The translations under genes and the position numbers were made by a program. Below the pieces are notes generated by a model. That model was not told the DNA's origin and did not search any database. It saw only the letters and a list, made by a program, of their open reading frames with translations. A DNA stretch of 64,000 bases, taken from contig CAVRCJ010000005.1 of assembly GCA_963719515.1 (NCBI GenBank), forward strand, positions 64,001 through 128,000. Reading direction: 5' to 3'. Below, piece after piece: positions 1-64,000 of the stretch (position 1 is its first letter; the number at the start of each line of letters is the position of its first letter). This DNA is from an uncultured cyanobacterium (GTDB taxonomy: Bacteria > Cyanobacteriota > Cyanobacteriia > CAKZMO01).

Positions 1-340
1 GAGGCCGCTTCCAAACCGGTCTGCCGCAGTGGGCAACCCGTCGGCCCAGCGGGAATTTTCAGGCTTGTTGGTAGATTTATTACAGTTTTCCGTTAAGAAA
101 CCTCAAGCTTCCGGCCGGCGATCGCCTCAAAGCGCAGCCTGCAGGCCTGATTCGGCCTAATCTTTAGCTTTACTAAAGCCCCGTGAGCCCCCACTCAGAT
201 CAATTGCATAATAGATAACTGCTGGACAAGCTCCGTGGAGCTGCCGGACGCCGAGTCGTGGAGCGCAGCGGTGAGGTGGCAGCTTGCCAAACTTATTAGA
301 GATACAGCTTAGAGATATCGCGATACTTAAGGAGAGAGCA

Positions 341-1639
341 TTGGTTAGTACACCCATTAAAACCACCAAATCAGAAGAAATTTTTGCGGCAGCTCAAACC
401 CTAATGCCCGGCGGCGTCAACTCCCCCGTTCGCGCCTTTAAGTCCGTCGGCGGTCAGCCTATCGTCTTCGACCACGTCAAGGGGGCCCGCATTTGGGACG
501 TGGACGGCAATGAATATATCGACTACGTCGGCACTTGGGGACCGGCCATCTGCGGCCACGCCCACCCCGAGGTGCTCGGCGCGCTGCGGGACGCCCTAGA
601 AAAGGGCACCAGCTTCGGCGCGCCCTGCTACCTGGAAAACGTGCTGGCGGAAATGGTAATCGACGCCGTCCCCAGCGTTGAGATGGTGCGCTTCGTCAAC
701 TCGGGCACCGAGGCCTGCATGGCGGTGCTGCGGCTGATGCGGGCTTTCACGGGCCGCAACAAAATCATCAAGTTCGAGGGCTGCTACCACGGCCACGCGG
801 ATATGTTCTTGGTCAAGGCGGGCTCTGGCGTCGCCACCCTCGGGCTACCCGATTCTCCCGGCGTCCCCAAAAGCGTCACCAGCGACACCCTCACGGCCCC
901 TTACAACGACCTAGAGGCGGTGAAGCGGCTGTTTGAAGCGAACCCCGATGCGATCGCCGGCCTGATTTTAGAGCCGGTGGTGGGCAACTCCGGCTTCATT
1001 CCCCCCCAGCCCGGCTTCCTAGAAGGACTGCGGGAGCTCACCCAGCAGTACGGCGCACTGCTCGTGTTTGACGAGGTGATGACCGGTTTCCGCATCGCCT
1101 ACGGCGGCGCTCAGGCCAAGTTTGGCGTCACCCCTGACCTGACTACTCTAGGCAAAGTGATCGGCGGCGGCCTGCCCGTGGGAGCCTACGGCGGACGGCG
1201 GGACATTATGGAAATGGTGGCTCCAGCCGGCCCCATGTACCAGGCGGGCACCCTATCGGGCAATCCTCTGGCCATGACCGCTGGCATCAAGACGCTGGAG
1301 CTGCTGCAGCGCCCCGGAGTCTACGAGCAGCTAGACCAGGTGACGAAGCGCCTTGCCGTTGGCATGCTGAATGTGGCTGAGGAGACGGGGCATGAGGCCT
1401 ACGGCGGCTCCATCAGCGCCATGTTCGGTTTCTTCTTCAATCCTGGCCCGGTCCACAACTACGATGACGCCTCACAGTCGGATATGGCGAAGTTTGGCCG
1501 CTTCCATCGCGGTATGCTGGAGCACGGCATTTATCTCGCCCCCTCGCAGTATGAGGCGGGCTTCACGTCGCTAGCTCATACCGATGAGCTAGTAGACCAG
1601 ACGCTGGCGGCGGCGCGTGAGGTGATGTCGGGTCTATAG
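341..1639 (+). CDS. hemL: glutamate-1-semialdehyde 2,1-aminomutase
   Basis: Motifs [25 protein letters not shown] and [17 protein letters not shown]. Probable TTG start at 341 after an AGGAGA RBS. Confidence 0.97.
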
Positions 1640-1662
1640 CTGCGGTAGCTGCGTATCTGGGC

Positions 1663-1690
1663 GCAAGGGCGTACGGCTGTACGCCCTTGC
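1663..1690. terminator. GC-rich hairpin after hemL (terminator or REP-like)
   Basis: GCAAGGGCGTAC-ggct-GTACGCCCTTGC, a perfect 12-bp stem. Confidence 0.55.
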
Positions 1691-1847
1691 AAAAGAGATC
1701 AGCGCGAATAGCGATCGCCTCTCGGACATGAGACGCCGCCACGGTTAGCGCGATCGTCTTTTATGGACTTTGCGTCAGCGTGGGCTGAGGTATAAAAGTA
1801 CTGGTATACTACCGGCTATAAGCTCAGTCATTTTGACCTATTCACCT

Positions 1848-2708
1848 GTGAACGTCGCCAAAGCCGTCTCTACCATGCCCCCCCGTCCCTTCATCAAGTG
1901 GGTGGGCGGCAAAACGCAGCTGCTTCCGGAGCTGGTCAAGCGAGTCCCCAAGACTATGGATCGCTACTACGAACCCTTTCTGGGCGGCGGGGCGCTGTTC
2001 TTTCGTCTCCAGCCTGAGCAAGCCATCCTGACGGACATCAATTCAGATCTCGTTTCGCTCTACCGGGTCATCCGCGACAGCGTAGAAGCGCTAATCGAGG
2101 ATATGGATCAGCATGTCTACGACAAAGACTACTTCTACAGGCTGCGCAGCGTCGATAGAACCTCCGCCTACAAAACCTGGACCGACGTGCAGCGGGCCAG
2201 CCGCCTAATTTACCTCAACAAAACCTGCTACAACGGGCTGTATCGCGTCAACTCAAAAGGGCAGTTCAACGTGCCGTTTGGCCGCTATACCAATCCCACA
2301 ATTCTCAACGCCGACAACCTGCGGGCCTGCAGCAGAGCGCTTCAGGGCACGGCGATCGCCCTCACCGACTTCCGCGCCGTTAGCGACGCGGCCCAACCCG
2401 GCGACTTTGTCTACTTCGACCCCCCCTACGCGCCGCTGAGCGCCACCGCAAACTTTACCGGCTACACCAAAGACGGCTTTGACCGCGACATGCAGTACGC
2501 CCTGCGGGACCTCTGCCGCGACTTGGACCGGGCGGGGGTACAATTTATGGTCTCTAACTCATCCGCGCCGCTGGTGCTCGACCTCTATGACGAGTTCACC
2601 GTTGATCTGGTCTACGCCACCCGGCTCATCAACAGCAAGGCGGGCGGGCGGGGGAAAATCCCAGAGGTGTTGGTCACCAATAGCGCCTCTGCTGCAGCGA
2701 ATCCATGA
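1848..2708 (+). CDS. dam: Dam-like (D12 class) DNA adenine methyltransferase, probably GATC
   Basis: Motifs KWVGGK, YEPFLGGG, LNKTCYNGLYRVN and DPPY. Start uncertain (GTG 1848 or ATG 1875). Confidence 0.9.
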   Translation: MNVAKAVSTMPPRPFIKWVGGKTQLLPELVKRVPKTMDRYYEPFLGGGALFFRLQPEQAILTDINSDLVSLYRVIRDSVEALIEDMDQHVYDKDYFYRLRSVDRTSAYKTWTDVQRASRLIYLNKTCYNGLYRVNSKGQFNVPFGRYTNPTILNADNLRACSRALQGTAIALTDFRAVSDAAQPGDFVYFDPPYAPLSATANFTGYTKDGFDRDMQYALRDLCRDLDRAGVQFMVSNSSAPLVLDLYDEFTVDLVYATRLINSKAGGRGKIPEVLVTNSASAAANP

Positions 2709-3233
2709 ATGGAAGCCGCAGGTAGCGGTAAAGGCATGATGGCATCAACTCAAGGCGGCGCGGCAAATCGGCAGGGGAAAATCCTTGAAAGCACGGTGAT
2801 CCCCACCTTTGCAGGTCGAGGCTTTGAGGTGGTGCGCTACAGCGCTTGGAGCAAAAAGCCGCGCAGCTACGGAACCGAGCTGCTGCTAAAAAACGTGCCC
2901 TACACCACCATCTATGGCCAAAAGGGATACACCGAGTTTCTCGTCAAATCTGAGCGGTTTGGCCTCAATACGCGCATTGAGTGCAAGTGGCAGCAGTCTA
3001 GCGGGTCCGTGGACGAAAAGCTGCCCTACCTCTACCTCAACTGCATTGAAGCCATGCCAGAGCGAGACATCATTGTCATCGCCGGCGGGGGCGGCATGAA
3101 GCCGGGGGCGATTCCCTGGCTGAGGACAGCCGTTGCACAGGAAAAATATTTGGCGATTGGGGCCCCCAAAAAGCGAATTCAGATCTTTTCACTAGAAGAA
3201 TTCCTGGCGTGGGCCAATAGAACTCTGCGGTGA
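2709..3233 (+). CDS. PD-(D/E)XK nuclease superfamily protein coupled to the methylase
   Basis: IECKWQQSSGSVDEKL ExK motif. Starts directly after the dam stop codon. Confidence 0.75.
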   Translation: MEAAGSGKGMMASTQGGAANRQGKILESTVIPTFAGRGFEVVRYSAWSKKPRSYGTELLLKNVPYTTIYGQKGYTEFLVKSERFGLNTRIECKWQQSSGSVDEKLPYLYLNCIEAMPERDIIVIAGGGGMKPGAIPWLRTAVAQEKYLAIGAPKKRIQIFSLEEFLAWANRTLR

Positions 3234-3237
3234 GGGT

Positions 3238-4653
3238 TCAGGAAAGCCCAATCGCCTTTTTAAGAAAGCCCAGCTTACTCACCGGAAAGGGCAGCTTGAA
3301 CTTATTGGCATAGGGGGCGTATCGCCAACCCAAGTCTAACCATAGAGGCTTTTTGAGCACGCTCTTCCGGTGGGAGAACGTCTCGAAGCTGGCTTTACCG
3401 TGATACGCCCCGATGCCGCTGCGGCCTACCCCACCAAAGGGCAGTCCCCAAATTGCCACCTGCAAAAAGACGTCGTTGAGGCAGACGCTGCCGGACGACG
3501 TTGAGGAGAGGACGGTGTTTTGAAGCGCCTCATCGGTTGTAAACAAATAGAGCGCCAGGGGCTTAGAGCGAGCATTGATTTGGGCGATCGCCTCCTCAAT
3601 CTTTTCGTAGGTGAGCACCGGCAGCAGAGGGCCAAAGATCTCTTCCTGCATCACCGGGGCATCCCAGCCGACGTTGTCTAGAATCGTCGGGGCAATGTAG
3701 CGATCGCCGCTGTCGGTCTGTCCGCCAACAGCGACCTCCTCCCCCTCCAAAAGCTGCACCAGTCGGTCAAACTGCCGCTGGTTGACGATGCGGCCCAGGT
3801 CGGGGCTTTGAGCCGGGTCGCTGCCAAAAAATTCCTCCATTGCCTGTCGCATCTCCTTCAGCAGCGCAGGCTTCACCGCCGCCTGCACCAGCACATAGTC
3901 TGGGGCAACGCAGGTTTGCCCCATATTGACGAATTTTCCCCAAATAATGCGCCGCGCCGCCACCCTCAGATCGGCGTCCCCGTGAACGAGGCAGGGACTC
4001 TTGCCGCCCAGCTCCAGGGTGACCGGCGTCAGGTGCTGGGCGGCAGCCGCCATGACAATTTGGCCGACGCGATCGCCGCCGGTAAAAAAGATGTGGTCAA
4101 ACTTCTGCGCGAGGAGTGCCTGCGAGGTCTCGACACCCCCCTCGATGACGGCTACGTAGCGAGGATCGAAGGTGGCCTTGACGAGATCGGCCACCACCCG
4201 AGAGGTCGCCGGGGCGTGCTCCGACGGCTTGAGAATAGCGCAGTTGCCCGCCGCGATCGCCCCCATCAGCGGCGACAGCAGCAGCTGAAACGGGTAGTTC
4301 CACGGTCCGATAATCAGCACCACGCCCAGCGGTTCGGGCTGCACCCAAGCGCTCCCCGGCAGCTGGGTGAGCGGCAGCGCCATCCGCCGGGGTTTGCCCC
4401 AAGACCGCAGGCGCTTGAGGATGTAGTCTAGCTCCCCCATCACCCCCAGCTCAAAGTAGCCCTCGTAGTCGGATCGCCCTAAATCAGCCTTGACCGCCGC
4501 TACGATGTCGGCCTGACGGCCAAGAACGGCGGCTTTGAGGCGGTTCAGCTGCTGCACACGAAACTCGATAGGCTTGGTCGATCCCGTGGCGAAGAAGTCG
4601 CGTTGGGCCTTGAGAACTTCAGCGGGAGCTTGAACTGTGGAGAGTGCTGTCAT
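3238..4653 (-). CDS. aldehyde dehydrogenase (ALDH3/fatty aldehyde type)
   Basis: Motifs IGPWNYP, LELGGKSP, GQTCVAPDY and EEIFGP. Likely start MTALSTV. Confidence 0.93.
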   Translation of the reverse strand: MTALSTVQAPAEVLKAQRDFFATGSTKPIEFRVQQLNRLKAAVLGRQADIVAAVKADLGRSDYEGYFELGVMGELDYILKRLRSWGKPRRMALPLTQLPGSAWVQPEPLGVVLIIGPWNYPFQLLLSPLMGAIAAGNCAILKPSEHAPATSRVVADLVKATFDPRYVAVIEGGVETSQALLAQKFDHIFFTGGDRVGQIVMAAAAQHLTPVTLELGGKSPCLVHGDADLRVAARRIIWGKFVNMGQTCVAPDYVLVQAAVKPALLKEMRQAMEEFFGSDPAQSPDLGRIVNQRQFDRLVQLLEGEEVAVGGQTDSGDRYIAPTILDNVGWDAPVMQEEIFGPLLPVLTYEKIEEAIAQINARSKPLALYLFTTDEALQNTVLSSTSSGSVCLNDVFLQVAIWGLPFGGVGRSGIGAYHGKASFETFSHRKSVLKKPLWLDLGWRYAPYANKFKLPFPVSKLGFLKKAIGLS

Positions 4654-4774
4654 AAACCGGTGGCGTAGAGGCTCTCCTGATTCTATCGAAGGTTTAAATA
4701 GACTGAGGCTCAATGAGAAAGCTGAGAGGCCTGCGGGAGCTACACCGGCAGAGCATAGTGATAGAATTCCTCGT

Positions 4775-4897
4775 CTTTGCACTCAAAAAACTTCGAGCGC
4801 CGATGGGGTCTGAAGGCTGCTGGTAGAACACCCGATAGCGATCGAACAGCGGGGTGAGGGCGCTGAGGTGGGAGAGAGTGGCTCGGATGACGTTCAT
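4775..4897 (-). pseudogene. truncated N-terminus of a GNAT acetyltransferase
   Basis: MNVIRATLSHLSALTPLFDRYRVFYQQPSDPIGARSFL resembles a GNAT N-terminus, then the similarity is lost. Confidence 0.6.
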
Positions 4898-4922
4898 TGA
4901 TATAGGGTAGGTCGGTTGAAAG

Positions 4923-5798
4923 TCAGGCGACTTCCAGGAACTGGAGCACGGCGATCGCAAACTCCTCAGGCGCATCCTGCTGCACCCAGTGAGAGGCGTT
5001 GGGAATAGGCTGAAATACTGCACCCGGAATCTCGCTGGCGAGCTGCTGGCCGTCTTCTGATTTTTGCCAAGGGTCGTCCATGCCCCACAGCACCAGCGTG
5101 GGGGCCAATATCGTTTCGTGGCGATCGACTAAGGCCATAGTCTGGTTCGCGTTGAGGGCGGAAGCGTTGCGCAGCAGGCTGAGCTTGCCTTCTTCGCTGG
5201 CCCAGGGGGCAATGATGCCCGCTCGAAATTCGGGGGTGAGGCGCTCGGGGCGGGAAAGTCCGGCGGCGAGGCTCTCTTCTAGGGCCTGGACAAGGTCGGA
5301 GACGGGGCGCGGCTGCCAGCGTAGGGGATGGCCGAAGTCGAGCATGTCGTCGTCGAAGCGATCGTAGCAGACGGCATTAGTGATGATTAGGCGGCGCAGA
5401 AGGTAGGGATGCTCAATGGCGAGGATGAGGGCGACGGCTCCGCCCGTGTCGTGGCCGACCAGGTCGACCTGGTCAATTTTGAGGGCTGCGAGCAGGGCCA
5501 CAATCATCCGGGCCTGGACCTGAAAGGAGCGGTCGAAGCGATCGCGGCGATCGGACCAGCCGTGGCCCAGGAAGTCGGGGGCAATAACGCGGTACCCGGC
5601 AGCGGTGAGCCGGGGAATGACGGCATGATACAGGTATCCCCAGGTGGGAATGCCGTGCATAAGGAGAAGGGTGCCCTTTTGGGGCGTGCCGGCGTCGATG
5701 TAGCGGATGGTGACGGGGATGTGAGCGGCGGTGTGGGGCCGCAGGGTGATTTGCTGCTGGGCGGCTTTGAAGGCGTCGCCGGTTTTCCACTGGGCCAT
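4923..5798 (-). CDS. alpha/beta fold hydrolase
   Basis: LLMHGIPTW, GHDTGG nucleophile elbow (Asp) and C-terminal HWVQQD. Confidence 0.9.
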   Translation of the reverse strand: MAQWKTGDAFKAAQQQITLRPHTAAHIPVTIRYIDAGTPQKGTLLLMHGIPTWGYLYHAVIPRLTAAGYRVIAPDFLGHGWSDRRDRFDRSFQVQARMIVALLAALKIDQVDLVGHDTGGAVALILAIEHPYLLRRLIITNAVCYDRFDDDMLDFGHPLRWQPRPVSDLVQALEESLAAGLSRPERLTPEFRAGIIAPWASEEGKLSLLRNASALNANQTMALVDRHETILAPTLVLWGMDDPWQKSEDGQQLASEIPGAVFQPIPNASHWVQQDAPEEFAIAVLQFLEVA

Positions 5799-5802
5799 GG
5801 TT

Positions 5803-6930
5803 TTATCGTTCTGTTTGCGGTCCATTCTCAACGGCTTTAATCCGCCGCATCAGCGCCGGTCGGCTGCTGTAGTCAGCCTTAAGGCGCTCTAGCCGGCGCA
5901 CGAACTCGGGCAACCTTTCCTGGTGCTTAGCCAGATCGCGCAAATCCTTCAGCAGGTCTGCCGCCTCGTCGTAATAGCGGCTCTGCTTATAGCCGATCAG
6001 CTGGACTACCCGCTCCCAGGTCTGAGACGCTTTGGGTGCCAAAGCGTCCAACTCGTTAATTCGCTGCACTTTGGCGGCCTCCTGTTCCCGCTTCTCCCGC
6101 AACGCTGCCGCGTCATTCGTGACGGCGGCCAGCTCGTTCAGCCTGCGCTGCCCTGGAGTCTGTGGTGTTGACTCGCTGACGCCAGCCAGCTCCTTCAGGC
6201 GATTGATCAGCTGCAGGTCAACATGGGGCTCTCGTCGCACCAGTTTGAGCAAGAATTCCTGCTGTTCGGCTTTGGAGAGCTTAGACAGCAGCTTTTCGAG
6301 CGGCGGCTCTGGGGCAGCTTTTTGAGACGGGCTGGCCTGGGCGGCAGCGGTGACTAAATCTGTATCTAGCTCCACCAGTTCAACAAAGGCTTGCTGAGCG
6401 TCCGAAAGCTGGCCTAAATTGGGCGGCACCGGGGGCTCAAGCGGATTCTCCTCCAAACCGTATTCAACGTGGTTGGGCGCTGCCCGCAGCCAAGCCAGGT
6501 ATAGCAGCCGCAGATCCCCGCTCAGCAGCTCGTCGCGCAGGGGCAACAGGCGGGACAGCCAGCCTTCGCCATCGGCCCAACCGCCACCTTCGTCAGAGAT
6601 GGTGATGTCTAGAACAAGATACTCAGGCGTCTTGGTGACGTCGATCGCACTGTCAATCTCATAGGGCCGGAACCCATCGACGTTAGCGATCGCCTTGGGG
6701 AAGCGAAACATGACCCGCCAGGTCCCCCAGTTGGCGATGTAGAACATCATGTCGAAGTACTGAGTCAATACCGCTTCGGGATCGCCCCGAAAGTCGCCAT
6801 AGTTGTAGAGGAAGATGGCCTGGGTCGGTGAGACCTGCCCCCGGCTTGACAGTTTCGAGATCTCGGCCTGCTCCTGAGTCGTGAGCGGGCGGTCAATGGC
6901 CTGAAACTCATAGTATTGATACTCGCTCAT
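5803..6930 (-). CDS. conserved hypothetical protein (MSEYQYYEFQAIDRPL family)
   Basis: Long ORF with a recognisable conserved N-terminus. Confidence 0.75.
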   Translation of the reverse strand: MSEYQYYEFQAIDRPLTTQEQAEISKLSSRGQVSPTQAIFLYNYGDFRGDPEAVLTQYFDMMFYIANWGTWRVMFRFPKAIANVDGFRPYEIDSAIDVTKTPEYLVLDITISDEGGGWADGEGWLSRLLPLRDELLSGDLRLLYLAWLRAAPNHVEYGLEENPLEPPVPPNLGQLSDAQQAFVELVELDTDLVTAAAQASPSQKAAPEPPLEKLLSKLSKAEQQEFLLKLVRREPHVDLQLINRLKELAGVSESTPQTPGQRRLNELAAVTNDAAALREKREQEAAKVQRINELDALAPKASQTWERVVQLIGYKQSRYYDEAADLLKDLRDLAKHQERLPEFVRRLERLKADYSSRPALMRRIKAVENGPQTER

Positions 6931-7312
6931 AACGACTTCCCTGCTCATCGAGCTAAGCGACAGCGATCTCTTCTAATGCAGCTTGCTTACAGTGATGGTA
7001 GCTTCCTTGTACCGCTGCATCACCGCCACTGCATTAGCTGAAACTTAAGAAGAGAGAACCAGTTTATCCCATTCACGCCTGTGGCGCTAGCGCTTACAAT
7101 GTGGTGACAGACTGAGCTACAGTCTTCTCTCTCGCTCTGTTATGGGTGAGTACCAGGAGGCAGTGCGGAGGATACAGAAATACTGCTTGTGATAGACCTA
7201 TATCAGGGCTAGCCCTTAGCGTCTAGCGCTTTTGGCTGCCAACCCAGAGATACCCCGAAGCTTTCGCCTTCGCGTGATCTCGCCACTCTAAAGATAAACC
7301 CAACGTCGCGCT

Positions 7313-8431
7313 ATGAGAAACATATTGACCCTGCTTCAGTATGCTGACGCGCAGTGGACTGTACAGCTCAATCTGGCAACTGTTGCCACCGTTTTCGGGG
7401 GCCTGCTGGCGGCGATCGCCCTATACTGGTTTCCCAGGATAATTGGTACCCTCACGTCAAAGCTCTCGCCTCTCAAGTCCAGTCCACTCTACGACAAAGT
7501 TTTTCTCCCTTTCAACAACTGGATTGGGCTGACTCTGCTCATCACCGCTGCAGACGTTGTTCTTCTGTTTTTTCAATCGCGATCGCTGCAGCTTGACGTG
7601 GCTGAGTTCACAGTTGGGCTGGCGCTGGCCGTCAATGTGGTTTTGCTAGGCTTCAAGATTTCTACTCAGTTTTTCGACGGCTACCTCCTGGAGAAAACCA
7701 TTCAGGGCAGCGGTAAAGCCAATAGTGAACTGCTGCTGCTCTATAAATACTTATCGAATGCGGCCCTGCTGCTGGTCATTGTCTTCATTTTTGCCCAAGC
7801 GCATCGGGTCAACGTCGTGGGTCTGTTGGCTAGCCTAGGCGTAGGCGGAATTGCTATTGCCCTCGCCGCGCAAAAGATTCTGGAGCAGGTGCTGTGGAGC
7901 ACGATGATTTTCCTCGATCGCCCCTTCGTGATTGACGACTATATCCACCTCGCCGACGGAACCTTTGGCCGGGTCGAGTCGATTGGCTGGCGCTCCACCC
8001 GAATCCGGCTGTCGGGAAAAGGGACGCTGGTGGTCATTCCCAACAGCATGCTGACCCAAATGGCGATTGAAAACCTGACGGGGGCGCAGAAAATTATTTC
8101 TTTGATCAACGTCACCTTCTATCGGTTTATCCCCGACGAGGAGCGGGCGCTGGTGCGGCAGCTGATTCTCTCTAGCACTAGCGATATCTACGGCATTGAC
8201 CATCGTTTAACGGAGGTTACCTTTCAGGACATTGCCAACGGCAAGAAGCCGAGTACGGTTCAGGCGCAAATCCGCTTCTTTATCTTGGGAACGGGTGAGA
8301 ACTCAATGGAAATCAGAGGACAGTTTCTGGAGGCGGCCCGCAAGATTGTTATGAAGCAGCTGAGAGACTATGGCATCGAGTTCAAAATTGAGGAAGGAAC
8401 CGTTAACATTACCTCGCCGATGAATATTTAG
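7313..8431 (+). CDS. mechanosensitive ion channel, MscS family (copy 1)
   Basis: TM helices, LGVGGIAIALAAQ, DRPF, GRVESIGWRST, IPNS. Confidence 0.9.
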   Translation: MRNILTLLQYADAQWTVQLNLATVATVFGGLLAAIALYWFPRIIGTLTSKLSPLKSSPLYDKVFLPFNNWIGLTLLITAADVVLLFFQSRSLQLDVAEFTVGLALAVNVVLLGFKISTQFFDGYLLEKTIQGSGKANSELLLLYKYLSNAALLLVIVFIFAQAHRVNVVGLLASLGVGGIAIALAAQKILEQVLWSTMIFLDRPFVIDDYIHLADGTFGRVESIGWRSTRIRLSGKGTLVVIPNSMLTQMAIENLTGAQKIISLINVTFYRFIPDEERALVRQLILSSTSDIYGIDHRLTEVTFQDIANGKKPSTVQAQIRFFILGTGENSMEIRGQFLEAARKIVMKQLRDYGIEFKIEEGTVNITSPMNI

Positions 8432-8468
8432 TCAGAGCTTCGGTTTAAGTTTGCGCGATAGGTCCTGA

Positions 8469-9632
8469 TTGAGTAGAAAGCTTTTAATGAACATGAGGCC
8501 GGACTTTTTAACCCGTTTCAGCTTTCAGATAGACGAGACCATGAAGCGATCGCTGACCTTCTTTGCGATTCGCCTGGGAATAGTTGTTGCTTGCGTTTTC
8601 GTTGCGATCGCGGTGGGACGATGTGTTCCCTGGCTGATTCGAACGATTCTCGGCAAAATGTCGGGCTCTCAAAAGCGGTCTCAAGAGTACGCTGCGATTG
8701 TCGATGCGGTAGAAAGGCCGCTTTCAATTGCCGTTACGCTGATCTTGATTTCGGTCAGCCTCAACATCATCAGAACCTACAGCGGTCTTCATTCGGTGAC
8801 CTCGTTTATTGTCGATGCAGCCATGACCCTGAGTGTAGCCTGGACCGCCTCGCGCGCCGTCAAAATGCTGATTCGGCTCTATGGCGTGAGCATGCTGGGC
8901 CGCATCAGCGATGAGGTCAACGACATTGTCTTGGTTATTGAGAACATCGCCAATTTTCTGATTGGGTTCTTTGCCATCACCATCTTTGCGCAAACGCGAA
9001 ACTTCAATTTCTTGGCGCTGCTGACGGGGCTAGGGATTGGCGCGGCAGGGATTGCGTTTGCGGCGCAAGAGGCCTTGGGGCAGCTGATCGGCACCATCGT
9101 CATCTACCTCGACCGGCCCTACATCGTCGGGGAATATATTCGGGCAAACTTCAATATCCACGCCGAAGACGTTTACGGGCGGATTGAGTCCATCGGCATT
9201 CGCTCCACCAAGATACGCATCGCCGTGAGCAACACGCTTTTAATCGTGCCGAACTCGGTGATGTCCAGCATGGATATTGAGAATATCTCCCGAGGGACGA
9301 AGGTAATGGTGTTGCTTTACATCGACTTCTCAAAACGGCTGGAAAATACGGCAGAAGCGCTAGTGTCTCAGACCATCGGAAGGAGTTTTGACGGCATCTT
9401 CGGCATTGACCCGGGCAGCACGAGGATTCACCTTTTTAACCCGGAGGATAAGGCGGGAACGCGGGCGAGGGTGAGCTTTTTTGTGATGGGGACAAACGAA
9501 TCATCCATCAGCCTGCGTAAGCGGATGCTGGAGATAGCCAGTCAGTCTTTAAAAAAGGAGCTGACCGGCTATCAGTTTGATTTTTCTATGCAAGAGCCCA
9601 CGGTTTACGTCGATTCCCCGGTGACGCTGTAA
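8469..9632 (+). CDS. mechanosensitive ion channel, MscS family (copy 2)
   Basis: GLGIGAAGIAFAAQE, DRPY, GRIESIGIRSTK. Start uncertain. Confidence 0.9.
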   Translation: MSRKLLMNMRPDFLTRFSFQIDETMKRSLTFFAIRLGIVVACVFVAIAVGRCVPWLIRTILGKMSGSQKRSQEYAAIVDAVERPLSIAVTLILISVSLNIIRTYSGLHSVTSFIVDAAMTLSVAWTASRAVKMLIRLYGVSMLGRISDEVNDIVLVIENIANFLIGFFAITIFAQTRNFNFLALLTGLGIGAAGIAFAAQEALGQLIGTIVIYLDRPYIVGEYIRANFNIHAEDVYGRIESIGIRSTKIRIAVSNTLLIVPNSVMSSMDIENISRGTKVMVLLYIDFSKRLENTAEALVSQTIGRSFDGIFGIDPGSTRIHLFNPEDKAGTRARVSFFVMGTNESSISLRKRMLEIASQSLKKELTGYQFDFSMQEPTVYVDSPVTL

Positions 9633-9717
9633 CCCACAACCGACCCCGCGATAGGCGAGGCGATCGCGCTAACCCGCCCCTAATGCTTCAAATTCACTCT
9701 ACTTAACTAAAGCGGTG

Positions 9718-10854
9718 ATGGACGTCCAGGACATTATTGAAGAGCTGATTCCAATCGACGCTGAGTTTCAACAACAGCTGATTGCGTTTGGAATACAGGC
9801 AGGAATTTTCATCGCTGTGCTTGCTGCAGCCTGGATTTTAGTCCGCTTTATCCCCAACATTCTTAGCTTCATTGTCAGGCGGTTTACGCCGAAGGCCTTT
9901 TCTAGGGGATACGAGAAGGTTATCAGCCCGATTCGGCAAGCACTAGTAAGGGTGGGGTTCTTTGGCTCTGCCGCCCTGGCCTTAGCCCTGCTGCAGGACT
10001 ACGCGGGGCTGTACGGTGTGCTCAATTTCTTTGTCTACCTAGCATTTTCAGCCTCTTTGGGCTGGTTTGCCTCCCGGTTAATCCGGCAGGCTCTTCGCGC
10101 CTACGGTACAGTTCTCGTTCGGCGACTGAGCCAAGACGTAGACGATCTGGTGATGGTGGTCGAAAATTTAGCTAACGCCGTCATCGTGTTCTTTACGGTG
10201 GTCTATTTTGCCCAGACCCAAAACCTCAACTTGATCAGCATCCTTGCGGGCCTTGGCATTGTGGGGCTGGCCCTCTCCTTCGCCGCTAAGGAGACGTTCG
10301 CCCAAATTATCGGCTCCATCGTTCTCTATCTCGATCGCCCCTACGTGCCTGGAGAATACGTCCGCGTCAGCTTCAACCCTAAAGATGAGGACGTCTACGG
10401 TCGCATTGAGGCTATTGGGCTACGCTCTACAAAAATTCGGGTGGCGGCAAAAAATACGCTGGTAATTGCGCCCAACTCGGTGATGGTCAAGAAGGATATC
10501 GAGAATATTTCTCGAGGGACGAAGGTTATGTCCCTGCTCTATCTCGACTTTCCTAAGCCCCTCCCCGACGGCGATCGCGCCCTGGTCAAAGACATCGTGG
10601 GCAACGCCATTGGGGAGCTGCTGGGGGTCGAGCCGCTAAGCGTCAGAATTTTCTTGTTCGAGCCCGACGATAGGCCTGGCACTCGCGCTCGGGTGAGCTT
10701 CTTCCTGCTGAGCTCTGGCCAAGGGTCTCTTGGGATTCGCAAGCGCCTCGTTGAGGTCGCAAATGAGAAGATTACGGCCTCTTTTGCTGCGCACAATTTG
10801 GAGTTTACGATGCAGGAGCCGATGCTCTACGTTGACTCTCCTATCACCCGATAA
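9718..10854 (+). CDS. mechanosensitive ion channel, MscS family (copy 3)
   Basis: GLGIVGLALSFAAKE, DRPY, GRIEAIGLRSTK. Confidence 0.9.
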   Translation: MDVQDIIEELIPIDAEFQQQLIAFGIQAGIFIAVLAAAWILVRFIPNILSFIVRRFTPKAFSRGYEKVISPIRQALVRVGFFGSAALALALLQDYAGLYGVLNFFVYLAFSASLGWFASRLIRQALRAYGTVLVRRLSQDVDDLVMVVENLANAVIVFFTVVYFAQTQNLNLISILAGLGIVGLALSFAAKETFAQIIGSIVLYLDRPYVPGEYVRVSFNPKDEDVYGRIEAIGLRSTKIRVAAKNTLVIAPNSVMVKKDIENISRGTKVMSLLYLDFPKPLPDGDRALVKDIVGNAIGELLGVEPLSVRIFLFEPDDRPGTRARVSFFLLSSGQGSLGIRKRLVEVANEKITASFAAHNLEFTMQEPMLYVDSPITR

Positions 10855-10860
10855 TTACTT

Positions 10861-11082
10861 CTATACAGCTTCGTGGGTCAGAGAAAGCTCGTCTTCCTCT
10901 CGCACAAGCCGTCGCTCAATACTTTTCCGAAACCGGAACACTCCTGCGATGGGCCATATCGCTGCTGCCGTGACTAGGACAAACCAGCTATCGATGTCGG
11001 TCATGGGGGTCGAAGAGTCCTGACAAAAATCTCGCAAGAGGAGAACAAACATCAGGGCAGAAGGCAGGCCGTAAAAAAACAT
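10861..11082 (-). CDS. small hypothetical membrane protein
   Basis: Hydrophobic ORF with a F..DSSTP...SW.VL....WP pattern. Confidence 0.5.
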   Translation of the reverse strand: MFFYGLPSALMFVLLLRDFCQDSSTPMTDIDSWFVLVTAAAIWPIAGVFRFRKSIERRLVREEDELSLTHEAV

Positions 11083-11349
11083 AATCACTTGTCTTATTTG
11101 ATACTCCCTATGATGGCTAAAGGCATTGTTTTGTTCCCACAGAAGGCACATCTCGCGATTGAAGAAACTAGCCTGAACTTACGTTTCCCGGTAGTGCAAA
11201 GCTATTTTTCAGGGTTAACCACGGTTTTTGGAGACTGCTGAAGGGCAATAGCCTTGCGAATATCAGTACTTTCCGAAGCCTACGGGAGACTGACCTGTGC
11301 TGTGGAGGCGGGCAATGGCGCTTCGCTTTGCTTCGGGCGAGGACGATTT

Positions 11350-12138
11350 TCAGCGCAGTGGCCACCAAGAGACCTTATCTCTCGTCGTTCCATAGACCGC
11401 CTTCATGCCTTCTGGATCGCACACCTGCAGCCAATCTGTTGACTCGGATTTGGAACTCGCTTTAAGCAGCCCCACTTTGATCATGCCCTTCAGCACCTGC
11501 TCCACCGTGCGGTGGTTGAGCTGGCAGGCCTTGGCAATCACGCCGATGGGCAAGTCGAAGCAAAACAGCCCCTCCTCATCGGGCTGACTCCCAAGCGATC
11601 GCTCCTGGTAGATTAGCGCCCTCAGCAGCGCCGCTACGGCTTGGGGCGGATAGGTGCTGCAGTTAAGCAGGTGGTAGCGAAACTTTTCCCGCAGCTCAAA
11701 CAGCAGGCTGTAGCGAGACTGGAACTCTGGGCTGCTTTGGTGCAAAGCCTGAACCGTCGCCTGGGGAATTTTGACGACGTCGGTGGTCTTATAGGCTTCT
11801 ACTAAGCTGGGAAACCCGTGGCAAACCTGGCCGTAGCCTAGGCCCAAGCTCAGCATGCCAAAGCAGCCCCCTGGGTAAGACATGGCGATCACGCGGTCTA
11901 GCGGCGCGCTGCGAACAACGACGGGGCCGCCTTGCAAAATGATGTAGAGGCTGTCTGGCGGAGCCTCAGGGAGATGGGCGGTGTAGATGGGTCGATTGGA
12001 GTAAAGCTTTTCTAGCGGACAGGCATCTGACTGTAGCTGCTGGGCCAACTCAGCAGGGTCCCACCCCCTGAACAAAAAACAGCGTTGAGTCAGGGCCGTA
12101 ACCCAGTCCGGGGCGGCTGGCGTTGGATTCTGAGGCAT
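11350..12138 (-). CDS. Crp/Fnr family transcriptional regulator
   Basis: cNMP-binding-like region (LYIILQG...PGGCFG) and C-terminal HTH (IAKACQLNHRTVEQVLK). Confidence 0.8.
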   Translation of the reverse strand: MPQNPTPAAPDWVTALTQRCFLFRGWDPAELAQQLQSDACPLEKLYSNRPIYTAHLPEAPPDSLYIILQGGPVVVRSAPLDRVIAMSYPGGCFGMLSLGLGYGQVCHGFPSLVEAYKTTDVVKIPQATVQALHQSSPEFQSRYSLLFELREKFRYHLLNCSTYPPQAVAALLRALIYQERSLGSQPDEEGLFCFDLPIGVIAKACQLNHRTVEQVLKGMIKVGLLKASSKSESTDWLQVCDPEGMKAVYGTTRDKVSWWPLR

Positions 12139-12194
12139 GGCTGGGTTTACAGGTCTATCTTCCTATTCTGTCACGCATCTACTTCAATCAAGTT

Positions 12195-12268
12195 TGTTTT
12201 GAGTATGAATCTCAAAACATTTGCAGATCGATTTCAAATTTTTGCTTTATGATGTGAGGCAGCTCAGA
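12195..12268. promoter_or_regulatory. inverted repeat and CRP-like box in the divergent crp/SLC13 promoter
   Basis: TGTTTTGAG-N7-CTCAAAACA (12195-12219) and TGTGA-N6-TCAGA (12253-12268). Confidence 0.45.
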
Positions 12269-12290
12269 TGTCTTAATCCACGTTTCGAGG

Positions 12291-14207
12291 ATGCTATCTA
12301 TGCGGACATGGCGACTATTTGACCGGCGATCGCACTCTCAAAAGTATCTGCTTCTGGGAGGATTCTTAGGTCTTGGCCTCGCTATCAGCCTGGGTAATGC
12401 CCCGGTATTTGGCGAGAATTTGGGAATGGCGAGCCCGCTATCCTGGCAGGCCTGGCTCGCGATCGCCGTTACTCTAGCCGCCTTCTGCGGCAATGCCTTC
12501 ACCAGCCTCCCCGCCGATATTGTCTTCTTGGGAGCGGCGGCAGTGCTGTTTCTAAGCGGCGTTCTAGACGAGAAAGCGGCGCTGGCAGGGTTCAGCAACT
12601 CCGGCATGATTACGGTCGGCGTACTCTACATTGTGGTGACGGGCCTGCAGCAGACCGGGGCGCTGCAGTGGGTATCGCAGCAGGTGCTGGGGATGCCCAA
12701 AACCCCCAGCCGGGCGATGGTGCGGCTGATGCTGCCGGTGATGGGGGCGAGCGCTTTCCTCAACAACACACCGGTGGTGGCCATGTTCATTCCCGTGGTG
12801 AATGACTGGTGCCGCAAACTGCGCTTTAGCCCCTCTAAGCTGATGATTCCCCTGAGCTACGCGGCGATTTTCGGCGGGCTGTGCTCCTTGATCGGCACCA
12901 GCACTAACCTAGTGGTGAACGGTCTTTTGATCGATGCCACTGGCGGCAGCGGGCTGAAGATGTTTGACATTGCCTGGGTGGGCCTGCCCTGTGGCCTAGC
13001 CGGATTCCTGTTCTTATTTGTGACGCAGCGATGGCTGTTGCCCGACCGCCAGGCGGCCCTCAGCACCAGCGACGCCCTGCGGGAATACACAGTGGAAATG
13101 AGGGTAGAACCCAATAGTCCTTTGGTGGGCAAAACCGTCGAAAAGGCCGGACTTCGCCACCTGCCCGACCTCTACCTCGCTGAAATTTGCCGGGGAACGC
13201 GGGTAATGCCAGCGGTGGGCCCCCAAGAGCCGCTTCAAGGCAACGACCTGCTGCGATTTGTGGGGGTCATCGACTCTATTTTGGACCTGCAGCGCATCCG
13301 GGGACTGCAGCCTGCCACAAACCAGCGCTCTAAGCTGGAGGGCTCTTCTGAAGAGCGCACGTTGATTGAGGCCGTCGTCTCCAATACCTGCCCGCTGATC
13401 GGGCAGACCATCCGCGAGGGGCAATTTCGGACGCAGTACAACGCGGTGGTGGTGGCGGCGGCCCGCAACGGCGATCGCCTCACGGGCAAGATTGGCGATA
13501 TTCGCCTGCGGGCGGGGGATACGCTGCTGCTGGAAGCTTCTCCCAACTTTGTGGGTGAGCGGCGCATCTCGCGAGACTTTTATCTGGTGAGCGGCGTCCC
13601 CAATTCTGAACCCATTCGCCACGAGCGATCGCGCGTGGCCTTTGGCCTGACGCTGGCGATGGTGCTGCTGGCGGCGGTGGGCTGGTTGAGTATGCTGCAG
13701 GCGGCGGTGCTCGCCGCCGTGGGCATGATTGCGCTGGGGTGCTGCTCTCCGGCTCAAGCGATGCGCAGCATTGACTGGTCGGTGCTGCTGGTGATTGCCG
13801 GGGCGCTGGCCCTGGGGCAAGGGCTGGAGGTGACGGGGGCGGCGGAGGCGATCGCCACGGGCGTGATTGGCGTGGCGGGCCGCAATCCCTGGCTGGCGCT
13901 GGTGGCGGTGTATGCCGTTACTTCGGTGCTCACTGAGATCATCACCAATAACGCCGCTGCTGCGCTAATTTTTCCCATTGCGTTCTCCCTATCCAGTCAG
14001 CTCGGCGTCAGCTACCTGCCGTTTGTCGTCGGCATTATGGTGGGTGCTTCGGCGAGCTTCGCCACTCCTATCGGCTACCAAACGAACCTGATGGTGTGCG
14101 GGCCGGGGGGCTATAAGTTCGCTGACTTTTTACGGGTGGGGGTGCCGCTGAATCTGCTGTACGGCATCGTCACGGTGGCGATCGCGCCTTTGATCTACCC
14201 CTTCTAG
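12291..14207 (+). CDS. SLC13/DASS family permease with TrkA-C domains
   Basis: SAFLNNTPVV, IGTSTNL, two RCK-C-like soluble repeats, TPIGYQTN. Confidence 0.9.
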   Translation: MLSMRTWRLFDRRSHSQKYLLLGGFLGLGLAISLGNAPVFGENLGMASPLSWQAWLAIAVTLAAFCGNAFTSLPADIVFLGAAAVLFLSGVLDEKAALAGFSNSGMITVGVLYIVVTGLQQTGALQWVSQQVLGMPKTPSRAMVRLMLPVMGASAFLNNTPVVAMFIPVVNDWCRKLRFSPSKLMIPLSYAAIFGGLCSLIGTSTNLVVNGLLIDATGGSGLKMFDIAWVGLPCGLAGFLFLFVTQRWLLPDRQAALSTSDALREYTVEMRVEPNSPLVGKTVEKAGLRHLPDLYLAEICRGTRVMPAVGPQEPLQGNDLLRFVGVIDSILDLQRIRGLQPATNQRSKLEGSSEERTLIEAVVSNTCPLIGQTIREGQFRTQYNAVVVAAARNGDRLTGKIGDIRLRAGDTLLLEASPNFVGERRISRDFYLVSGVPNSEPIRHERSRVAFGLTLAMVLLAAVGWLSMLQAAVLAAVGMIALGCCSPAQAMRSIDWSVLLVIAGALALGQGLEVTGAAEAIATGVIGVAGRNPWLALVAVYAVTSVLTEIITNNAAAALIFPIAFSLSSQLGVSYLPFVVGIMVGASASFATPIGYQTNLMVCGPGGYKFADFLRVGVPLNLLYGIVTVAIAPLIYPF

Positions 14208-14408
14208 GTCTGTTTCTGTTATTGGAGGGGCAAAGACGATGATGAAGGTGGCGTTGGGAATGAGGCGGCGCAGAACTCGGAGGTGGGCGTCGGCGTCGTT
14301 GCGTTTGCGGAAGCGGGCGACGGTGATGCGCTGGGCTTTGGGCAGCAGGCGAATGATGCACCAGGGGTGGAGCTGCTGACGGTAGGCGCTGGGGATGGGA
14401 TGGGTCAC
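14130..14408 (-). CDS. small cyanobacterial hypothetical protein
   Basis: Y..QLHPWCIIRLLP.....VARFRKRNDA..HL..LRRL pattern. The 3' end overlaps the permease. Confidence 0.6.
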   Translation of the reverse strand: MTHPIPSAYRQQLHPWCIIRLLPKAQRITVARFRKRNDADAHLRVLRRLIPNATFIIVFAPPITETDLEGVDQRRDRHRDDAVQQIQRHPHP

Positions 14409-14527
14409 CTGTAGTCTCCTTGGGCTAAGGTAGTGGCGCTACTCTAGCGGGGGAGGTTGGGGAGAAGACAGGTCACGGTGATATTGACTTTTTGGTGGGG
14501 TTGAGGCATGGAATTGCACCCACCCTG

Positions 14528-15035
14528 TTAGCCCCTCCCGGAAGGGGAAGCATTTTGGCTGGGGCAGAGGGCGTTTTGGAGTTCTGGAGGAATTTGGCTG
14601 TGGTGGCGGAGGAGGAAGTCCATGAGGGCGAGGTGGCGCAGGTCTTGGGTGGTGGGCTGGTGGTTTTGGCGGAACCAGCGGCGGACGGTTGAGACGGAGC
14701 GGCTGCAGATGAGGGCGATGTCTTCTTGGCTGACTTGCCAGGTGGCGTAGAAGGTCTGAGGGGTCATGGCTTAGTGGTGCAGAGAACTCCTGAAAGCATT
14801 GGTACTAAAGGATTTCGCCGAAAACGACAATTTCCGCAGTTCAGGGCAAATTGAGGCAATTCCCCACGTATTTGCGTGGTTTGAGAGTACGTATCTGAGC
14901 TTTTCCAGCCTTTCTATGAGAATCAATACTCTCTGGCCGAGATTTCTGCACCACCAAGGGGGTCATGGTGAGCTGGCAGTGTGCGTAGTGCTGGATGAGC
15001 TGCTTTTGGATTGGGGTGAGGGGGTGGGGTGACAT
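14528..15035 (-). pseudogene. small HTH protein gene split by a MITE
   Basis: The N-part MSPHPLTPIQKQLIQHYAHCQLTMTP and the C-part MTPQTFYATWQVSQEDIALICSRSVSTVRRWF join at a duplicated MTP. Confidence 0.75.
14770..14958. mobile_element. 189-bp MITE
   Basis: TIRs CTTAGTGGTGCAGA / TCTGCACCACCAAG. 10-bp target duplication GGGGTCATGG at 14760-14769 and 14959-14968. Confidence 0.85.
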
Positions 15036-15078
15036 GGTGATTGGCGTAGACACGTTAGAATAGCTGCCTCAGACAATA

Positions 15079-15094
15079 TAAGGCAATTGCCTTA
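15079..15094. promoter_or_regulatory. operator-like perfect palindrome
   Basis: TAAGGCAATTGCCTTA with nearby half sites, between the divergent HTH and RHH genes. Confidence 0.55.
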
Positions 15095-15168
15095 ATAAGG
15101 CAATATCTCTAGATTTAAGTTGCGGGTTTAGGGAATATAGGGAAGTTGCCTCTTAATCCTTCAAGCGA

Positions 15169-15366
15169 GTGCCCAAACCAGCCAAACCACAGATTCGGGT
15201 TTACCTCAGCGAAGAGACCGATCGATTGCTCAAGGCGATCGCGGGGATTAAGGGATCTTCAGTGAATGCGATCGCGAACGAAGCGATCGAGGAGTGGTTA
15301 GAAAACCCAGCGCAGAAAGAAATCGTTAAGAAATTTAATCTTGCTCAACTGGATGAGATTCAATAG
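15169..15366 (+). CDS. ribbon-helix-helix (CopG-like) DNA-binding protein
   Basis: KPQIRVYLSEETDRLLKAIA...SVNAIANEAIEEWL. Confidence 0.75.
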   Translation: MPKPAKPQIRVYLSEETDRLLKAIAGIKGSSVNAIANEAIEEWLENPAQKEIVKKFNLAQLDEIQ

Positions 15367-15778
15367 CGGTGTTGGCTTTCCCGCAGCGATTAGAACGGCC
15401 GAAATTGAGTTGTCGGCGCTGCAATGAAGTTGCGCCACTTAAAGCTCAGTTATTGAGGCTGTTGCTAGATTTGCAAGCGCGTCACTGGTTTTGCGGCTAT
15501 AGAATTAGGGCGATCGCAGTGGACATCTCTGTGGAGACAGTAATCAATTGGGAGACAGGGTAATAGAGGCGAAACTGACGCTGACGCGGGTGAAGGCGGT
15601 GTGTCAGGTTTTGCAGTGGGTAATTGAGGATGTGCCTGATGAGCTGGGGCTTGCAACTTATGCTTTGTACATAGCTTAGAACTCAAACGTTGCTAGAGGT
15701 TGGGCTTATGCAAGGAAAAATTATGGCGATAGCGGGTTCATAAGTACTAAGGTCACCGATCTTTTGCCCGATTAGAAT

Positions 15779-16216
15779 ATGAAGATGAGTTTTGGAAGCA
15801 AAGAAATGATGAAGGGATTTCAAGATCTACCGTGGTGGGCAAAGGCAACATTTGTATTTGTTTTAATAGTTGTTGGTGGTTTTAGTTATGAAACCTTATA
15901 CGATGGTTTTTTAGTGGCTCAGAGCGGAAACAATCAAGCTTCTGATAGTGCTGACTTAAACCAAGTAGAAGTAACCGTTCTTGACCGAAGCACATCTCAA
16001 CCCATTGAAAGTGTGGAACTACAAATTGTATTTGAAGGCCCTCCCGTCCTGAAGCGAACTGATAGGAACGGATACGTTGAGATAAAAATTCCGGCTAGAG
16101 ATAGTGTTCAGCTAACGCTGACACATGGAAACTATGAAACGGCCACAGAGACTATAAACTTAAGAACAGATTCGAACACAACCAGGATTTTATACTTGGA
16201 CTCATTAAACCCGTAA
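15779..16216 (+). CDS. membrane-anchored protein with carboxypeptidase-regulatory-like domain
   Basis: TM segment followed by V.D..T.QPI...TD.NG.V. AT-rich sequence. Confidence 0.6.
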   Translation: MKMSFGSKEMMKGFQDLPWWAKATFVFVLIVVGGFSYETLYDGFLVAQSGNNQASDSADLNQVEVTVLDRSTSQPIESVELQIVFEGPPVLKRTDRNGYVEIKIPARDSVQLTLTHGNYETATETINLRTDSNTTRILYLDSLNP

Positions 16217-16288
16217 TGTTCTTGCACACATGCTAATCGGCAGAAAAGGAATTGATTCTTGATTGCTAAAGCTGAAAGGGAGATCTGA

Positions 16289-17074
16289 ATGAATCTTAAT
16301 TTTTTGGGGATACTTATTGTACTTTTTGTGTGTGCATTACTTGCTTCAAATATCGTCATATTAAACAGTCGTAGTTCTATAGTTTCAGATTATGATTTCT
16401 GGAAGGATATTGGGGAAAGATTTAAGTTCTTCTTAATGCTAGCAGCTCTCTGCGCGTGCGGCTATCTGGCATGGAATACATTTTTTTATATTGTACTCGC
16501 ACTACTTTTCGGTGGTGTTGCTTTTGCAATGATTCCCTTGTACAACTATTCTCAAGGCAAACTATCCTCGCTGCGTTACCTTGCCGAACCAGAGTTAGAA
16601 GACTCTATAAGCACAGCTATAAGAGCCAAGCAGATACTTGAGAAGTTCTATCAAGAATATCCAGAAATTGCTTCTCTAGAAAGTTCTGGATCTTTATTTG
16701 GCAGCTTTAATGAAGAACTACGTACGGCAAGGGCAGTCTACGAAAGGGTTCAGCAACAACGTCAGGATAAGGAGTCGTACTACTCGGATGAGAGGCGAAG
16801 AAATGGTCTGCACTATGGTGCTCCTTTAGAAAACGGTAGATGTCCAACAGGTTATCCGATAACGGCAACACGATTACCGCCCGGAAATACGTGTAAAGGT
16901 ATTTATCATTGTGAAGGGGACAGAGGGTATGGGGCTGAAAGAACGTACTGGTGTTTTAAGTGCGTAGAGCACGCTGAAAGAGATGGTTTTCGTCCACCAC
17001 GACACAAGGATGAACATCATCAAAAGAGATATCCCAACAAAGCCCCTTGTGAACAGGGGCAGGAGTTCCAATAA
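16289..17074 (+). CDS. membrane protein with C-terminal Cys/His (Ada-metal-binding-like) domain
   Basis: Three hydrophobic segments, then CP.GYPI...KGIYH...YWCF...AERDGFRP. Confidence 0.6.
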   Translation: MNLNFLGILIVLFVCALLASNIVILNSRSSIVSDYDFWKDIGERFKFFLMLAALCACGYLAWNTFFYIVLALLFGGVAFAMIPLYNYSQGKLSSLRYLAEPELEDSISTAIRAKQILEKFYQEYPEIASLESSGSLFGSFNEELRTARAVYERVQQQRQDKESYYSDERRRNGLHYGAPLENGRCPTGYPITATRLPPGNTCKGIYHCEGDRGYGAERTYWCFKCVEHAERDGFRPPRHKDEHHQKRYPNKAPCEQGQEFQ

Positions 17075-17212
17075 GAGACTCACTCGCTTTGTTTCATCGA
17101 GAAGCTGAGGTCTGACTAGAGCTTTTAAGTCAAATAGATAACCTAATACCAATTCCATATGTGGTTGCACATATTGGAGACCCCCTGCCGTCCCCCTTGC
17201 TAAGGGGGACGG

Positions 17213-18369
17213 CAGGGTTGATTCAATGTGAGGGGATGAAAGCTAGGATAGAGGTTAGCTAGAAACGAGGATGCTGACATGACGCTTATCGAAGCCCTTC
17301 AGAGTGTTCCCGACTACCGCTGTGCCAGAGGGAAACGACATCCACTGTGGATAATTCTGGTAATGATCGTGATGGGGAACTTAGCGGGCTATCGGGGTAA
17401 TCGCCCGTTAGAAGAATTTGCCAAGCGCTATGGGGCTGATGTCGCTCGGCTGTTGGAGATTAACCCAAAAGCGATGCCCTCCTACTCGACCTTCAGGCGA
17501 ACCCATATCGGGCTTGACTTTGAGGCGCTGAGCAAGGTCTTTCGCGAGTGGATGAGTCAGTACGCCAGCCCAGACAACGCTAGCTATGCTATTGATGGTA
17601 AGCGTATCAAGCAACCGATAGTCGGCGATGACGGCAAGACCCGCTTCGTGGGCCTGGTGAGTGTTTTTGCTCAGCAGCAAGGTATCACTGTCGATTTGGC
17701 AGCGTTGAAGGAGGGCGAAAATAGCGAACTTAAGGTGGTGCAGTACTTGCTTGAGAAGCTGAAGCTCAAGGGTGCTGTTCTCAGCCTGGATGCGTTGCAC
17801 GCGCAAAAAAACGCTCCGGCTCATCATTGATAGCGGCAACGACTACCTAGTTGCCGTCAAGGGCAACCAGAAGAGACTCTACGGGCAGCTTTCGGCTATT
17901 GCTGACCATAGGACTGAGCAACAGCCCAGTGCGATCACTGACGAGCAACAGCATGGACGGCATGAACGACGGCAGGTGCGCTTGTTCTCAGCAGCAGGCA
18001 TTGATACGAGGCAATGGCCTGGAGCAAAAACGGTGCTGTGTGTTGAGCGGCAGCAGACCCGCAAGGGTAAGTGCTCCACTCACAAGGCCTACTACCTGAC
18101 CTCGGTTGCCGCTACCGCAACAGCACAGCTCGAAGCAATACGTCGGCATTGGAGCATTGAGAATCAGCTGCACTGGCCTAAGGATATGGTGCTCAAAGAA
18201 GATGACAGCTACGGCAGAGAACCCAATGCTTTGCTGATCACATCGGTGTTTCGTTCGATTACTATCAATTTGTTGAGGCTGCAGGGCTTCAAGTCCCTCA
18301 CCTCCGCTCTACGAGAGCTTGCCAACCAAATTGAGCAAGTTTTTCAACTCTTACAATGAATCAGCCCTG
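17213..18369 (+). mobile_element. ISAs1-family insertion sequence (1157 bp)
   Basis: TIRs CAGGGTTGATTCAATGT / ACAATGAATCAGCCCTG. 10-bp TSD AGGGGGACGG. Confidence 0.93.
17279..18359 (+). CDS. ISAs1 transposase in two frames joined at an A7 run
   Basis: VPDYRCARGKRHPL, AIDGK, LDALHAQK|KT, VKGNQ, RRHWSIENQLHW. Confidence 0.88.
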
Positions 18370-18664
18370 AGGGGGACGGCGACAGCCGGGGGTGAGCCAT
18401 AATGTGCATCTTCATATCCCTTTGGTATAAGCTCGCTTTCAAGATTTGCAGCAGGCATTGTAAACCAGCTTTAGTTCTCGTACTAGAGACACTTGGAAAC
18501 ATAGAAATAGAATAGTAGGTACTCATACGATCCTACTAAATAAGCAGCGTTTATACTCAGTGGACAAACCAACGAACTTTTTAAAAACCAGCACTATTCA
18601 GAAGCATCGCTCTACGCCCTAGAGAGACAGAAAAAGTCCCTGACAGAGCGTTTACAGCGATCGC

Positions 18665-19303
18665 TCAGTTCTCAGCTCTATCAGGCTCGCGGCCCTCTAA
18701 AATCCCTACCAAAACTAAAAGCAACACCTCCGTCTCCTCCGGTACCCGATACAGCTTAAAATCCGCCACCACCCGCCGAGCCTGCCGCTCAAACAAACAA
18801 AACCGCCAATCCTGCCCCGTCGTCACAGCTCCGTACAAAACCGGCGTCTCCGATTCCGACCACTCATCCAGCGCAATCAGCTCCGTCGCCAGCTGCGTCA
18901 GCCCATTGTCCAAATTCTCCCGCTTGGCCTCAATCACCAACAGGTTCTCAGCCTGAAAGTAATAGTCAAACGTTCCCCGCAGCCAAGAGCTAACCACAAT
19001 GGGATACTCCACTCGCACCCGCTGCCGCGTCACCCGGCACACCTCTCGCACAACAGGCGCAATCAAAAATTCCCGTCGGGCCTGCTCGCTTGTAATCCCC
19101 ACATAACGAATCCCATCTTGAATCTGGGCCTGCACCTGCTCCAGACCCTCTAGCGGCAGCTTATACTGCGGCAAATCGAGCGTCGCCCGTTCAACCGAAC
19201 AGCCCAAATCCGCCAGGATGTCCTCAATGTCAAATGGTAGCTCGAAATATTTGCTGAAGCTGTAGGATTCCTCAGGCTTGAGAACCTTGGGGGTACGGGT
19301 CAT
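18665..19303 (-). CDS. hypothetical restriction-endonuclease-fold protein (HsdR-N-like)
   Basis: SEQARREFLIAP, D-x-LLVIEAK, YGAVTTG..W.F. Confidence 0.7.
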   Translation of the reverse strand: MTRTPKVLKPEESYSFSKYFELPFDIEDILADLGCSVERATLDLPQYKLPLEGLEQVQAQIQDGIRYVGITSEQARREFLIAPVVREVCRVTRQRVRVEYPIVVSSWLRGTFDYYFQAENLLVIEAKRENLDNGLTQLATELIALDEWSESETPVLYGAVTTGQDWRFCLFERQARRVVADFKLYRVPEETEVLLLVLVGILEGREPDRAEN

Positions 19304-19329
19304 AGGGAAAGCCTGCTCAATACCGTTGT

Positions 19330-19584
19330 TTATAAGTTATCTCGAATCCAGGCTCGAAGCGCACGCTTCGACGCCGTCTCCCCCTCCTCAGCGCAATCCC
19401 GCAAAAAGCGATAGAGCCGGTCTTTAGGCACAGCTGGGAAACTAGGGCTAGCGATCGCCTCCTGATAGCTGCCGCCTTGAATCTGGTAGATCGTCAGCTT
19501 TTGCCCGTTGTATCGCCAAAGCTCAGGGACGCCAAGCCGGGCATACAGCTCATTCTTATTGATGTCGGTATTTGGCTTGAGCAT
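19330..19584 (-). pseudogene. C-terminal fragment of a Uma2 family endonuclease
   Basis: K..LYARLGVPELWRYNG with no N-terminal half. Confidence 0.7.
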
Positions 19585-19678
19585 AACCGACTGCAGACTA
19601 AGCGCTGCAGAGCAAATAGCGGCCTCAGCCCAATCGAAGATAATGCTACGCTCAAGCTAGCCTCGTTGGGTAAAGACA

Positions 19679-20233
19679 ATGGTTACTACTCCCTCCAAAT
19701 TACTGAGCTTAGAGGAGTTCTTAGCGTCGCCCGACAGCGAGAACAGCGAACTCATAGACGGAGAGGCCATTCCCAAAGTGTCCCCAAAACGGTTTCACGC
19801 GGGTCTGCAAAAGTCGTTCATCAAGCTCATGGACGACTGGGCAGAATCGAGAGGACATTTCTATCCAGAGTGGGCAGTTGTCTTAGAGCGAAATGGAAAG
19901 CCGTGGGTTCCCATTCCAGACTTGACCTACGTCGCCTTTGAAAGGCTCGCAGCAGACTGGCTAGAGGACGGTCCTTGCCCAGTACCGCCCAATTTGGCAA
20001 TCGAGATTATTTCACCAGATCAAACCTTTGGAGCGATGGTCTCTAAAGCTTCTGACTACATCGCAGCAGGGGTATTGAGGGTTTGGGTAATCGATTCTCG
20101 GGCCCGCACGTTTACCGTCTTTGCCCCAAGTAAAGTTCCAATCACCTATCGCGGTGATCAAGTCGTCAAGGACAGCCTATTCTCCGATCTGGCGCTAAGC
20201 GTCGAACTTATACTTAGTAAAGCCGGTTTGTAG
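19679..20233 (+). CDS. Uma2 family endonuclease
   Basis: ELIDG, IPDL, PNLAIEIISP, GVLRVWVID. Confidence 0.9.
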   Translation: MVTTPSKLLSLEEFLASPDSENSELIDGEAIPKVSPKRFHAGLQKSFIKLMDDWAESRGHFYPEWAVVLERNGKPWVPIPDLTYVAFERLAADWLEDGPCPVPPNLAIEIISPDQTFGAMVSKASDYIAAGVLRVWVIDSRARTFTVFAPSKVPITYRGDQVVKDSLFSDLALSVELILSKAGL

Positions 20234-20234
20234 G

Positions 20235-20267
20235 AGAAGCCGGGGACCTTCAAGATCCCCGGCTTCT
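20235..20267. terminator. hairpin between convergent genes
   Basis: AGAAGCCGGGGA-N9-TCCCCGGCTTCT. Confidence 0.7.
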
Positions 20268-20289
20268 AAGACTCAATCCGTCAGAGCAA

Positions 20290-21816
20290 CTATGCCCCTA
20301 CAGCCTCCTTCGCCGCATACAGCACTTCAGCCGTAATTTGCTCAATATTCCGCTCCCGCGCGAACTTCTCCGTGTTGCGCTTCACCTTACCGCGCACAAA
20401 CCCCGGAATCTTGTTCAGCTCCGCCAGGCCGTCCTTGCTCCAGCCCATATCCGAATCCGCCGACAGCGTCTTGGTGATGCTCTCTTTGGTGTCGTGGCCG
20501 CCGAAGATTTCCAGCAGGTGGTCCTCCATACCCAGGGTAAAGGAGTTGTACACCAGGTCCACCACCTGGTTGGCGCCCTCGTAGCCCAGGTAGGGGCGAT
20601 AGCCCACCGGGAAATCCTGAATGTGGATGGGGGCCGCAATCACGCCACAGGGGATGTTTAGGCGCTTGCCTACGTGGCGCTCCATCTGGGTGCCAAAGAT
20701 AGCGGAAGGCTCTAGGCGAGCGATCGCATCTCCAATTTCCCCGTTGTCCTCACTGATCAAGATATCGTCGCAGTATTCCGACACCTGCTCCCGGAACCAG
20801 TCGGCGTCGTACTTACAGTAGGTGCCCGCTAGCACCACGTGAATGCCCATCTCCCGCGCCAGGATTTTGGTCATGGCGGCGGCGTGGGTGTTGTCGCCAA
20901 ACACCACGGCCTTTTTGCCGGTGAGGTTTTGGCAGTCGATAGAGCGGGAGAACCAGGCCGCTTGGGAGACAAAGCGGGTCTGATCGTCAATAAAAGCTTC
21001 GTAGTCGACCTCAGCGCCCTGCTCATTGAGCACCTTTTGAATCATGCGAACGCAGCGGGCCGTCTCCACGATGCCCATGGGCGTGATGTCCACGGTGGGC
21101 ATGTCGAACTCGGTTTTGAGGAAGTTCGCTGTCATCATGCCCAGCTCCCGGTAGGGCACCAGGTTAAACCAGGCCCGAGGCAGATTCTTCAGCTCGTGCA
21201 CCGACGCCCCTTCGGGAATCACCGCATTCACCTCAATGCCCAGCTCGCCCATCAGCTTTTTCAGCTCGGTGCAGTCGTGGTTGTTGTGGAAGCCTAGGGT
21301 AGAGATGCCGATGATGTTGACTGAGGGCTTTTCGGTTTTCTCGGTGGCCATGTCCCCCGCCTTGCGAGCCTTGGCGACGTAGAACTCCACCATCTGCTGC
21401 AGGGTGCGGTCCGCCGCCTCTAGCTCGTTCACCCGGTAGTGGTTTACATCTGCCAGCAGCACGTCCGATTTAGACTCAAGCTGCGCCCGCTGCACAAAGT
21501 TTTCCAGGTCTTCCTGCAGGATGCTGGAGGTACAGGTGGGCGTGAGCACCACCATGTCAGGGCCAACTTCTTTGTCTTTGCGGATGATGTTGTCGACGAC
21601 TTTCTCTTGAGATCCTCGCGCCAGCACGTTGCGATCGACGACGCTAGTGGTCACCGGGGTGTAGTCGCGCTCGCGCTCTAGCATGGAGCGCATGACGTTG
21701 AAGTAGTCGTCCCCGATGGGGGCATGCATAATCGCGTGCACATTTTTGAACGAACTAGCGACACGCAGGGTTCCAATGTGCGCCGGTCCGGCGTACATCC
21801 AATAGGCTAATTTCAT
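20290..21816 (-). CDS. chlB: light-independent protochlorophyllide reductase subunit B
   Basis: [15 protein letters not shown]...; C-terminal [15 protein letters not shown]. Confidence 0.98.
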
Positions 21817-22060
21817 GGGTTATTTCCTCGCAGTTGGATTGGGGTTAGGACTGACAATCGCAGGCGAGGGCAGTAGACACCCTGTTCAATTTTGTCAAAG
21901 ATGGTTCGGGGGTAACGGCGTTTGGTGGCCCTGTTTCATTAAGAATCGTCTCTTCTAAAATCTGGTGCGATCGCCTACAAGCGGCTTCCAGAAGGCGATC
22001 GCGCCCGGCAACGCCAGTGAATTTATCCTAAAAGCTGTAATTGTCCGTAACGTAGCGCAT

Positions 22061-22453
22061 CTAAGCTGTGGGCGAGTCGGCATCTGGGGGGTCTACCGTC
22101 TGAGCGTCCGTCGTTTGAGCATCTACATCTAAAGAGCTGATCTCCGGGGCAGCGTCTGGAGAAGCGTCATCTTGAAGTTCAGCGCCGGGCGCGGCCTTTA
22201 CCCGCCGAATGGGCAAGTTGGCGATCAGCGCCGTCACCCGCTGGTCATTTTCTAAAGAGAACTCGGACAGGCTGGAGTCGATCTCGACGTAGCGGGCGAC
22301 CACTTCCAAAATCTCCTGCCGCATCTTTTCCATGATGTCCGGTGAAAGGTCAGCGCGGTCGTGGGCAAGGACGAGCTGAAGCCTCCGCTTTGCCTCGCTG
22401 CGGCTAGTTTCGGGGGAGCGATTGAAAAGCTTATCGAGGAGATCGAGAATCAT
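22061..22453 (-). CDS. minE: cell division topological specificity factor
   Basis: [23 protein letters not shown]. Confidence 0.95.
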
Positions 22454-22493
22454 GGGCGGGGCTGAGGTAAGGGTCTGCTAAGAGGAGACAGGG

Positions 22494-23312
22494 CTATCGT
22501 CGGTAGTGATCGCTATCGCCGCGAAACAGTCGGCGGATGCGGGAGAAAATGTCGTCGTGGGCGGCAGTCAGGTCAAGGAAGGGAACCTTTTTGCCGTTGA
22601 GCCGCTGCGCAATGTTCCTAAACGCAATCCCCGCTAGGGAGATGTTCTCGGAGAGCACCAGCGGCTCCCCTTTGTTCGTAGAGACAATCACCCGCTCATC
22701 ATCGGGAATCACCCCCAGCAGCGGAACGGCCAAAATATCCTGCACGTCCTGCACAGACATCATTCGGTCGGCCTGCACCATCTCCGCTCGCAGCCGATTG
22801 ACGATTAGGCGAATCGCCTTGATGCCGCTTGCCTCCAGCAGCCCAATCACGCGGTCGGCGTCGCGGACGGCGGCAACCTCCGGAGTGGTGACGATAATCG
22901 CCTCACGGGCTCCCACAACCGCGTTTTGAAACCCCATCTCAATGCCGGCAGGGCAGTCAATGAGCACAAAGTGATGCTGAGCCGCCACGTCTTTCACGAG
23001 CTTCGCCATTTGCTCCGTAGTCACCGCGTCCTTGGTGCGGTTCTGGGCAGCGGGCATCAGCGCTAGCTTGGGCTGCCGTTTGTCTTTTACTAGGGCCTGG
23101 TCAAGACGACAGTCGCCCGAAATCACTTCCATGGCGGTGTAAACGATGCGATTTTCGAGCCCCAGCAGCAAATCGAGGTTGCGCAACCCAAAATCGGCGT
23201 CTATTAAGGCCACCGAATGCCCCAGCTGAGCCAGCGCCATGCCCAGGTTGGCGGTACAGGTGGTTTTTCCAACGCCCCCTTTACCAGAGGTAACAACGAT
23301 GATGCGGCTCAT
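22494..23312 (-). CDS. minD: septum site-determining ATPase
   Basis: SGKGGVGKTT, DFGLRNLD, DCPAGIE. Confidence 0.97.
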   Translation of the reverse strand: MSRIIVVTSGKGGVGKTTCTANLGMALAQLGHSVALIDADFGLRNLDLLLGLENRIVYTAMEVISGDCRLDQALVKDKRQPKLALMPAAQNRTKDAVTTEQMAKLVKDVAAQHHFVLIDCPAGIEMGFQNAVVGAREAIIVTTPEVAAVRDADRVIGLLEASGIKAIRLIVNRLRAEMVQADRMMSVQDVQDILAVPLLGVIPDDERVIVSTNKGEPLVLSENISLAGIAFRNIAQRLNGKKVPFLDLTAAHDDIFSRIRRLFRGDSDHYRR

Positions 23313-23417
23313 GATTCTATGGGATCCAGTGGAGGATTTAATGGGACGGATGAATTTATCAGCAATAGGCTAGATGAGGTCAAGATTACCAACAAATGCG
23401 GCAGCGTAGGAAACCCT

Positions 23418-24197
23418 CTAGACAGAAGGACGACGCGCGCGGGCAAACTCTTGAGCGTGGACAATGCGGATGCCTTCAGGGGTAGCGTAAGCGACTTCGG
23501 GATGGTATTCAGCCGGAGGGGTCTCGGGCGATCGCGCAACGGCTCCGGCAATGCGGAGCTGAGTGGGCTCCATGCGCAGCGCCATAATGCGGCAGTCCTG
23601 GTTTCCGGCCGCCCCAGCCTGGGCCACGCCGCGTAGGGTGCCCCAAATAATCACGTCCCCGTCCGCCACCACGGCCCCGCCGGGATTGACGTCTCCCAAC
23701 ACGATCACAGAGCCAGAATGGCGAACCTCTACCCCGGAGCGCACCGTTGCCTCCACATACAGAGAGTCCACGGGAGAGGAAACCCGCTCTTTTTTTCCCT
23801 GGGACAGGTGCGCCACCGGCTCGTGCTGCTCTACCGAATAGCCCGCCGTTGCCGCCGCCACTGCGGTCTGCCGCCGACTCGTATAGACGCGCTTCAGGAG
23901 TAGGTCTAAATCGGCTAAGCTGCCGGCGATACTCTGGAGCTGCCGGGTATCCAGCAGGCGATCGCCTGCGACGAGGTGGACGAAGGTATTGGCTTCCCAA
24001 AAGCGATCGCCCGCCGTGAGCCGCTGCTGGAGCTGCCGCCAGATGTCGTTCCAGTCGGAGAGCCCATTGTCTTCCGGGGGAGGGGGCAGCAATAGCAGCA
24101 GTCGCCCGTCTTTTTCCTTAAAGCGGACCTGAGGGCCGCTCGGCGAATCCTGGGGGGGGGAAATCGTTGAAACGTTGGGGGAGGGGTCAGACGTCAT
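23418..24197 (-). CDS. minC: septum site-determining protein
   Basis: TVRSG, GDVNPG, WGTLRGVAQAG, PEVA. Confidence 0.95.
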   Translation of the reverse strand: MTSDPSPNVSTISPPQDSPSGPQVRFKEKDGRLLLLLPPPPEDNGLSDWNDIWRQLQQRLTAGDRFWEANTFVHLVAGDRLLDTRQLQSIAGSLADLDLLLKRVYTSRRQTAVAAATAGYSVEQHEPVAHLSQGKKERVSSPVDSLYVEATVRSGVEVRHSGSVIVLGDVNPGGAVVADGDVIIWGTLRGVAQAGAAGNQDCRIMALRMEPTQLRIAGAVARSPETPPAEYHPEVAYATPEGIRIVHAQEFARARRPSV

Positions 24198-24622
24198 TCT
24201 GGCTTATGTGAAATGGCTCAGGGCTAGGGTCAAGGCTGGGGAGCCAGTTGGGTAGACGCAGTAGTCAGCCGTTGCGCAGGCGATTACAAGACTAATCGGC
24301 CAAATTGTGATACTACAAATCGGCTATCTCTCGTAAATCCTACTGCAAATTAAGATTGGCGACCAGCCGCCGTGCCTGACGTCTTTCCCCAAAGGCGATC
24401 GCCTTTAGAAAAAGCAGCGGCGATCGCCGCTAGACCTAAGCAACCGGGAGATTTTATCAGAACTCTTGAAGCGGTAGGTGTAGTTTCCAAAAGGGAAAAG
24501 CACAACTGCATGAAATTACTTAAGCCCTTCGAAATTTGCGCGGATGGTGTTCCGCAGCATTCGTAAGTAGCAGCAGACCTATCTGGTAATGCAGACAAGG
24601 GCCGGCCTCCGGTATCTGAGCT

Positions 24623-25285
24623 ATGCACAGATGCTCTGCGAGCAGTAACGATCTCCCCCAGTACTTACTCCTTAACCCTATGTCCACCCGCGCAATGGTG
24701 TTGGCCGTCTCCGTGACCGCAATGCTCACCTCCGTCAAGGTTGCCGTATCTCCAGCTGTGCCCTTTGAGGAGCAGCGGCTCCCTTTGCCCAAGCAGCTTC
24801 CGCTTCTGAGCTGGCAGCAGATTAAAAGCGATCTCACCGATCAGACGGGGGAGTACCGCTATCGACGCGGGGGCGATCGGCTCAACGTTGAAGTCGCACT
24901 CCACAAAGGCGGCAATCTATTGGAGCAGACGAGCGATCGCTGGGAGGTCCCTCAGCAAGAGGTCAGCATCCGCAAAACTTCAGAAATTGGAGCGTATGCG
25001 GTCTTTGCCGATGAGAAGTCAGCCTATCTCACCGCCTGCATTCCCCCCAGCGGCTCGACCACAGTCACCGCCTCTCAGTTTGAGGTCAACCGCCTTCAGC
25101 AGGCCGTACTGCAGCGATCGCTCACGCGCCTTTTAGACTACACCTCAGTGACCAACTCCCGCTGTCTTTGGGTCACCCTGTCTACCCCCCTAGGCGACCA
25201 TTCGTCGCAGCTGTCCTTCCGGACCCTGCAGTCAGCTTGGTTCGAGCTCAATCTACAGTGGCAGCCTACGTTTCCTGAAGAGTAG
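24623..25285 (+). CDS. cyanoexosortase A system-associated-like protein
   Basis: YLTACI...G.TTVT..QF..NR and RCLW..LS.P patterns. Start uncertain. Confidence 0.65.
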   Translation: MHRCSASSNDLPQYLLLNPMSTRAMVLAVSVTAMLTSVKVAVSPAVPFEEQRLPLPKQLPLLSWQQIKSDLTDQTGEYRYRRGGDRLNVEVALHKGGNLLEQTSDRWEVPQQEVSIRKTSEIGAYAVFADEKSAYLTACIPPSGSTTVTASQFEVNRLQQAVLQRSLTRLLDYTSVTNSRCLWVTLSTPLGDHSSQLSFRTLQSAWFELNLQWQPTFPEE

Positions 25286-25467
25286 TCCCTAGTAGCGTCT
25301 CGGCTAACTTCGCTGGCCGAAAAAGCAGGTTGATTTGAGCCGCCGATAGCTGAGCTAACCAGCTCAGCTAATTATCAGACGCAGTCAGTACAATAGGGCT
25401 CTATCGTTATGGAGCAAGGTAGTACCGCACCACAAAACCGGTTAACTATCACCTAAGGACAACACCG

Positions 25468-27141
25468 ATGGTCAATTCTGAGCCGCACCCCTGGTGGGAA
25501 ACTGGAGTAATTTACCAGATTTACCCCCTCACTTTTGCCGACGGGAACGGCGATGGGGTGGGCGACCTGCAGGGCATCATCGAGCGGCTCGACTACTTCA
25601 ACGATGGCAACCCGGAGAGTCAAGCTTCCCTGGGCATCGACGCCATTTGGCTCTCCCCCATCAACAATTCCCCCATGGTGGATAACGGCTATGACGTCAG
25701 CAACTACTGCGACATTAACCCCATGTTTGGCTCCCTGGGGGAGTTTGACGCTCTGATCTCCGCCGCCCACCAGCGGGGCATCAAGATAATCATGGACTTG
25801 GTGGTGAACCACACCTCCGATGAGCACCCCTGGTTCCTGGAGTCAAAATCGAGCCGCGACAACCCCAAAGCCGATTGGTATCTGTGGCAAGAGACCGCCG
25901 AGGGGCAGTGGTTTCCCAACAACTGGCTGTCTTACTTTGGCGATACGGGCTGGACCCATGTCCCCGAACGGGGCCAGTTCTACTTCCACACCTTTAACGA
26001 AAACCAGGCCGACCTTAACTGGCAAAACCAGGAGGTGAGGGCTGCGGTCTACGACATCGTGCGCTTCTGGCTCGATCGCGGTGTGGATGGGTTTCGCCTC
26101 GACGCCTCTAGCGCCTACAGCAAAGACCCCTATTTCCGCGACAACCCCCTCAAGTATGGGGCAACTAACACCGCTTCTTACAACAACTACCACCACCTCT
26201 ACGACAAAAACCTGCCCGAAAATCACCACATCATTGCCGAGATTCGCGCCATCTTAGACGAGTACGGCGACCGGGTGCTCATTGGGGAAACCTTTATCGA
26301 TAACCGGCTATTTGACTCCATCGTTTTCCACGGTAAGGAGAATGACGAGCTGCACCTGCCCCTCAATTTCGAATTTCCCTTCAGTCCCTGGTATCCGGGT
26401 TACCTGCAGCGTCAGGTGCAAAAGACGGAGAGGTTGACGCCACCCGGAGCCTGGCCCGTCTACTTCCTCGATAACCACGACATCCCCCGTCACCTCTCCC
26501 GCTGGATTGAATGCAGCCTTTGCGTCGATTCGGAGGCGATCGCCAAGGCTGCGGCAACTCTGCTCCTCACGGTGCGGGGCACGCCCATTCTCTACTACGG
26601 CCAAGAGCTAGGAATGGTGGATAAAGAAGACATTCCCCCCGAGAAGCTGCAGGACAACGTCATCAAAATCAGCGAAACCGAGGATGTGCCCCCGCCGCGA
26701 GACGGGGCTCGCACCCCTATGCAATGGGACAGCTCGCCTCGGGCAGGCTTTAGCTTTGGCAAAGACGTGGAGCCCTGGCTGCCGGTGCATGAGAACTACA
26801 CCGAGCTAAATGTCAAAGCGGCTAAGGGCAACCCCGACTCTATCCTCAACTTCTACCGCCACCTGATCCACGTGCGCCGACAGAGCGAGGCGCTGCAGTA
26901 CGGCAGCTGGCGATCGCTGCTCGACTTCCCCCACGAGCATCTGGCCTATATGAGGGAAACTGAGTTAGAGCAAGTGCTGGTGTTGATCAACTTTACTTAC
27001 GAGCAGCCCCTGGGCTTAGACGTACCGATTGACTGCTCTAGCTGGCAGGTGCTGCTGTCTACGGACTATGAAACCGGCAAGCAAATCAATGTAGCAGAGA
27101 CGCTGAAGCCATTTGAGGTCTCTATTTTGAAGAAGGGGTAG
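25468..27141 (+). CDS. GH13 alpha-glucosidase
   Basis: YQIYP, DLVVNHTS, GFRLDA, NHD, YYGQELGM, RDGARTPMQW. Confidence 0.93.
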   Translation: MVNSEPHPWWETGVIYQIYPLTFADGNGDGVGDLQGIIERLDYFNDGNPESQASLGIDAIWLSPINNSPMVDNGYDVSNYCDINPMFGSLGEFDALISAAHQRGIKIIMDLVVNHTSDEHPWFLESKSSRDNPKADWYLWQETAEGQWFPNNWLSYFGDTGWTHVPERGQFYFHTFNENQADLNWQNQEVRAAVYDIVRFWLDRGVDGFRLDASSAYSKDPYFRDNPLKYGATNTASYNNYHHLYDKNLPENHHIIAEIRAILDEYGDRVLIGETFIDNRLFDSIVFHGKENDELHLPLNFEFPFSPWYPGYLQRQVQKTERLTPPGAWPVYFLDNHDIPRHLSRWIECSLCVDSEAIAKAAATLLLTVRGTPILYYGQELGMVDKEDIPPEKLQDNVIKISETEDVPPPRDGARTPMQWDSSPRAGFSFGKDVEPWLPVHENYTELNVKAAKGNPDSILNFYRHLIHVRRQSEALQYGSWRSLLDFPHEHLAYMRETELEQVLVLINFTYEQPLGLDVPIDCSSWQVLLSTDYETGKQINVAETLKPFEVSILKKG

Positions 27142-27333
27142 GCCTGGCATCGCCGCTGTGGCGCAGTCAAAAGCCGCAACCCAACGCCACAACTCAACGC
27201 CGCAGCCGAACTTCGACGGCTTTTCAGCTGCGCGTTCACCTGCGTATCTTTATAATTATTTCATCCTAGTTTATTGTTTCACGTGAGGCGAATGCTATTG
27301 AATGGGAGGAAGCAATATTCAGTCCGTTGAGAT

Positions 27334-28065
27334 ATGGAAGTCGCTATTGGTGTTGCCGGGCTTTGGGTACTGTGGCTTGTCAGCCCTAAACGATGGAGAC
27401 GCCGGCTTGTCGGGCCGCTCATCATCGTGGCCGCTGGCCTAATTGTGTTGAGCTCCTCCTGGTTTGTAGACCTGCTGACTTGGGGATTGACCTGGCCATT
27501 GCCCAATGACTCGGGCGATCGCGTCGATGCCATTGTGGTCTTGGGCCGAGGTGAATCGCTTCGGGACGAGCGGCTTGCCAAAGTGTGGCAGCTGTGGCGC
27601 GAAGAGCGCGCTTCGAATATCTTTGCGAGCGGCATGCTGGACGCAAAGTTTATCACTCGGCGCTTAGAAAAGAGCGGGGTGCCGGTGCTGTCTTTGGGGG
27701 GAGAAGAATGCTCCCAAACTACGGAAGAGAACGCGCTGTTTACGTCGGCGCTTCTACGCTCACGGGGGATAGACGACATCCTGCTGGTCACCGACTCGCC
27801 CCACATGCTGCGGGCATTTCTCACGTTTCGCAGCATGTCGTTTGAGGTCACCCCCCATCCTGTTTCGCTGCAGCCTCAGCAGATGGGCAAAATCAGTCGC
27901 TTGAGGACCGTCCTGAGAGAATATGTGGCCCTGCTTCACCATGCGATAACGGGCAAGTTTAAGGCGCGATCGCCTCAGGCGTTGGACAATCCGTCTGCGG
28001 AAATCACGCACAAGATCGACGACTGGAACTGCAAAGTTCCCAAAGCCCCCAAAGCTCAGCAGTGA
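27334..28065 (+). CDS. YdcF/DUF218 family protein
   Basis: DAIVVLG, T.ENA, LVTD..HMLRA. Confidence 0.88.
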   Translation: MEVAIGVAGLWVLWLVSPKRWRRRLVGPLIIVAAGLIVLSSSWFVDLLTWGLTWPLPNDSGDRVDAIVVLGRGESLRDERLAKVWQLWREERASNIFASGMLDAKFITRRLEKSGVPVLSLGGEECSQTTEENALFTSALLRSRGIDDILLVTDSPHMLRAFLTFRSMSFEVTPHPVSLQPQQMGKISRLRTVLREYVALLHHAITGKFKARSPQALDNPSAEITHKIDDWNCKVPKAPKAQQ

Positions 28066-28117
28066 GGTATTCGCCTTATCATGGTACGGACTAGAACATA
28101 TAGCGCGTTCTCGCCCC

Positions 28118-28567
28118 ATGTCTATTCCCTATTCCACGCAGGCGGCGGCCCGCGAGCCTTTCCTCGCTACGATACGAGAGCTTGCTAGGGCGTATCAGGC
28201 TTTTTCGACCTACTCGGAAAGATTTGTGCGGCAGTACGATTTGACGCCGGCTCAGTTTGACGTCGTCGCCACCCTGGGGAATACCAGCGGTCTTAGCATG
28301 GGTGACCTGGGCGAGAAGACGTTGATTACTAAGGGGACCTTGACGGGGATTGTTGACCGTCTAGAGAAAAAGGGGTTGGTCCAGCGCCAAGTGCCGCCAG
28401 AGAATCGCCGCAGCGTGATTGTTGATCTCACTCTAGAGGGGAAAACGCTGTTCGAGCAGGTTTTTCCCGCCCACATTGCGGACATGAGGCAGCATCTTGA
28501 GGCCATTGATCCTTCAGAGCTAGAGCTGCTGCGGGTACTGCTCAGTCGTCTGCAGCAGGTGTTCTAG
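28118..28567 (+). CDS. MarR family transcriptional regulator
   Basis: LTPAQFDV, TLTGIVDRLEKKGLV.R, NRRS..V.LT.EG. Confidence 0.92.
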   Translation: MSIPYSTQAAAREPFLATIRELARAYQAFSTYSERFVRQYDLTPAQFDVVATLGNTSGLSMGDLGEKTLITKGTLTGIVDRLEKKGLVQRQVPPENRRSVIVDLTLEGKTLFEQVFPAHIADMRQHLEAIDPSELELLRVLLSRLQQVF

Positions 28568-28836
28568 AGCGCGGCTGGGAAACCGCTGTCGTTTTCATCA
28601 GGGCAGTGATAGTATTAGCTCAAATAGTTCTAGTAAAAACTGTTTTACGCGGTGCTCTTAAGGCTGCTTTGCAAACGCGGCTGAGCGGGATTTTTGTTGG
28701 CTACGGTCTACAGAAAAGATAGAATCGGGCTCAATAGCAATCGGCAAGGCTCTAGCTACGGCCTTCCGACGCCGACTAGAAGGTTCCCAGCGCCAAGCTA
28801 AAGATACTAATTAGAACAAACTGCGCTTTTGAAGTC

Positions 28837-29607
28837 ATGCCCCAGCTTCCTGCCCTTTTCATTTCTCACGGTGCCCCCGATTTGCCCATTCGCGCTGGGG
28901 CGACTCAGGACTTTCGACGGCGCTTGCCTGAAGCGATCCCTTATCCTCAAGCCATCCTTGTGGTGTCGGCCCACTGGTCCACCGCCCAGCCAACCCTCGG
29001 CGGAGCCATTCGTCCCCAAACGATTCACGATTTTGGCGGCTTTCCTAAAGCCCTCTATCAGCTCCACTACCCTGTTCTAGGTGCCCCAGACCTGGCCGAA
29101 GACGCTGCTAAGCTCCTAACGCAGGCCGGTTTTTCGCCCCAGGTGCATCCGACGCGAGGTCTAGATCACGGCGCTTGGACTCCTCTCTTGGTGGCTTACC
29201 CGGAAGCCGCTATTCCGATTGTCCAGCTCTCGATCCAGGCCCATCAGCCACCCGCCTATCACCACCGCATAGGCCAGGCGCTAGCACCGCTGCGAGATAA
29301 AGGGGTGCTGATTGTGGGCAGCGGTGCCGCGACCCACAATTTAGGAGCATTTGTCCCAGACTACAGTGCGCCGCCGCCGGACTGGGTCGCGGCGTTTGAC
29401 CAGTGGCTGGCAGCGGCGATCGCCCAAAATGCGCCCCACCAGCTGCTGAACTACCGGGCGATCGCACCCTATGCAGTCCGAAACCACCCTACCGACGAAC
29501 ACCTGCTGCCGCTATTCGTCGCCCTTGGCGCAGGGGGCAGAGGGCGAAAAATCCACCATGGATTCACCTATGGGGCTTTTAGCATGGCGGCCTACGCCTT
29601 CGACTAA
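28837..29607 (+). CDS. DODA/YgiD-type extradiol ring-cleavage dioxygenase
   Basis: FISHGAP, SAHW, RGLDHGAW, THNL, HPTDEHLLP. Confidence 0.92.
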   Translation: MPQLPALFISHGAPDLPIRAGATQDFRRRLPEAIPYPQAILVVSAHWSTAQPTLGGAIRPQTIHDFGGFPKALYQLHYPVLGAPDLAEDAAKLLTQAGFSPQVHPTRGLDHGAWTPLLVAYPEAAIPIVQLSIQAHQPPAYHHRIGQALAPLRDKGVLIVGSGAATHNLGAFVPDYSAPPPDWVAAFDQWLAAAIAQNAPHQLLNYRAIAPYAVRNHPTDEHLLPLFVALGAGGRGRKIHHGFTYGAFSMAAYAFD

Positions 29608-29724
29608 TCCCTCCCTCCGTACGGGCAAGCGGCCGCTTGCCCCAACCCCTCTCGTACGGGCACAGCATGCCTCTGCCCCAACCCCAACCTAATCCCATCT
29701 CACCCCCATCAGAGAAATATCACC

Positions 29725-30720
29725 ATGGCGCTAGGACAACTCATCAACGGCAAATGGATCACCCAATGGACCGAACGCGACGAATCCGGGCAGTTCAACC
29801 GCATGCCCACCGATTTCCGCCAGCGGATCACCGCCGATGGCTCCAGCGGCTTCAAAACCGAACCCCATCGCTACCACCTCTACGTCTCCCTAGGCTGCCC
29901 CTGGGCCCACCGCACCGTGCTGCTGCGATCGCTTAAAGGCCTGCAGGACGCGATTAGCCTGTCGGTCGTGGACCCGGTCGTCAGCGAGCAGGGCTGGCGG
30001 TTTTCTGAGCGGGAAGGCTGCACTGCCGACAGCCTCTATCACGCTGACTATCTGTGGCAGATTTACGTGCGGGCCAGCTCCAGCTACACCGGGCGCGTGA
30101 CGGTGCCTGTGCTGTGGGACAAGCAAACCCAGACCATCGTCAACAACGAATCTCGGCAGATTATTCAGATGCTCAACGGCGAGTTCAACGCCTTTGCCGT
30201 CCACCCCGAGCGGGACTTTTACCCCAAGGAAGCGCGATCGCAAATCGACGGCGTCATGGATGCGATTTACCAGCCCATCAACAACGGCGTCTATCGCAGC
30301 GGCTTCGCTGCCTCACAAAGCGCTTATCAGGGGGCAGTGACGGAGCTATTTGAAGCCCTGGACCATTGGGAAGAGGTTTTGGGCCAGCGGCGCTACCTGT
30401 GCGGCAACCAGATTACCCTGGCGGACTGGTGCCTGTTCACGACGCTGTTTCGCTTCGACCTAGCCTACCACGGGCTGTTTAAGTGCAATCTCAGGCGGCT
30501 CGTGGACTACTCCAACCTCTGGGGCTACTGCCGAGATCTCTACCAGCAGCCGGGGGTAGGAGAGTGGTGCAGCATTGAGCACGTGAAGCAGCTTTACTAC
30601 GCCGGACTGCCCGAGCTGAACCCCAGCGGTATTATGCCTGAGGGGCCAGCAATTGACTACAGCCAGCCTCACAGCCGCGCCGCTCTTGTGGATGAACTGG
30701 CGATCGCCCCAATTTTGTAG
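29725..30720 (+). CDS. glutathionyl-hydroquinone reductase (GST Xi class)
   Basis: CPWAHR, RVTVPVLWD, NNES, NNGVY. Confidence 0.92.
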   Translation: MALGQLINGKWITQWTERDESGQFNRMPTDFRQRITADGSSGFKTEPHRYHLYVSLGCPWAHRTVLLRSLKGLQDAISLSVVDPVVSEQGWRFSEREGCTADSLYHADYLWQIYVRASSSYTGRVTVPVLWDKQTQTIVNNESRQIIQMLNGEFNAFAVHPERDFYPKEARSQIDGVMDAIYQPINNGVYRSGFAASQSAYQGAVTELFEALDHWEEVLGQRRYLCGNQITLADWCLFTTLFRFDLAYHGLFKCNLRRLVDYSNLWGYCRDLYQQPGVGEWCSIEHVKQLYYAGLPELNPSGIMPEGPAIDYSQPHSRAALVDELAIAPIL

Positions 30721-30797
30721 CCTGTTTCCCAAAAACCGCCCCATCCTGTGAGACAATATCGAACTTTAACCGCAAATTTTGCAGTTTGGAGGTTGTG

Positions 30798-31547
30798 ATG
30801 CAGACTGTTCCGACCGTCACCGACATCTTTGACTTTGCTAAGCAGATTGGCGTTCCCTTACCTAACTGGCTTCGCAATACCGAAGACTGGTCCACCGTGC
30901 TGCACGAGCTGGCCCACTGGGCCGTTAAGCCCCACGGCTACGTGCGTCAATACGTGGAAATGCTCAAGCCCTACGGCGACGCCATGCCCCTCAGCTCCAC
31001 CCCCTGCGCCGAGATGGTCCTGCGCTGGAAAGCCCCGCCCCTAGTGCGCTGGCCCGACGGGCAGCAGGCCTACCTGCGCCACGACCACATCTGTAACCAT
31101 CTACTCGACCCCACCCCCAACGAGTTTGGGGCTAGGGCCTGGGGGATACAGGTCCTCAGTAAGCTGGGCTGGCGGCACCCTATGGACTGCCCAGAGCTAA
31201 TGGACGAGATGCGGCTCAAGTTTGGTATGGCTCAGTTTGACTCCAACGAGCTTTTCGGGGCTGCTGAACCCTACAACGAGCCCCACCCCATCAGCGCTTA
31301 TGGCCCAGACCAGCTCGCATTTATGGGCATCGACGTCGCCAACGGCGTCTTTAGGCCCCAGGTGGAGCTAGACTTCGACGGCCAGTGGCTGCGGGTGCGC
31401 CGCGAGGAGACGGTGATTTGGGAGCACGATGTCTTCGCGGGGCTAGCGCTGCTGGGCTGGGGGGAGCCGGAGCCAGAGCTGACGGACTGCGAGCCGATTT
31501 TGCTGGAGGATCTGTTGGCGATTGCCCAGCAGGCCTCGCAGGCGTAA
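30798..31547 (+). CDS. hypothetical protein with HExxH motif
   Basis: VLHELAHW plus a downstream NEFGARAW. Host-like codon usage. Confidence 0.6.
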   Translation: MQTVPTVTDIFDFAKQIGVPLPNWLRNTEDWSTVLHELAHWAVKPHGYVRQYVEMLKPYGDAMPLSSTPCAEMVLRWKAPPLVRWPDGQQAYLRHDHICNHLLDPTPNEFGARAWGIQVLSKLGWRHPMDCPELMDEMRLKFGMAQFDSNELFGAAEPYNEPHPISAYGPDQLAFMGIDVANGVFRPQVELDFDGQWLRVRREETVIWEHDVFAGLALLGWGEPEPELTDCEPILLEDLLAIAQQASQA

Positions 31548-32781
31548 GCGCAAGGCCCATCCGCATCAGGGCCTTTCGACGCCCGCCGCTCCCCACCCCG
31601 CCGCTGGGGTTCTGCCGCCGCCAGCACGCTGCCGTCGGGGAACACCATAATGCCCGTCGCTGCCCCGATTTCTTCCGTCGGCTGTAGCTGATGTCCCAGC
31701 GCAGTCAGCCCTTGCCCAGCGGGCGTTTGCTCGAACCCGCCGTCCACCTGCGTTGTTTCGCCATTGCGCTGGGAAACGCGGGGGGCGGCGATCGCCTCAT
31801 TTAAGGGCAGCCCAAAGTCGATGGCGTTGACGGCGATGCCCAGCACCGTGGTGATGATGGTGGAGCCTCCGGGAGAGCCGAAGGCCATCACCGTTCCGTC
31901 AGGGGCCAAGGCGATGGTGGGGGCCATGCTGCTGCGGGGGCGCTTGCCCGGTTCGGGGGCGTTGGGGTGAGGCGCAGTCGCGTCAAAATCCGTCAGCTCG
32001 TTGTTGAGCAAAAATCCGTAGCCTGGGACGACGATGCCCGAGCCGCCTGTGGACTCGATGGTGAGGGTGTAGGAGACCAGGTTGCCCGCTGCGTCGGCGG
32101 CGGTGAGGTGGGTAGTGGAAAGCCCTTCGCCATCTATACTCGCGGCGACGGGCTCCAGCACAACGCTGGGGCTAGGGTCGGCTTGAAAGGGGTAGGGGTT
32201 GCCGGGGGTGGCGGGAGCGATCGCGGCGGTGCCGGTGATGAGGTCGCGGCGGACGTCGGCGTAGTCAGGGGCGAGCAGTCCGGCCACCGGAGCGTCGACG
32301 TATTCTGGGTCCCCCAGGTAGGCAGCGCGATCGCCGTAGGCCAGCCGCTCGGCTTCAATTACCTGGTGCCAAGCTTGGGAACGCTCTAGCCCGGAAAGGT
32401 CGGTGCCCTCCAGTAGGTTGAGCACCTGGAATGAAGTGATGCCGCCGCTGCTGGGCAAGCCCATGCCGTAGAGCTGGTGGCCTCGGTAGGCGGTAGTGAC
32501 GGGGGGACGCGCGACCACATGGTAGCGATCGAGGTCAGCTGAGGTCATACTGCCAGGGATGACGGGGAAGGGGGGCGCGTCTATGACGGGGGGCTGCTGC
32601 ACCGTCTGCACAATGGCCGCGCCGATATCGCCCCGGTAGACGGCATTGGTGCCCGCCTCGGCAAGCCGGCGGTAGGTGCGGGCGAGGTCGGGGTTGCGGA
32701 AAGTGCTGCCCACGGTGGGGGGCTGACCATCGGGCAAATAGAGGTCGCGGGTAGAGGTGAAGGCGGCGAAGCGCCCTTGAT

Positions 32782-33347
32782 CTAAAAACGGCTGCGCATA
32801 CCCCGCAGCTTGCTGCGATTGGGATAAGCAGCCCGCCGACCGTCAGGTCGGCAATACAATTGGGTTATGAAGCTGCAACGAGCGAGTCACTGCGTGTATC
32901 AAATCCGCTACCACATGGTGTTCTGCATCAAGTACCGTCGAGGGCTGTTGGTTCTAGAGGAACGGTGCGATTACTTGAAGGGAGTGTTCAAAGAAATCGG
33001 CGAACGCTACTGGTTTGAGCTTGAGGAGATGGGAACAGATGGCGATCATGTACATCTATTTGTGGGAGCAGCGCCTAAGTACGCGCCATCGCGAGTGATG
33101 CAGATTCTCAAAAGTATCAGCGCAAGAGAGATGTTCAAGCGGTTCCCAGAAATGCGCAAACAGTTGTGGGGAGGAGAGTTTTGGAGTGATGGCGGGTATA
33201 TCGGGACGGTCGGAGATGGGGTGAATACAGAAATCGTCAAACGCTATATTCAGGAGCAAGGCAGTGATGAAGAAAAGGTCAAAGGCCGTCAGATGAGGCT
33301 GTTTCCCCTCTAGATACCCCGCAGCTTGCTGCGATTGGGCTATTCAT
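32782..33347 (+). mobile_element. IS200-type element (tnpA only, 566 bp)
   Basis: Identical 26-bp subterminal hairpins ATACCCCGCAGCTTGCTGCGATTGGG at both ends. Inserted 3' of TTGAT with no TSD. Confidence 0.9.
32867..33313 (+). CDS. tnpA: IS200/IS605 Y1 HUH transposase
   Basis: YHMVFCIKYRR, DHVHL, WSDGGY, catalytic YI.EQ. Confidence 0.95.
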   Translation: MKLQRASHCVYQIRYHMVFCIKYRRGLLVLEERCDYLKGVFKEIGERYWFELEEMGTDGDHVHLFVGAAPKYAPSRVMQILKSISAREMFKRFPEMRKQLWGGEFWSDGGYIGTVGDGVNTEIVKRYIQEQGSDEEKVKGRQMRLFPL

Positions 33348-34011
33348 TAGCCGCGATTTGGTTCGCAAAAGTTTCGTCTACGGCGAACCCCGACTCAGCC
33401 AGCGCGATCGCGGGCTCCAGGGTTGCAGCCAGGGAGCGGGTGCCGTAGCGCGACAGGGCCTCCTGCCACAGCAGCGACGTCCCCGGTACGCCGACCGCTG
33501 CGCCGCTGGAGATGCGGTGGGGAAAGGGCAGGTTTTCCTCGGGGTTGTCGGGGTCGCGGAACATCGTGGGGGAGGCAGAGGCGGGGGCCTCTTCTCTGCC
33601 GTCTAAGGTCACTACCGTGCCGTTAGCCTGTCGCAGCACCATAAAGCCGCCGCCGCCGATGCCGCAGGAAAAGGGCTCTACAATGCCTAGCGCCGCCGCC
33701 GTCGCGATCGCCGCATCTACAGCGTTGCCCCCCTGCCGCAGCACCGCTAGCCCCACTTGGGTCGCGCGGGCATCCACAGAGGCGATCGCCCCACCGCTGC
33801 CCTGGGCGACCGGGCCGAGCGGGGCTTGGGCCCGGCTGGAGAGCCCTCCGCCGATGCAGACAAGCGTGACTAGAAGGGCTAGAGCGATCGCATTAATTCG
33901 GTGCCGCACGATGGGGTAACTCCCTGGATGTTTAATCTAATGTGCAAAATGCTGTAGGCGAGTCGGGTCGCGATGGATGAGCCCGGTAACGAGACAAGGT
34001 CGCGATCGCGA

Positions 34012-34377
34012 TCAACCAGACTGGGTTTTGGCACAGCTCATCAACCAGCTCGCCACCGTAGCGCGCCGAGTCTTGCGCGGCTCTAGCTCGTCAATGGTAT
34101 ATCCCGTGAACCCCAGGTCTGTTTTGAGCAGCTGCTTATTTTCCTTAGGAATTGAGCGGGTGAGCCTGACGGTGGGCGGACGGCTGTCGGTGAAGCGGGG
34201 AGGCTCGGGGTAGGCCTCTCGCCAGTCAGGGTCCACCTGCTCACTGTTCCAGGTGGCGCTGCCTGAGTCGTAGCGATAGCCGAGGTGATGCCACACCAGC
34301 TGGTTGACGGTGTCGTCGTCTAGCTCATCCTTGAGGATGGCCCAGTAGGTGTCTGAGGTAAGGGGAGGAAGCGTCAT
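34012..34377 (-). CDS. DUF1823-like cyanobacterial protein
   Basis: LVW..LGYRY, W...YPEPP, RP.TV.LTRSIPKENKQLLK..LGF.GY. Confidence 0.8.
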   Translation of the reverse strand: MTLPPLTSDTYWAILKDELDDDTVNQLVWHHLGYRYDSGSATWNSEQVDPDWREAYPEPPRFTDSRPPTVRLTRSIPKENKQLLKTDLGFTGYTIDELEPRKTRRATVASWLMSCAKTQSG

Positions 34378-34471
34378 GGCCTAAGGGAGCGTTCTGAGTT
34401 GAAAAGGTTCGGGGCGTGAAGGTTTGAGGCGAGAGTCTATAGTTTAGCTGCTAGACGGGAAGCCCCGCGAT

Positions 34472-34952
34472 TTACCCGCTAGGGTGAGCGTCGGGATGAG
34501 AGCCGCGGGTGCTGACGGGGTTCAATGCCCCAGAAGCACCCATCTCCGGGGCGTCCTGCTGCTCAATGTACCGTTTCAGCACAGAGACAGTGACCCCGCC
34601 ACAACTGGCGATAAAGTACGATTCGTTCCAGAGAACAGACTGCCAGTAGAACTGGTCTACTCGCTCTGCGAACTCCGACCTCAGCCTGCGGCTGGAAACA
34701 GACTTCAAATTACTGACGAACTTGGGTAGCTCCATCTGCGGATAATACTGAAACAGCAGATGAACGTGGTCGGCCTCTCCGTTGAACTCAATCATCTTGC
34801 AGTCCCACTTCTCGCACAGATCTCCGACAATCTCTAGAAGTCGCCGTATCATTTCTTCGGTAAAAACCTTACGGCAGTATTTCGTCGTCAAAACCAGATG
34901 GGCCTTAAGGTCTGAAATTGAGCGACCGCTAGAAACAAAGTCATTTTTCCAT
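34472..34952 (-). CDS. tnpA: IS605 Y1 transposase, apparently with an extra base just after the ATG
   Basis: KNDFVSSGRSISDLKAHLVLTTKY, DHVHLL, YIEQQ. The ATG at 34952 is out of frame. Confidence 0.82.
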
Positions 34953-35005
34953 GGTGCATCGAAATCAGCGTATGCTATTATGATATCACTGAATTAGACG
35001 CAGTA

Positions 35006-36181
35006 GTGAAAATCACCCATCAGTACAGGTTACGCCCAACGGCTGAGCAAACGGTTACCATGACCCGATGGCTAGATATGCTTCGGGCACAGTACAACTG
35101 GTTGCTGGCTGAGCGCTTCGACTGGTGGGAGATGAACCGCTGTTCGGTCAACGCCTGCCCACTCACCTGTAGCCTTGCGCCACTCAAAGATAATCCTAAT
35201 TACTGCAGCCAGAAGGCTAGCCTAGTACCTCTCAAGCGAGAGCGACCCTGGTACAAAGATTTGCATTCACAAGCGCTTCAGGAGGTGACGAAGCAGGTAA
35301 AGCAGACGTTCGAGCGTTTCATCAAAGGTGATAGGAATGGTAAGCGTAGCGGCAAGCCTCGGTTCAAAGGCGCGGGGCGCTACAGGACGTTCACGTTCCC
35401 TCAGATGAAACCTGACTGCATCGATGGAAGTCGTATTACCCTGCCTAAGATTGGCCAGGTGAAGCTAATCCTTCATCGCCCGATACCTGATGGGTTTACT
35501 GTCAAAACGGCCAAGGTGACTCGCAAAGCAGATGGTTGGTATGTGAGCCTGTTACTGGAAAACAATGCCGTTCCGATGCTTACTCCGGATGTCGATAGGG
35601 CTAAGTCTGTCGGTGTTGACGTTGGGCTGAAGGATTTCTTGGTTACCAGTGACGGTGAGAGCGTTCCTATCCCTCAGTTCTTTCGACGCTCAGAGCGGCA
35701 GCTATCGAGACAGAAGAAGGGCTCTAACCGCTGGCGTAAGCAGGTGAATCGCATCGCCAAACTGCATCTGAAAATATCGCGTCAGCGTCGTGATTTCTTT
35801 TCTAAGGTGTGGGACTGGCTGTTTTCAAAGTACGATGTTGTCGCTCATGAAAAGCTCAACATCAAAGGACTTGCTCGAACCAGACTGGCAAAGTCAATCG
35901 CTGATGCCGCATGGGGTACATTCTTGGAGATAGGCTCTTTCAAAGCCGCGAAAGCTGGAAAGATGACCATCGCTGAGAACCCACGCGGAACCAGCATTGA
36001 TTGCTCGGGTTGTGGTGAGCGGGTACCAAAGACGCTGGCCGATCGGGTCCATAGTTGCCCATCATGCGGCTTAACGATCTGTCGCGACCACAACGCGGCT
36101 ATCAACCTATTGAATAGGGCTGTGGGACATCAAGCCCTTAATCTCTCAGGAAATGTCTCAGCAGTAGCTGGGAGTCACTGA
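35006..36181 (+). CDS. tnpB: RNA-guided endonuclease TnpB
   Basis: RuvC motifs GVDVG, HEKL and RDHNAA; zinc finger CSGC...CPSC. Confidence 0.95.
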   Translation: MKITHQYRLRPTAEQTVTMTRWLDMLRAQYNWLLAERFDWWEMNRCSVNACPLTCSLAPLKDNPNYCSQKASLVPLKRERPWYKDLHSQALQEVTKQVKQTFERFIKGDRNGKRSGKPRFKGAGRYRTFTFPQMKPDCIDGSRITLPKIGQVKLILHRPIPDGFTVKTAKVTRKADGWYVSLLLENNAVPMLTPDVDRAKSVGVDVGLKDFLVTSDGESVPIPQFFRRSERQLSRQKKGSNRWRKQVNRIAKLHLKISRQRRDFFSKVWDWLFSKYDVVAHEKLNIKGLARTRLAKSIADAAWGTFLEIGSFKAAKAGKMTIAENPRGTSIDCSGCGERVPKTLADRVHSCPSCGLTICRDHNAAINLLNRAVGHQALNLSGNVSAVAGSH

Positions 36182-36361
36182 GGAAGCCCGCGCTGTATGC
36201 GTAGCATCAGCGTCAGGAGGATGTCACAGGGTGCCTAAACGGTATCACCCCAGCTGCCGCTGTGTCAGCCCAGCTCCCCTGGCAGACAGTTTTTTACACT
36301 AGGCTTACCGAGCCATAGGGCTATCAAGCTACACTACTGGAGTTATCGCGCACTGTAGCCC

Positions 36362-36862
36362 ATGTCTTCGCGTCCTCCATCCCCCCCACCAGCAGAGAAC
36401 CATCCGGCTCTAGAGAGACTCCGCTCTCTCAGTAATCTGCTCGACAACGCGATTCAAATTCCGGGGACGGACTATCGCATTGGGCTAGACCCGATTTTGG
36501 GGCTGCTGCCTGCGGGCGGCGATGTCGTCGGCACAGTGCTGTCGGCCTACCTGATTGTAGAAGCGGCTCGGCTGCAGGTGCCCACCAATATCATCGCCCA
36601 GATGGCCTTCAACATTGCTCTTGAGACCATCGTCGGTGCGGTGCCGGTTGTGGGGGATCTGTTTGATTTTGCCTGGAAGGCCAACGCCCGCAACCTCAAG
36701 CTGCTGGAATCTCAGTTTGAGCCGTCGATGCGGTTGGCGAGGCCCAGACCTCGGCAGCGCTGGCGCATCTTTTTAATCTTGATGGCGCTGGGGCTAGTGT
36801 TGGCGCTCGTTATTGCAGTCTATGTGGTGCTGCTGCGGTGGCTGGTGAGTTTGTTTGGCTGA
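36362..36862 (+). CDS. DUF4112 family membrane protein
   Basis: LLDNAI.IPG...IGLDPILGLLP..GD; VP.VGDLFD..WKAN.RN. Confidence 0.88.
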   Translation: MSSRPPSPPPAENHPALERLRSLSNLLDNAIQIPGTDYRIGLDPILGLLPAGGDVVGTVLSAYLIVEAARLQVPTNIIAQMAFNIALETIVGAVPVVGDLFDFAWKANARNLKLLESQFEPSMRLARPRPRQRWRIFLILMALGLVLALVIAVYVVLLRWLVSLFG

Positions 36863-38052
36863 GCTGCGGCCCAGCGAATAGGCTGAATAAACGCGATCGC
36901 CGCTAGAAATGCGATCGCTCCGGTGCCGAACAGGGCAGCGGTGCCTAAGTTCGCGTTTTTGATGAAGCCGCCAAAGACGCTGGCAGCGAGCGCCGCACCT
37001 CCAAAGTAGAGGCCTGTACCCAGCCCGCCTCGATGCGGAGGCACTGCCGATAGAGCGATGGGAATGGTGCAGTTGAACACCAAGCTGAGACCGCTGCCAA
37101 CGGCGATCGCGCCCGCGACGGCAGTCCCAAGAGTTCCGGGGTAGATCAGGGCAAGGCAAAGGGCAGACAAAAGCGCTAACCCCAGCGCCATTGCTCTAAA
37201 CGCGCCTAGCCGCTTTGCCAAGGTTCCGGCGGGGAAGGCAAAGCACACGATAGTAATGTAAATAACTCCCATCACTAGATTGGGCTGGGGGGTGAGGCGA
37301 CCGAGCTGAGTAGGAAACGTCGTCAGCAACAGCTGCAGTCCCAGGGTGATGCTGAAACCGGAGGCGAACGTGGCGGCGAGGGCAGGCAGGACGAGTCTCC
37401 CCGATGGTTTTTCAGCAAGCTCACTGCTCAGGGATTGATTGGGGTTGGTAAACCGCAGCACCAGCGCTGAGCCCAGCATAGCCAACGACCCCAGGGTAAA
37501 GGCGAGCAGCGGCCCCACCCGCAAGATAGCATCTCCTGCCAAAGGCGCTAGGGCACCGGCAACACCCCCCACAAGGGTAAGAATGCTGGCCGCTTGAGGC
37601 TGGCGGGTGGCGATCGCATAGCGCCCCAGCAGCGAAAGCACCGGGCTACGGAACACAGTCATGGAGAGCGCCCACAGCACCATGGCGGTGGGTAAGAGCC
37701 AGCGGGTGGCGGCGGTGGGGCTTCCGGCTATAAGCGTCAGGGGAATGCCTAAAAAGCAAACCGAGGCCAGGACAATGCCGCTGGCAATGAAGGGAAACCG
37801 ACTTCCCACCCAGCGCTGACTTTGGTCAGACAGACTTCCCATGATGGGTTCCATCACCATTGCGGCTCCCGCCTCTACAATCAGCAGTCCGGCAACGAAG
37901 CCAGTAGAGAAGCCGTATTGAGTCAGCAGCCGTAGGAGATAAAGGTTGTAGATCACCCAGGTGAGACTGATGGCACCCTGCACAGCGGCCAACCCCCAGA
38001 CTTGGGGCCAGAGAATGGGAGGCGACGGGGGTGCTGACCGATGGGATGTCAT
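36820..38052 (-). CDS. MFS transporter
   Basis: About 12 hydrophobic segments; GSLSD...R.PF motif. Confidence 0.85.
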   Translation of the reverse strand: MTSHRSAPPSPPILWPQVWGLAAVQGAISLTWVIYNLYLLRLLTQYGFSTGFVAGLLIVEAGAAMVMEPIMGSLSDQSQRWVGSRFPFIASGIVLASVCFLGIPLTLIAGSPTAATRWLLPTAMVLWALSMTVFRSPVLSLLGRYAIATRQPQAASILTLVGGVAGALAPLAGDAILRVGPLLAFTLGSLAMLGSALVLRFTNPNQSLSSELAEKPSGRLVLPALAATFASGFSITLGLQLLLTTFPTQLGRLTPQPNLVMGVIYITIVCFAFPAGTLAKRLGAFRAMALGLALLSALCLALIYPGTLGTAVAGAIAVGSGLSLVFNCTIPIALSAVPPHRGGLGTGLYFGGAALAASVFGGFIKNANLGTAALFGTGAIAFLAAIAFIQPIRWAAAQPNKLTSHRSSTT

Positions 38053-38076
38053 ATTGCTCTTCTAGGGCGGATAGCT

Positions 38077-38424
38077 TTAGGGGGCGGGGGCGGGGGGCGC
38101 TGCCAAATGGGCGTAACCATACATGCGGGGATGAAAAAGAGACTGAACCGGGCGATCGCTCTCTAGATGCTCGGCGACGATGGTGGCAACATCGCTGGGC
38201 TTAATGCGGCAGTATGAGACGCCGTCCGGCATAATGCGGACGTTGGGACCAACGCTACACTGGCTCATGCAGCCGCTTTCCGCAACGAAGACGGGAGGGG
38301 CGGTTTGGGCCTGAAACGCGTCAAACACTTCCGCAGCGCCGCTTCTTAGACAAGAGCGGTGCTGGCAAATTAAGATACAGCGGCGGTTCGAGGGCTCGGA
38401 CGGGCTGAAGGAATCCATGGGCAA
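38077..38424 (-). CDS. thioredoxin-like (2Fe-2S) ferredoxin
   Basis: C...SC...G, GCMSQC..GP, IV.EHL....V. Confidence 0.85.
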   Translation of the reverse strand: MPMDSFSPSEPSNRRCILICQHRSCLRSGAAEVFDAFQAQTAPPVFVAESGCMSQCSVGPNVRIMPDGVSYCRIKPSDVATIVAEHLESDRPVQSLFHPRMYGYAHLAAPPAPAP

Positions 38425-38743
38425 GACTCTAGACCTATGCCCATAAGCATAGGCAATCTGGAGGGCAGCTGTCTAATCTGACTCCAAATCCTCACGCAAT
38501 CCAAGCTAGACCTCTTATTGGAGAGCTCTTTGCTGAAGCGCTCTCTAAGGCCGGGAACAAATTACCCCACAAGGCTTTCCAGCGATCGCATAGTGCCTTA
38601 GTAGGGACAGCCCCAAGCGGCAGAACACCGCCTCCAACTTTCAATGGCCTAAGGCAAATCTCCGCCTCTAGCGGCTTAGACCCACAAAGCTCGCTAGCAT
38701 GGTGATAGCAAGGCACAGCATCGCCGTAGTTCAACTAGAAATC

Positions 38744-39583
38744 ATGCCAGAGGGACCAGAAATTAGGCGAGCCGCCGACAAGATTGCCGGAGTGCTAGTC
38801 AACCAAGTGGTAGTAGAGGTTTTTTTTGCCTTTGAGTCTCTCAAGCCCTACGAAGCAGTTCTCAAAGCCCAAACCGTTATGGCTGTGGAGCCTCGGGGTA
38901 AGGCCATGCTCATCCGCTTCGACAATGGCCTGAATATCTACAGCCACAATCAGCTTTACGGCAAGTGGATGGTGCGCCGCGCCCGCAGCTACCCCGACAC
39001 CAACCGGCAGCTGCGGCTCGCCCTCCACACCGCCCAAAAATCAGCCCTGCTCTACAGCGCTTCCGACATTGAGGTTCTCCCAGATGAGGCTCTAGGGGCG
39101 CATCCCTTTCTCCGCCGCATCGGTCCCGACGTGCTTGACGCCGATGTCAGCCCCTCTCAGATCACTCAGCGCCTTCAAGACAAGGCCTTCTATCGCCGCC
39201 AGCTCGCCATCCTGCTGCTCGATCAGCATTTTCTGTGCGGCTTAGGGAACTACCTGCGCAGCGAAATTCTCTTCGACGCGGGGATCTACCCCACCTGTCG
39301 CCCCACCGACTGCTCCCTCGGCTCCCTCAAGCGTTTAGGCGAAAGCGCGATCGCCCTTCCTCGCCGCTCCTACGATACAGGCGGCATCACCAATGACCTA
39401 GATCGCGCCATGGCCCTCAAAGCCGAAGGGCAGCCGCGCCGCGCCTACCGCCACTCTGTATTTGGCCGGGAGGGGAAGCCGTGCTACCGCTGCAGCACCG
39501 CTATCATTAAAGAGACCTTTGGCGGACGCCGATGCTATTATTGCCCGGTCTGTCAGCCGACAAACTGCCTGTCTGCCTCTTAG
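38744..39583 (+). CDS. nei: endonuclease VIII
   Basis: MPEGPEIRR, HNQLYG.W, GLGNYLRSEIL, C-terminal zinc finger. Confidence 0.95.
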   Translation: MPEGPEIRRAADKIAGVLVNQVVVEVFFAFESLKPYEAVLKAQTVMAVEPRGKAMLIRFDNGLNIYSHNQLYGKWMVRRARSYPDTNRQLRLALHTAQKSALLYSASDIEVLPDEALGAHPFLRRIGPDVLDADVSPSQITQRLQDKAFYRRQLAILLLDQHFLCGLGNYLRSEILFDAGIYPTCRPTDCSLGSLKRLGESAIALPRRSYDTGGITNDLDRAMALKAEGQPRRAYRHSVFGREGKPCYRCSTAIIKETFGGRRCYYCPVCQPTNCLSAS

Positions 39584-39596
39584 ATCCATTTCCCGT

Positions 39597-40649
39597 ATGA
39601 CTCACAGCTACTTCCGCCCCAACGTCGACGCGATGACGGGGTACGTGCCCGGAGAGCAGCCCAAGCCCGGCACCTCCATCCTCAAGCTCAATACCAACGA
39701 GAACCCCTACCCCCCGTCACCAGAAGCGATCGCGGTGCTGCACGACTTTGATGGCGAGCGGCTGCGGCGCTACCCCCACCCCTACGCCGACGAGTTTCGT
39801 CAAGCCATCAGCGCGGTGTTCGGGGTGCCGCTCGACTGGATTATGGTGGGCAACGGCAGTGATGAGATTCTCAACGTGATTATTCGGGCCTGCGCTGAAG
39901 GACCCCGTAAGGTGGTCTATCCGACGCCCACCTATGTGCTGTACAAGACTCTAGCGGAAATTCAGCCTGCGGAGGTGGTGGAGGTGCCTTACCTGAGCGA
40001 ATATAGGCTGCCCGTAGATGCTCTAGCCGAAGCTGATGGGGCAATCACCTTCATCGCTTCCCCCAATAGCCCCTCGGGCCACGTCGTGCCCCTAGAGGAC
40101 CTGCGGCTTCTCGCCTCACGACTCTCCGGCATTCTGATGGTAGATGAGGCCTACGTGGATTTTGCAGAGGATTCGGCGCTGCCGCTGGTGCAGGAGTTTG
40201 ACAACGTGATCGTCAGCCGGACGCTGTCCAAGGGATATTCCCTGGCGGGGCTGCGGCTGGGGTTTGGCATCGCCCAGCCTGCGCTGCTGAGCGGCCTGTT
40301 CAAGGTAAAAGACAGCTACAACATCGACGCGATCGCCTGCGCGGTGGGGGCGGCGGCCATGCGGGACCAGGACTACAAAAACGCCTGCGTTGAGAAGGTG
40401 AAGCGGTCCCGGGGAACGCTCGCGATCGCGCTGGAGAAGCTGGGATTTGAGGTGCCGGAGTCCCACGGCAATTTTTTGTGGGTGACGCCGCCGAGCGGTA
40501 ATTCGGAGGCAATTTACCTAAACCTAAAGGAAAAAGGGCTGCTAGTGCGCTACTTCAAGCAGCCTGATCTAAACCAAAATCTGCGGATTACGGTGGGGAC
40601 TGAAGCGCAAAATGAGCAACTGCTGGCGCTGCTGGGGCCAATAGTGTAA
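39597..40649 (+). CDS. hisC: histidinol-phosphate aminotransferase
   Basis: KLNTNENPY, GNGSDE, DEAY, RTLSKGYSLAGLRLG. Confidence 0.93.
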   Translation: MTHSYFRPNVDAMTGYVPGEQPKPGTSILKLNTNENPYPPSPEAIAVLHDFDGERLRRYPHPYADEFRQAISAVFGVPLDWIMVGNGSDEILNVIIRACAEGPRKVVYPTPTYVLYKTLAEIQPAEVVEVPYLSEYRLPVDALAEADGAITFIASPNSPSGHVVPLEDLRLLASRLSGILMVDEAYVDFAEDSALPLVQEFDNVIVSRTLSKGYSLAGLRLGFGIAQPALLSGLFKVKDSYNIDAIACAVGAAAMRDQDYKNACVEKVKRSRGTLAIALEKLGFEVPESHGNFLWVTPPSGNSEAIYLNLKEKGLLVRYFKQPDLNQNLRITVGTEAQNEQLLALLGPIV

Positions 40650-40764
40650 TGCGGTTCAGGTTGACTTTGATCTATTCCCTTACAAAGCCACAAAATAGGA
40701 GCAGACGATTGCACACCAGGTAACTGAGACCCAAAGACCCTATGCCCATGCTGGCAAACCGCCT

Positions 40765-41367
40765 ATGCAGTCATCAAAACCACGTCCAGATTCAGTCTTG
40801 AGGCTAGAACCAAGCACGCTGAAGCGTTGGTCGGTGCATGAGTACCATCGCATGAGCGAGCTTGGATTTCTTGATATTGACGAACGGACTGAACTGATTG
40901 ACGGATACATCACGCTGATGGCTGCTAAAGGCACACCACATGTCACCGCGCTTCACCTGTTGGCCAATGCGTTGCGCAATCAGCTGGGTGATGCTGCCCT
41001 GGTGCGCACCCAAGATCCAATTTTTCTGGGCGATTTCTCGGAACCTGAACCTGATTTGGCCGTTGTTCAAGGAGACATACTGGATTACGCCGAGCAGCAC
41101 CCTCACCCTAATCAGATTCATCTTCTCGTGGAGGTCGCTGATTTGACGTTGAAGCAGGACTGCGAGGTGAAAGACAAGCTCTATGCTCGAGCGGGTATCC
41201 AAGATTACTGGGTATTAGACCTCAAAAATCGCCAGCTCCATCTGTTTCGTGGTCCGTCTTCGAAGGGGTACAATCACCATCTGATTCTTGCAGAACCGGA
41301 GCAGGGGTCTCTTTTGGCTTTTCCTGGTGTCAGGCTGGCGCTCTCGTCAATTTTGCCGCCTGCATAG
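40765..41367 (+). CDS. Uma2 family endonuclease
   Basis: ELIDG, SEPEPDL, LLVEVA, YARAGI..YWV. Confidence 0.9.
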   Translation: MQSSKPRPDSVLRLEPSTLKRWSVHEYHRMSELGFLDIDERTELIDGYITLMAAKGTPHVTALHLLANALRNQLGDAALVRTQDPIFLGDFSEPEPDLAVVQGDILDYAEQHPHPNQIHLLVEVADLTLKQDCEVKDKLYARAGIQDYWVLDLKNRQLHLFRGPSSKGYNHHLILAEPEQGSLLAFPGVRLALSSILPPA

Positions 41368-41525
41368 ACGGTGTCGAATTTGATTCACGGCCTGTCGGTT
41401 CATAGATGTCGGGCTGGTGTTTTTTGCTGTGCAGTCTAATTGAGTCGATGGTTTGGAACCAACATTGGTGAGTTTGCTTTCTTTTCGATGAAGCGATCGC
41501 TTCTGAGGTGATGGGGTTAGTTGTG

Positions 41526-41540
41526 GTTTCAATCCCCTTG
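41526..41540 (-). repeat. detached half of the trailer CRISPR repeat of array 1
   Basis: GTTTCAATCCCCTTG joined to 43996-44016 rebuilds a 36-bp repeat. Confidence 0.85.
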
Positions 41541-41698
41541 TATGTTTAGAAAAGGAGCGGTAGACCAACGTCCTCTAGTTCGTGATGGTCTCCATCATAG
41601 TTCGACCGTAAGCACGGCTCACCGCTCCTATCCATTCTCTGAGAACTCGAACAAAGTGCCTACGGCAGGGCAAAGCCCAACGCCAGGTTCCTTCATAG

Positions 41699-43624
<1,926 letters not shown>

Positions 43625-43995
43625 ATTGCACTCGAACCGTGCTATTCGAGCGTACTATCAGCATCTGCTTAAGCAGGGCAAGCCTAAGAAGGTGGCGATT
43701 GTCGCCTGTATGCGCAAGTTCTTGATTTGTCTCAATGCGATGGTGAAGACGAAGACGCTGTGGGATGACGACAAAGTGACGGCTCAGTTTCAGTCGAATT
43801 AGCAGCTTTCAGAGGCACAAACATACGGTAATTGTGACAGCTTAGCTTGAAGATGTGACAGTTCAGCCCTCAATTTGACGCGTGAGGAGGCTGATAGTTT
43901 GTGCTGCGCAAAATGCTTGGCTTGATGGCTCAAAGTTACTGTCGAGAACCTCGCTTTTTGCTTTGCGTCCCCTTGACGATAAACATAATCGCTTG

Positions 43996-45476
43996 CGGGG
44001 TGATGAGGTGCTGAACTCAAAACCTCGCAAAGGCTGAGGATACGTTCGCGAGTTTCAGTCCCCTCGCGGGGTGATGGAGTGCTGAACATGGCAGACTTAT
44101 TTGACTCAGCTACTGGCTGGAATTCATGTTTCAGTCCCCTCGCGGGGTGATGGAGTGCTGAACAGTCAAGATTGACGAAGTGAAAAAACGTCAAAGTCTT
44201 GTTTCAGTCCCCTCGCGGGGTGATGGAGTGCTGAACGGTTAATGCAGTCACGGGACACCTGTGACACTGAGGTTTCAGTCCCCTCGCGGGGTGATGGAGT
44301 GCTGAACACACAATGGACCGGCTAACGGTATCTAGGGAGTAGTTTTAGTCCCCTCGCGGGGTGATGGAGTGCTGAACGGGAATTCTTAAAAACTAGCAAT
44401 AACTCAGATTAAAGGTTTCAGTCCCCTCGCGGGGTGATGGAGTGCTGAACGTTTAAGGGCGAGTATTTTGCTGTTACTCCTGAAGTTTCAGTCCCCTCGC
44501 GGGGTGATGGAGTGCTGAACTCGTACTGGATAAGTTTGAAGTCAGCCTTCTGCAAAGCAGTTTCAGTCCCCTCGCGGGGTGATGGAGTGCTGAACTATCT
44601 AGAAGGCTCAAACGAGCCTAAGATTGGAGAAATGTTTCAGTCCCCTCGCGGGGTGATGGAGTGCTGAACTGTGCGACCAGCAGCGCTTACAACCCCACCC
44701 CCGTTAGTTTCAGTCCCCTCGCGGGGTGATGGAGTTCTGAACGTGATAGAACGGTATTCGGACAATTTTAGTCCAATTGGTTTCAGTCCCCTCGCGGGGT
44801 GATGGAGTGCTGAACACCCAAGGTTTACTCGATGATCGTGGATGAAGAGGTAAGTTTCAGTCCCCTCGCGGGGTGATGGAGTGCTGAACATCTGTGGCAC
44901 TTCGCCAATGACCAGGTGCCAGTCGGGTTTCAGTCCCCTCGCGGGGTGATGGAGTGCTGAACCTATCGAGACCTGAACTTTCCTGGGCTGGATCAAGAAA
45001 TGGTTTCAGTCCCCTCGCGGGGTGATGGAGTGCTGAACATCTACTGGGATGCCATGTTGTTTTAGGCAACCCGTTTAGTTTCAGTCCCCTCGCGGGGTGA
45101 TGGAGTGCTGAACTTCAAGTGCGGCAGCCAAGATTCTGGAAGGTGAGACAGGTTTCAGTCCCCTCGCGGGGTGATGGAGTGCTGAACACGAAATGTTACA
45201 GCGAATTCAATGGCAGTTAAAAGTTTCAGTCCCCTCGCGGGGTGATGGAGTGCTGAACTGAACCCAATGCAGGGAAACGACACTGTACTTGGTGGTTTCA
45301 GTCCCCTCGCGGGGTGATGGAGTGCTGAACGAAAAAGCCTGCTCCGGGGCCTGGAAGACAAGAAACAGTTTCAGTCCCCTCGCGGGGTGATGGAGTGCTG
45401 AACCGTAATGTTCAAGAGCCACTTAGAAAGCGTGGTACGAGTTTCAGTCCCCTCGCGGGGTGATGGAGTGCTGAAC
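43996..45476 (-). CRISPR. CRISPR array 1: 20 complete repeats plus the IS110-split trailer repeat, 20 spacers of 34-40 nt
   Basis: Repeat GTTCAGCACTCCATCACCCCGCGAGGGGACTGAAAC (minus strand). Leader on the right, degenerate repeat on the left. Confidence 0.98.
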
Positions 45477-45660
45477 CCTCGGCTTTTGAAAGCCTTACAG
45501 GAAGCGACCTCCAGACCCCACTTTGCAGGGGGGTCTAAATACTTTGTCAATAAGGCAATTCTCTGAGCAACTAGAAAGCTCAAAAAACGGCTGAAACCCT
45601 TACCTGACAAAGGCTTTAGGGGGGTCAACGTAATAATGCGGTTTTCAAGGTTCGGCCTAC
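45477..45660 (-). promoter_or_regulatory. CRISPR leader 1
   Basis: Similar to the array 2 leader. Motif GGTCAACGTAATAATGCGGTTTTCAAGG at 45623. Confidence 0.8.
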
Positions 45661-45946
45661 CCCCCTACACTAACACTTCAGCACAAAAGCTCTGCAGACG
45701 TAATACATTCTTTAGAATCTCCCTCAAGCGGCTCAAACTTTTACTTGACAAGACTTTGACCTCCCTCCGTATCAACAACACTGGCCCGAAAAACACTTGG
45801 TTTGTGGGGCCAGTGTCGGCGCTGCACTAGCCCCATTTCTGGAAATGCGGAAACTGCACAAAAGTGAATCAAAGATGATGAGCGCCTAGAATATCCCTAT
45901 CGATATGTCTCAATTCTAGGCGATCGCACCTGTAGCCAAGTGCCAG

Positions 45947-46360
45947 CTACCGTTTCCAGCGCATTGGACGATAGGTCTCCTGCTCCCCTGTTAAACAACG
46001 CACATACTCCCACACCTGCAGCTCAAAGATGCGCCAGTGGCTTACCTTGAGGCCGGTTTGTGGATGAAGGACTTCCTGAAGTAGGCGCTTCTCCCACACC
46101 GTCAAAAACCGCTTCAGTCCATCAGGATGTAGATAAACCCCGCCCCTGGCATCCGGTGGCGTAAAGTCCTCAGGCATCAGCGCCTTGGAGTTGACCACAT
46201 AAGCTACTATCGAATCCACCACTAACGCTCTGAACTCTTCGATCAGGTCAGATACCAGTGCGGGATGATTCTCGCGAGGCACATGCAAATTGCCAAAGTG
46301 TTCAGCCGCTTCAGCAGCAGCCGAGAATTATGCAGCTTCGCCTGCACGCTCGCTTGCAAA
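45947..46360 (-). pseudogene. cas1: cas1 remnant
   Basis: C-terminal HFGNLH...HPALVSDLIEEFR...VDS. An out-of-frame piece AKLHNSRLLLKRLN abuts it, implying an internal deletion. No N-terminus and no cas2 seen. Confidence 0.85.
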
Positions 46361-46551
46361 GACGTAGCTTTCATCGCGATCGCCCGCAACAGGCGTCATC
46401 TTTCCCGCACTGGGTGAGCAAGCCAACCCCACTGCGACAAGATTCAACATCACGTCAAGCTTGGGCAAGGCCAGCGTCAGCACCGCTCAAAGCCCGTAAA
46501 TTAAAGGGCACCTTACAGATGTACCTAAAATTACATCCGACATCAGATCCA

Positions 46552-47037
46552 ATGCCCACAATCAATTCAATCAGCACCACCCTCACCCCCGAAGACCAGC
46601 AGCAGATCGCCTCGGCCATTGCCACCATCCGAGAGCGGCTCCCCTTCCTGCTCAATCTCTCCCCCAGCCAGCGCCGAGAGCTGCCCAAAATGGGCGACAA
46701 AAGCCGCGCCTTCGTGCAAAACGCCCTCACCGTCGCCCGCCAAAACCCCAACATCTTGCCCCGCTCGTTCGACTTCGAGGAAATGGAGCGAGACGTTCAG
46801 CTGTTTGAGGCGATCGCGCCCCTGCTGCTCTCCGTCGCCCAACTGCACGAGCTGCTAGACGATACCCTGCTGGCGGTGGGCAGCGAGTCCTACACCGCAG
46901 CCCTCAAGGTCTACAACTACACCAAGGTCAGCGGCCAGATGGACGGCCTCGACGCTGCCATGCGGGAGATGGGCCAGCGGTTCACACGTTCTCCGAGGAC
47001 CAGCCCACAGGGGAGCGCACTCCCGCAAGAAGGCTAA
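46552..47037 (+). CDS. conserved hypothetical all-helical protein
   Basis: LPFL.NLSP..RR.LPKMGDKS.AFV...; strong codon bias. Confidence 0.7.
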   Translation: MPTINSISTTLTPEDQQQIASAIATIRERLPFLLNLSPSQRRELPKMGDKSRAFVQNALTVARQNPNILPRSFDFEEMERDVQLFEAIAPLLLSVAQLHELLDDTLLAVGSESYTAALKVYNYTKVSGQMDGLDAAMREMGQRFTRSPRTSPQGSALPQEG

Positions 47038-47112
47038 GCGTTCTGACCCAGGGTGCATGAATTGAATACCATCTGCGTCCCTGGAGCATTCTTGGGGCGC
47101 TTTTTAGTTATT

Positions 47113-47365
47113 AAGCTCGACGGGCGAGGCTCTAAGCTTGGTAGGCGAAGCTCTAGATTTGATAGGTGAGGCCCTGAGCTCGGCGAGTCGAGTTCCTGAG
47201 CTCGAAGGGTGAGGTTCGTGGCTTGACCTTCGAGGGTTTGGGCTCGGACTACAAAGCTCTGAGCTCGGCGAGCGGGGCTCAAAGCTCGGGCGGTGAAGTT
47301 CTCTGCCCGGACCGCGAAGTTCTAGGCTCGGCGAGTGGGGTTCAAAGTTTTGGGGATGAGGCTTG
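47113..47365. repeat. about 12 degenerate 21-nt tandem units
   Basis: Units such as AAGCTCGACGGGCGAGGCTCT, AAGCTTGGTAGGCGAAGCTCT and GAGCTCGGCGAGCGGGGCTCA. Confidence 0.65.
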
Positions 47366-47439
47366 GCGCTCCTTAAGAGACTTGGGCGGTTTTAAGACGA
47401 GCCTTGTGGCCCAGGTGCCCTTGCCCAAGTCCTGGAAAG

Positions 47440-47612
47440 CCCTCACCCCCGGCCCCTCTCCCAAATTTGGGAGAGAGGGGAGTTTGGTTCACTTAGTAGC
47501 CCGATTTCGAGGGACGGGACAGAGTCCCTCTCCGAAGCCTAGGAGACAAATTCTAGGCTCCTTCAGGTTCCCCTTCTCCCGAGTTCGGGAGAAGGGGCTA
47601 GGGGATGAGGGC
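47440..47612. repeat. inverted pair of REP-like GC hairpins
   Basis: CCCTCACCCCCGGCCCCTCTCCC-N-GGGAGAG and CCCTTCTCCC-N-GGGAGAAGGGGCTAGGGGATGAGGG. Confidence 0.75.
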
Positions 47613-47719
47613 CATCACGATTGGCAATGTGGATACCTTTAATTGCAGAAGCTGCCAAACGCCGGGAACCTTCAAGCCATGGCACTGGCCCTACAATTAA
47701 AATAGCGCTCTCGATTGCC

Positions 47720-48361
47720 GTGATTCTCCTCAACTATTCTACCACTGAGCTCAACTGCTCCGACTCGGAAGAGTATCGGATTTTGAGCGATGTCTCCTGG
47801 ACCCAATACCAGACGCTACTCAAAGAGCTAGCGAATACCGCCTACCGCGTCTCATATCTCAATGGCGTCTTAGAAGTTGTGGCCCCCAGCCGCCGCCACG
47901 AAAGCAGCAAAACCCGTATTGGCGACCTGCTGCTGATTTATTTTCTGGAAACCAATACGGAATACTTCCCCATGGGCTCGACGACGCTAAGGCAAGAGCA
48001 GCAGGCAGGTGGGGAACCGGATGAGAGCTACTGCATCGGTAGCGACAAGGCGGTCCCTGATCTGGCGATTGAGGTGATCGTCACCAGCGGCAGCATCAAC
48101 CGGCTGGCGCTCTATCAGCGCCTAGGCGTACGGGAAGTGTGGTTTTGGCAGGATGACGCATTCGCGCTGTATCACCAGCACCCAGGCGGGTTTGAGCAGT
48201 ACCCCGACACCTCTGGGTACGAGCCAGTGACGAGCAGCAGGCTACTGCCAGGCCTAGATATTGCCCTGCTAACGGCCTGCGTACGCAATCCAGGTCCGCT
48301 AGCGACAGTGAAGAAATTTCGGCAGCGGCTACAGGCAGACGAATCTCAAGATAAATCGTGA
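47720..48361 (+). CDS. Uma2 family endonuclease
   Basis: GSTTL, EPDESY, PDLAIEV, LGVREVWFW. Confidence 0.88.
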   Translation: MILLNYSTTELNCSDSEEYRILSDVSWTQYQTLLKELANTAYRVSYLNGVLEVVAPSRRHESSKTRIGDLLLIYFLETNTEYFPMGSTTLRQEQQAGGEPDESYCIGSDKAVPDLAIEVIVTSGSINRLALYQRLGVREVWFWQDDAFALYHQHPGGFEQYPDTSGYEPVTSSRLLPGLDIALLTACVRNPGPLATVKKFRQRLQADESQDKS

Positions 48362-49109
48362 GTGGTATGCCCCATCCCCAGCCGCGTTTCGCACCTGTGC
48401 CACAGAAGCTAGCGTAGCGCAGCAATAGATGGGCAACGTTAGCCAGCAGCGGGTCGGCTCGTGACAATACGCGAAGCGAAACGCTACCGGTAAACCCAGA
48501 AATACGGCTGCTGTGGACCTGAAACGATCGCGTCTGGATGCGGTGATGGGATAGGGCGATCGCTCCCCGAAGTAGCTCACCAAATCGTCCCCACCGAGGT
48601 AAACCGGCGCAAAGTGGTTCCAGCGCTCTAGCCAGCTGCGAAACATTAGGGTAGGCACAGGGAGCGGTAGGTAAAGTTTGCTTTGAGAAAAGGCCGTTGG
48701 TGTCGCAAATCTCAGGTCGAATTGCCGCACCGGGTCCGGCTCGCTAGCAACGTACTCGTGATACAGCGTCTCGTAGCTGGTGACTTCGTCCTCGCGGTTG
48801 ACGATGTTGAAGCGGGCTCCCAGGGACTGGAGCTGATCACCTAAGTCGAGGGAGGCGATGGCCTTGGATGAGGGCTCCTGTAAGCCGCTGAGGGAGAGCT
48901 GGTAGAGAGCTCGCCCGGCTAAAGGTGACGAACTCTTTAGACGTTCTGCAGTGGCCTAAAATTCCCGAAAAGGTAGTCGAGGGTGTAGCTTCGCTGCCCA
49001 TCTCAATTTGGAGCTGGGTATGGAGCAGTTTGGATAGTTCTAGACCGTAGGACTTGGGTAGGGAAACTGTGGTGTCGGTGGTCAGCGTCCAGGATGAGCG
49101 AATGAGCAT
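48346..49109 (-). pseudogene. cas6: Cas6 endoribonuclease, frameshifted in this sequence
   Basis: F.TPTAF, P.P.LMFRSWLERWN.F, Gly loop GTGAK|TRLGMG across a 1-nt gap in an A-run. Confidence 0.85.
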
Positions 49110-49111
49110 GG

Positions 49112-50387
49112 TTACACCGCCTTTAGCTCAATCCAGCCAGGAACGTATTTGATTTCCCCTCTAGAATTCATGATGGTTCGTCGGGATTTAGGCGCTTCAA
49201 AATCCGGTGCTTTGATGCCGCAGGCGTCGCGAATATCGCCTACTAGCTCATCTGGCATCAACAGATTGACCGTTGTGCCCCGAAAGCCGCTGCCCCAACC
49301 CAGCCGCAGCGTATGGGGGCAGACCTCCGGCTCGTAGATGTCTTGAATATCGCCAAAGTCCAGATTGCGTCCCTGAGCATTGGGGTTATTCTGCACCGCC
49401 GCCCAATAGTCGTGCTCAAAATCCCACTGGTCTTGGGCAAACTCGCGGCAGATTTGCAGTAGGTCATCCACGGATTGAAAGGGCAACTGCATCCCCGCAT
49501 TGTGGTGGAACCAGGACAGCATCCGTGGTCAATGCTGAGGGTGAATTCGGTCGGCACGTTGAACACCATCTGGCGTAGATGGAGGCGCGGTACTTGGCGC
49601 GGTAGTCCGGGAAACGGCTGGAGACGACGACTTCAGTCACCACTGGCAAATTTCTGAAGATGGGGCGCTTTCCCTGCGCTGCACCTTCTCCTCAATCAGC
49701 GGCTCCGTGTCTGATACTTGAATTGCCCGCATGATGTCGGTATTGGGTCCCTGCCGCGCTTTCACTTCCCGACCTGGTAGCGGAGGCCAAAGTTGGTAAA
49801 TAGCTCATCCATAAACGCCGCATCGTCAAAGAACTCGGCCTTGCGTCGCAGCTCTCCATCGATTTGCGGAGCCTGTCCTCAATGGCGCTCACGCGGTGTT
49901 GCTTAGGCACTTTGTAGCGGTCAGCGTGCTTCAGCAAGATGGTAGGCGATCGCCGTCCGCAGCGCCCCTTTAATAGAGGAGCCGGGAATGTAGTGGTGGT
50001 TGAACCCATTGCGAATCATGGGCCGTAAATCGGTGATGCGATCGTTGACCCAGTCCAGGCTGCGGGACTCTCTCGGGGAAAGAGAGGCTGTCCGTCTTCT
50101 GTAGTCATCCGCACCCAGTCATCCCCGAAGGCATCGTTTAGCAGGTCGCCGATCGACTCGCGATCTTCAATGCAATGCACATAGTCATTCAAAAAGCCCC
50201 GCTGCTTAAGGGCCTTTGCCAGCGCTTCTGAGTCCGGCAGATAGACAAATCGATTGGCCTGCACGTATTCGAACGGGTTGAGCCGCGAGACCGCTGAGCC
50301 GATGTGCAGGATTCGGCTGGTAAGACGAATCTGCTTAGTCTCGTAGATGCTGGGTTTGGGCAGCGGTGAGTTAGTTGCGGAGGTCAT
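49112..50387 (-). pseudogene. csm5: type III-A RAMP Csm5, frameshifted in this sequence
   Basis: LHIGS...LNPFEY, LRLGWGSGF.GTT, PKSRR, PGW. Confidence 0.85.
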
Positions 50388-50795
50388 ACCAGTTCTCTAT
50401 GCTGAGGTGGAGAAGCCTGCGTAATCGCTGATGTTTCGGGTAACTAGAATCAAGTTGTTCGTGTGGGCGATCGCAGCAATCTGTCCATCTACGAAGGGAG
50501 GTGTTGCCAAGCTCGCCCAGTCTCGCGCGCTCTGCGGCGTGCCATGTAGCACTTTCAGCGTCATATGATAGGAGTGGGACTGTCTTTCGAACGACGTTAG
50601 CTAGATAGGACTCAATCGCCTGCCGCTTTCGCGATTCCGCCAACCGTTGGCAACCGAACCACATTTCGTGCCAGACGACTGAAGCTGTGCTGACTTGCTC
50701 ACGGTAATGTTCTAATTGTTTCAGACACTGAGGCTGGTACGCTTCCGCACTGGCTCGGAGAGAATATTTGTATCTAAGAGGTAGCGTAAACTCAT
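50371..50795 (-). pseudogene. vapC: VapC/PIN toxin, frameshifted in this sequence
   Basis: MSLRYLLDTNILSE, then in another frame VVWHEMWFG...; ends IENW. Confidence 0.8.
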
Positions 50796-51069
50796 CGATC
50801 AACTTCTCGCCCTGGAGATGAATTGCTCAGCCCTTCAAACACGTCAGCCTCAATTCCCTCAGCTTCTATGTTAAATTCACGTCGAAACGCTGTTAGAGCA
50901 TCCCAGAAGTCAGGTTTGGATATTGTTAGTCGCTCATAATTCTGGCTAGAGACCAAGACCGCAACTCGTCTACCTGATTTCAAGATTTCAACTAGAGTGC
51001 CCTGTTCTACCTCAGCCATGATGTCGCTGAGCTGAGTTGGGCCTGCTCGATTGAATATTGACTGGGCAT
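50792..51069 (-). pseudogene. Phd/YefM antitoxin, one frameshift
   Basis: AGGAGG RBS; MPSQYSIEQA|LSDIMAEVEQG..VEI..SGRRVAVLVS...YERL. Confidence 0.78.
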
Positions 51070-51084
51070 GGTCCTCCTAATTGG

Positions 51085-52279
51085 CTAAGCCACTTCTTCC
51101 TTTAGCTGGACAGACAAACTCAGAGCAACCCCGCTGCGATAGACCGAATGTCGCAGGCCCGGGTGCGGGCCAATTCACCGCTGCCGTCATCGAATATCCG
51201 GGCGTCACGTCAGCCAGCCGCCCGACAGGCTGCTTCGGAAAGACCGACCCCTCGGTAAACATGCGAATCATTTGGCGGCGGAGTTGGCGACCAGAGGGGG
51301 AGGCAATCCAGCCGCCTCGATCTTGAACGCCGTAGCGAGCGCTCTCCCCCAGCCAGGTTCGATTTAGGCTCTTGTCCCAAAACAGGCTGATTAGGCCGTG
51401 ATGGTCACCCCCCTCAAAATTGCACCATTGCCGTCCAATCAGCAGGCAGCTCCTCCCACGCACACACCGTGAACCGGCCCGCCCCGCTAGAGCGCTCGCC
51501 CCCCACGCCCGTTTCGCCAAGCACCGTCAGCGTCTGGCGCAGCTCCTGCTCTAGCTCAGGTGCAGCCTCGGGAAGCTCTAGCAAGAAGTACAGCCCGGCT
51601 AATTGCTCGACATTTGGATCGCCCCAGTCCTCAGTGCTTCCGCGCCCCGGCTGCCAAGCGAACTGAATCAGCCCGGTGTGGTAGAGGTTTGTGGCGCGAG
51701 TGGTGCGATCGATGGCAACTTTGGGTAGGGTGTAGCGGGTGAAGGCATCGCCATAGCTAAACGTTTCTGCTTGGGCAAGGGCGGTGGGGAAAGCTCCACC
51801 ATCGGCTTTGCTTTCCTTAGTCTCGCGCTTTTTGAGTTCTTCCCCATCCTCAACCGCAAACCCATTGCCCTGGTACCAGCGCTGCCAAACTGACTTGGGC
51901 AGATAGGTCAGTTTTTTATAGGCCTTGGCAAAGCTCAAATCATCGTCGGGATCACACCAGGTGGACCTCCGGCTAGCTTGGGGAGGTAGTCAATGAAACC
52001 ATCTCCCTGGCGACGATAAACGAAGGTGGAGCTGAGGCGAAACAGGCGGAGCTGTGGAGGGACCTAAAAACTGCTATCGCCCAGCACTTCTACTTCGGGT
52101 TTATCGCCAACAGCATCCCCAGGTTGGTTGAAATAATCTCTGGCATAGGTGCTGATCAAGGCGCTAAACAACGTATCCGACTGCAGCCGCTCGGTAGTTT
52201 CTTCTAGGCCAATGCCCACTTGCCCAAAATGGGTTGGGCTGCGCCCAAAGTTGAGGCGCACTAGTCTCCATTCGCTCAT
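51085..52279 (-). pseudogene. csm4: type III-A RAMP Csm4, frameshifted in this sequence
   Basis: HFG..G.G, SDTLFSAL, GVGGERSSGAGRF, EGSVF, HSVYRSG. Confidence 0.88.
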
Positions 52280-52320
52280 GGCTGTCCTCTAGTTTTCCTC
52301 TGGCTTTCCTCTAGCTATTC

Positions 52321-53300
52321 TCAATCGCCACCGGGCAACAGTCGCTCAACCTCAACAGTTAGGTCGCCAAAGCGTTCTAGCAGCATAGTCGTATTGTCCA
52401 GCGTCAGAATCGGATCTGAAAAGTTAGCGCCAGCGGCTGTAATCTGCCGGTACTGCTCCACGCTGCGGTAGTAAAACTTGAAATTCTCAAACCGCACTTT
52501 GCCGTAGCCCCGCGACCCGTGGCCGCCTAGGGCGTCGTCTTCAAGGATAGCGAGGGCGATCGCAATGTTCTTGAGGTCTTCTACCGCCTGGGTTTTGTTT
52601 TCTACGGTGTAAACCAGCTCAAAATAAAGATCAGCACCAGCCGGGACGCGCTCACTCTGACGGGGGTTGGCGGCGGCGGTGATGCGATCGAGGCCGTTTT
52701 CGAATTTCCAGCTCAATTTCATAAAAACCAGGCCCGGTATCGATTTTTCTTCGAGCTGCTGGCAGACTGGGGCGAACAGTGGCATCGCGGCCATCCGTAA
52801 AGCCGGGCGTTAAGCCTTTTGGTGCGATTGTACTTTGCAACCATCAGATCGGTCGCAGAAATTAATGCGTCGATATCGTCAGCTAGTCCTGGTAAAGGGC
52901 GATCACCGGGCAGTCCAGGCGTTTTCCTCCCCCGTAGATCCAAACAGTTTTGGCTTTGCATTTATTGGCCGCCGATATCGCGCACATATTGACCATCGCC
53001 AATATCGGTGAAGCCATCCACTAGGTCATCGCTTTCGTAGCGATAGGTGCCGCTGCCGCCAGCGCGGTTGAGCGGCTTATTTAACAGCCGCTCCAAGGTC
53101 GCCCGCAGCTTGCCCTTAATCGAAGAACCTGGTAGATAAGGCTGCTGGGTGACCGGGTCGCGAATGACTGATTTATCTAGCCCGCCAATATCCAGCGTCT
53201 CGCCGCCGCCACCGATGTGGAGCCCTGTTTCTGCAGTCAAGGTACTCACCAGCCTTAGCTTTCCGAGCAGCGGCTTCTGGTCTCTGGTCACAACGGTCAT
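52321..53300 (-). pseudogene. csm3: type III-A backbone Csm3, frameshifted in this sequence
   Basis: TGLHIGG....IGGLD..VIRDP, PGSSIKGKLR, ANPRQ.ERVP, LGGHGSRGYG. Confidence 0.9.
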
Positions 53301-53302
53301 AA

Positions 53303-53821
53303 TTAGCGGCCTCCCGCAGCTTTGTGATAGGCAATGATAGATTCGATCATCTGAACCAGGCGCTCGAAGTCCTTGCGGTTATAGGTTTTGTTGATTGCCC
53401 GCTGACATCACGTTGCTGAGTGGCTGTCCAGCGTCTTGCCGGGCGGCGGCGTAGGCCAGCTTCGGGTTTAAGAAGGATGATATCAGACTCAATCTTGGCG
53501 AATAGTTCAGCGGCGCGGCGCTCTTTCTCCGCTTCAGACTGTATCTCTTCTTCAGGTACTACTGTATCGCCTTGGGCAAGCTGCGCTTTGAGGCGGTTGA
53601 TGGCATGCAAAAACTTGCGAATTTAGTTAGTCTCCGCACAGCCAGTTTTCGGAGAAATGGACCGAATGCTTCTGCGCATGCTCCACCGGGTACGATCCCA
53701 TAACCCGCCAAGCTATCCAACCCGTTGATTTCGTCAGTCATCTGTTTGGTAATGCTGACGAACCTGTATTCACTACGGCGCAGGGACGATTGGGTTTATC
53801 AATTATCTTGTTCTTGGCCAT
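53303..53821 (-). pseudogene. csm2: small subunit Csm2, frameshifted in this sequence
   Basis: IRKFL.AI, LLKP|KLAYAAAR, DFERLV..IESIIAYHK. Confidence 0.85.
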
Positions 53822-56174
53822 TGGTTTCTTTGGTTCCAGTTGAGCGGGTGAGTAAATCTAGCCAGGTGGCGATCGCCCGAAAATAGGGTGCGTTATAGGG
53901 GCTCTTTAGGGAGGTGCTAACAGCAGAAAATCCCTTTGTATTCTTCACCTCTTTCGAAACTCTAGCTAGGGTATAAGCCACGCGGGGCAGGTGAAGAAAA
54001 TAGCGAAGTGCCTTAACCTGCGTAGACTTCTCTTCCTTTGCCTGCTTAATCCACTGCTCTTGGAGCTGCGCTGTAGAGAGCAGATTGCGGACAAAGCTGC
54101 GGGAGTACTGGGTACCCAGCTCGTCTTTGAGCTGACGGACGAACGGCAGCACGCCAAATAGAGCTAACGTCGTATCCTTGCCGATGTACTCCTTCAGTTC
54201 GGCGTCAATCACCGCAATTTCAGAAGCTGCTTGGTCGCGGCATCCCAACCACTCCTCCCACTTAAAAACTTGGTCAAACAGCCCCAAGCTGTCGCGGCCA
54301 TTATCTTTACCCTGCTCCTCCGCATGGCCAGCATCCGCCGCCGACTGATACAGGGGATACTTAGGGCCGTTGAAGCTCACCCCCGCCGAAAGTGTAATGT
54401 CGGGGTGCCAGCCGGTGAAGGCGCGAAAGCTCTGGTACACGTCAAAGGCAAATTCTACGATTTGGTCCCAAGGACCGCTGACAAACAGGTCGTCGCCACC
54501 AGCATAGATAAACAGTAAGTCTTGGCGAAGGTCATCAGTTAAGCTCTGAAACGGCTGCTGGGATCTGTGGCCCAGGAAATCGCGATCGCGGTGTGCTGCC
54601 AGGCTGTTGAGGTAGACCTTAAAGAAGTAGCTCATCTGACGGGACAGGCTGGCGATTCGTAATAGGTTGGGGCAGGTCAACCCCCGAGCGAAGAGCTGCC
54701 CCAGGCGATCCACATCCATCCGCAGGTGCCCTACCCGCTGAATACCCTGCGATCGCTCTGCCATCTTGGAAGCGGGGAGAAACTGCTTTCGCGTTTGCCC
54801 TCTCTCATTCTCAAACTCGGATTTCTGACCGTAGTTGCCGAGCGGCAGCAGCGTTGGATTACGAAATCTCCTGACCTGATAGTCGCTAATTTTCCAGTTA
54901 TTAATGAGGAATGTGGTCTCCACCGGCACCTCAGAGACAACATTCGTGGCCTCGAAAAGACGGTAATAAACCGCTCGCTGCCCAACTTGGATTTTGAGCT
55001 CTTTGCCATCGTACTTATGCTCCGGTTTGTGCATCCTTGAAGGCTCGTAGGAGCGGGTCATAGAGCCAACATCGGGCAGTTCGCTACCAAGGCTGAACAT
55101 CTTGCGGCAGGTGGGGCACGCCTCCGGGCCTTCTTGGTCGAGGGTGTTGAGCGGCCCTAGCTCGTCTGTGTCGTCCCGGTGGCAGACTTTACAGGGTTCG
55201 TAGGCATGATGCAGTGCCAGTAGGTCGCCAATTTGGCTGTCGAACTTACGCTGCTTTTGAGCCGATAGCCGCTTATTGATAGTGGTCCAATCGTTCGCAA
55301 AGCCTTCTTGTCCCAAGGCGTTGATGTCAACCTCGACCTGATCCAAGCAGAGAAAGACCTTTCCCTGAAACTCCCTTCGTAGCCAGCCATTCACCTCTTC
55401 TCTGAGCTGAGCGATCGCCCCCTGAGTCTTCTCCCCAGCCGGGGCGATCAGATACAGCTTGCTGGCCCCCGTGTAGATAAGGCTGGTGCGCGGCAGCTGT
55501 AATCGCTCCAAAAGCTGCTGCACCACCTCTTCCGCCACCAGCTCCAGGTAAAAGCTGCGGGCACGGAGAGATTTAAGCGCCCCATCGGAAGCGATGGTGT
55601 ATATAAAGTCCTGCACGCCAGAGAGGTCACCGCCAATGAGCGCGACCGTGTTGACCTGCTTATCTCCAGCCTCTGATGCCTCGATAGCGGTGGCGATCGC
55701 TGCAGTTGATTTTGCTAAGTCAAATAGAGAAATATCGGCATCACCGTAGCTGAGGCAGCCGCCAAACTTCTCCACGATGAGCGACAGCGAGGGAAGATTC
55801 TGCCAGTCGTCTGAGTTGAAGCCGGTTAGGTCAGCGCTGATGCTCTTTTTGAGTAGTTCAGCATCAGGTATTGCTTCGACAGGATATGGAATGGGCGGGG
55901 TGTCATCGGCGATCGCTGACATGGGCTGGTAGTGATGTCCTCGTGACCCTTGAGCGAGGTGAATTGAGTCAAAAATGGAGCGCAGCGGCTTGAGCTCGGT
56001 GGCGTTTGCCCAAGCCGGTAAGCTTGCTTTAGAACGGATAACCGTTGTCGTGTCTTCTGGCGTGAAAGCTACAAGAGCAGATAAACCGGCGAAATCTGCT
56101 AGACGCTCTACCGCCTGCTGAAAGATAACGAGAGCTGGGTCAGGAGTTGTCATTGCGCTGCTGCCGCCCTTCAT
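53799..56174 (-). CDS. cas10: Cas10/Csm1 large subunit
   Basis: GDLSGVQDFIY, LRARSFYL, CxxC pairs, MDVD.LG, YAGGDDL. No HD motif visible at the N-terminus. Confidence 0.95.
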   Translation of the reverse strand: MKGGSSAMTTPDPALVIFQQAVERLADFAGLSALVAFTPEDTTTVIRSKASLPAWANATELKPLRSIFDSIHLAQGSRGHHYQPMSAIADDTPPIPYPVEAIPDAELLKKSISADLTGFNSDDWQNLPSLSLIVEKFGGCLSYGDADISLFDLAKSTAAIATAIEASEAGDKQVNTVALIGGDLSGVQDFIYTIASDGALKSLRARSFYLELVAEEVVQQLLERLQLPRTSLIYTGASKLYLIAPAGEKTQGAIAQLREEVNGWLRREFQGKVFLCLDQVEVDINALGQEGFANDWTTINKRLSAQKQRKFDSQIGDLLALHHAYEPCKVCHRDDTDELGPLNTLDQEGPEACPTCRKMFSLGSELPDVGSMTRSYEPSRMHKPEHKYDGKELKIQVGQRAVYYRLFEATNVVSEVPVETTFLINNWKISDYQVRRFRNPTLLPLGNYGQKSEFENERGQTRKQFLPASKMAERSQGIQRVGHLRMDVDRLGQLFARGLTCPNLLRIASLSRQMSYFFKVYLNSLAAHRDRDFLGHRSQQPFQSLTDDLRQDLLFIYAGGDDLFVSGPWDQIVEFAFDVYQSFRAFTGWHPDITLSAGVSFNGPKYPLYQSAADAGHAEEQGKDNGRDSLGLFDQVFKWEEWLGCRDQAASEIAVIDAELKEYIGKDTTLALFGVLPFVRQLKDELGTQYSRSFVRNLLSTAQLQEQWIKQAKEEKSTQVKALRYFLHLPRVAYTLARVSKEVKNTKGFSAVSTSLKSPYNAPYFRAIATWLDLLTRSTGTKETNGQEQDN

Positions 56175-56399
56175 GAAGACCTCGCGTCGAGTTCTGCGGC
56201 ATGTCTTGGCGCGAAGGGGGGCTAATCACAACTTCAAGCGCTTTCGATACTAGCCGTAGTCCGCATATACCTTAACTAATGGTCTTGGCTCGCGGCAACG
56301 TTTTGTTTGCTATGAAATCTTAATATTTCCTGTAAGTCGCCCAGTGAGGGAGCATGTCACTTTTGAGCCCAGTCTAAAGAGAAGCCGCTAGCGTCTACA

Positions 56400-56490
56400 C
56401 CCTAAATCCCTCTCCCAATCCTGGGAGAGGAACTTGGATATCTTGCTCTCCTTCTCCCAATTTTGGGAGAAGGGGTTGGGGGATGAGGGC
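56400..56490. repeat. REP-like hairpin doublet
   Basis: CCCTCTCCCA-N-TGGGAGAGG and CCTTCTCCCAA-N-TTGGGAGAAGGGGTTGGGGGATGAGGG. Confidence 0.75.
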
Positions 56491-56520
56491 CGCTTGCCGC
56501 TCACGCGAACCTGTCTAGCA

Positions 56521-56892
56521 TCAGAGAATCGCCCGATAAATTTCCTCCAAAACAACGTTTAAGCTGCCTAGAATAGCTTCGTTTGTAAATCGTAAAACCT
56601 GGTAGCTATACTTCTCTAATTCTTCAGTTCTGTAGGCATCGTAGTCTTCGCGCTGCGCATGAATACCCCCATCAATTTCAATCACAAGCTTCTCAGAAGG
56701 GCAGTAGAAATCTAGGATAAATCGGCCAACCGGATGCTGCCTACGAAAGCGCAAGCCATTCAGCTTTCGGTTCCGCAACGCTTGCCATAGCCTGACCTCT
56801 GCGGGGGTAGAGCGTTTGCGCAGTTGCCGCGCGGCTTGGTCAATGTTCGGGGTGGTTCCTCGGATTCTGGGATGCTTTTGCTGTGACGCCAT
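56521..56892 (-). CDS. DUF559 (Vsr-like) endonuclease
   Basis: ARQLRK..TPAE..LW..LR, FRRQHP, DFYC....L.IEIDG..H, LRF.N. Confidence 0.92.
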   Translation of the reverse strand: MASQQKHPRIRGTTPNIDQAARQLRKRSTPAEVRLWQALRNRKLNGLRFRRQHPVGRFILDFYCPSEKLVIEIDGGIHAQREDYDAYRTEELEKYSYQVLRFTNEAILGSLNVVLEEIYRAIL

Positions 56893-57016
56893 TGTTCTAG
56901 GGCGATCGCTTTTGAAAAGGATTCCCGGATTTGGCCCTCTCCCCCGGCCCCTCTCAACTGTGCATAGCCCTCACCCCCGGCCCCTCTCCCAATTCTGGGC
57001 GAGGGGAGTCCGGATA

Positions 57017-57268
57017 CCTCACATTCCTATGAGAAGAAAGACCAACACGAGATTGAATTGAAATGCGATCGCGATCGCCTGGGCGTGTTTCTATCCCCGT
57101 GAGGGGAAGACGGCGCGAAACAAGCATCCACGAAAAGATCGAAGGCAGGGCCGCCTTGTTTCCATCCCCGTGAGGGGAAAATGGCGCGAAACCGCTCGCA
57201 GTGGTTGAAGATGAACGGAACAAAATGATGCAAGTTTCCATCCCCGTGAGGGGAAAATGGCGCGAAAC
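57017..57268 (-). CRISPR. mini-array A: three 35-bp repeats plus a degenerate trailer repeat
   Basis: GTTTCCATCCCCGTGAGGGGAAAATGGCGCGAAAC (+ strand) at 57087 (variant), 57158 and 57234. Leader motif at 57416. Confidence 0.88.
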
Positions 57269-57656
57269 CCCACCCCTTTTAGAACGCCCATCACACAAGG
57301 CATCGAGATACCCCGAACCACAGAGGTCTAAAAGAGAAGTCAATAGACAAGAACTGCTTGCATCAGACGTACGGAAAGTAACGCCTAAACCCTTGCGGGA
57401 CAAGCAATCCACATAGGTCAACGTAACTATGCGGTTTTCAAGGATCGGTAGACCTCTGTGGCCAGAGCGTCATTGCCCCAACTATAGTGCCGAATACCGT
57501 TTTCTATCCGCGCCTCAAGAATTTCTTTAGAGTCAGACTACGGTCGATTGACCCGGCGGGTAAACACGCTGTAGAGCCGAGCCAAAATCAACTCGCGATC
57601 TAAGGTGCGTATATTGCGAGCCACAGTAAAGCTAACAGGACTGACGTAAGGTCACC

Positions 57657-57806
57657 CCCAAGCAGCCGACCGTTACGGTTTGCAGGCTGGTTGATGGTGA
57701 GTACGAGCTGCTGCAGTTCCGTAGCGGCAACGATGCTGATCGCGTCATGTTTCCCAGTTTTCCGGGGTTTGCGCCGACGGTGAACCAGATTTTCAATCCC
57801 GGTTAG
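57657..57806 (+). pseudogene. Uma2 C-terminal remnant
   Basis: PKQPTVTVCRLVDGEYELLQFR....RVMFPSFP...TVNQIF*. Confidence 0.65.
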
Positions 57807-57849
57807 ATTTTTAATTTTCTGTGATGTCGTTGTTCCAGGGCGATCGATC

Positions 57850-58072
57850 TCCCAACCTAACGACCTGTGGTCACGCTACGCGTTTGCGAAGCATGAGCTT
57901 TGCTCAAAGGGCGAGGGGAGTCCGGTCCCCTTCCCTCGGAATCGGGGGAAGGGCTAGGGATGGGGGCCAAGTCCCTGTGAGGAAAGAGTCGTTTGGCGTT
58001 TTGAGGACCTCTCCCCCGGCCCCTCTCCCAACCTACGACCTGCGGTCACGCTACGCGAAGGGAGAGGGGAGT
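57850..58072. repeat. REP-like hairpins with short inserted repeats
   Basis: Two copies of ACGACCTG(T/C)GGTCACGCTACGCG sit in the loops of CTCCC...GGG(C/A)GAGGGG stems. Confidence 0.6.
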
Positions 58073-58079
58073 CTGGATA

Positions 58080-58184
58080 CCCCATATTCCTATGAGAGGA
58101 AAAACCAATGCGAGATTGAATTGAAATGCGATCGCGATCGCCTGGGCGCGTTTCAATCCCCGTGAGGGGAAAAAGAATCGAAAC
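58080..58184 (-). CRISPR. mini-array B: one repeat, one 33-nt spacer, one degenerate repeat
   Basis: GTTTCAATCCCCGTGAGGGGAAAAAGAATCGAAAC at 58150-58184. Leader motif at 58331. Confidence 0.75.
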
Positions 58185-58422
58185 CTCCTCGATTTAGAAC
58201 CTCCGCCCCATAAGGCTTTCAGATAGCCAAAATTGCGGGGGACGGAAATATGAGGTCATAGTTGCGAAACGCTTGCAACAGGCCAGAGCAGAATAATGCT
58301 CAAACCCAGTCATAGTAAGCCCTCCGCGGGGGTCAACGTAATTATGCGGTTTTCAAGGATCGGCAGACCCCCACAGATGGAGGTCCATGCGCCAAATATA
58401 GTGCTCATCGCCTCGAATGTGT

Positions 58423-58674
58423 TTATTCTTTTGACGTTTCTTTAGAATCTCGCCCCCGGTTAATCCAACGGGTGAATACGCTGTAGAACTGATCTCCTGA
58501 TGGCGTTCGCAGCAGCGGACTCCAAAGATTGGGATGGCCGAAGCCCTTCGAGTACAGCAGATGGATCGTGCTGGTGATTCCAGCGCGGGAACCCGTCAGC
58601 ACCACGCGAACCGGCTCGCGGTTAGACTGCTCTGACGAATCATTATGATCGCGGAGTGGAGGAACATTGGACAT
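58423..58674 (-). CDS. small hypothetical protein upstream of the mini-array leader
   Basis: REPVRVVLTGSR.GITSTIHLLYSKGF....WSP. A paralogous C-terminal remnant lies at about 57537-57575. Confidence 0.65.
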   Translation of the reverse strand: MSNVPPLRDHNDSSEQSNREPVRVVLTGSRAGITSTIHLLYSKGFGHPNLWSPLLRTPSGDQFYSVFTRWINRGRDSKETSKE

Positions 58675-58798
58675 AACTGATAGACCAAAAATAAGCAGGA
58701 CGACAGGCGATGGGTGCTAGACCATCGTTTGATGAGACACTGAGACCAATAGCAAAACCAGCGCTGCTGGCGTCGGTCAAACAGCGAGTTTACTTATC

Positions 58799-58875
58799 CA
58801 AGCAGGCTTGTAATCCTATTGCTAGTCAACCATGCTTGTAGGGGTAAGTCAAGCTGGTTTATCCAAGCGTGCTTA
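58799..58875. promoter_or_regulatory. four operator-like palindromes (CAAGC-N2-GCTTG consensus)
   Basis: CAAGCAGGCTTG 58799, CAACCATGCTTG 58827, CAAGCTGGTTTA 58850, CAAGCGTGCTTA 58864. Confidence 0.65.
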
Positions 58876-58881
58876 TACACA

Positions 58882-59118
58882 ATGGCTCCGAAATCTTCAA
58901 AAGATCAAGACTCTCCTCTCCGTCAGCGACGAGAGGAGCTAGGCCTGACGCAGCGCGACCTAGCTCTCGCTCTCGGCAAAACAGACCAGACCATCAGCAA
59001 TTGGGAAACGGGTATTTACGAGCCGAAGATGACTCCTCGGGAGATCAAGAAGTTATGTGAGCTACTGCAATGGAAAATTGAAGACATGCCAGATGAGTTT
59101 GGCCCGGCATCTGGCTAA
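58882..59118 (+). CDS. XRE-family HTH transcriptional regulator
   Basis: LRQRREELGLTQRDLALALGKTDQTISNWETG..EP. Confidence 0.9.
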   Translation: MAPKSSKDQDSPLRQRREELGLTQRDLALALGKTDQTISNWETGIYEPKMTPREIKKLCELLQWKIEDMPDEFGPASG

Positions 59119-59277
59119 ACTTGAGGCACCCCTTTAAAGAATCGCCATCGTGATTAACGAAGACCAGGGCGATCGCTTTAGCGATCGCCCTACAGGTCCA
59201 GATAAGCTAGATTTCTGGCAAGCGCTTCAAAAATTCCGCCAGCAGCTCGAACATGAGAACTGGGCGATCGCCACAAG

Positions 59278-59712
59278 TTACAGCCCCTCAAGCTCCTCCC
59301 GCAAGACCTGAGAATCCCTCCAAGCGCTTACACGTCCATCGCGATAAACCTTAGCGATAAACGGTGCCGGATTTTCTCTAGCGAAATTTTGCATGCTCGT
59401 CATCGCTTGAGTAAAAGCTGCAATGGTGTTAGCCCCAGATAAATTCTGAGAGGTCAGCACGAACATCTTAACGTTGGCGCTAGCTACCGCTAGACGTTCT
59501 AAAGTTCGCTTACCGATCCGCTCATCCTTGGTGAGAACGATCCACCCTCGGCGTCCTATCTCGGGAAGCCAGTCTACGTCAGGAGCATCTTTAGCAAAGT
59601 GGTCGTCATGAATCTCGACGGTGAGGTTGAGATCCCGCAGAGCTTGAGCCAGCTTCTTGCGGCCTAAGCACCTGTCAATGAAAAAGGTTGCGACTTCAGA
59701 TGATGAAGTCAT
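59278..59712 (-). CDS. PIN-like (VapC45-type) toxin
   Basis: FFIDRCLG, DAPD.DWL, WIVLTKD.RI. Confidence 0.85.
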   Translation of the reverse strand: MTSSSEVATFFIDRCLGRKKLAQALRDLNLTVEIHDDHFAKDAPDVDWLPEIGRRGWIVLTKDERIGKRTLERLAVASANVKMFVLTSQNLSGANTIAAFTQAMTSMQNFARENPAPFIAKVYRDGRVSAWRDSQVLREELEGL

Positions 59713-60410
59713 GCCGCCGCTGGCATTTCACAGCGAATCGCTTCTTCCACAAATAAAGGCGGACAATCGTAGTCTTCCACTAAGTCTTGAATTGAATCCC
59801 CCGCTTTATACCTTTCTGCAATGACGCCTGTTGGAATGCCAGTCTTATCAATGACGAGCCGACCAAACGCAATGCGAGGGTCAATAACAACAATACGCGG
59901 GTTGTGGGCCTCGTCAGCTCGGGTAAAGGGGTAAAGCTTAATAGCCAGCCCAGAATCATCTGGCTCGATGCGTTCTAGATGCGTCTTGACCACCTCTTTC
60001 AAACTGGTTTGTCCCTGTTGCGAAGCGCTGATGAGGGTACCGTAACGTTCAATAAACAGATTGACGCCGTCAGTGCTAAAGCTTTCGTGGGCTAACGGAT
60101 GGGAAACCCGAAGCTGATCTTCGAGGAAATCTAGAGCGCTCCGAACTTTGTCCAGCTGGATCTTGTGATACTTGCGAATTGCCCTCAAAACGTGGACTTC
60201 GACTAGGTTTGTAAATGACAGCAGTCGGGGTTTGAGATCGTCTGTGGAGATCAAGGGTTCAAAAAAGCGCTCTCCCTGTGATACTGGATATGACCGACCT
60301 GCCGTCCACGAACGAATTGTGCCCGCTGGAATTCTCAAATAGCGAGCAGCATCGCTAATTGCGTAGGTCGGAATGTTTTGAGGATTCCCACCGTCATACA
60401 GGTTTGCCAT
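59709..60410 (-). CDS. HTH plus DUF433 antitoxin
   Basis: Y.I.DAARYL.IP..TIRSW, LSF.NLVE, IDPRIAFGR.VI..TGI, AGDSI..L..DY. Overlaps the toxin start by 4 nt. Confidence 0.88.
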   Translation of the reverse strand: MANLYDGGNPQNIPTYAISDAARYLRIPAGTIRSWTAGRSYPVSQGERFFEPLISTDDLKPRLLSFTNLVEVHVLRAIRKYHKIQLDKVRSALDFLEDQLRVSHPLAHESFSTDGVNLFIERYGTLISASQQGQTSLKEVVKTHLERIEPDDSGLAIKLYPFTRADEAHNPRIVVIDPRIAFGRLVIDKTGIPTGVIAERYKAGDSIQDLVEDYDCPPLFVEEAIRCEMPAAA

Positions 60411-60626
60411 CGGTACGCGCGCTTACCCTGAAGCACAGGGAAGTAGGTGATGATTGGGCGATCGTAGCACTTTTTGAGGGAGGAGCAGCCGCATAACGCT
60501 AGTTTCTGCACTCGCGAAGGATTTGCTCTTTGAGCGTATTCTGCAATTGGCTAGCGCTTACTACCCTTGAAAGACATCTTTCAGTAGGTAACCGCCGTAA
60601 GTTAAAAACCTATAAGCACCTCATCC

Positions 60627-61856
60627 ATGCAATTTGCCTCCACTTTCCTCTCCCACGCCTCTGTAGACAAACCTCTAGTCGAAGCCGTCGCCCAGCGGCT
60701 CGGTCGCCGGGGCGTCTTGGCCTGGCTCGACAAAACCGAGCTAGCCCTGGGTTCTCTAAGCGCCGCCCTCAAGCAGGCCGTCCAGCAGCAGGCCACCATC
60801 ACCCTGTTTCTCTCCGAAGCCGCGATCGCCTCCGACTGGTGCCGGGATGAGCTGCTCTACGCCCTCGAAAATGCCGAGAACTTGGACCACATTCTGCCGG
60901 TGTACCTGGGTGACCCCGTCGCGCTGGTGACAAAACACCCCATCCTGCGATCGCGTTTCCTGCATCCCGACGGCGATCGCGTTGACCAGCTTGGAGTCTT
61001 TGACTCAAGCAATCCCACAAGCCCCGACCCAGACGTCGTAGCCCAGATGATTGCCGCCACCGTTTATGGGCACCTATCAGTAGAGTCATCCCCCGAAGTC
61101 GCGATCGTCTTAGATCAGCGGGGGAATGGACCGCGTCGGGGCCGTCTGCCGTCTATCCCCACTAACGTGCAGAGCTTATCGATTCCTGCGCTTACCTTTC
61201 GGCCCGATATCGGCGTACGGCAGCAGCGATCGCTTTTGACCGGCAGCGACTGGGAGGACATGAGCCAAACGATGGCATCCGCCTTCGACGCGGCCTTGGG
61301 CACTATGCGCGGCGACTCTCGCAAGGTTCTGATTCTTGGGAATGCTCAAACGGGGCTGATGTGGGCCGTTGGCCAGCACTTTAACCGGACGACCTCGGCA
61401 GATTTGTACGTCTATGGCAGAGAGGGCGTACCCTTGTCTAATAAAGGACAGATTCGGCATACGTCTTTGTCTGGTGGCGATTCGCAGCGGGCAACGCTTG
61501 TCTCTAACCCTGCGGACCTAGGTGCTAACCAGGCAGAAGTTGCTTTAGGGGTTGGCCCTTCAGAGAAATTTAAAGCGGCTGTCCAAAAAGCGGTTCCTCA
61601 GGTTCCCCTATTCTGGGTTGAGTCTGGCCGTATTGAGAATTCGGAGCAGGCGATGACGCTGGCTGCAGATATCGTCGCCTCGGTTGAGCATCTTCGCCAA
61701 ACCTATGGCGTTGAGCAGTTGACGATGTTCTGGACGACGGCAAATCATGCAGCAACCCTAGTGGCCGCAAATTTGACGTCGCACGTTATCTCCAACGTCA
61801 GATACATGGAGTGGGACCACGGCAGCGGAGAATACGTCCATCTGCCAATGCCGTAG
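60627..61856 (+). CDS. TIR-SAVED-like cyclic-oligonucleotide-activated NADase effector
   Basis: N-terminal TIR (FLSHAS.DK, SDWCRDEL with Glu). The C-terminal part has two SAVED-like halves (VLILGNAQTGLMWAVG; LTMFWTT..HAATLVA...YMEW....YV). Confidence 0.75.
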   Translation: MQFASTFLSHASVDKPLVEAVAQRLGRRGVLAWLDKTELALGSLSAALKQAVQQQATITLFLSEAAIASDWCRDELLYALENAENLDHILPVYLGDPVALVTKHPILRSRFLHPDGDRVDQLGVFDSSNPTSPDPDVVAQMIAATVYGHLSVESSPEVAIVLDQRGNGPRRGRLPSIPTNVQSLSIPALTFRPDIGVRQQRSLLTGSDWEDMSQTMASAFDAALGTMRGDSRKVLILGNAQTGLMWAVGQHFNRTTSADLYVYGREGVPLSNKGQIRHTSLSGGDSQRATLVSNPADLGANQAEVALGVGPSEKFKAAVQKAVPQVPLFWVESGRIENSEQAMTLAADIVASVEHLRQTYGVEQLTMFWTTANHAATLVAANLTSHVISNVRYMEWDHGSGEYVHLPMP

Positions 61857-62094
61857 TGGGCTGAGAGCGTAGTCAGCTCGTCGATGACTCATCATCCGCC
61901 AAGCCGCTGGCTACTGACATGCTGTAACCCAAGAGCTACACCGCTTTTTCGGAAAAGAGCGATGTCTGGCTGGCTTTGCGATCGCTCGCGAGCCTGCGAG
62001 TGTTTTGGTAGGGCCGCTTTGTAAATGTGAATCGTGTTCGTGGTATGTAGTACGGGGCGCTCGACAGCGGGCTTTCCTGCAGCGCAATTTTTGT

Positions 62095-62850
62095 GTTTCA
62101 GTCCCCTGACGGGGTGAAGTAGTCCTGAACGAGGGTCCTGACGGAACGCTCAGCATCGCATTAGTTGTTTCAGTCCCCTGACGGGGTGAAGTAGTCCTGA
62201 ACCAGTTCCTCAAACTGCTGTAGAGGCAAGCAACAGGTTTCAGTCCCCTGACGGGGTGAAGTAGTCCTGAACCCTTCTTCTTCACGGGCAACCGGCCCGG
62301 AGACGGGGCGTTTCAGTCCCCTGACGGGGTGAAGTAGTCCTGAATTCAAATGCGAATTCGACAAAGTTCTACAAAGGTTTGGGTTTCAGTCCCCTGACGG
62401 GGTGAAGTAGTCCTGAACCTGTAACGGGAAGGGAAAGGTAAAGAATCATCGCGGTGGTTTCAGTCCCCTGACGGGGTGAAGTAGTCCTGAACACGTTCGA
62501 GGAAATGCGGACATAGATATCTGTGGGTTTCAGTCCCCTGACGGGGTGAAGTAGTCCTGAACTGCCAATGCTTGGGTGTATGGCGTTCATTTACTGGATT
62601 GTGTTTCAGTCCCCTGACGGGGTGAAGTAGTCCTGAACCGATGATATCCTGAAGGGAGACATCAACACGGGAGTTTCAGTCCCCTGACGGGGTGAAGTAG
62701 TCCTGAACGCGCCTAGGTTCTTTCTCTCCACGTTTGTTGAGAGGTTTCAGTCCCCTGACGGGGTGAAGTAGTCCTGAACAATAAAGTTAAGTCTATCTAG
62801 AAGCGGAGCATCTGGTTTCAGTCCCCTGACGGGGTGAAGTAGTCCTGAAC
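62095..62850 (-). CRISPR. CRISPR array 2: 11 repeats, 10 spacers of 34-40 nt
   Basis: Repeat GTTCAGGACTACTTCACCCCGTCAGGGGACTGAAAC (minus strand). Leader on the right. Confidence 0.98.
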
Positions 62851-63030
62851 CCCCACCTTCTAGAACCCTTGCTACACAAGCCTTCCAGAAGCCGATTTTG
62901 ACAGGTCCAAAACTTGTTGTCAATAGGCCCATTCTCTGAGCAATTATAAATCTCAGAAAACGTCTGAAACGCTTATCTGACAACGCTTGTGACAAGGTCA
63001 ACGGAATAATGCGGTTTTCAAGGTTCGGCG
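62851..63030 (-). promoter_or_regulatory. CRISPR leader 2
   Basis: Similar to leader 1. Motif GGTCAACGGAATAATGCGGTTTTCAAGG at 62996. Confidence 0.8.
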
Positions 63031-63404
63031 CACACTGATACATTAACCCACTTCTCCTCATTTGTCCCATCCCGTAAGGTAATCTTCACAATCTCCCTCT
63101 AGCCCTCAAAGTCAAGCCCAGCAATAAATCTAACCCCTCCAGCCACAGCCATACTCAGCTCCACAGACCCATCGATTTTAGGCAAAAGCCCCCTTTCACC
63201 ACTCCACATCAGGAAGCCCAAAAAATGCGCCTTAATGCATTTGGTATGCACAAAAAAGCCACCAAAGGCGATCGCCTCCGACTAAAACCCTCACGCCAAA
63301 AACATTCCAGCCATTCAGGCCGCCGAGCCATCACTGACAAAATTTCTACACTAAGCGGTATACCCCACCACTTCTCCACCACCACCACCACAGCACATCC
63401 CCAT

Positions 63405-63440
63405 GCTAAGCTACACCCAACCCCAAACGGGGACCGAAAC
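63405..63440 (+). repeat. solitary CRISPR-repeat-like unit just upstream of cas6
   Basis: GCTAAGCTACACCCAACCCCAAACGGGGACCGAAAC: 36 nt with a CCCC-N4-GGGG stem and an AC(C)GAAAC end. Confidence 0.7.
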
Positions 63441-63454
63441 ACAAAATCCCCACC

Positions 63455-64000
63455 ATGGCAACTACCAAACCCCGCCGCAAAACTTCCCAACCCAAGCGCA
63501 CCACCAAAGCCTCCCAGCCCACCTGGCCAAAGAACACAGAACTCCTGCGCCTCACCTTCACCCTCATCCCCGACAAAGACTACGACCTCTACGCCCAATA
63601 CTCCATCGGCCTCCACGCCTGGTTCCTGCAGCAGATTCAAGAGACCAACCCCAAGCTCTCCCAAACCCTCCACGACGACGCCAACGAAAAAGCCTTCACC
63701 GTTTCTGGCCTAGACGGTGCCTTCGTCCCCAGCGGCCAGCAGCTGCGCCTGGTTGCCAAAAAGCCCTACCGCTGGACCGTCACAGCCTTCTCAAAAAAAC
63801 TCGTGCAGTGGCTCGCCAAATGGCTCAAAACCTTGCCGCCTACCCTAGAGCTGCGAAATGCCGTGCTCACCATCAACGGCGTTGCCGTCGAAGCCGCCAC
63901 CACCTACGAGGCAGCTAGCGCAGCAGGCCCACGCCGACAAAGATGCCAGCGACGCCCCAAAATCGCCCTCAGCTTCACCTCCCCCACCAGCTTCCGGAGT
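63455..64000 (+). CDS. cas6: second Cas6 endoribonuclease (partial, runs off the window)
   Basis: Manual translation: YSIGLHAWFLQQI....P.LS..LHD...EKAFTVS.L, TTYE, LSFTSPTSFR. Confidence 0.88.
   Translation, partial: MATTKPRRKTSQPKRTTKASQPTWPKNTELLRLTFTLIPDKDYDLYAQYSIGLHAWFLQQIQETNPKLSQTLHDDANEKAFTVSGLDGAFVPSGQQLRLVAKKPYRWTVTAFSKKLVQWLAKWLKTLPPTLELRNAVLTINGVAVEAATTYEAASAAGPRRQRCQRRPKIALSFTSPTSFRS

Follow-up and report, generated by a model that had tools for sequence, protein, structure and literature searches.

TIR-SAVED proteins associated with CRISPR systems have been reported from seven loci (Hoikkala et al., 2024; PMC11229360), for which that study tentatively suggests cA4 as the activator. 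TSR1 of Arachnia propionica, a TIR-SAVED-Crn4 protein, is a cA3-activated NADase that needs the TIR glutamate E86 (bioRxiv 10.64898/2026.09.16.751991). MkeTIR-SAVED (PDB 7QQK) has a CD-NTase of CBASS as its natural partner and, in a swap experiment, works with a type III cyclase (bioRxiv 10.1101/2022.05.04.490601); both characterized TIR-SAVEDs use cA3. The TIR-CARF protein Cat1 (PDB 9MUD) is an NAD+-depleting type III effector that causes reversible arrest and accompanies Cas10s of which about 10% have an HD domain (PMC12162218).

The window, by which we mean the whole stretch of 64,000 nucleotides analyzed here, likely holds a cyanobacterial type III-A CRISPR locus in which an HD-less, cyclase-intact Cas10 is paired with a TIR-SAVED protein as the only effector found, with NAD+ depletion as the predicted output. 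Such a pairing is a rare design that has been described previously, and neither the loss of HD from Cas10 nor a CRISPR TIR-SAVED is new. By domain make-up the window protein belongs to the same effector class as the proteins of Hoikkala et al.; cA4 was tentatively suggested there, whereas the context here leans toward cA3. Judged by its described features, TSR1 is likewise the only effector in its type III locus, but it carries a fused Crn4 ring nuclease, forms a fixed dimer and belongs to type III-D, while a third domain is absent from the window protein. In contrast to the CBASS partnership of MkeTIR-SAVED, no CD-NTase was found in the genome that contains the window. Cat1 provides the nearest solved TIR domain by sequence (E 7e-17, one sequence search); unlike the window protein it has a CARF sensor, and it is described with cA4 as activator and a different filament.

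The TIR-SAVED protein and Cas10

The TIR-SAVED gene (60627..61856, + strand) is an open frame encoding 409 residues, with a TIR domain at about 1-150 that includes E75 and a SAVED domain at about 151-409. Both Pfam domains, TIR_2 with E 5e-17 and SAVED with E 8e-10, scored above cut-off, NCBIfam SAVED passed its cut-off of 33 bits with 34.9, and the PADLOC profile SAVED5--SAVED_TIR (PDLC02012) matched residues 3-407 with E 2e-58. The clade is already catalogued, as this profile, which reportedly originated in a 2020 classification of CARF and SAVED proteins; the locus extends a known but rare class of effectors by this clade, whose activity is predicted. The AlphaFold model (pLDDT 94.6) has MkeTIR-SAVED as its top and best whole-chain fold match (Z 24.8, 369 residues aligned, rmsd 4.2), yet the two share 16-17% identity and the profile match has an E of 0.11. 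The fold matches that follow are SAVED proteins whose alignments span residues ~151-409; across all SAVED structures matched, Z is 16-25, and the SAVED call of the first-pass annotation is upheld by this fold. Its TIR NADase signature stands as well: F7, D35 and E75 are invariant in 90 of 90 homologues, and E75, which lies in a WCRDEL motif at the catalytic position, aligns with the glutamate of Cat1 and of bacterial TIRs. TIR and SAVED wholly account for the 409 residues, leaving no fused Crn4 ring nuclease. H374 (conserved in 71 of 90) and H386 (81 of 90) are candidates only for ring-nuclease residues of the SAVED pocket; in the SAVED ring nuclease CalpL the catalytic residues are S395/H396.

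At E 1e-60 the family profile matched none of 400 other genomes phylum-wide; an order-wide search matched one of 16, and a search with the TIR region returned only the TIR-SAVED family itself. No relatives were found among viral contigs and plasmids. One candidate family member (L097:14021-15352) was rejected as a CHAT-SAVED protein, and a promoter scan gave chance-level matches only.

The cas10/csm1 gene (53799..56174, - strand; 791 aa, open) matched the Cas10/Csm1 profile TIGR02578 with 541 bits against a cut-off of 170; the match begins at position 91 of the 753 in the profile. Together with Csm1 fold matches and csm genes colinear with those of relatives, this score sustains the earlier type III-A assignment. 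The YAGGDD (GGDD 559-562) and MDVD (486-489) motifs are invariant in a 20-sequence alignment, and D183, a cyclase (Palm) aspartate, is intact. No Pfam HD family matched Cas10 and its N-terminal region contains no HD dipeptide; alignment and profile searches thus agree with the first-pass annotation on a Cas10 with GGDD and without an HD motif. This absence is an ordinary trait: examination of 19 cyanobacterial III-A relatives, 8 of them with Csx1-type RNases, shows the motif missing there too as a conserved feature, and a published survey counts HD in only 39% of 1113 Cas10s (PMC11229360). The Cas10 model has a mean pLDDT of 65.7, and its residue 8 pairs with the first residue of solved Csm1 chains (Z 28.7, rmsd 3.6 over 474 aligned residues, judged from aligned ranges). 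Because the model aligns from the start of these chains, the N-terminal domain has probably degenerated to a remnant and was not deleted. Of 171 invariant columns, 6 are mismatched in Cas10, toward the upper limit of what relatives show. From its motifs, Cas10 likely makes cyclic oligoadenylate (cOA) on target RNA. It is the one true Cas10 in the genome; a second match was rejected by inspection as an ammonium-transporter-GGDEF protein.

Family context and other signaling genes

Relative to cas10, the TIR-SAVED gene is placed 4.45 kb upstream in opposite orientation, behind a toxin-antitoxin pair. Its link to Cas10 is not drawn from an operon, since it rests on family context and on the single Cas10 in the genome. 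Among 25 relative loci, with L043 left out of examination, 16 have type III interference genes (12 III-D-like, 3 III-A and 1 III-B), two have cas6 only, and six have nothing seen. All seven full Cas10s of these loci have GGDD and lack HD in their first 120 residues. No CD-NTase matched among 124 proteins scanned beside relatives, a selection of ORFs. In L027 and L033 the TIR-SAVED gene follows csm5-cas6a, the slot that Csx1 holds in G026. L027, which is III-A-linked, is sister to L023/L028 in the tree (support 100/95); since III-A-linked and III-D-linked members interleave in this way, the tree indicates that the gene moves between type III subtypes.

Five distant proteins (28-43% mutual identity) encoded outside the window are full Cmr6-TIR-SAVED fusions, in which the glycine loop of Cmr6 is retained along with the glutamate of the TIR domain, and one more relative is fused to Csx21. 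We found no paper on the Cmr6 fusions; if real and functional, they would be cOA effectors built into a surveillance complex. Because these fusions exist and free members usually are the last gene of an operon, the clade might be docked on the type III interference complex, taking cOA at its source. We regard this idea as speculative and on balance doubtful. Were it true, the window protein would bind the Csm complex and sense no diffusing pool.

Profiles for Csx3, CARF-HEPN and CARF-TM did not match the genome while their controls rang, and tblastn with CARF, Csx3, Csx23 and Mem_02 queries from relatives was likewise blank. CARF7, Csx23 and CARF4 profiles were also blank with silent controls, so they were weighed only alongside the tblastn checks. 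The SMODS/CD-NTase profile had no match (controls rang in 3 of 14 genomes); genome completeness is estimated at 100%, and this single-profile search could miss a divergent cyclase. A six-frame search for SAVED-family matches gave one full-length protein. In sum, these searches, with Csx3, CARF, Csx23 and SMODS profiles, with tblastn queries and in six frames for SAVED, revealed neither a further effector nor a ring nuclease nor a CD-NTase in the genome. The earlier statement that TIR-SAVED is the sole visible effector in the window extends to these genome-level searches, and its identity as a TIR-SAVED protein was confirmed; CRISPR TIR-SAVED is an already published effector class (TSR1, and PMC11229360). 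By inspection, the sequence past 64 kb holds the remainder of cas6b, followed by housekeeping- or mobile-element-like genes.

The frameshifted csm block and rival explanations

The csm2-csm5 and cas6 genes are present and ordered as in relatives, but as assembled they are broken. All lie on the - strand: csm2 (53306..53800, 5' end approximate; 3 frame changes, 1 stop), csm3 (52321..53300; 4 frame changes), csm4 (51103..52282; 3 frame changes, 1 stop), csm5 (49112..50387; 7 frame changes) and cas6a, the operon copy (48364..49109; 3 frame changes). A Phd/YefM antitoxin with a weakly VapC-like toxin (50371..51068, - strand) sits inside the operon and shows indels relative to wild contigs. A Csm complex could not work from the exact assembled sequence. 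The first-pass annotation had missed these frameshifts as well as a cas1 remnant. Open reading frames at both ends masked the frameshifted core, which calls for caution.

The 20 frameshifts and 2 stops are confined to 48.3-53.8 kb. Wild contigs, which represent 3 runs of a single study (depth 2-6) and not the source strain, show indels relative to the window at 6 of the 20 mapped breaks in the 12 of 32 rows considered, and the csm frames of wild relatives are open at the positions checked. The ratio of gaps to substitutions was 33:179 inside the block versus 0:101 in outside coding pieces (Fisher p 1.6e-6), in a tally of the longest alignment pieces from which arrays, non-coding sequence, a distant DUF559 homologue and two X3 pieces, short or partial, were excluded. 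The same tblastn method gave 9 frame changes in the five genes versus 4 in a 204-kb orthologous control, whose alignments contain 18 stop signs. The top 5-kb bin of the genome for frameshifts falls in the csm block; a first frameshift HMM was insensitive, and a second, used for ranking only, flags 5 events within 48.3-53.8 kb. Invariant-column mismatch is 1.3-1.8% for csm3, csm4, csm5 and cas6a, within the range of relatives, and 4 of 25 for csm2, above all 16 relatives. Because wild relatives lack the checked indels and conserved residues are not eroded, the breaks are probably assembly (sequencing) errors, which the alignments make likelier than decay.

If the breaks were genuine, the same system would be dead in this strain, with csm2-csm5 and cas6a recently inactivated and Cas10 and TIR-SAVED as intact leftovers. 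The confinement of all breaks to one block of an otherwise clean assembly fits such a history, as do the remnant state of cas1 and the mini-arrays and lone repeat, which point to turnover. Recent inactivation is nevertheless unlikely, given that there is no matching excess of substitutions, that both stops sit beside indels, and that cas10, which shares the operon and spans 2376 nt, is free of breaks (Poisson p about 1e-4 for 21 breaks). The cas6b gene, too, shows an indel patch relative to one wild contig.

Less probable is a TIR-SAVED acting apart from crRNA-guided signaling, for instance as a stand-alone c-di-AMP-sensing NADase or with a complex-free Cas10. The gene is oriented away from the operon, the genome encodes a diadenylate cyclase, the two open genes are precisely a cyclase and an effector, and a report describes an archaeal CBASS TIR-SAVED that responds to c-di-AMP and does not need its cyclase (10.1101/2025.06.19.660554). 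Against this, the family is type III-associated in every case with sufficiently long flanks, six of its proteins are fused to Cmr6 or Csx21, and the csm frames checked in wild relatives are open. About equally slim is the chance that TIR-SAVED, array 2 and the long cas6b were left behind when a type III-D operon was deleted, and do not fit the signal of the III-A Cas10. In favor of such a remnant, 12 of the 16 type III loci in relatives are III-D-like and have TIR-SAVED as the final gene of the operon, TIR-SAVED lies near the long cas6 in L023 and L028, and array 2 has a distinct repeat. The interleaving of III-A- and III-D-linked members noted above speaks against it, and G026 likewise has an opposite-strand effector upstream of cas10 beside a long cas6. 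Cas10 enzymes also usually yield several cOA ring sizes.

Activator, arrays and neighboring genes

For the preferred reading of a III-A system that signals to TIR-SAVED, we consider cA3 the most probable activator. Hints toward cA3 are a SAVED-CHAT-like gene in L032 and Mem_02, which is present in six relative loci (some close kin) and has a C-terminal REC-like domain as in Cam2; we infer from this the equation of Mem_02 with Cam2. A Csx3-AAA gene in four relative loci points instead toward cA4, as Csx3-AAA is a cA4 ring-nuclease family. On this context cA4 is a possible activator, clearly behind cA3.

In the proposed mechanism, Cas6 would cut the transcripts of arrays 1 and 2 into crRNA that loads the Csm complex, and target RNA would switch on the Palm domains of Cas10. 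The resulting cOA would be sandwiched between SAVED domains assembled head to tail, so that neighboring TIR domains build a shared site, NAD+ is cleaved through E75, and growth stops. Because no ring nuclease was found, this arrest may be long or lethal; the abortive infection proposed in the first-pass annotation goes further than this, and Cat1 causes reversible arrest. With a single cyclase, a single effector and no off-switch found, the locus would make a clean test case, free of confounders, for identifying the activator and for telling arrest from death. It is relevant to the question of whether type III systems that lack a ring nuclease are suicidal.

Array 1 (44052..45476) contains 20 repeats and 19 spacers, and array 2 (62095..62850) contains 11 repeats of a different sequence and 10 spacers. 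Both are assigned to the - strand from a leader-like block at 45544-45674 that is common to array 2 at 62917-63047. A third repeat type forms a mini-array of 3 repeats (57087-57269) and a lone repeat (58150-58185), both on the - strand and each with its own leader-like block. The only Cas1 match in the genome is a C-terminal remnant of ~110 aa (45947..46327, - strand), a truncation that looks real, and cas2 was not found with two query proteins. Because cas1 is only a remnant, the system cannot acquire spacers on its own. The long form of cas6b (388 aa, open; + strand) starts at 63455 and runs past the window end at 64000 to 64621. No phage match was found for array 1 spacers. In a plasmid search a 35-nt, 91% match of an array 2 spacer to a Paraburkholderia copper oxidase was taken as chance; array 2 also matched Synechocystis repeats. 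One spacer self match, of 19 nt, was seen. A DUF433-HTH antitoxin gene (59709-60410, - strand) diverges from TIR-SAVED and is paired with a PIN_10 toxin (59278-59712, - strand). Farther toward cas10 lie an XRE HTH regulator (58819-59118, + strand) and an 83-aa ORF without family (within 58423..59118, - strand).

A TIR-SAVED protein in a type III-A island

The 409-residue product of the gene at 60627-61856 (+) matched TIR and SAVED profiles above cut-off and the PADLOC model SAVED5--SAVED_TIR over its full length. The SAVED assignment, which the first-pass annotation had regarded as doubtful, is settled because the AlphaFold model (pLDDT 94.6) has the CBASS protein MkeTIR-SAVED (7QQK) as its best fold match (Z 24.8, 369 aligned residues, rmsd 4.2), followed by SAVED-CHAT, Cap4, CalpL and Cap5, which span residues ~151-409. 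By sequence, the nearest solved TIR is that of Cat1 (E 7e-17; 7QQK only E 0.11), and Glu75, aligned with the Cat1 glutamate, is kept in 90 of 90 homologues. The first search returned 102 homologues and a profile search 134 clusters at E ≤ 1e-30, part of them TIR-only matches.

The cas10 gene (53799-56174, −) is an open ORF of 791 codons whose product matches the type III-A model TIGR02578 (541 bits, beginning at profile position 91). The earlier description of a Cas10 with GGDD and without an HD motif holds: GGDD (559-562), like MDVD (486-489), is invariant in an alignment of 20 sequences, and neither an HD dipeptide near the N-terminus nor a Pfam HD match was found. Because the structure model, of modest quality (pLDDT 65.7), aligns from residue 8 onward to residue 1 onward of solved Csm1 chains (Z 28.7), the N-terminal HD domain has probably degenerated in place and not been lost. 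Absence of the motif is a trait of this Cas10 clade, of which close relatives are present in 22 of 400 genomes of the class. All Cas10s in 19 fetched loci keep GGDD, and an isolated HD dipeptide, outside any conserved column, occurs within the first 110-120 residues of two. According to a published survey (PMC11229360), HD is present in 39% of 1113 Cas10s and 65% of III-A Cas10s.

Both genes sit inside a CRISPR island (~44 to 64.6 kb in window coordinates). The window is positions 64001-128000 of contig C5 of genome G000 (5.28 Mb, 21 contigs, completeness rating 100%), whose relatives are cyanobacteria. Past 64 kb we found the end of the 388-residue cas6 and then unrelated genes. TIR-SAVED had been called the only visible effector in the window, and this now extends to the whole genome for the profiles and query proteins named here. 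The genome has one true Cas10, one SAVED match and no SMODS (CD-NTase) match; it matched neither Csx3, CARF-HEPN and CARF-TM profiles, for which controls rang, nor the CARF, Csx3, Csx23 and Mem_02 proteins of relatives used as tblastn queries. A diadenylate cyclase is encoded.

The observation is thus real and correctly named, and largely known already. TIR-SAVED has been reported from seven type III loci including III-A (PMC11229360), is mentioned in a 2022 review (PMC9704534) and has been characterized as TSR1 (bioRxiv 10.64898/2026.09.16.751991); in the main text of the 2025 classification (PMC12669027) TIR is absent. On both testable features the window protein is a TIR-SAVED, predicted to work like published CRISPR examples; TSR1 has Crn4, whereas the window protein does not and is therefore not TSR1-like, nor is it a CBASS protein. 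Our literature search found no paper presented as a test of this clade, to which TSR1 and the seven loci may or may not belong. The window protein is another member of an already known class.

Linkage to type III loci, fusions and alternative effectors

Relatives of the TIR-SAVED gene lie in 25 distinct loci (L030 duplicates L009; L043 was left out of examination). Type III interference genes occur in 16 (12 III-D-like, three III-A, one III-B) and cas6 alone in two; six show nothing, five being contigs of ≤4 kb and one having the gene close to the contig start. No CD-NTase was detected among 124 selected proteins. III-A- and III-D-linked members are interleaved in the tree. In loci L027 and L033 the gene comes after csm5-cas6a; in the window it lies outside the operon, 4.45 kb upstream on the opposite strand, a place similar to that of CARF-TM in genome G026. 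A similar metagenome ("wild") contig (X1 record 8) connects the 3' end of the TIR-SAVED gene with array 2 (62095-62850). A mini-array (57087-57269) and a lone repeat (58150-58185) represent a third repeat type; their flanks are duplicated and carry leader-like blocks. Upstream of the cas10 leader region, at 58423-59118, an 83-residue ORF and an XRE HTH gene point away from each other, and a regulator of the island may lie here. Two other contigs hold orphan arrays whose repeats are related (C6:210297-213722, C10:416422-417399) and which could feed the Csm complex.

We scanned 31 members of the family that are longer or more distant than the rest. Five distant proteins (P0196, P0198, P0200, P0203, P0209), as protein records, join Cmr6 to TIR-SAVED and retain the Cmr6 glycine loop and TIR glutamate; they derive from three source collections, each as a one-member cluster. 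P0092 is a Csx21-TIR-SAVED fusion. In both types an effector is joined to an interference-complex subunit. Single records of this kind may be read-through artefacts. In L038, cmr6 and the effector are adjacent genes. A search with P0209 yielded no further fusion, and our literature searches yielded no paper on such fusions. The same clade is also fused to CHAT, caspase, SIR2, RelA/SpoT, EAD5, EAD8 and GT4-conflict domains (P0090, P0091, P0113, P0135, P0143, P0161, P0171, P0120, P0121, P0122, P0017, P0052, P0181).

Effectors differ among the 19 loci with close Cas10s: CARF-HEPN in eight, with CARF-TM, Cami1-like CARF7, a CARF4 nuclease and Csx23 also found, CHAT-SAVED in genome G511 and an unrelated TIR-SAVED in G029 (28% identity to the window protein, in the TIR only). 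SAVED effectors have been recruited independently within this Cas10 clade. A SAVED3-class sensor is fused to TIR in G029 (L021:13000-14220) and to CHAT in G511 (L097:14021-15352). Three loci (L085 in G501, L091 in G574, L092 in G603) have intact III-A operons, an HD-less Cas10 with intact GGDD, and, in the 20 kb retrieved for each, no recognized cyclic oligoadenylate (cOA) effector. Two of their ORFs, L085:14775-15443 and L091:939-1862, have no family. Five cyanobacterial III-A operons (L090, L092, L093, L095, L096) carry an ATPase and partner between csm5 and cas6a; among the pairs that were scanned, PARIS profiles matched for AriA in L090 and L092 and for AriB in L092.

Activator and outcome

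From type III biology, target RNA would switch on Cas10; from TIR-SAVED biology, cOA would be held between SAVED domains head to tail, and neighboring TIRs would complete a site that cleaves NAD+. cA3 is suggested because it activates both tested TIR-SAVEDs, TSR1 and MkeTIR-SAVED (10.1101/2022.05.04.490601), because a SAVED-CHAT-like protein is encoded in L032 as well, and because Mem_02 with a REC-like domain, resembling Cam2, occurs in six loci; binding of cA3 by Cam2 is itself a prediction. cA4 is suggested by Csx3-AAA in four relative loci, since Crn3 is cA4-specific, although Csx3-AAA is common across these cyanobacterial loci, and by a tentative proposal for CRISPR TIR-SAVED in PMC11229360. 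Abortive infection is a candidate outcome only: Cat1 causes reversible arrest (PMC12162218), type III systems are in general self-limiting according to the authors of the TSR1 study, and SAVED domains are capable of acting as ring nucleases.

Interrupted csm genes

Frameshift-aware alignment revealed 20 frame changes and two stops, overlooked in the first-pass annotation, in csm2 (three and one stop), csm3 (four), csm4 (three and one stop), csm5 (seven) and cas6a (three) at ~48.3-53.8 kb, and none in cas10 or TIR-SAVED. These five are single ORFs in 16 of 16 fetched relatives, one csm3 being shorter. By tblastn they had nine frame changes versus four in a 204-kb control (174 orthologues, same method), and C5:110-115 kb ranks top in a genome-wide frameshift scan.

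We think it likely that the breaks are assembly errors, because wild-contig indels undo shifts, gaps are in excess inside the block and invariant columns are kept. Within the best 12 of 32 rows, wild contigs have indels at six of the 20 breaks, removing the shift at five and part of it at the sixth; the contigs were obtained in a single study, in three runs on sediment, and their shallowness and origin in another strain count against error. The gap-to-substitution ratio among the pieces listed is 33:179 inside the block and 0:101 in coding pieces outside; the assembly being otherwise clean also speaks for breaks that are not errors. Invariant columns show no erosion in csm3, csm4, csm5 and cas6a (1.3-1.8% mismatch), but csm2, with 4 of 25 mismatched, favors the alternative, as does a cas1 truncation that looks real and has a similar remnant in G026. 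Assembly error remains our preferred explanation. At 63913-63953, cas6b has 15 extra bases over ~40 nt relative to a wild contig, with five indels that cancel out, and this patch is suspect as well. An ORF without a family (46411-47037, +) occupies the expected position of the cas1 5' part; in G029, too, an unassigned ORF lies near the locus.

What the first reader, a model, noticed from the sequence alone, without database searches (positions are those of the whole stretch)
63405..63457. Solitary CRISPR-like repeat 14 nt upstream of the cas6 start codon: possible Cas6 autoregulation
Seen: a 36-nt unit on the cas6 sense strand, opposite in orientation to the arrays. It keeps the CCCC-N4-GGGG stem and 3' handle (ACCGAAAC versus ACTGAAAC) of arrays 1 and 2 while the 5' half has diverged. 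It ends at 63440 and the ATG is at 63455. Known: Cas6 binds the repeat hairpin and cuts at its 3' base, leaving an 8-nt handle. Inference: Cas6 could bind or cut its own mRNA leader, giving negative feedback or defined maturation, or the product could load as a pseudo-crRNA.
Basis: partly seen in the sequence, partly recalled or inferred. Interest (0 to 1): 0.82.

Follow-up and report, generated by a model that had tools for sequence, protein, structure and literature searches.

The report
Repeat-mimic operator in cas6 promoter
Many cyanobacteria keep one lone copy of the core of their CRISPR repeat in the promoter of the RNA-cutting enzyme Cas6, which here carries an unexplained DNA-binding domain, so the enzyme probably switches off its own gene by gripping that copy as DNA; this is inferred from sequence comparison, not shown.

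Summary
The element is real, but only its 3' 21 bases are repeat-like; the 'diverged 5' half' holds an extended -10 motif. The gene is a 388-aa Cas6 with a C-terminal helix-turn-helix (HTH), a domain whose function Reimann 2020 calls elusive. A TCCCC-N4-GGGGA palindrome (at most 1 mismatch) lies in front of 63 of 108 orthologous loci (shuffles 1.1); 54 are solitary, the rest terminal array repeats. Arms are conserved, loops are free (40 different loops in 54). In 43 of 63 a -10-like hexamer follows within 12 bases (shuffles 12.7), so the site usually lies upstream of the predicted transcript; in this genus it lies just downstream of the -10. This fits a DNA operator overlapping the promoter better than an mRNA cleavage site. 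Best reading (0.5): Cas6-HTH represses its own gene through a repeat-derived operator, titrated by array repeats. Against it: changes fall almost only in the left arm (G-U compatible), the handle is partly kept, and HTH conservation does not track the site, so an RNA role (0.25) stays open, above all in this clade. No TSS or binding data. Not found in my literature searches or in the scan's notes.

The parts
63404..63412 (+). Extended -10 motif (TGnTAnnnT) of the predicted cas6 promoter; predicted TSS about 63419
   Evidence: Identical in 3 of 3 congeners with diverged flanks; background 0.008 per 22 positions; a TGnTAnnnT motif also precedes the site in the nearest outgroup L129. No TSS data; the strict two-hexamer scan does not list it.
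63420..63433 (.). Repeat-derived palindrome, 5-4-5 geometry (consensus TCCCC-N4-GGGGA, one mismatch here): candidate operator and possible RNA hairpin
   Evidence: 63 of 108 orthologous loci with at most 1 mismatch versus 1.1 in shuffles and 0 of 108 inside the CDS; column profile
63433..63440 (+). 3' handle remnant of the repeat (7 of 8 identical to arrays 1 and 2)
   Evidence: across 54 solitary sites only two A positions stay at 47 and 45 of 54; lost in L129
63455..64000 (+). 5' part of the stand-alone cas6 gene (388 aa, ends at G000:C5:128621) with C-terminal three-helix HTH domain (about residues 310-388, beyond the window)
   Evidence: conserved His54 and Gly-rich loop
62095..62850 (-). 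CRISPR array 2 (11 repeats), divergent from cas6; each repeat carries the same palindrome arms
62851..63050 (-). Leader of array 2 (79% like the leader of array 1)
   Evidence: families D7, D13
44052..45476 (-). CRISPR array 1 (20 repeats), same stem and handle

Best explanation
The element is a CRISPR-repeat-derived DNA operator in the cas6 promoter. Shown by comparison: it descends from the last repeat of an array that once lay directly upstream of cas6 (still so in 8-9 loci), its two arms are kept while the loop drifts, and it overlaps the core promoter, usually between or over the -35 and -10 positions, in this genus at about +2 to +15. Inferred: the Cas6 dimer carries two sigma-region-4-like HTH domains on flexible linkers that grip the two GGGGA half-sites as double-stranded DNA and block RNA polymerase, giving negative autoregulation. 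Further inferred: because every array repeat holds the same arms, the arrays bind and titrate the protein, so Cas6 supply follows repeat number and the enzyme is parked beside nascent pre-crRNA. In this genus the site is also transcribed, so a second, RNA-level effect is possible.
For: Conservation: 63 of 108 loci, shuffles 1.1, CDS control 0 of 108; 24 of 45 protein clusters at 70% identity; 0 of 8 HTH-less cas6 genes have it (weak control, probably operon-internal); only 2 other isolated perfect copies in 629 kb of flanks. Position: -10-like hexamer 0-12 bases downstream in 43 of 63 (shuffled 12.7 +/- 3.0, max 23), upstream in 5 of 63; outside the handle (gap 6-12) 29 of 51 versus 5.7; behind internal array repeats 48 of 865; a stricter post hoc rule gives 39 sense versus 4 antisense; one locus per cluster 14.8 of 21 versus 4.4. 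The gap to the -10 varies from 0 to 12 and more, and flips to the other side in this clade, as repressor sites do (general knowledge). Loop: 40 different loops in 54 solitary sites, 2 GNRA, while 25 of 34 local arrays have GCAA. In 7 of 55 solitary sites the handle fits better on the antisense side (clearest L016, L068; L057 and L083 are confounded by the -10). Protein: confident three-helix HTH (pLDDT 91), nearest folds ECF sigma region 4 and DeoR DNA-binding domain (weak, E 0.36, Z 7.1, rmsd 2.0 over 51), recognition helix strongly conserved; Reimann 2020 suggests a dsDNA-binding role for this domain in Alr1482 and calls its function elusive. Homodimer model: score 0.58, best of 3 controls 0.01, runs agree in at least 92% of contacts, pLDDT at least 82; the mark was reached by 20 of 30 proteins solved as pairs and 1 of 23 solved as single chains; the interface is in the Cas6 domain, so the pass may reflect likeness to solved Cas6 dimers.
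Against: No binding, TSS or expression data. Asymmetry: the right arm is invariant in 54 of 54 solitary sites and all 11 mismatches are in the left arm, 6 of the 7 internal ones C>T, which keeps G-U pairing on the sense strand; with 2-mismatch sites added, 18 left versus 1 right among solitary sites; L126 has a compensated pair. Two A positions of the handle stay at 87% and 83% with no mirror image on the left, and 47 of 55 solitary sites keep the sense orientation. These suit a hairpin. HTH conservation does not track the site once divergence is matched; 45 of 108 loci lack the site, including a degenerate one in Synechocystis 6803. With the loose -10 rule the antisense strand is also enriched (35 of 63; 20 versus 7.8). 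Kin are not independent. The bare palindrome has 34 isolated copies in this genome.
Confidence: 0.5

Rival explanations
1. RNA-level feedback: the site is transcribed, the Cas6 domain binds the hairpin and cuts before the handle (63432/63433), and the cas6 mRNA is destabilised, handed to the Csm complex and trimmed, or cut free from upstream read-through RNA.
For: In this genus the predicted TSS is 1-2 bases upstream of the stem and the handle is nearly intact. Left-arm C>T bias, invariant right arm, partial handle conservation, mostly sense orientation. Cas6-2a-type enzymes need the hairpin and cut 8 nt from the 3' end (Reimann 2017, passages).
Against: -10-like box downstream of the site in 43 of 63 and upstream in 5 of 63; the nearest upstream ORF is divergent in 26 of 55 solitary loci, same-strand in 19, none in 10 (mechanical ORFs), so read-through is often unavailable; loop and 5' half, which arrays conserve, are lost; cleavage here would leave the ORF and a 22-nt leader intact; the hairpin is displaced by an alternative pairing in the predicted leader; handle lost in L129. 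Leaves the HTH unexplained.
Confidence: 0.25
2. The non-template DNA strand of the promoter folds out as a hairpin and is held by the RNA-binding cleft of Cas6, with the HTH anchoring on neighbouring duplex DNA.
For: Would reconcile the hairpin-like asymmetry with the position upstream of the -10.
Against: A 4-6 bp stem is unlikely to extrude from duplex DNA (general knowledge); some sites are antisense-oriented; I know no precedent (recall).
Confidence: 0.1
3. The palindrome is bound as DNA by another protein (a host transcription factor, or Cas1-Cas2, which reads repeat DNA), not by Cas6-HTH.
For: HTH conservation is independent of the site; one clade has a different palindrome at the same place with an unchanged HTH.
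Against: The site equals the repeat arms and is confined to the promoter of the one cas gene with an HTH.
Confidence: 0.1
4. Functionless scar: a terminal repeat left behind when arrays moved, or an off-target integration product.
For: 8-9 loci still have an array ending at this place; Shmakov 2023 regard type III stand-alone repeats as degraded and non-functional (passages).
Against: Arms intact in 43 of 54 solitary sites while loops and flanks are saturated, across 21 protein clusters.
Confidence: 0.05

Closest known systems
Alr1482 (Anabaena 7120) and Cas6-2a/Slr7068 (Synechocystis 6803), long type III-associated cyanobacterial Cas6 (bioRxiv 10.1101/2020.04.14.041012; PMC3575380; PMC5741207)
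   Same: Same architecture (about 70-aa sigma-region-4-like C-terminal domain; Slr7068 is 41% identical) and same repeat family.
   Different: Those papers give the domain no function and, in the parts I read, mention no promoter element; Alr1482 itself was not compared here.
CreR / CreA / crlRNA mini-arrays (bioRxiv 10.1101/2023.03.10.532045; 10.1101/2023.03.03.530964)
   Same: Repeat-derived element near a cas promoter giving autoregulation that senses CRISPR volume.
   Different: Those are transcribed guides for type I or V-A effectors with a spacer matching a PAM-flanked promoter site. Here: one repeat core, no second repeat, no target, type III-A locus, site usually upstream of the -10.
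Solitary repeat units and Racr RNA anti-CRISPRs (PMC10651486, listing and start of abstract only)
   Same: A single repeat outside an array.
   Different: Racrs are viral, near-identical to the host repeat and act as RNA; this site sits in a host cas promoter with free loop and lost 5' half.
[quoted passage not shown]
   Same: A protein that binds CRISPR repeats as DNA; its cited reference is titled as modulating CRISPR locus transcription.
   Different: Stand-alone archaeal protein, not fused to Cas6; no solitary operator copy known to me; homology not tested.
Dimeric HTH autorepressors on palindromic operators, and dedicated cas regulators such as CvkR (listing), Csa3 and WYL proteins (recalled)
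   Same: HTH protein, fixed-spacer inverted repeat overlapping its own promoter.
   Different: Here the putative repressor is the crRNA maturase itself and the operator is a copy of the repeat core, so arrays would compete for it.

Membership tests
CreR / crlRNA mini-array | Two repeat-like units flanking a spacer | tested here: not met
   Next best repeat-like 36-mer between the array leader and the start of cas6 is 18 of 36
CreR / crlRNA mini-array | Spacer partly complementary to a cas promoter site | tested here: not met
   The 35 bases after the handle match nothing better than 24 of 35 elsewhere in the genome, none in this locus
CreR / crlRNA mini-array | Type I or V-A effector that uses the guide | tested here: inconclusive
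   The locus is type III-A; the genome was not searched for Cascade or Cas12
SRU / Racr | Nearly identical copy of the host repeat | tested here: not met
   22 of 36 here; loops and 5' halves diverged in orthologues
SRU / Racr | Transcribed, Cas6-processed small RNA that inhibits the effector | not testable with these tools
   Needs RNA data and assays
Cas6 substrate repeat in an mRNA leader | Stem plus 8-nt 3' handle on the sense strand | tested here: met
   In the window; handle degenerate in many orthologues
Cas6 substrate repeat in an mRNA leader | Lies downstream of the transcription start | tested here: inconclusive
   Predicted yes in this genus (extended -10 upstream), predicted no in 43 of 63 loci; no mapped TSS for a locus with an intact site
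HTH autorepressor with palindromic operator | HTH DNA-binding domain in the gene product | tested here: met
   (fold matches individually weak but all of one kind at the top)
HTH autorepressor with palindromic operator | Conserved fixed-spacer inverted repeat overlapping its own promoter | tested here: met
   (promoter predicted from -10 motifs)
HTH autorepressor with palindromic operator | Dimer presenting two HTH domains | tested here: inconclusive
   Model supports a homodimer via the Cas6 domain, 0.58 versus best control 0.01; may be likeness to solved Cas6 dimers
HTH autorepressor with palindromic operator | Recognition helix co-varies with the operator | tested here: not met
   No difference between loci with and without the site at matched divergence
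HTH autorepressor with palindromic operator | Binding and repression demonstrated | not testable with these tools
   Needs EMSA, footprint, reporter
Cbp1-type repeat DNA-binding protein | Binds array repeats as DNA; homology to Cbp1 | not tested
   No comparison with Cbp1 was run

The most novel reading that the evidence does not exclude
Cas6-HTH is a maturase that reads the CRISPR repeat twice: as RNA with its nuclease domain and as DNA with its HTH. Binding to array DNA tethers it for co-transcriptional processing (which could explain why Cas6-2a is promiscuous in vitro but array-specific in vivo, Reimann 2017), and a single repeat core kept in its own promoter turns it into a counter of repeat copies, including scattered orphan arrays: a guide-free, DNA-titration form of CRISPR autoregulation.
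Probability: 0.3. Interest if true: 0.88.

Novelty: new variant of a known kind. Interest (0 to 1): 0.74.

Why it matters
It gives a precise candidate target for the unexplained sigma-region-4-like domain of the cyanobacterial long Cas6 (found in 100 of 401 genomes of the class; 1081 database proteins carry the domain among 8000 scored), which one gel-shift and one reporter can test. Type III stand-alone repeats were judged non-functional in the systematic survey (Shmakov 2023); here is one that is positionally conserved across a class. If true, a crRNA-processing enzyme doubles as a transcription factor that binds repeats as DNA, linking Cas6 supply to array size without a guide RNA. If the RNA rival holds instead, it would still be a Cas6 acting on its own transcript, which my searches did not find described.

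Tried and rejected
Sequencing runs: no RNA holder listed; contigs of four related DNA runs were laid on the locus and show nothing on transcription. TSS look-up: in Synechocystis 6803 only an internal unit TU7064 starting at pSYSA 62931, downstream of a degenerate site at about 62827-62840, is listed for slr7068 (Kopf 2014 supplement file 2; file 1 not searchable); the TIER-seq tables list only positions 63023 and 63244 (file cut when stored); the supplement of PMC10939160 could not be read; these unseen files may bear on the TSS. No TSS for alr1482 found. Upstream ATG at 63403 as true start: in frame in two congeners (51 bases) but out of frame here (52 bases), two relatives' contigs cover 63403-63552 without a gap, and wobble positions are fixed while amino acids change; rejected. 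CreR-type guide: rejected. Regulon: no further solitary sites before other genes in the fetched flanks or before cas10 and TIR-SAVED here. HTH-site covariation: null. PDB sequence search with the HTH profile: best E 0.053; Foldseek no match at E 0.001 or better. Strict sigma-70 scan finds no + strand promoter. Family-level and metagenome searches added one close relative only. Literature searches that found no report of this element or of Cas6 DNA binding; most subscription papers are not in the library. Scan notes: nothing on this stretch or protein.

Full report
Observation. The 36-mer at 63405-63440 lies on the + strand, 14 bases before the ATG at 63455, about 570 bases from the leader end of array 2, which reads on the - strand. 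It matches the repeats of arrays 1 and 2 at 22 of 36 positions: all 8 stem bases, 7 of 8 handle bases, none of the 4 loop bases of array 2. The stem-plus-handle pattern is otherwise confined to arrays and to one lone repeat at 58150, but 22 of 36 alone is chance level (59 isolated 36-mers). So the repeat-like part is 63420-63440. The part before it holds an extended -10 motif (63404-63412), identical in both congeners that have the gene while the flanks differ, which puts the predicted TSS at about 63419.

The gene. It runs past the window end, is 388 aa long and is followed by no other cas gene. It is Cas6 with a C-terminal sigma70 region-4-like hit. The model has a Cas6 fold, a low-confidence linker and a separate helical domain (pLDDT 89); that domain alone folds as a three-helix HTH preceded by a long helix (pLDDT 91) and its nearest solved folds are ECF sigma region 4 and the DeoR DNA-binding domain, each match weak. 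Reimann 2020 (parts 1-4 of 5 read) describe the same extra domain in Alr1482, suggest dsDNA binding and call its function elusive. The neighbourhood is a type III-A system (cas10, csm3, csm4). A homodimer through the Cas6 domain is supported by a model (0.58, best of 3 controls 0.01; runs agree in at least 92% of contacts, pLDDT at least 82; 20 of 30 solved pairs and 1 of 23 single chains reach the mark; likeness to solved Cas6 dimers may explain the pass).

Orthologues. The long Cas6 was found in 100 of 401 genomes of the class. Of the 105 match rows, 30 came as loci, 60 were fetched, 9 were already held, and 6 partial, broken or contig-edge rows were left out; 6 of the 17 long plasmid hits were fetched, and one search added 9 loci. 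Of 126 loci, 113 had the N-terminus aligned and 200 bases upstream; 5 duplicates were dropped, leaving 108 (97 full-length). In the 210 bases before the conserved Trp, 63 of 108 carry TCCCC-N4-GGGGA with at most one mismatch, against 1.1 in dinucleotide shuffles, 0 of 108 inside the CDS and 7 of 105 behind the stop (not checked one by one; arrays often lie there). 54 are solitary and 9 are the last repeat of a same-strand upstream array (55 and 8 by the rule). Array-terminal and solitary forms are sisters on the protein tree with the same downstream promoter sequence (L124, L062, L075, L050), so the site descends from a terminal repeat. It is present in 24 of 45 clusters at 70% identity. Only 2 other isolated perfect copies occur in 629 kb of flanks, and 0 of 8 HTH-less cas6 genes have one (weak control). 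L129 and L131, fetched later, also carry it.

DNA or RNA. For DNA: a -10-like hexamer follows the palindrome within 12 bases in 43 of 63 loci (shuffled 12.7 +/- 3.0) and precedes it in 5. The excess holds outside the handle (29 of 51 versus 5.7), against internal array repeats (48 of 865) and after thinning to one locus per cluster (14.8 of 21 versus 4.4). With the loose rule the antisense strand is enriched too; a stricter rule chosen afterwards gives 39 versus 4. Where the hexamer overlaps the handle, it varies at the positions a -10 tolerates. So in most lineages the palindrome lies in untranscribed promoter DNA; in this genus and L129 it lies 7-11 bases downstream of the -10 motif, 20-22 bases before the ATG. 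The loop is saturated (40 loops in 54 sites, 2 GNRA) whereas local arrays have GCAA in 25 of 34. Seven sites carry the better handle on the antisense side. For RNA or a hairpin: the right arm is invariant, all 11 mismatches are in the left arm and are mostly C>T, two handle adenines are kept at 47 and 45 of 54, and 47 of 55 sites face sense. An HTH that reads one arm plus the A-tract more tightly than the other arm, as ECF sigma region 4 reads its -35 element (recalled), could give this asymmetry, but that is inference. HTH conservation does not differ between loci with and without the site: the domain has a job independent of the solitary copy, which array repeats would provide, or the site belongs to another protein.

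Mechanism. Shown: conservation, origin, promoter overlap by motif statistics, HTH fold. Inferred: binding, repression, titration by arrays, tethering. I put 0.5 on the operator, 0.25 on RNA-level feedback (and both may act in this genus, where cleavage at 63432/63433 would leave the ORF whole), 0.1 on an extruded DNA hairpin, 0.1 on another binder, 0.05 on a scar.

Comparison. It works like an HTH autorepressor and, in outcome, like CreR, but fails the CreR tests (no second repeat, no target) and is not a Racr. Shmakov 2023 (passages) found repeat-like sequences near cas6 in type I-B but judged type III ones degraded and unconserved. Reimann 2017 (passages) report unexplained in vivo specificity of Cas6-1 and Cas6-2a. 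Cbp1 (passages of PMC5815122) is the precedent for repeat DNA binding. Other papers seen: Scholz 2013 (passages), the RpaB preprint (passages), the CreR preprint (passages), Wei 2025 (abstract), Kopf 2014 and Hoffmann 2021 (supplement rows), PMC13640635 (passages, not relevant), Camara-Wilpert 2023 (listing). Searches found no description of this promoter element.

Caveats. No experimental TSS for a locus with an intact site; Synechocystis 6803 has only a degenerate one. Several cas genes of this assembly are in pieces, so either the assembly has indel errors or the system here is decaying; the conclusion rests on the orthologues. Verdict: real, conserved, most likely a repeat-mimic operator; new variant of a known kind; interest 0.74.

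Noticed in passing
window 48329-53300 and 46088-46300 (- strand): csm3, csm4, the in-operon HTH-less cas6 and cas1 are found only in pieces in different frames, while cas10 is whole: assembly indels or decay. The long Cas6 is the only uninterrupted cas6 found in the genome.
   Followed up: partly
window about 63913-63955: Within cas6 two relatives' contigs lack 1 base and then 14 bases, so the window's gene has a short compensated frame-shifted stretch in a variable loop; real or assembly error is open.
   Followed up: partly
L017, L018, L091, L098, L101, L104 (family f4), about 95-130 bases before the conserved Trp: A different conserved palindrome with the GGG and CCC halves in everted order sits at the promoter, in L017 and L018 directly before a -10-like box, although these genomes have ordinary repeats and an unchanged HTH.
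   Followed up: partly
L019, L089, L095, L112 and others: 11 of 45 loci without a full site keep a right-arm-like word followed by a -10-like hexamer (no chance control run).
   Followed up: partly
window 57087-57269 and 58150-58185: A three-repeat mini-array and a lone repeat of a third repeat type, each with its own leader-like copy and shared flanks (families D5, D6, D8, D16, D20): a duplicated leader-repeat unit.
   Followed up: no
window 60627-61856: TIR-SAVED gene next to array 2, a likely cyclic-oligoadenylate effector of the type III-A system.
   Followed up: no
window 50371-51019 and 59278-60410: A phd/VapC-like pair inside the csm operon and a DUF433/PIN pair beside it.
   Followed up: no
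G000:C6:210297-213722 and G000:C10:416423-417327: Further arrays with the same stem on other contigs; no intact cas6 or cas1 found near them, so probably orphan arrays served by this Cas6.
   Followed up: no
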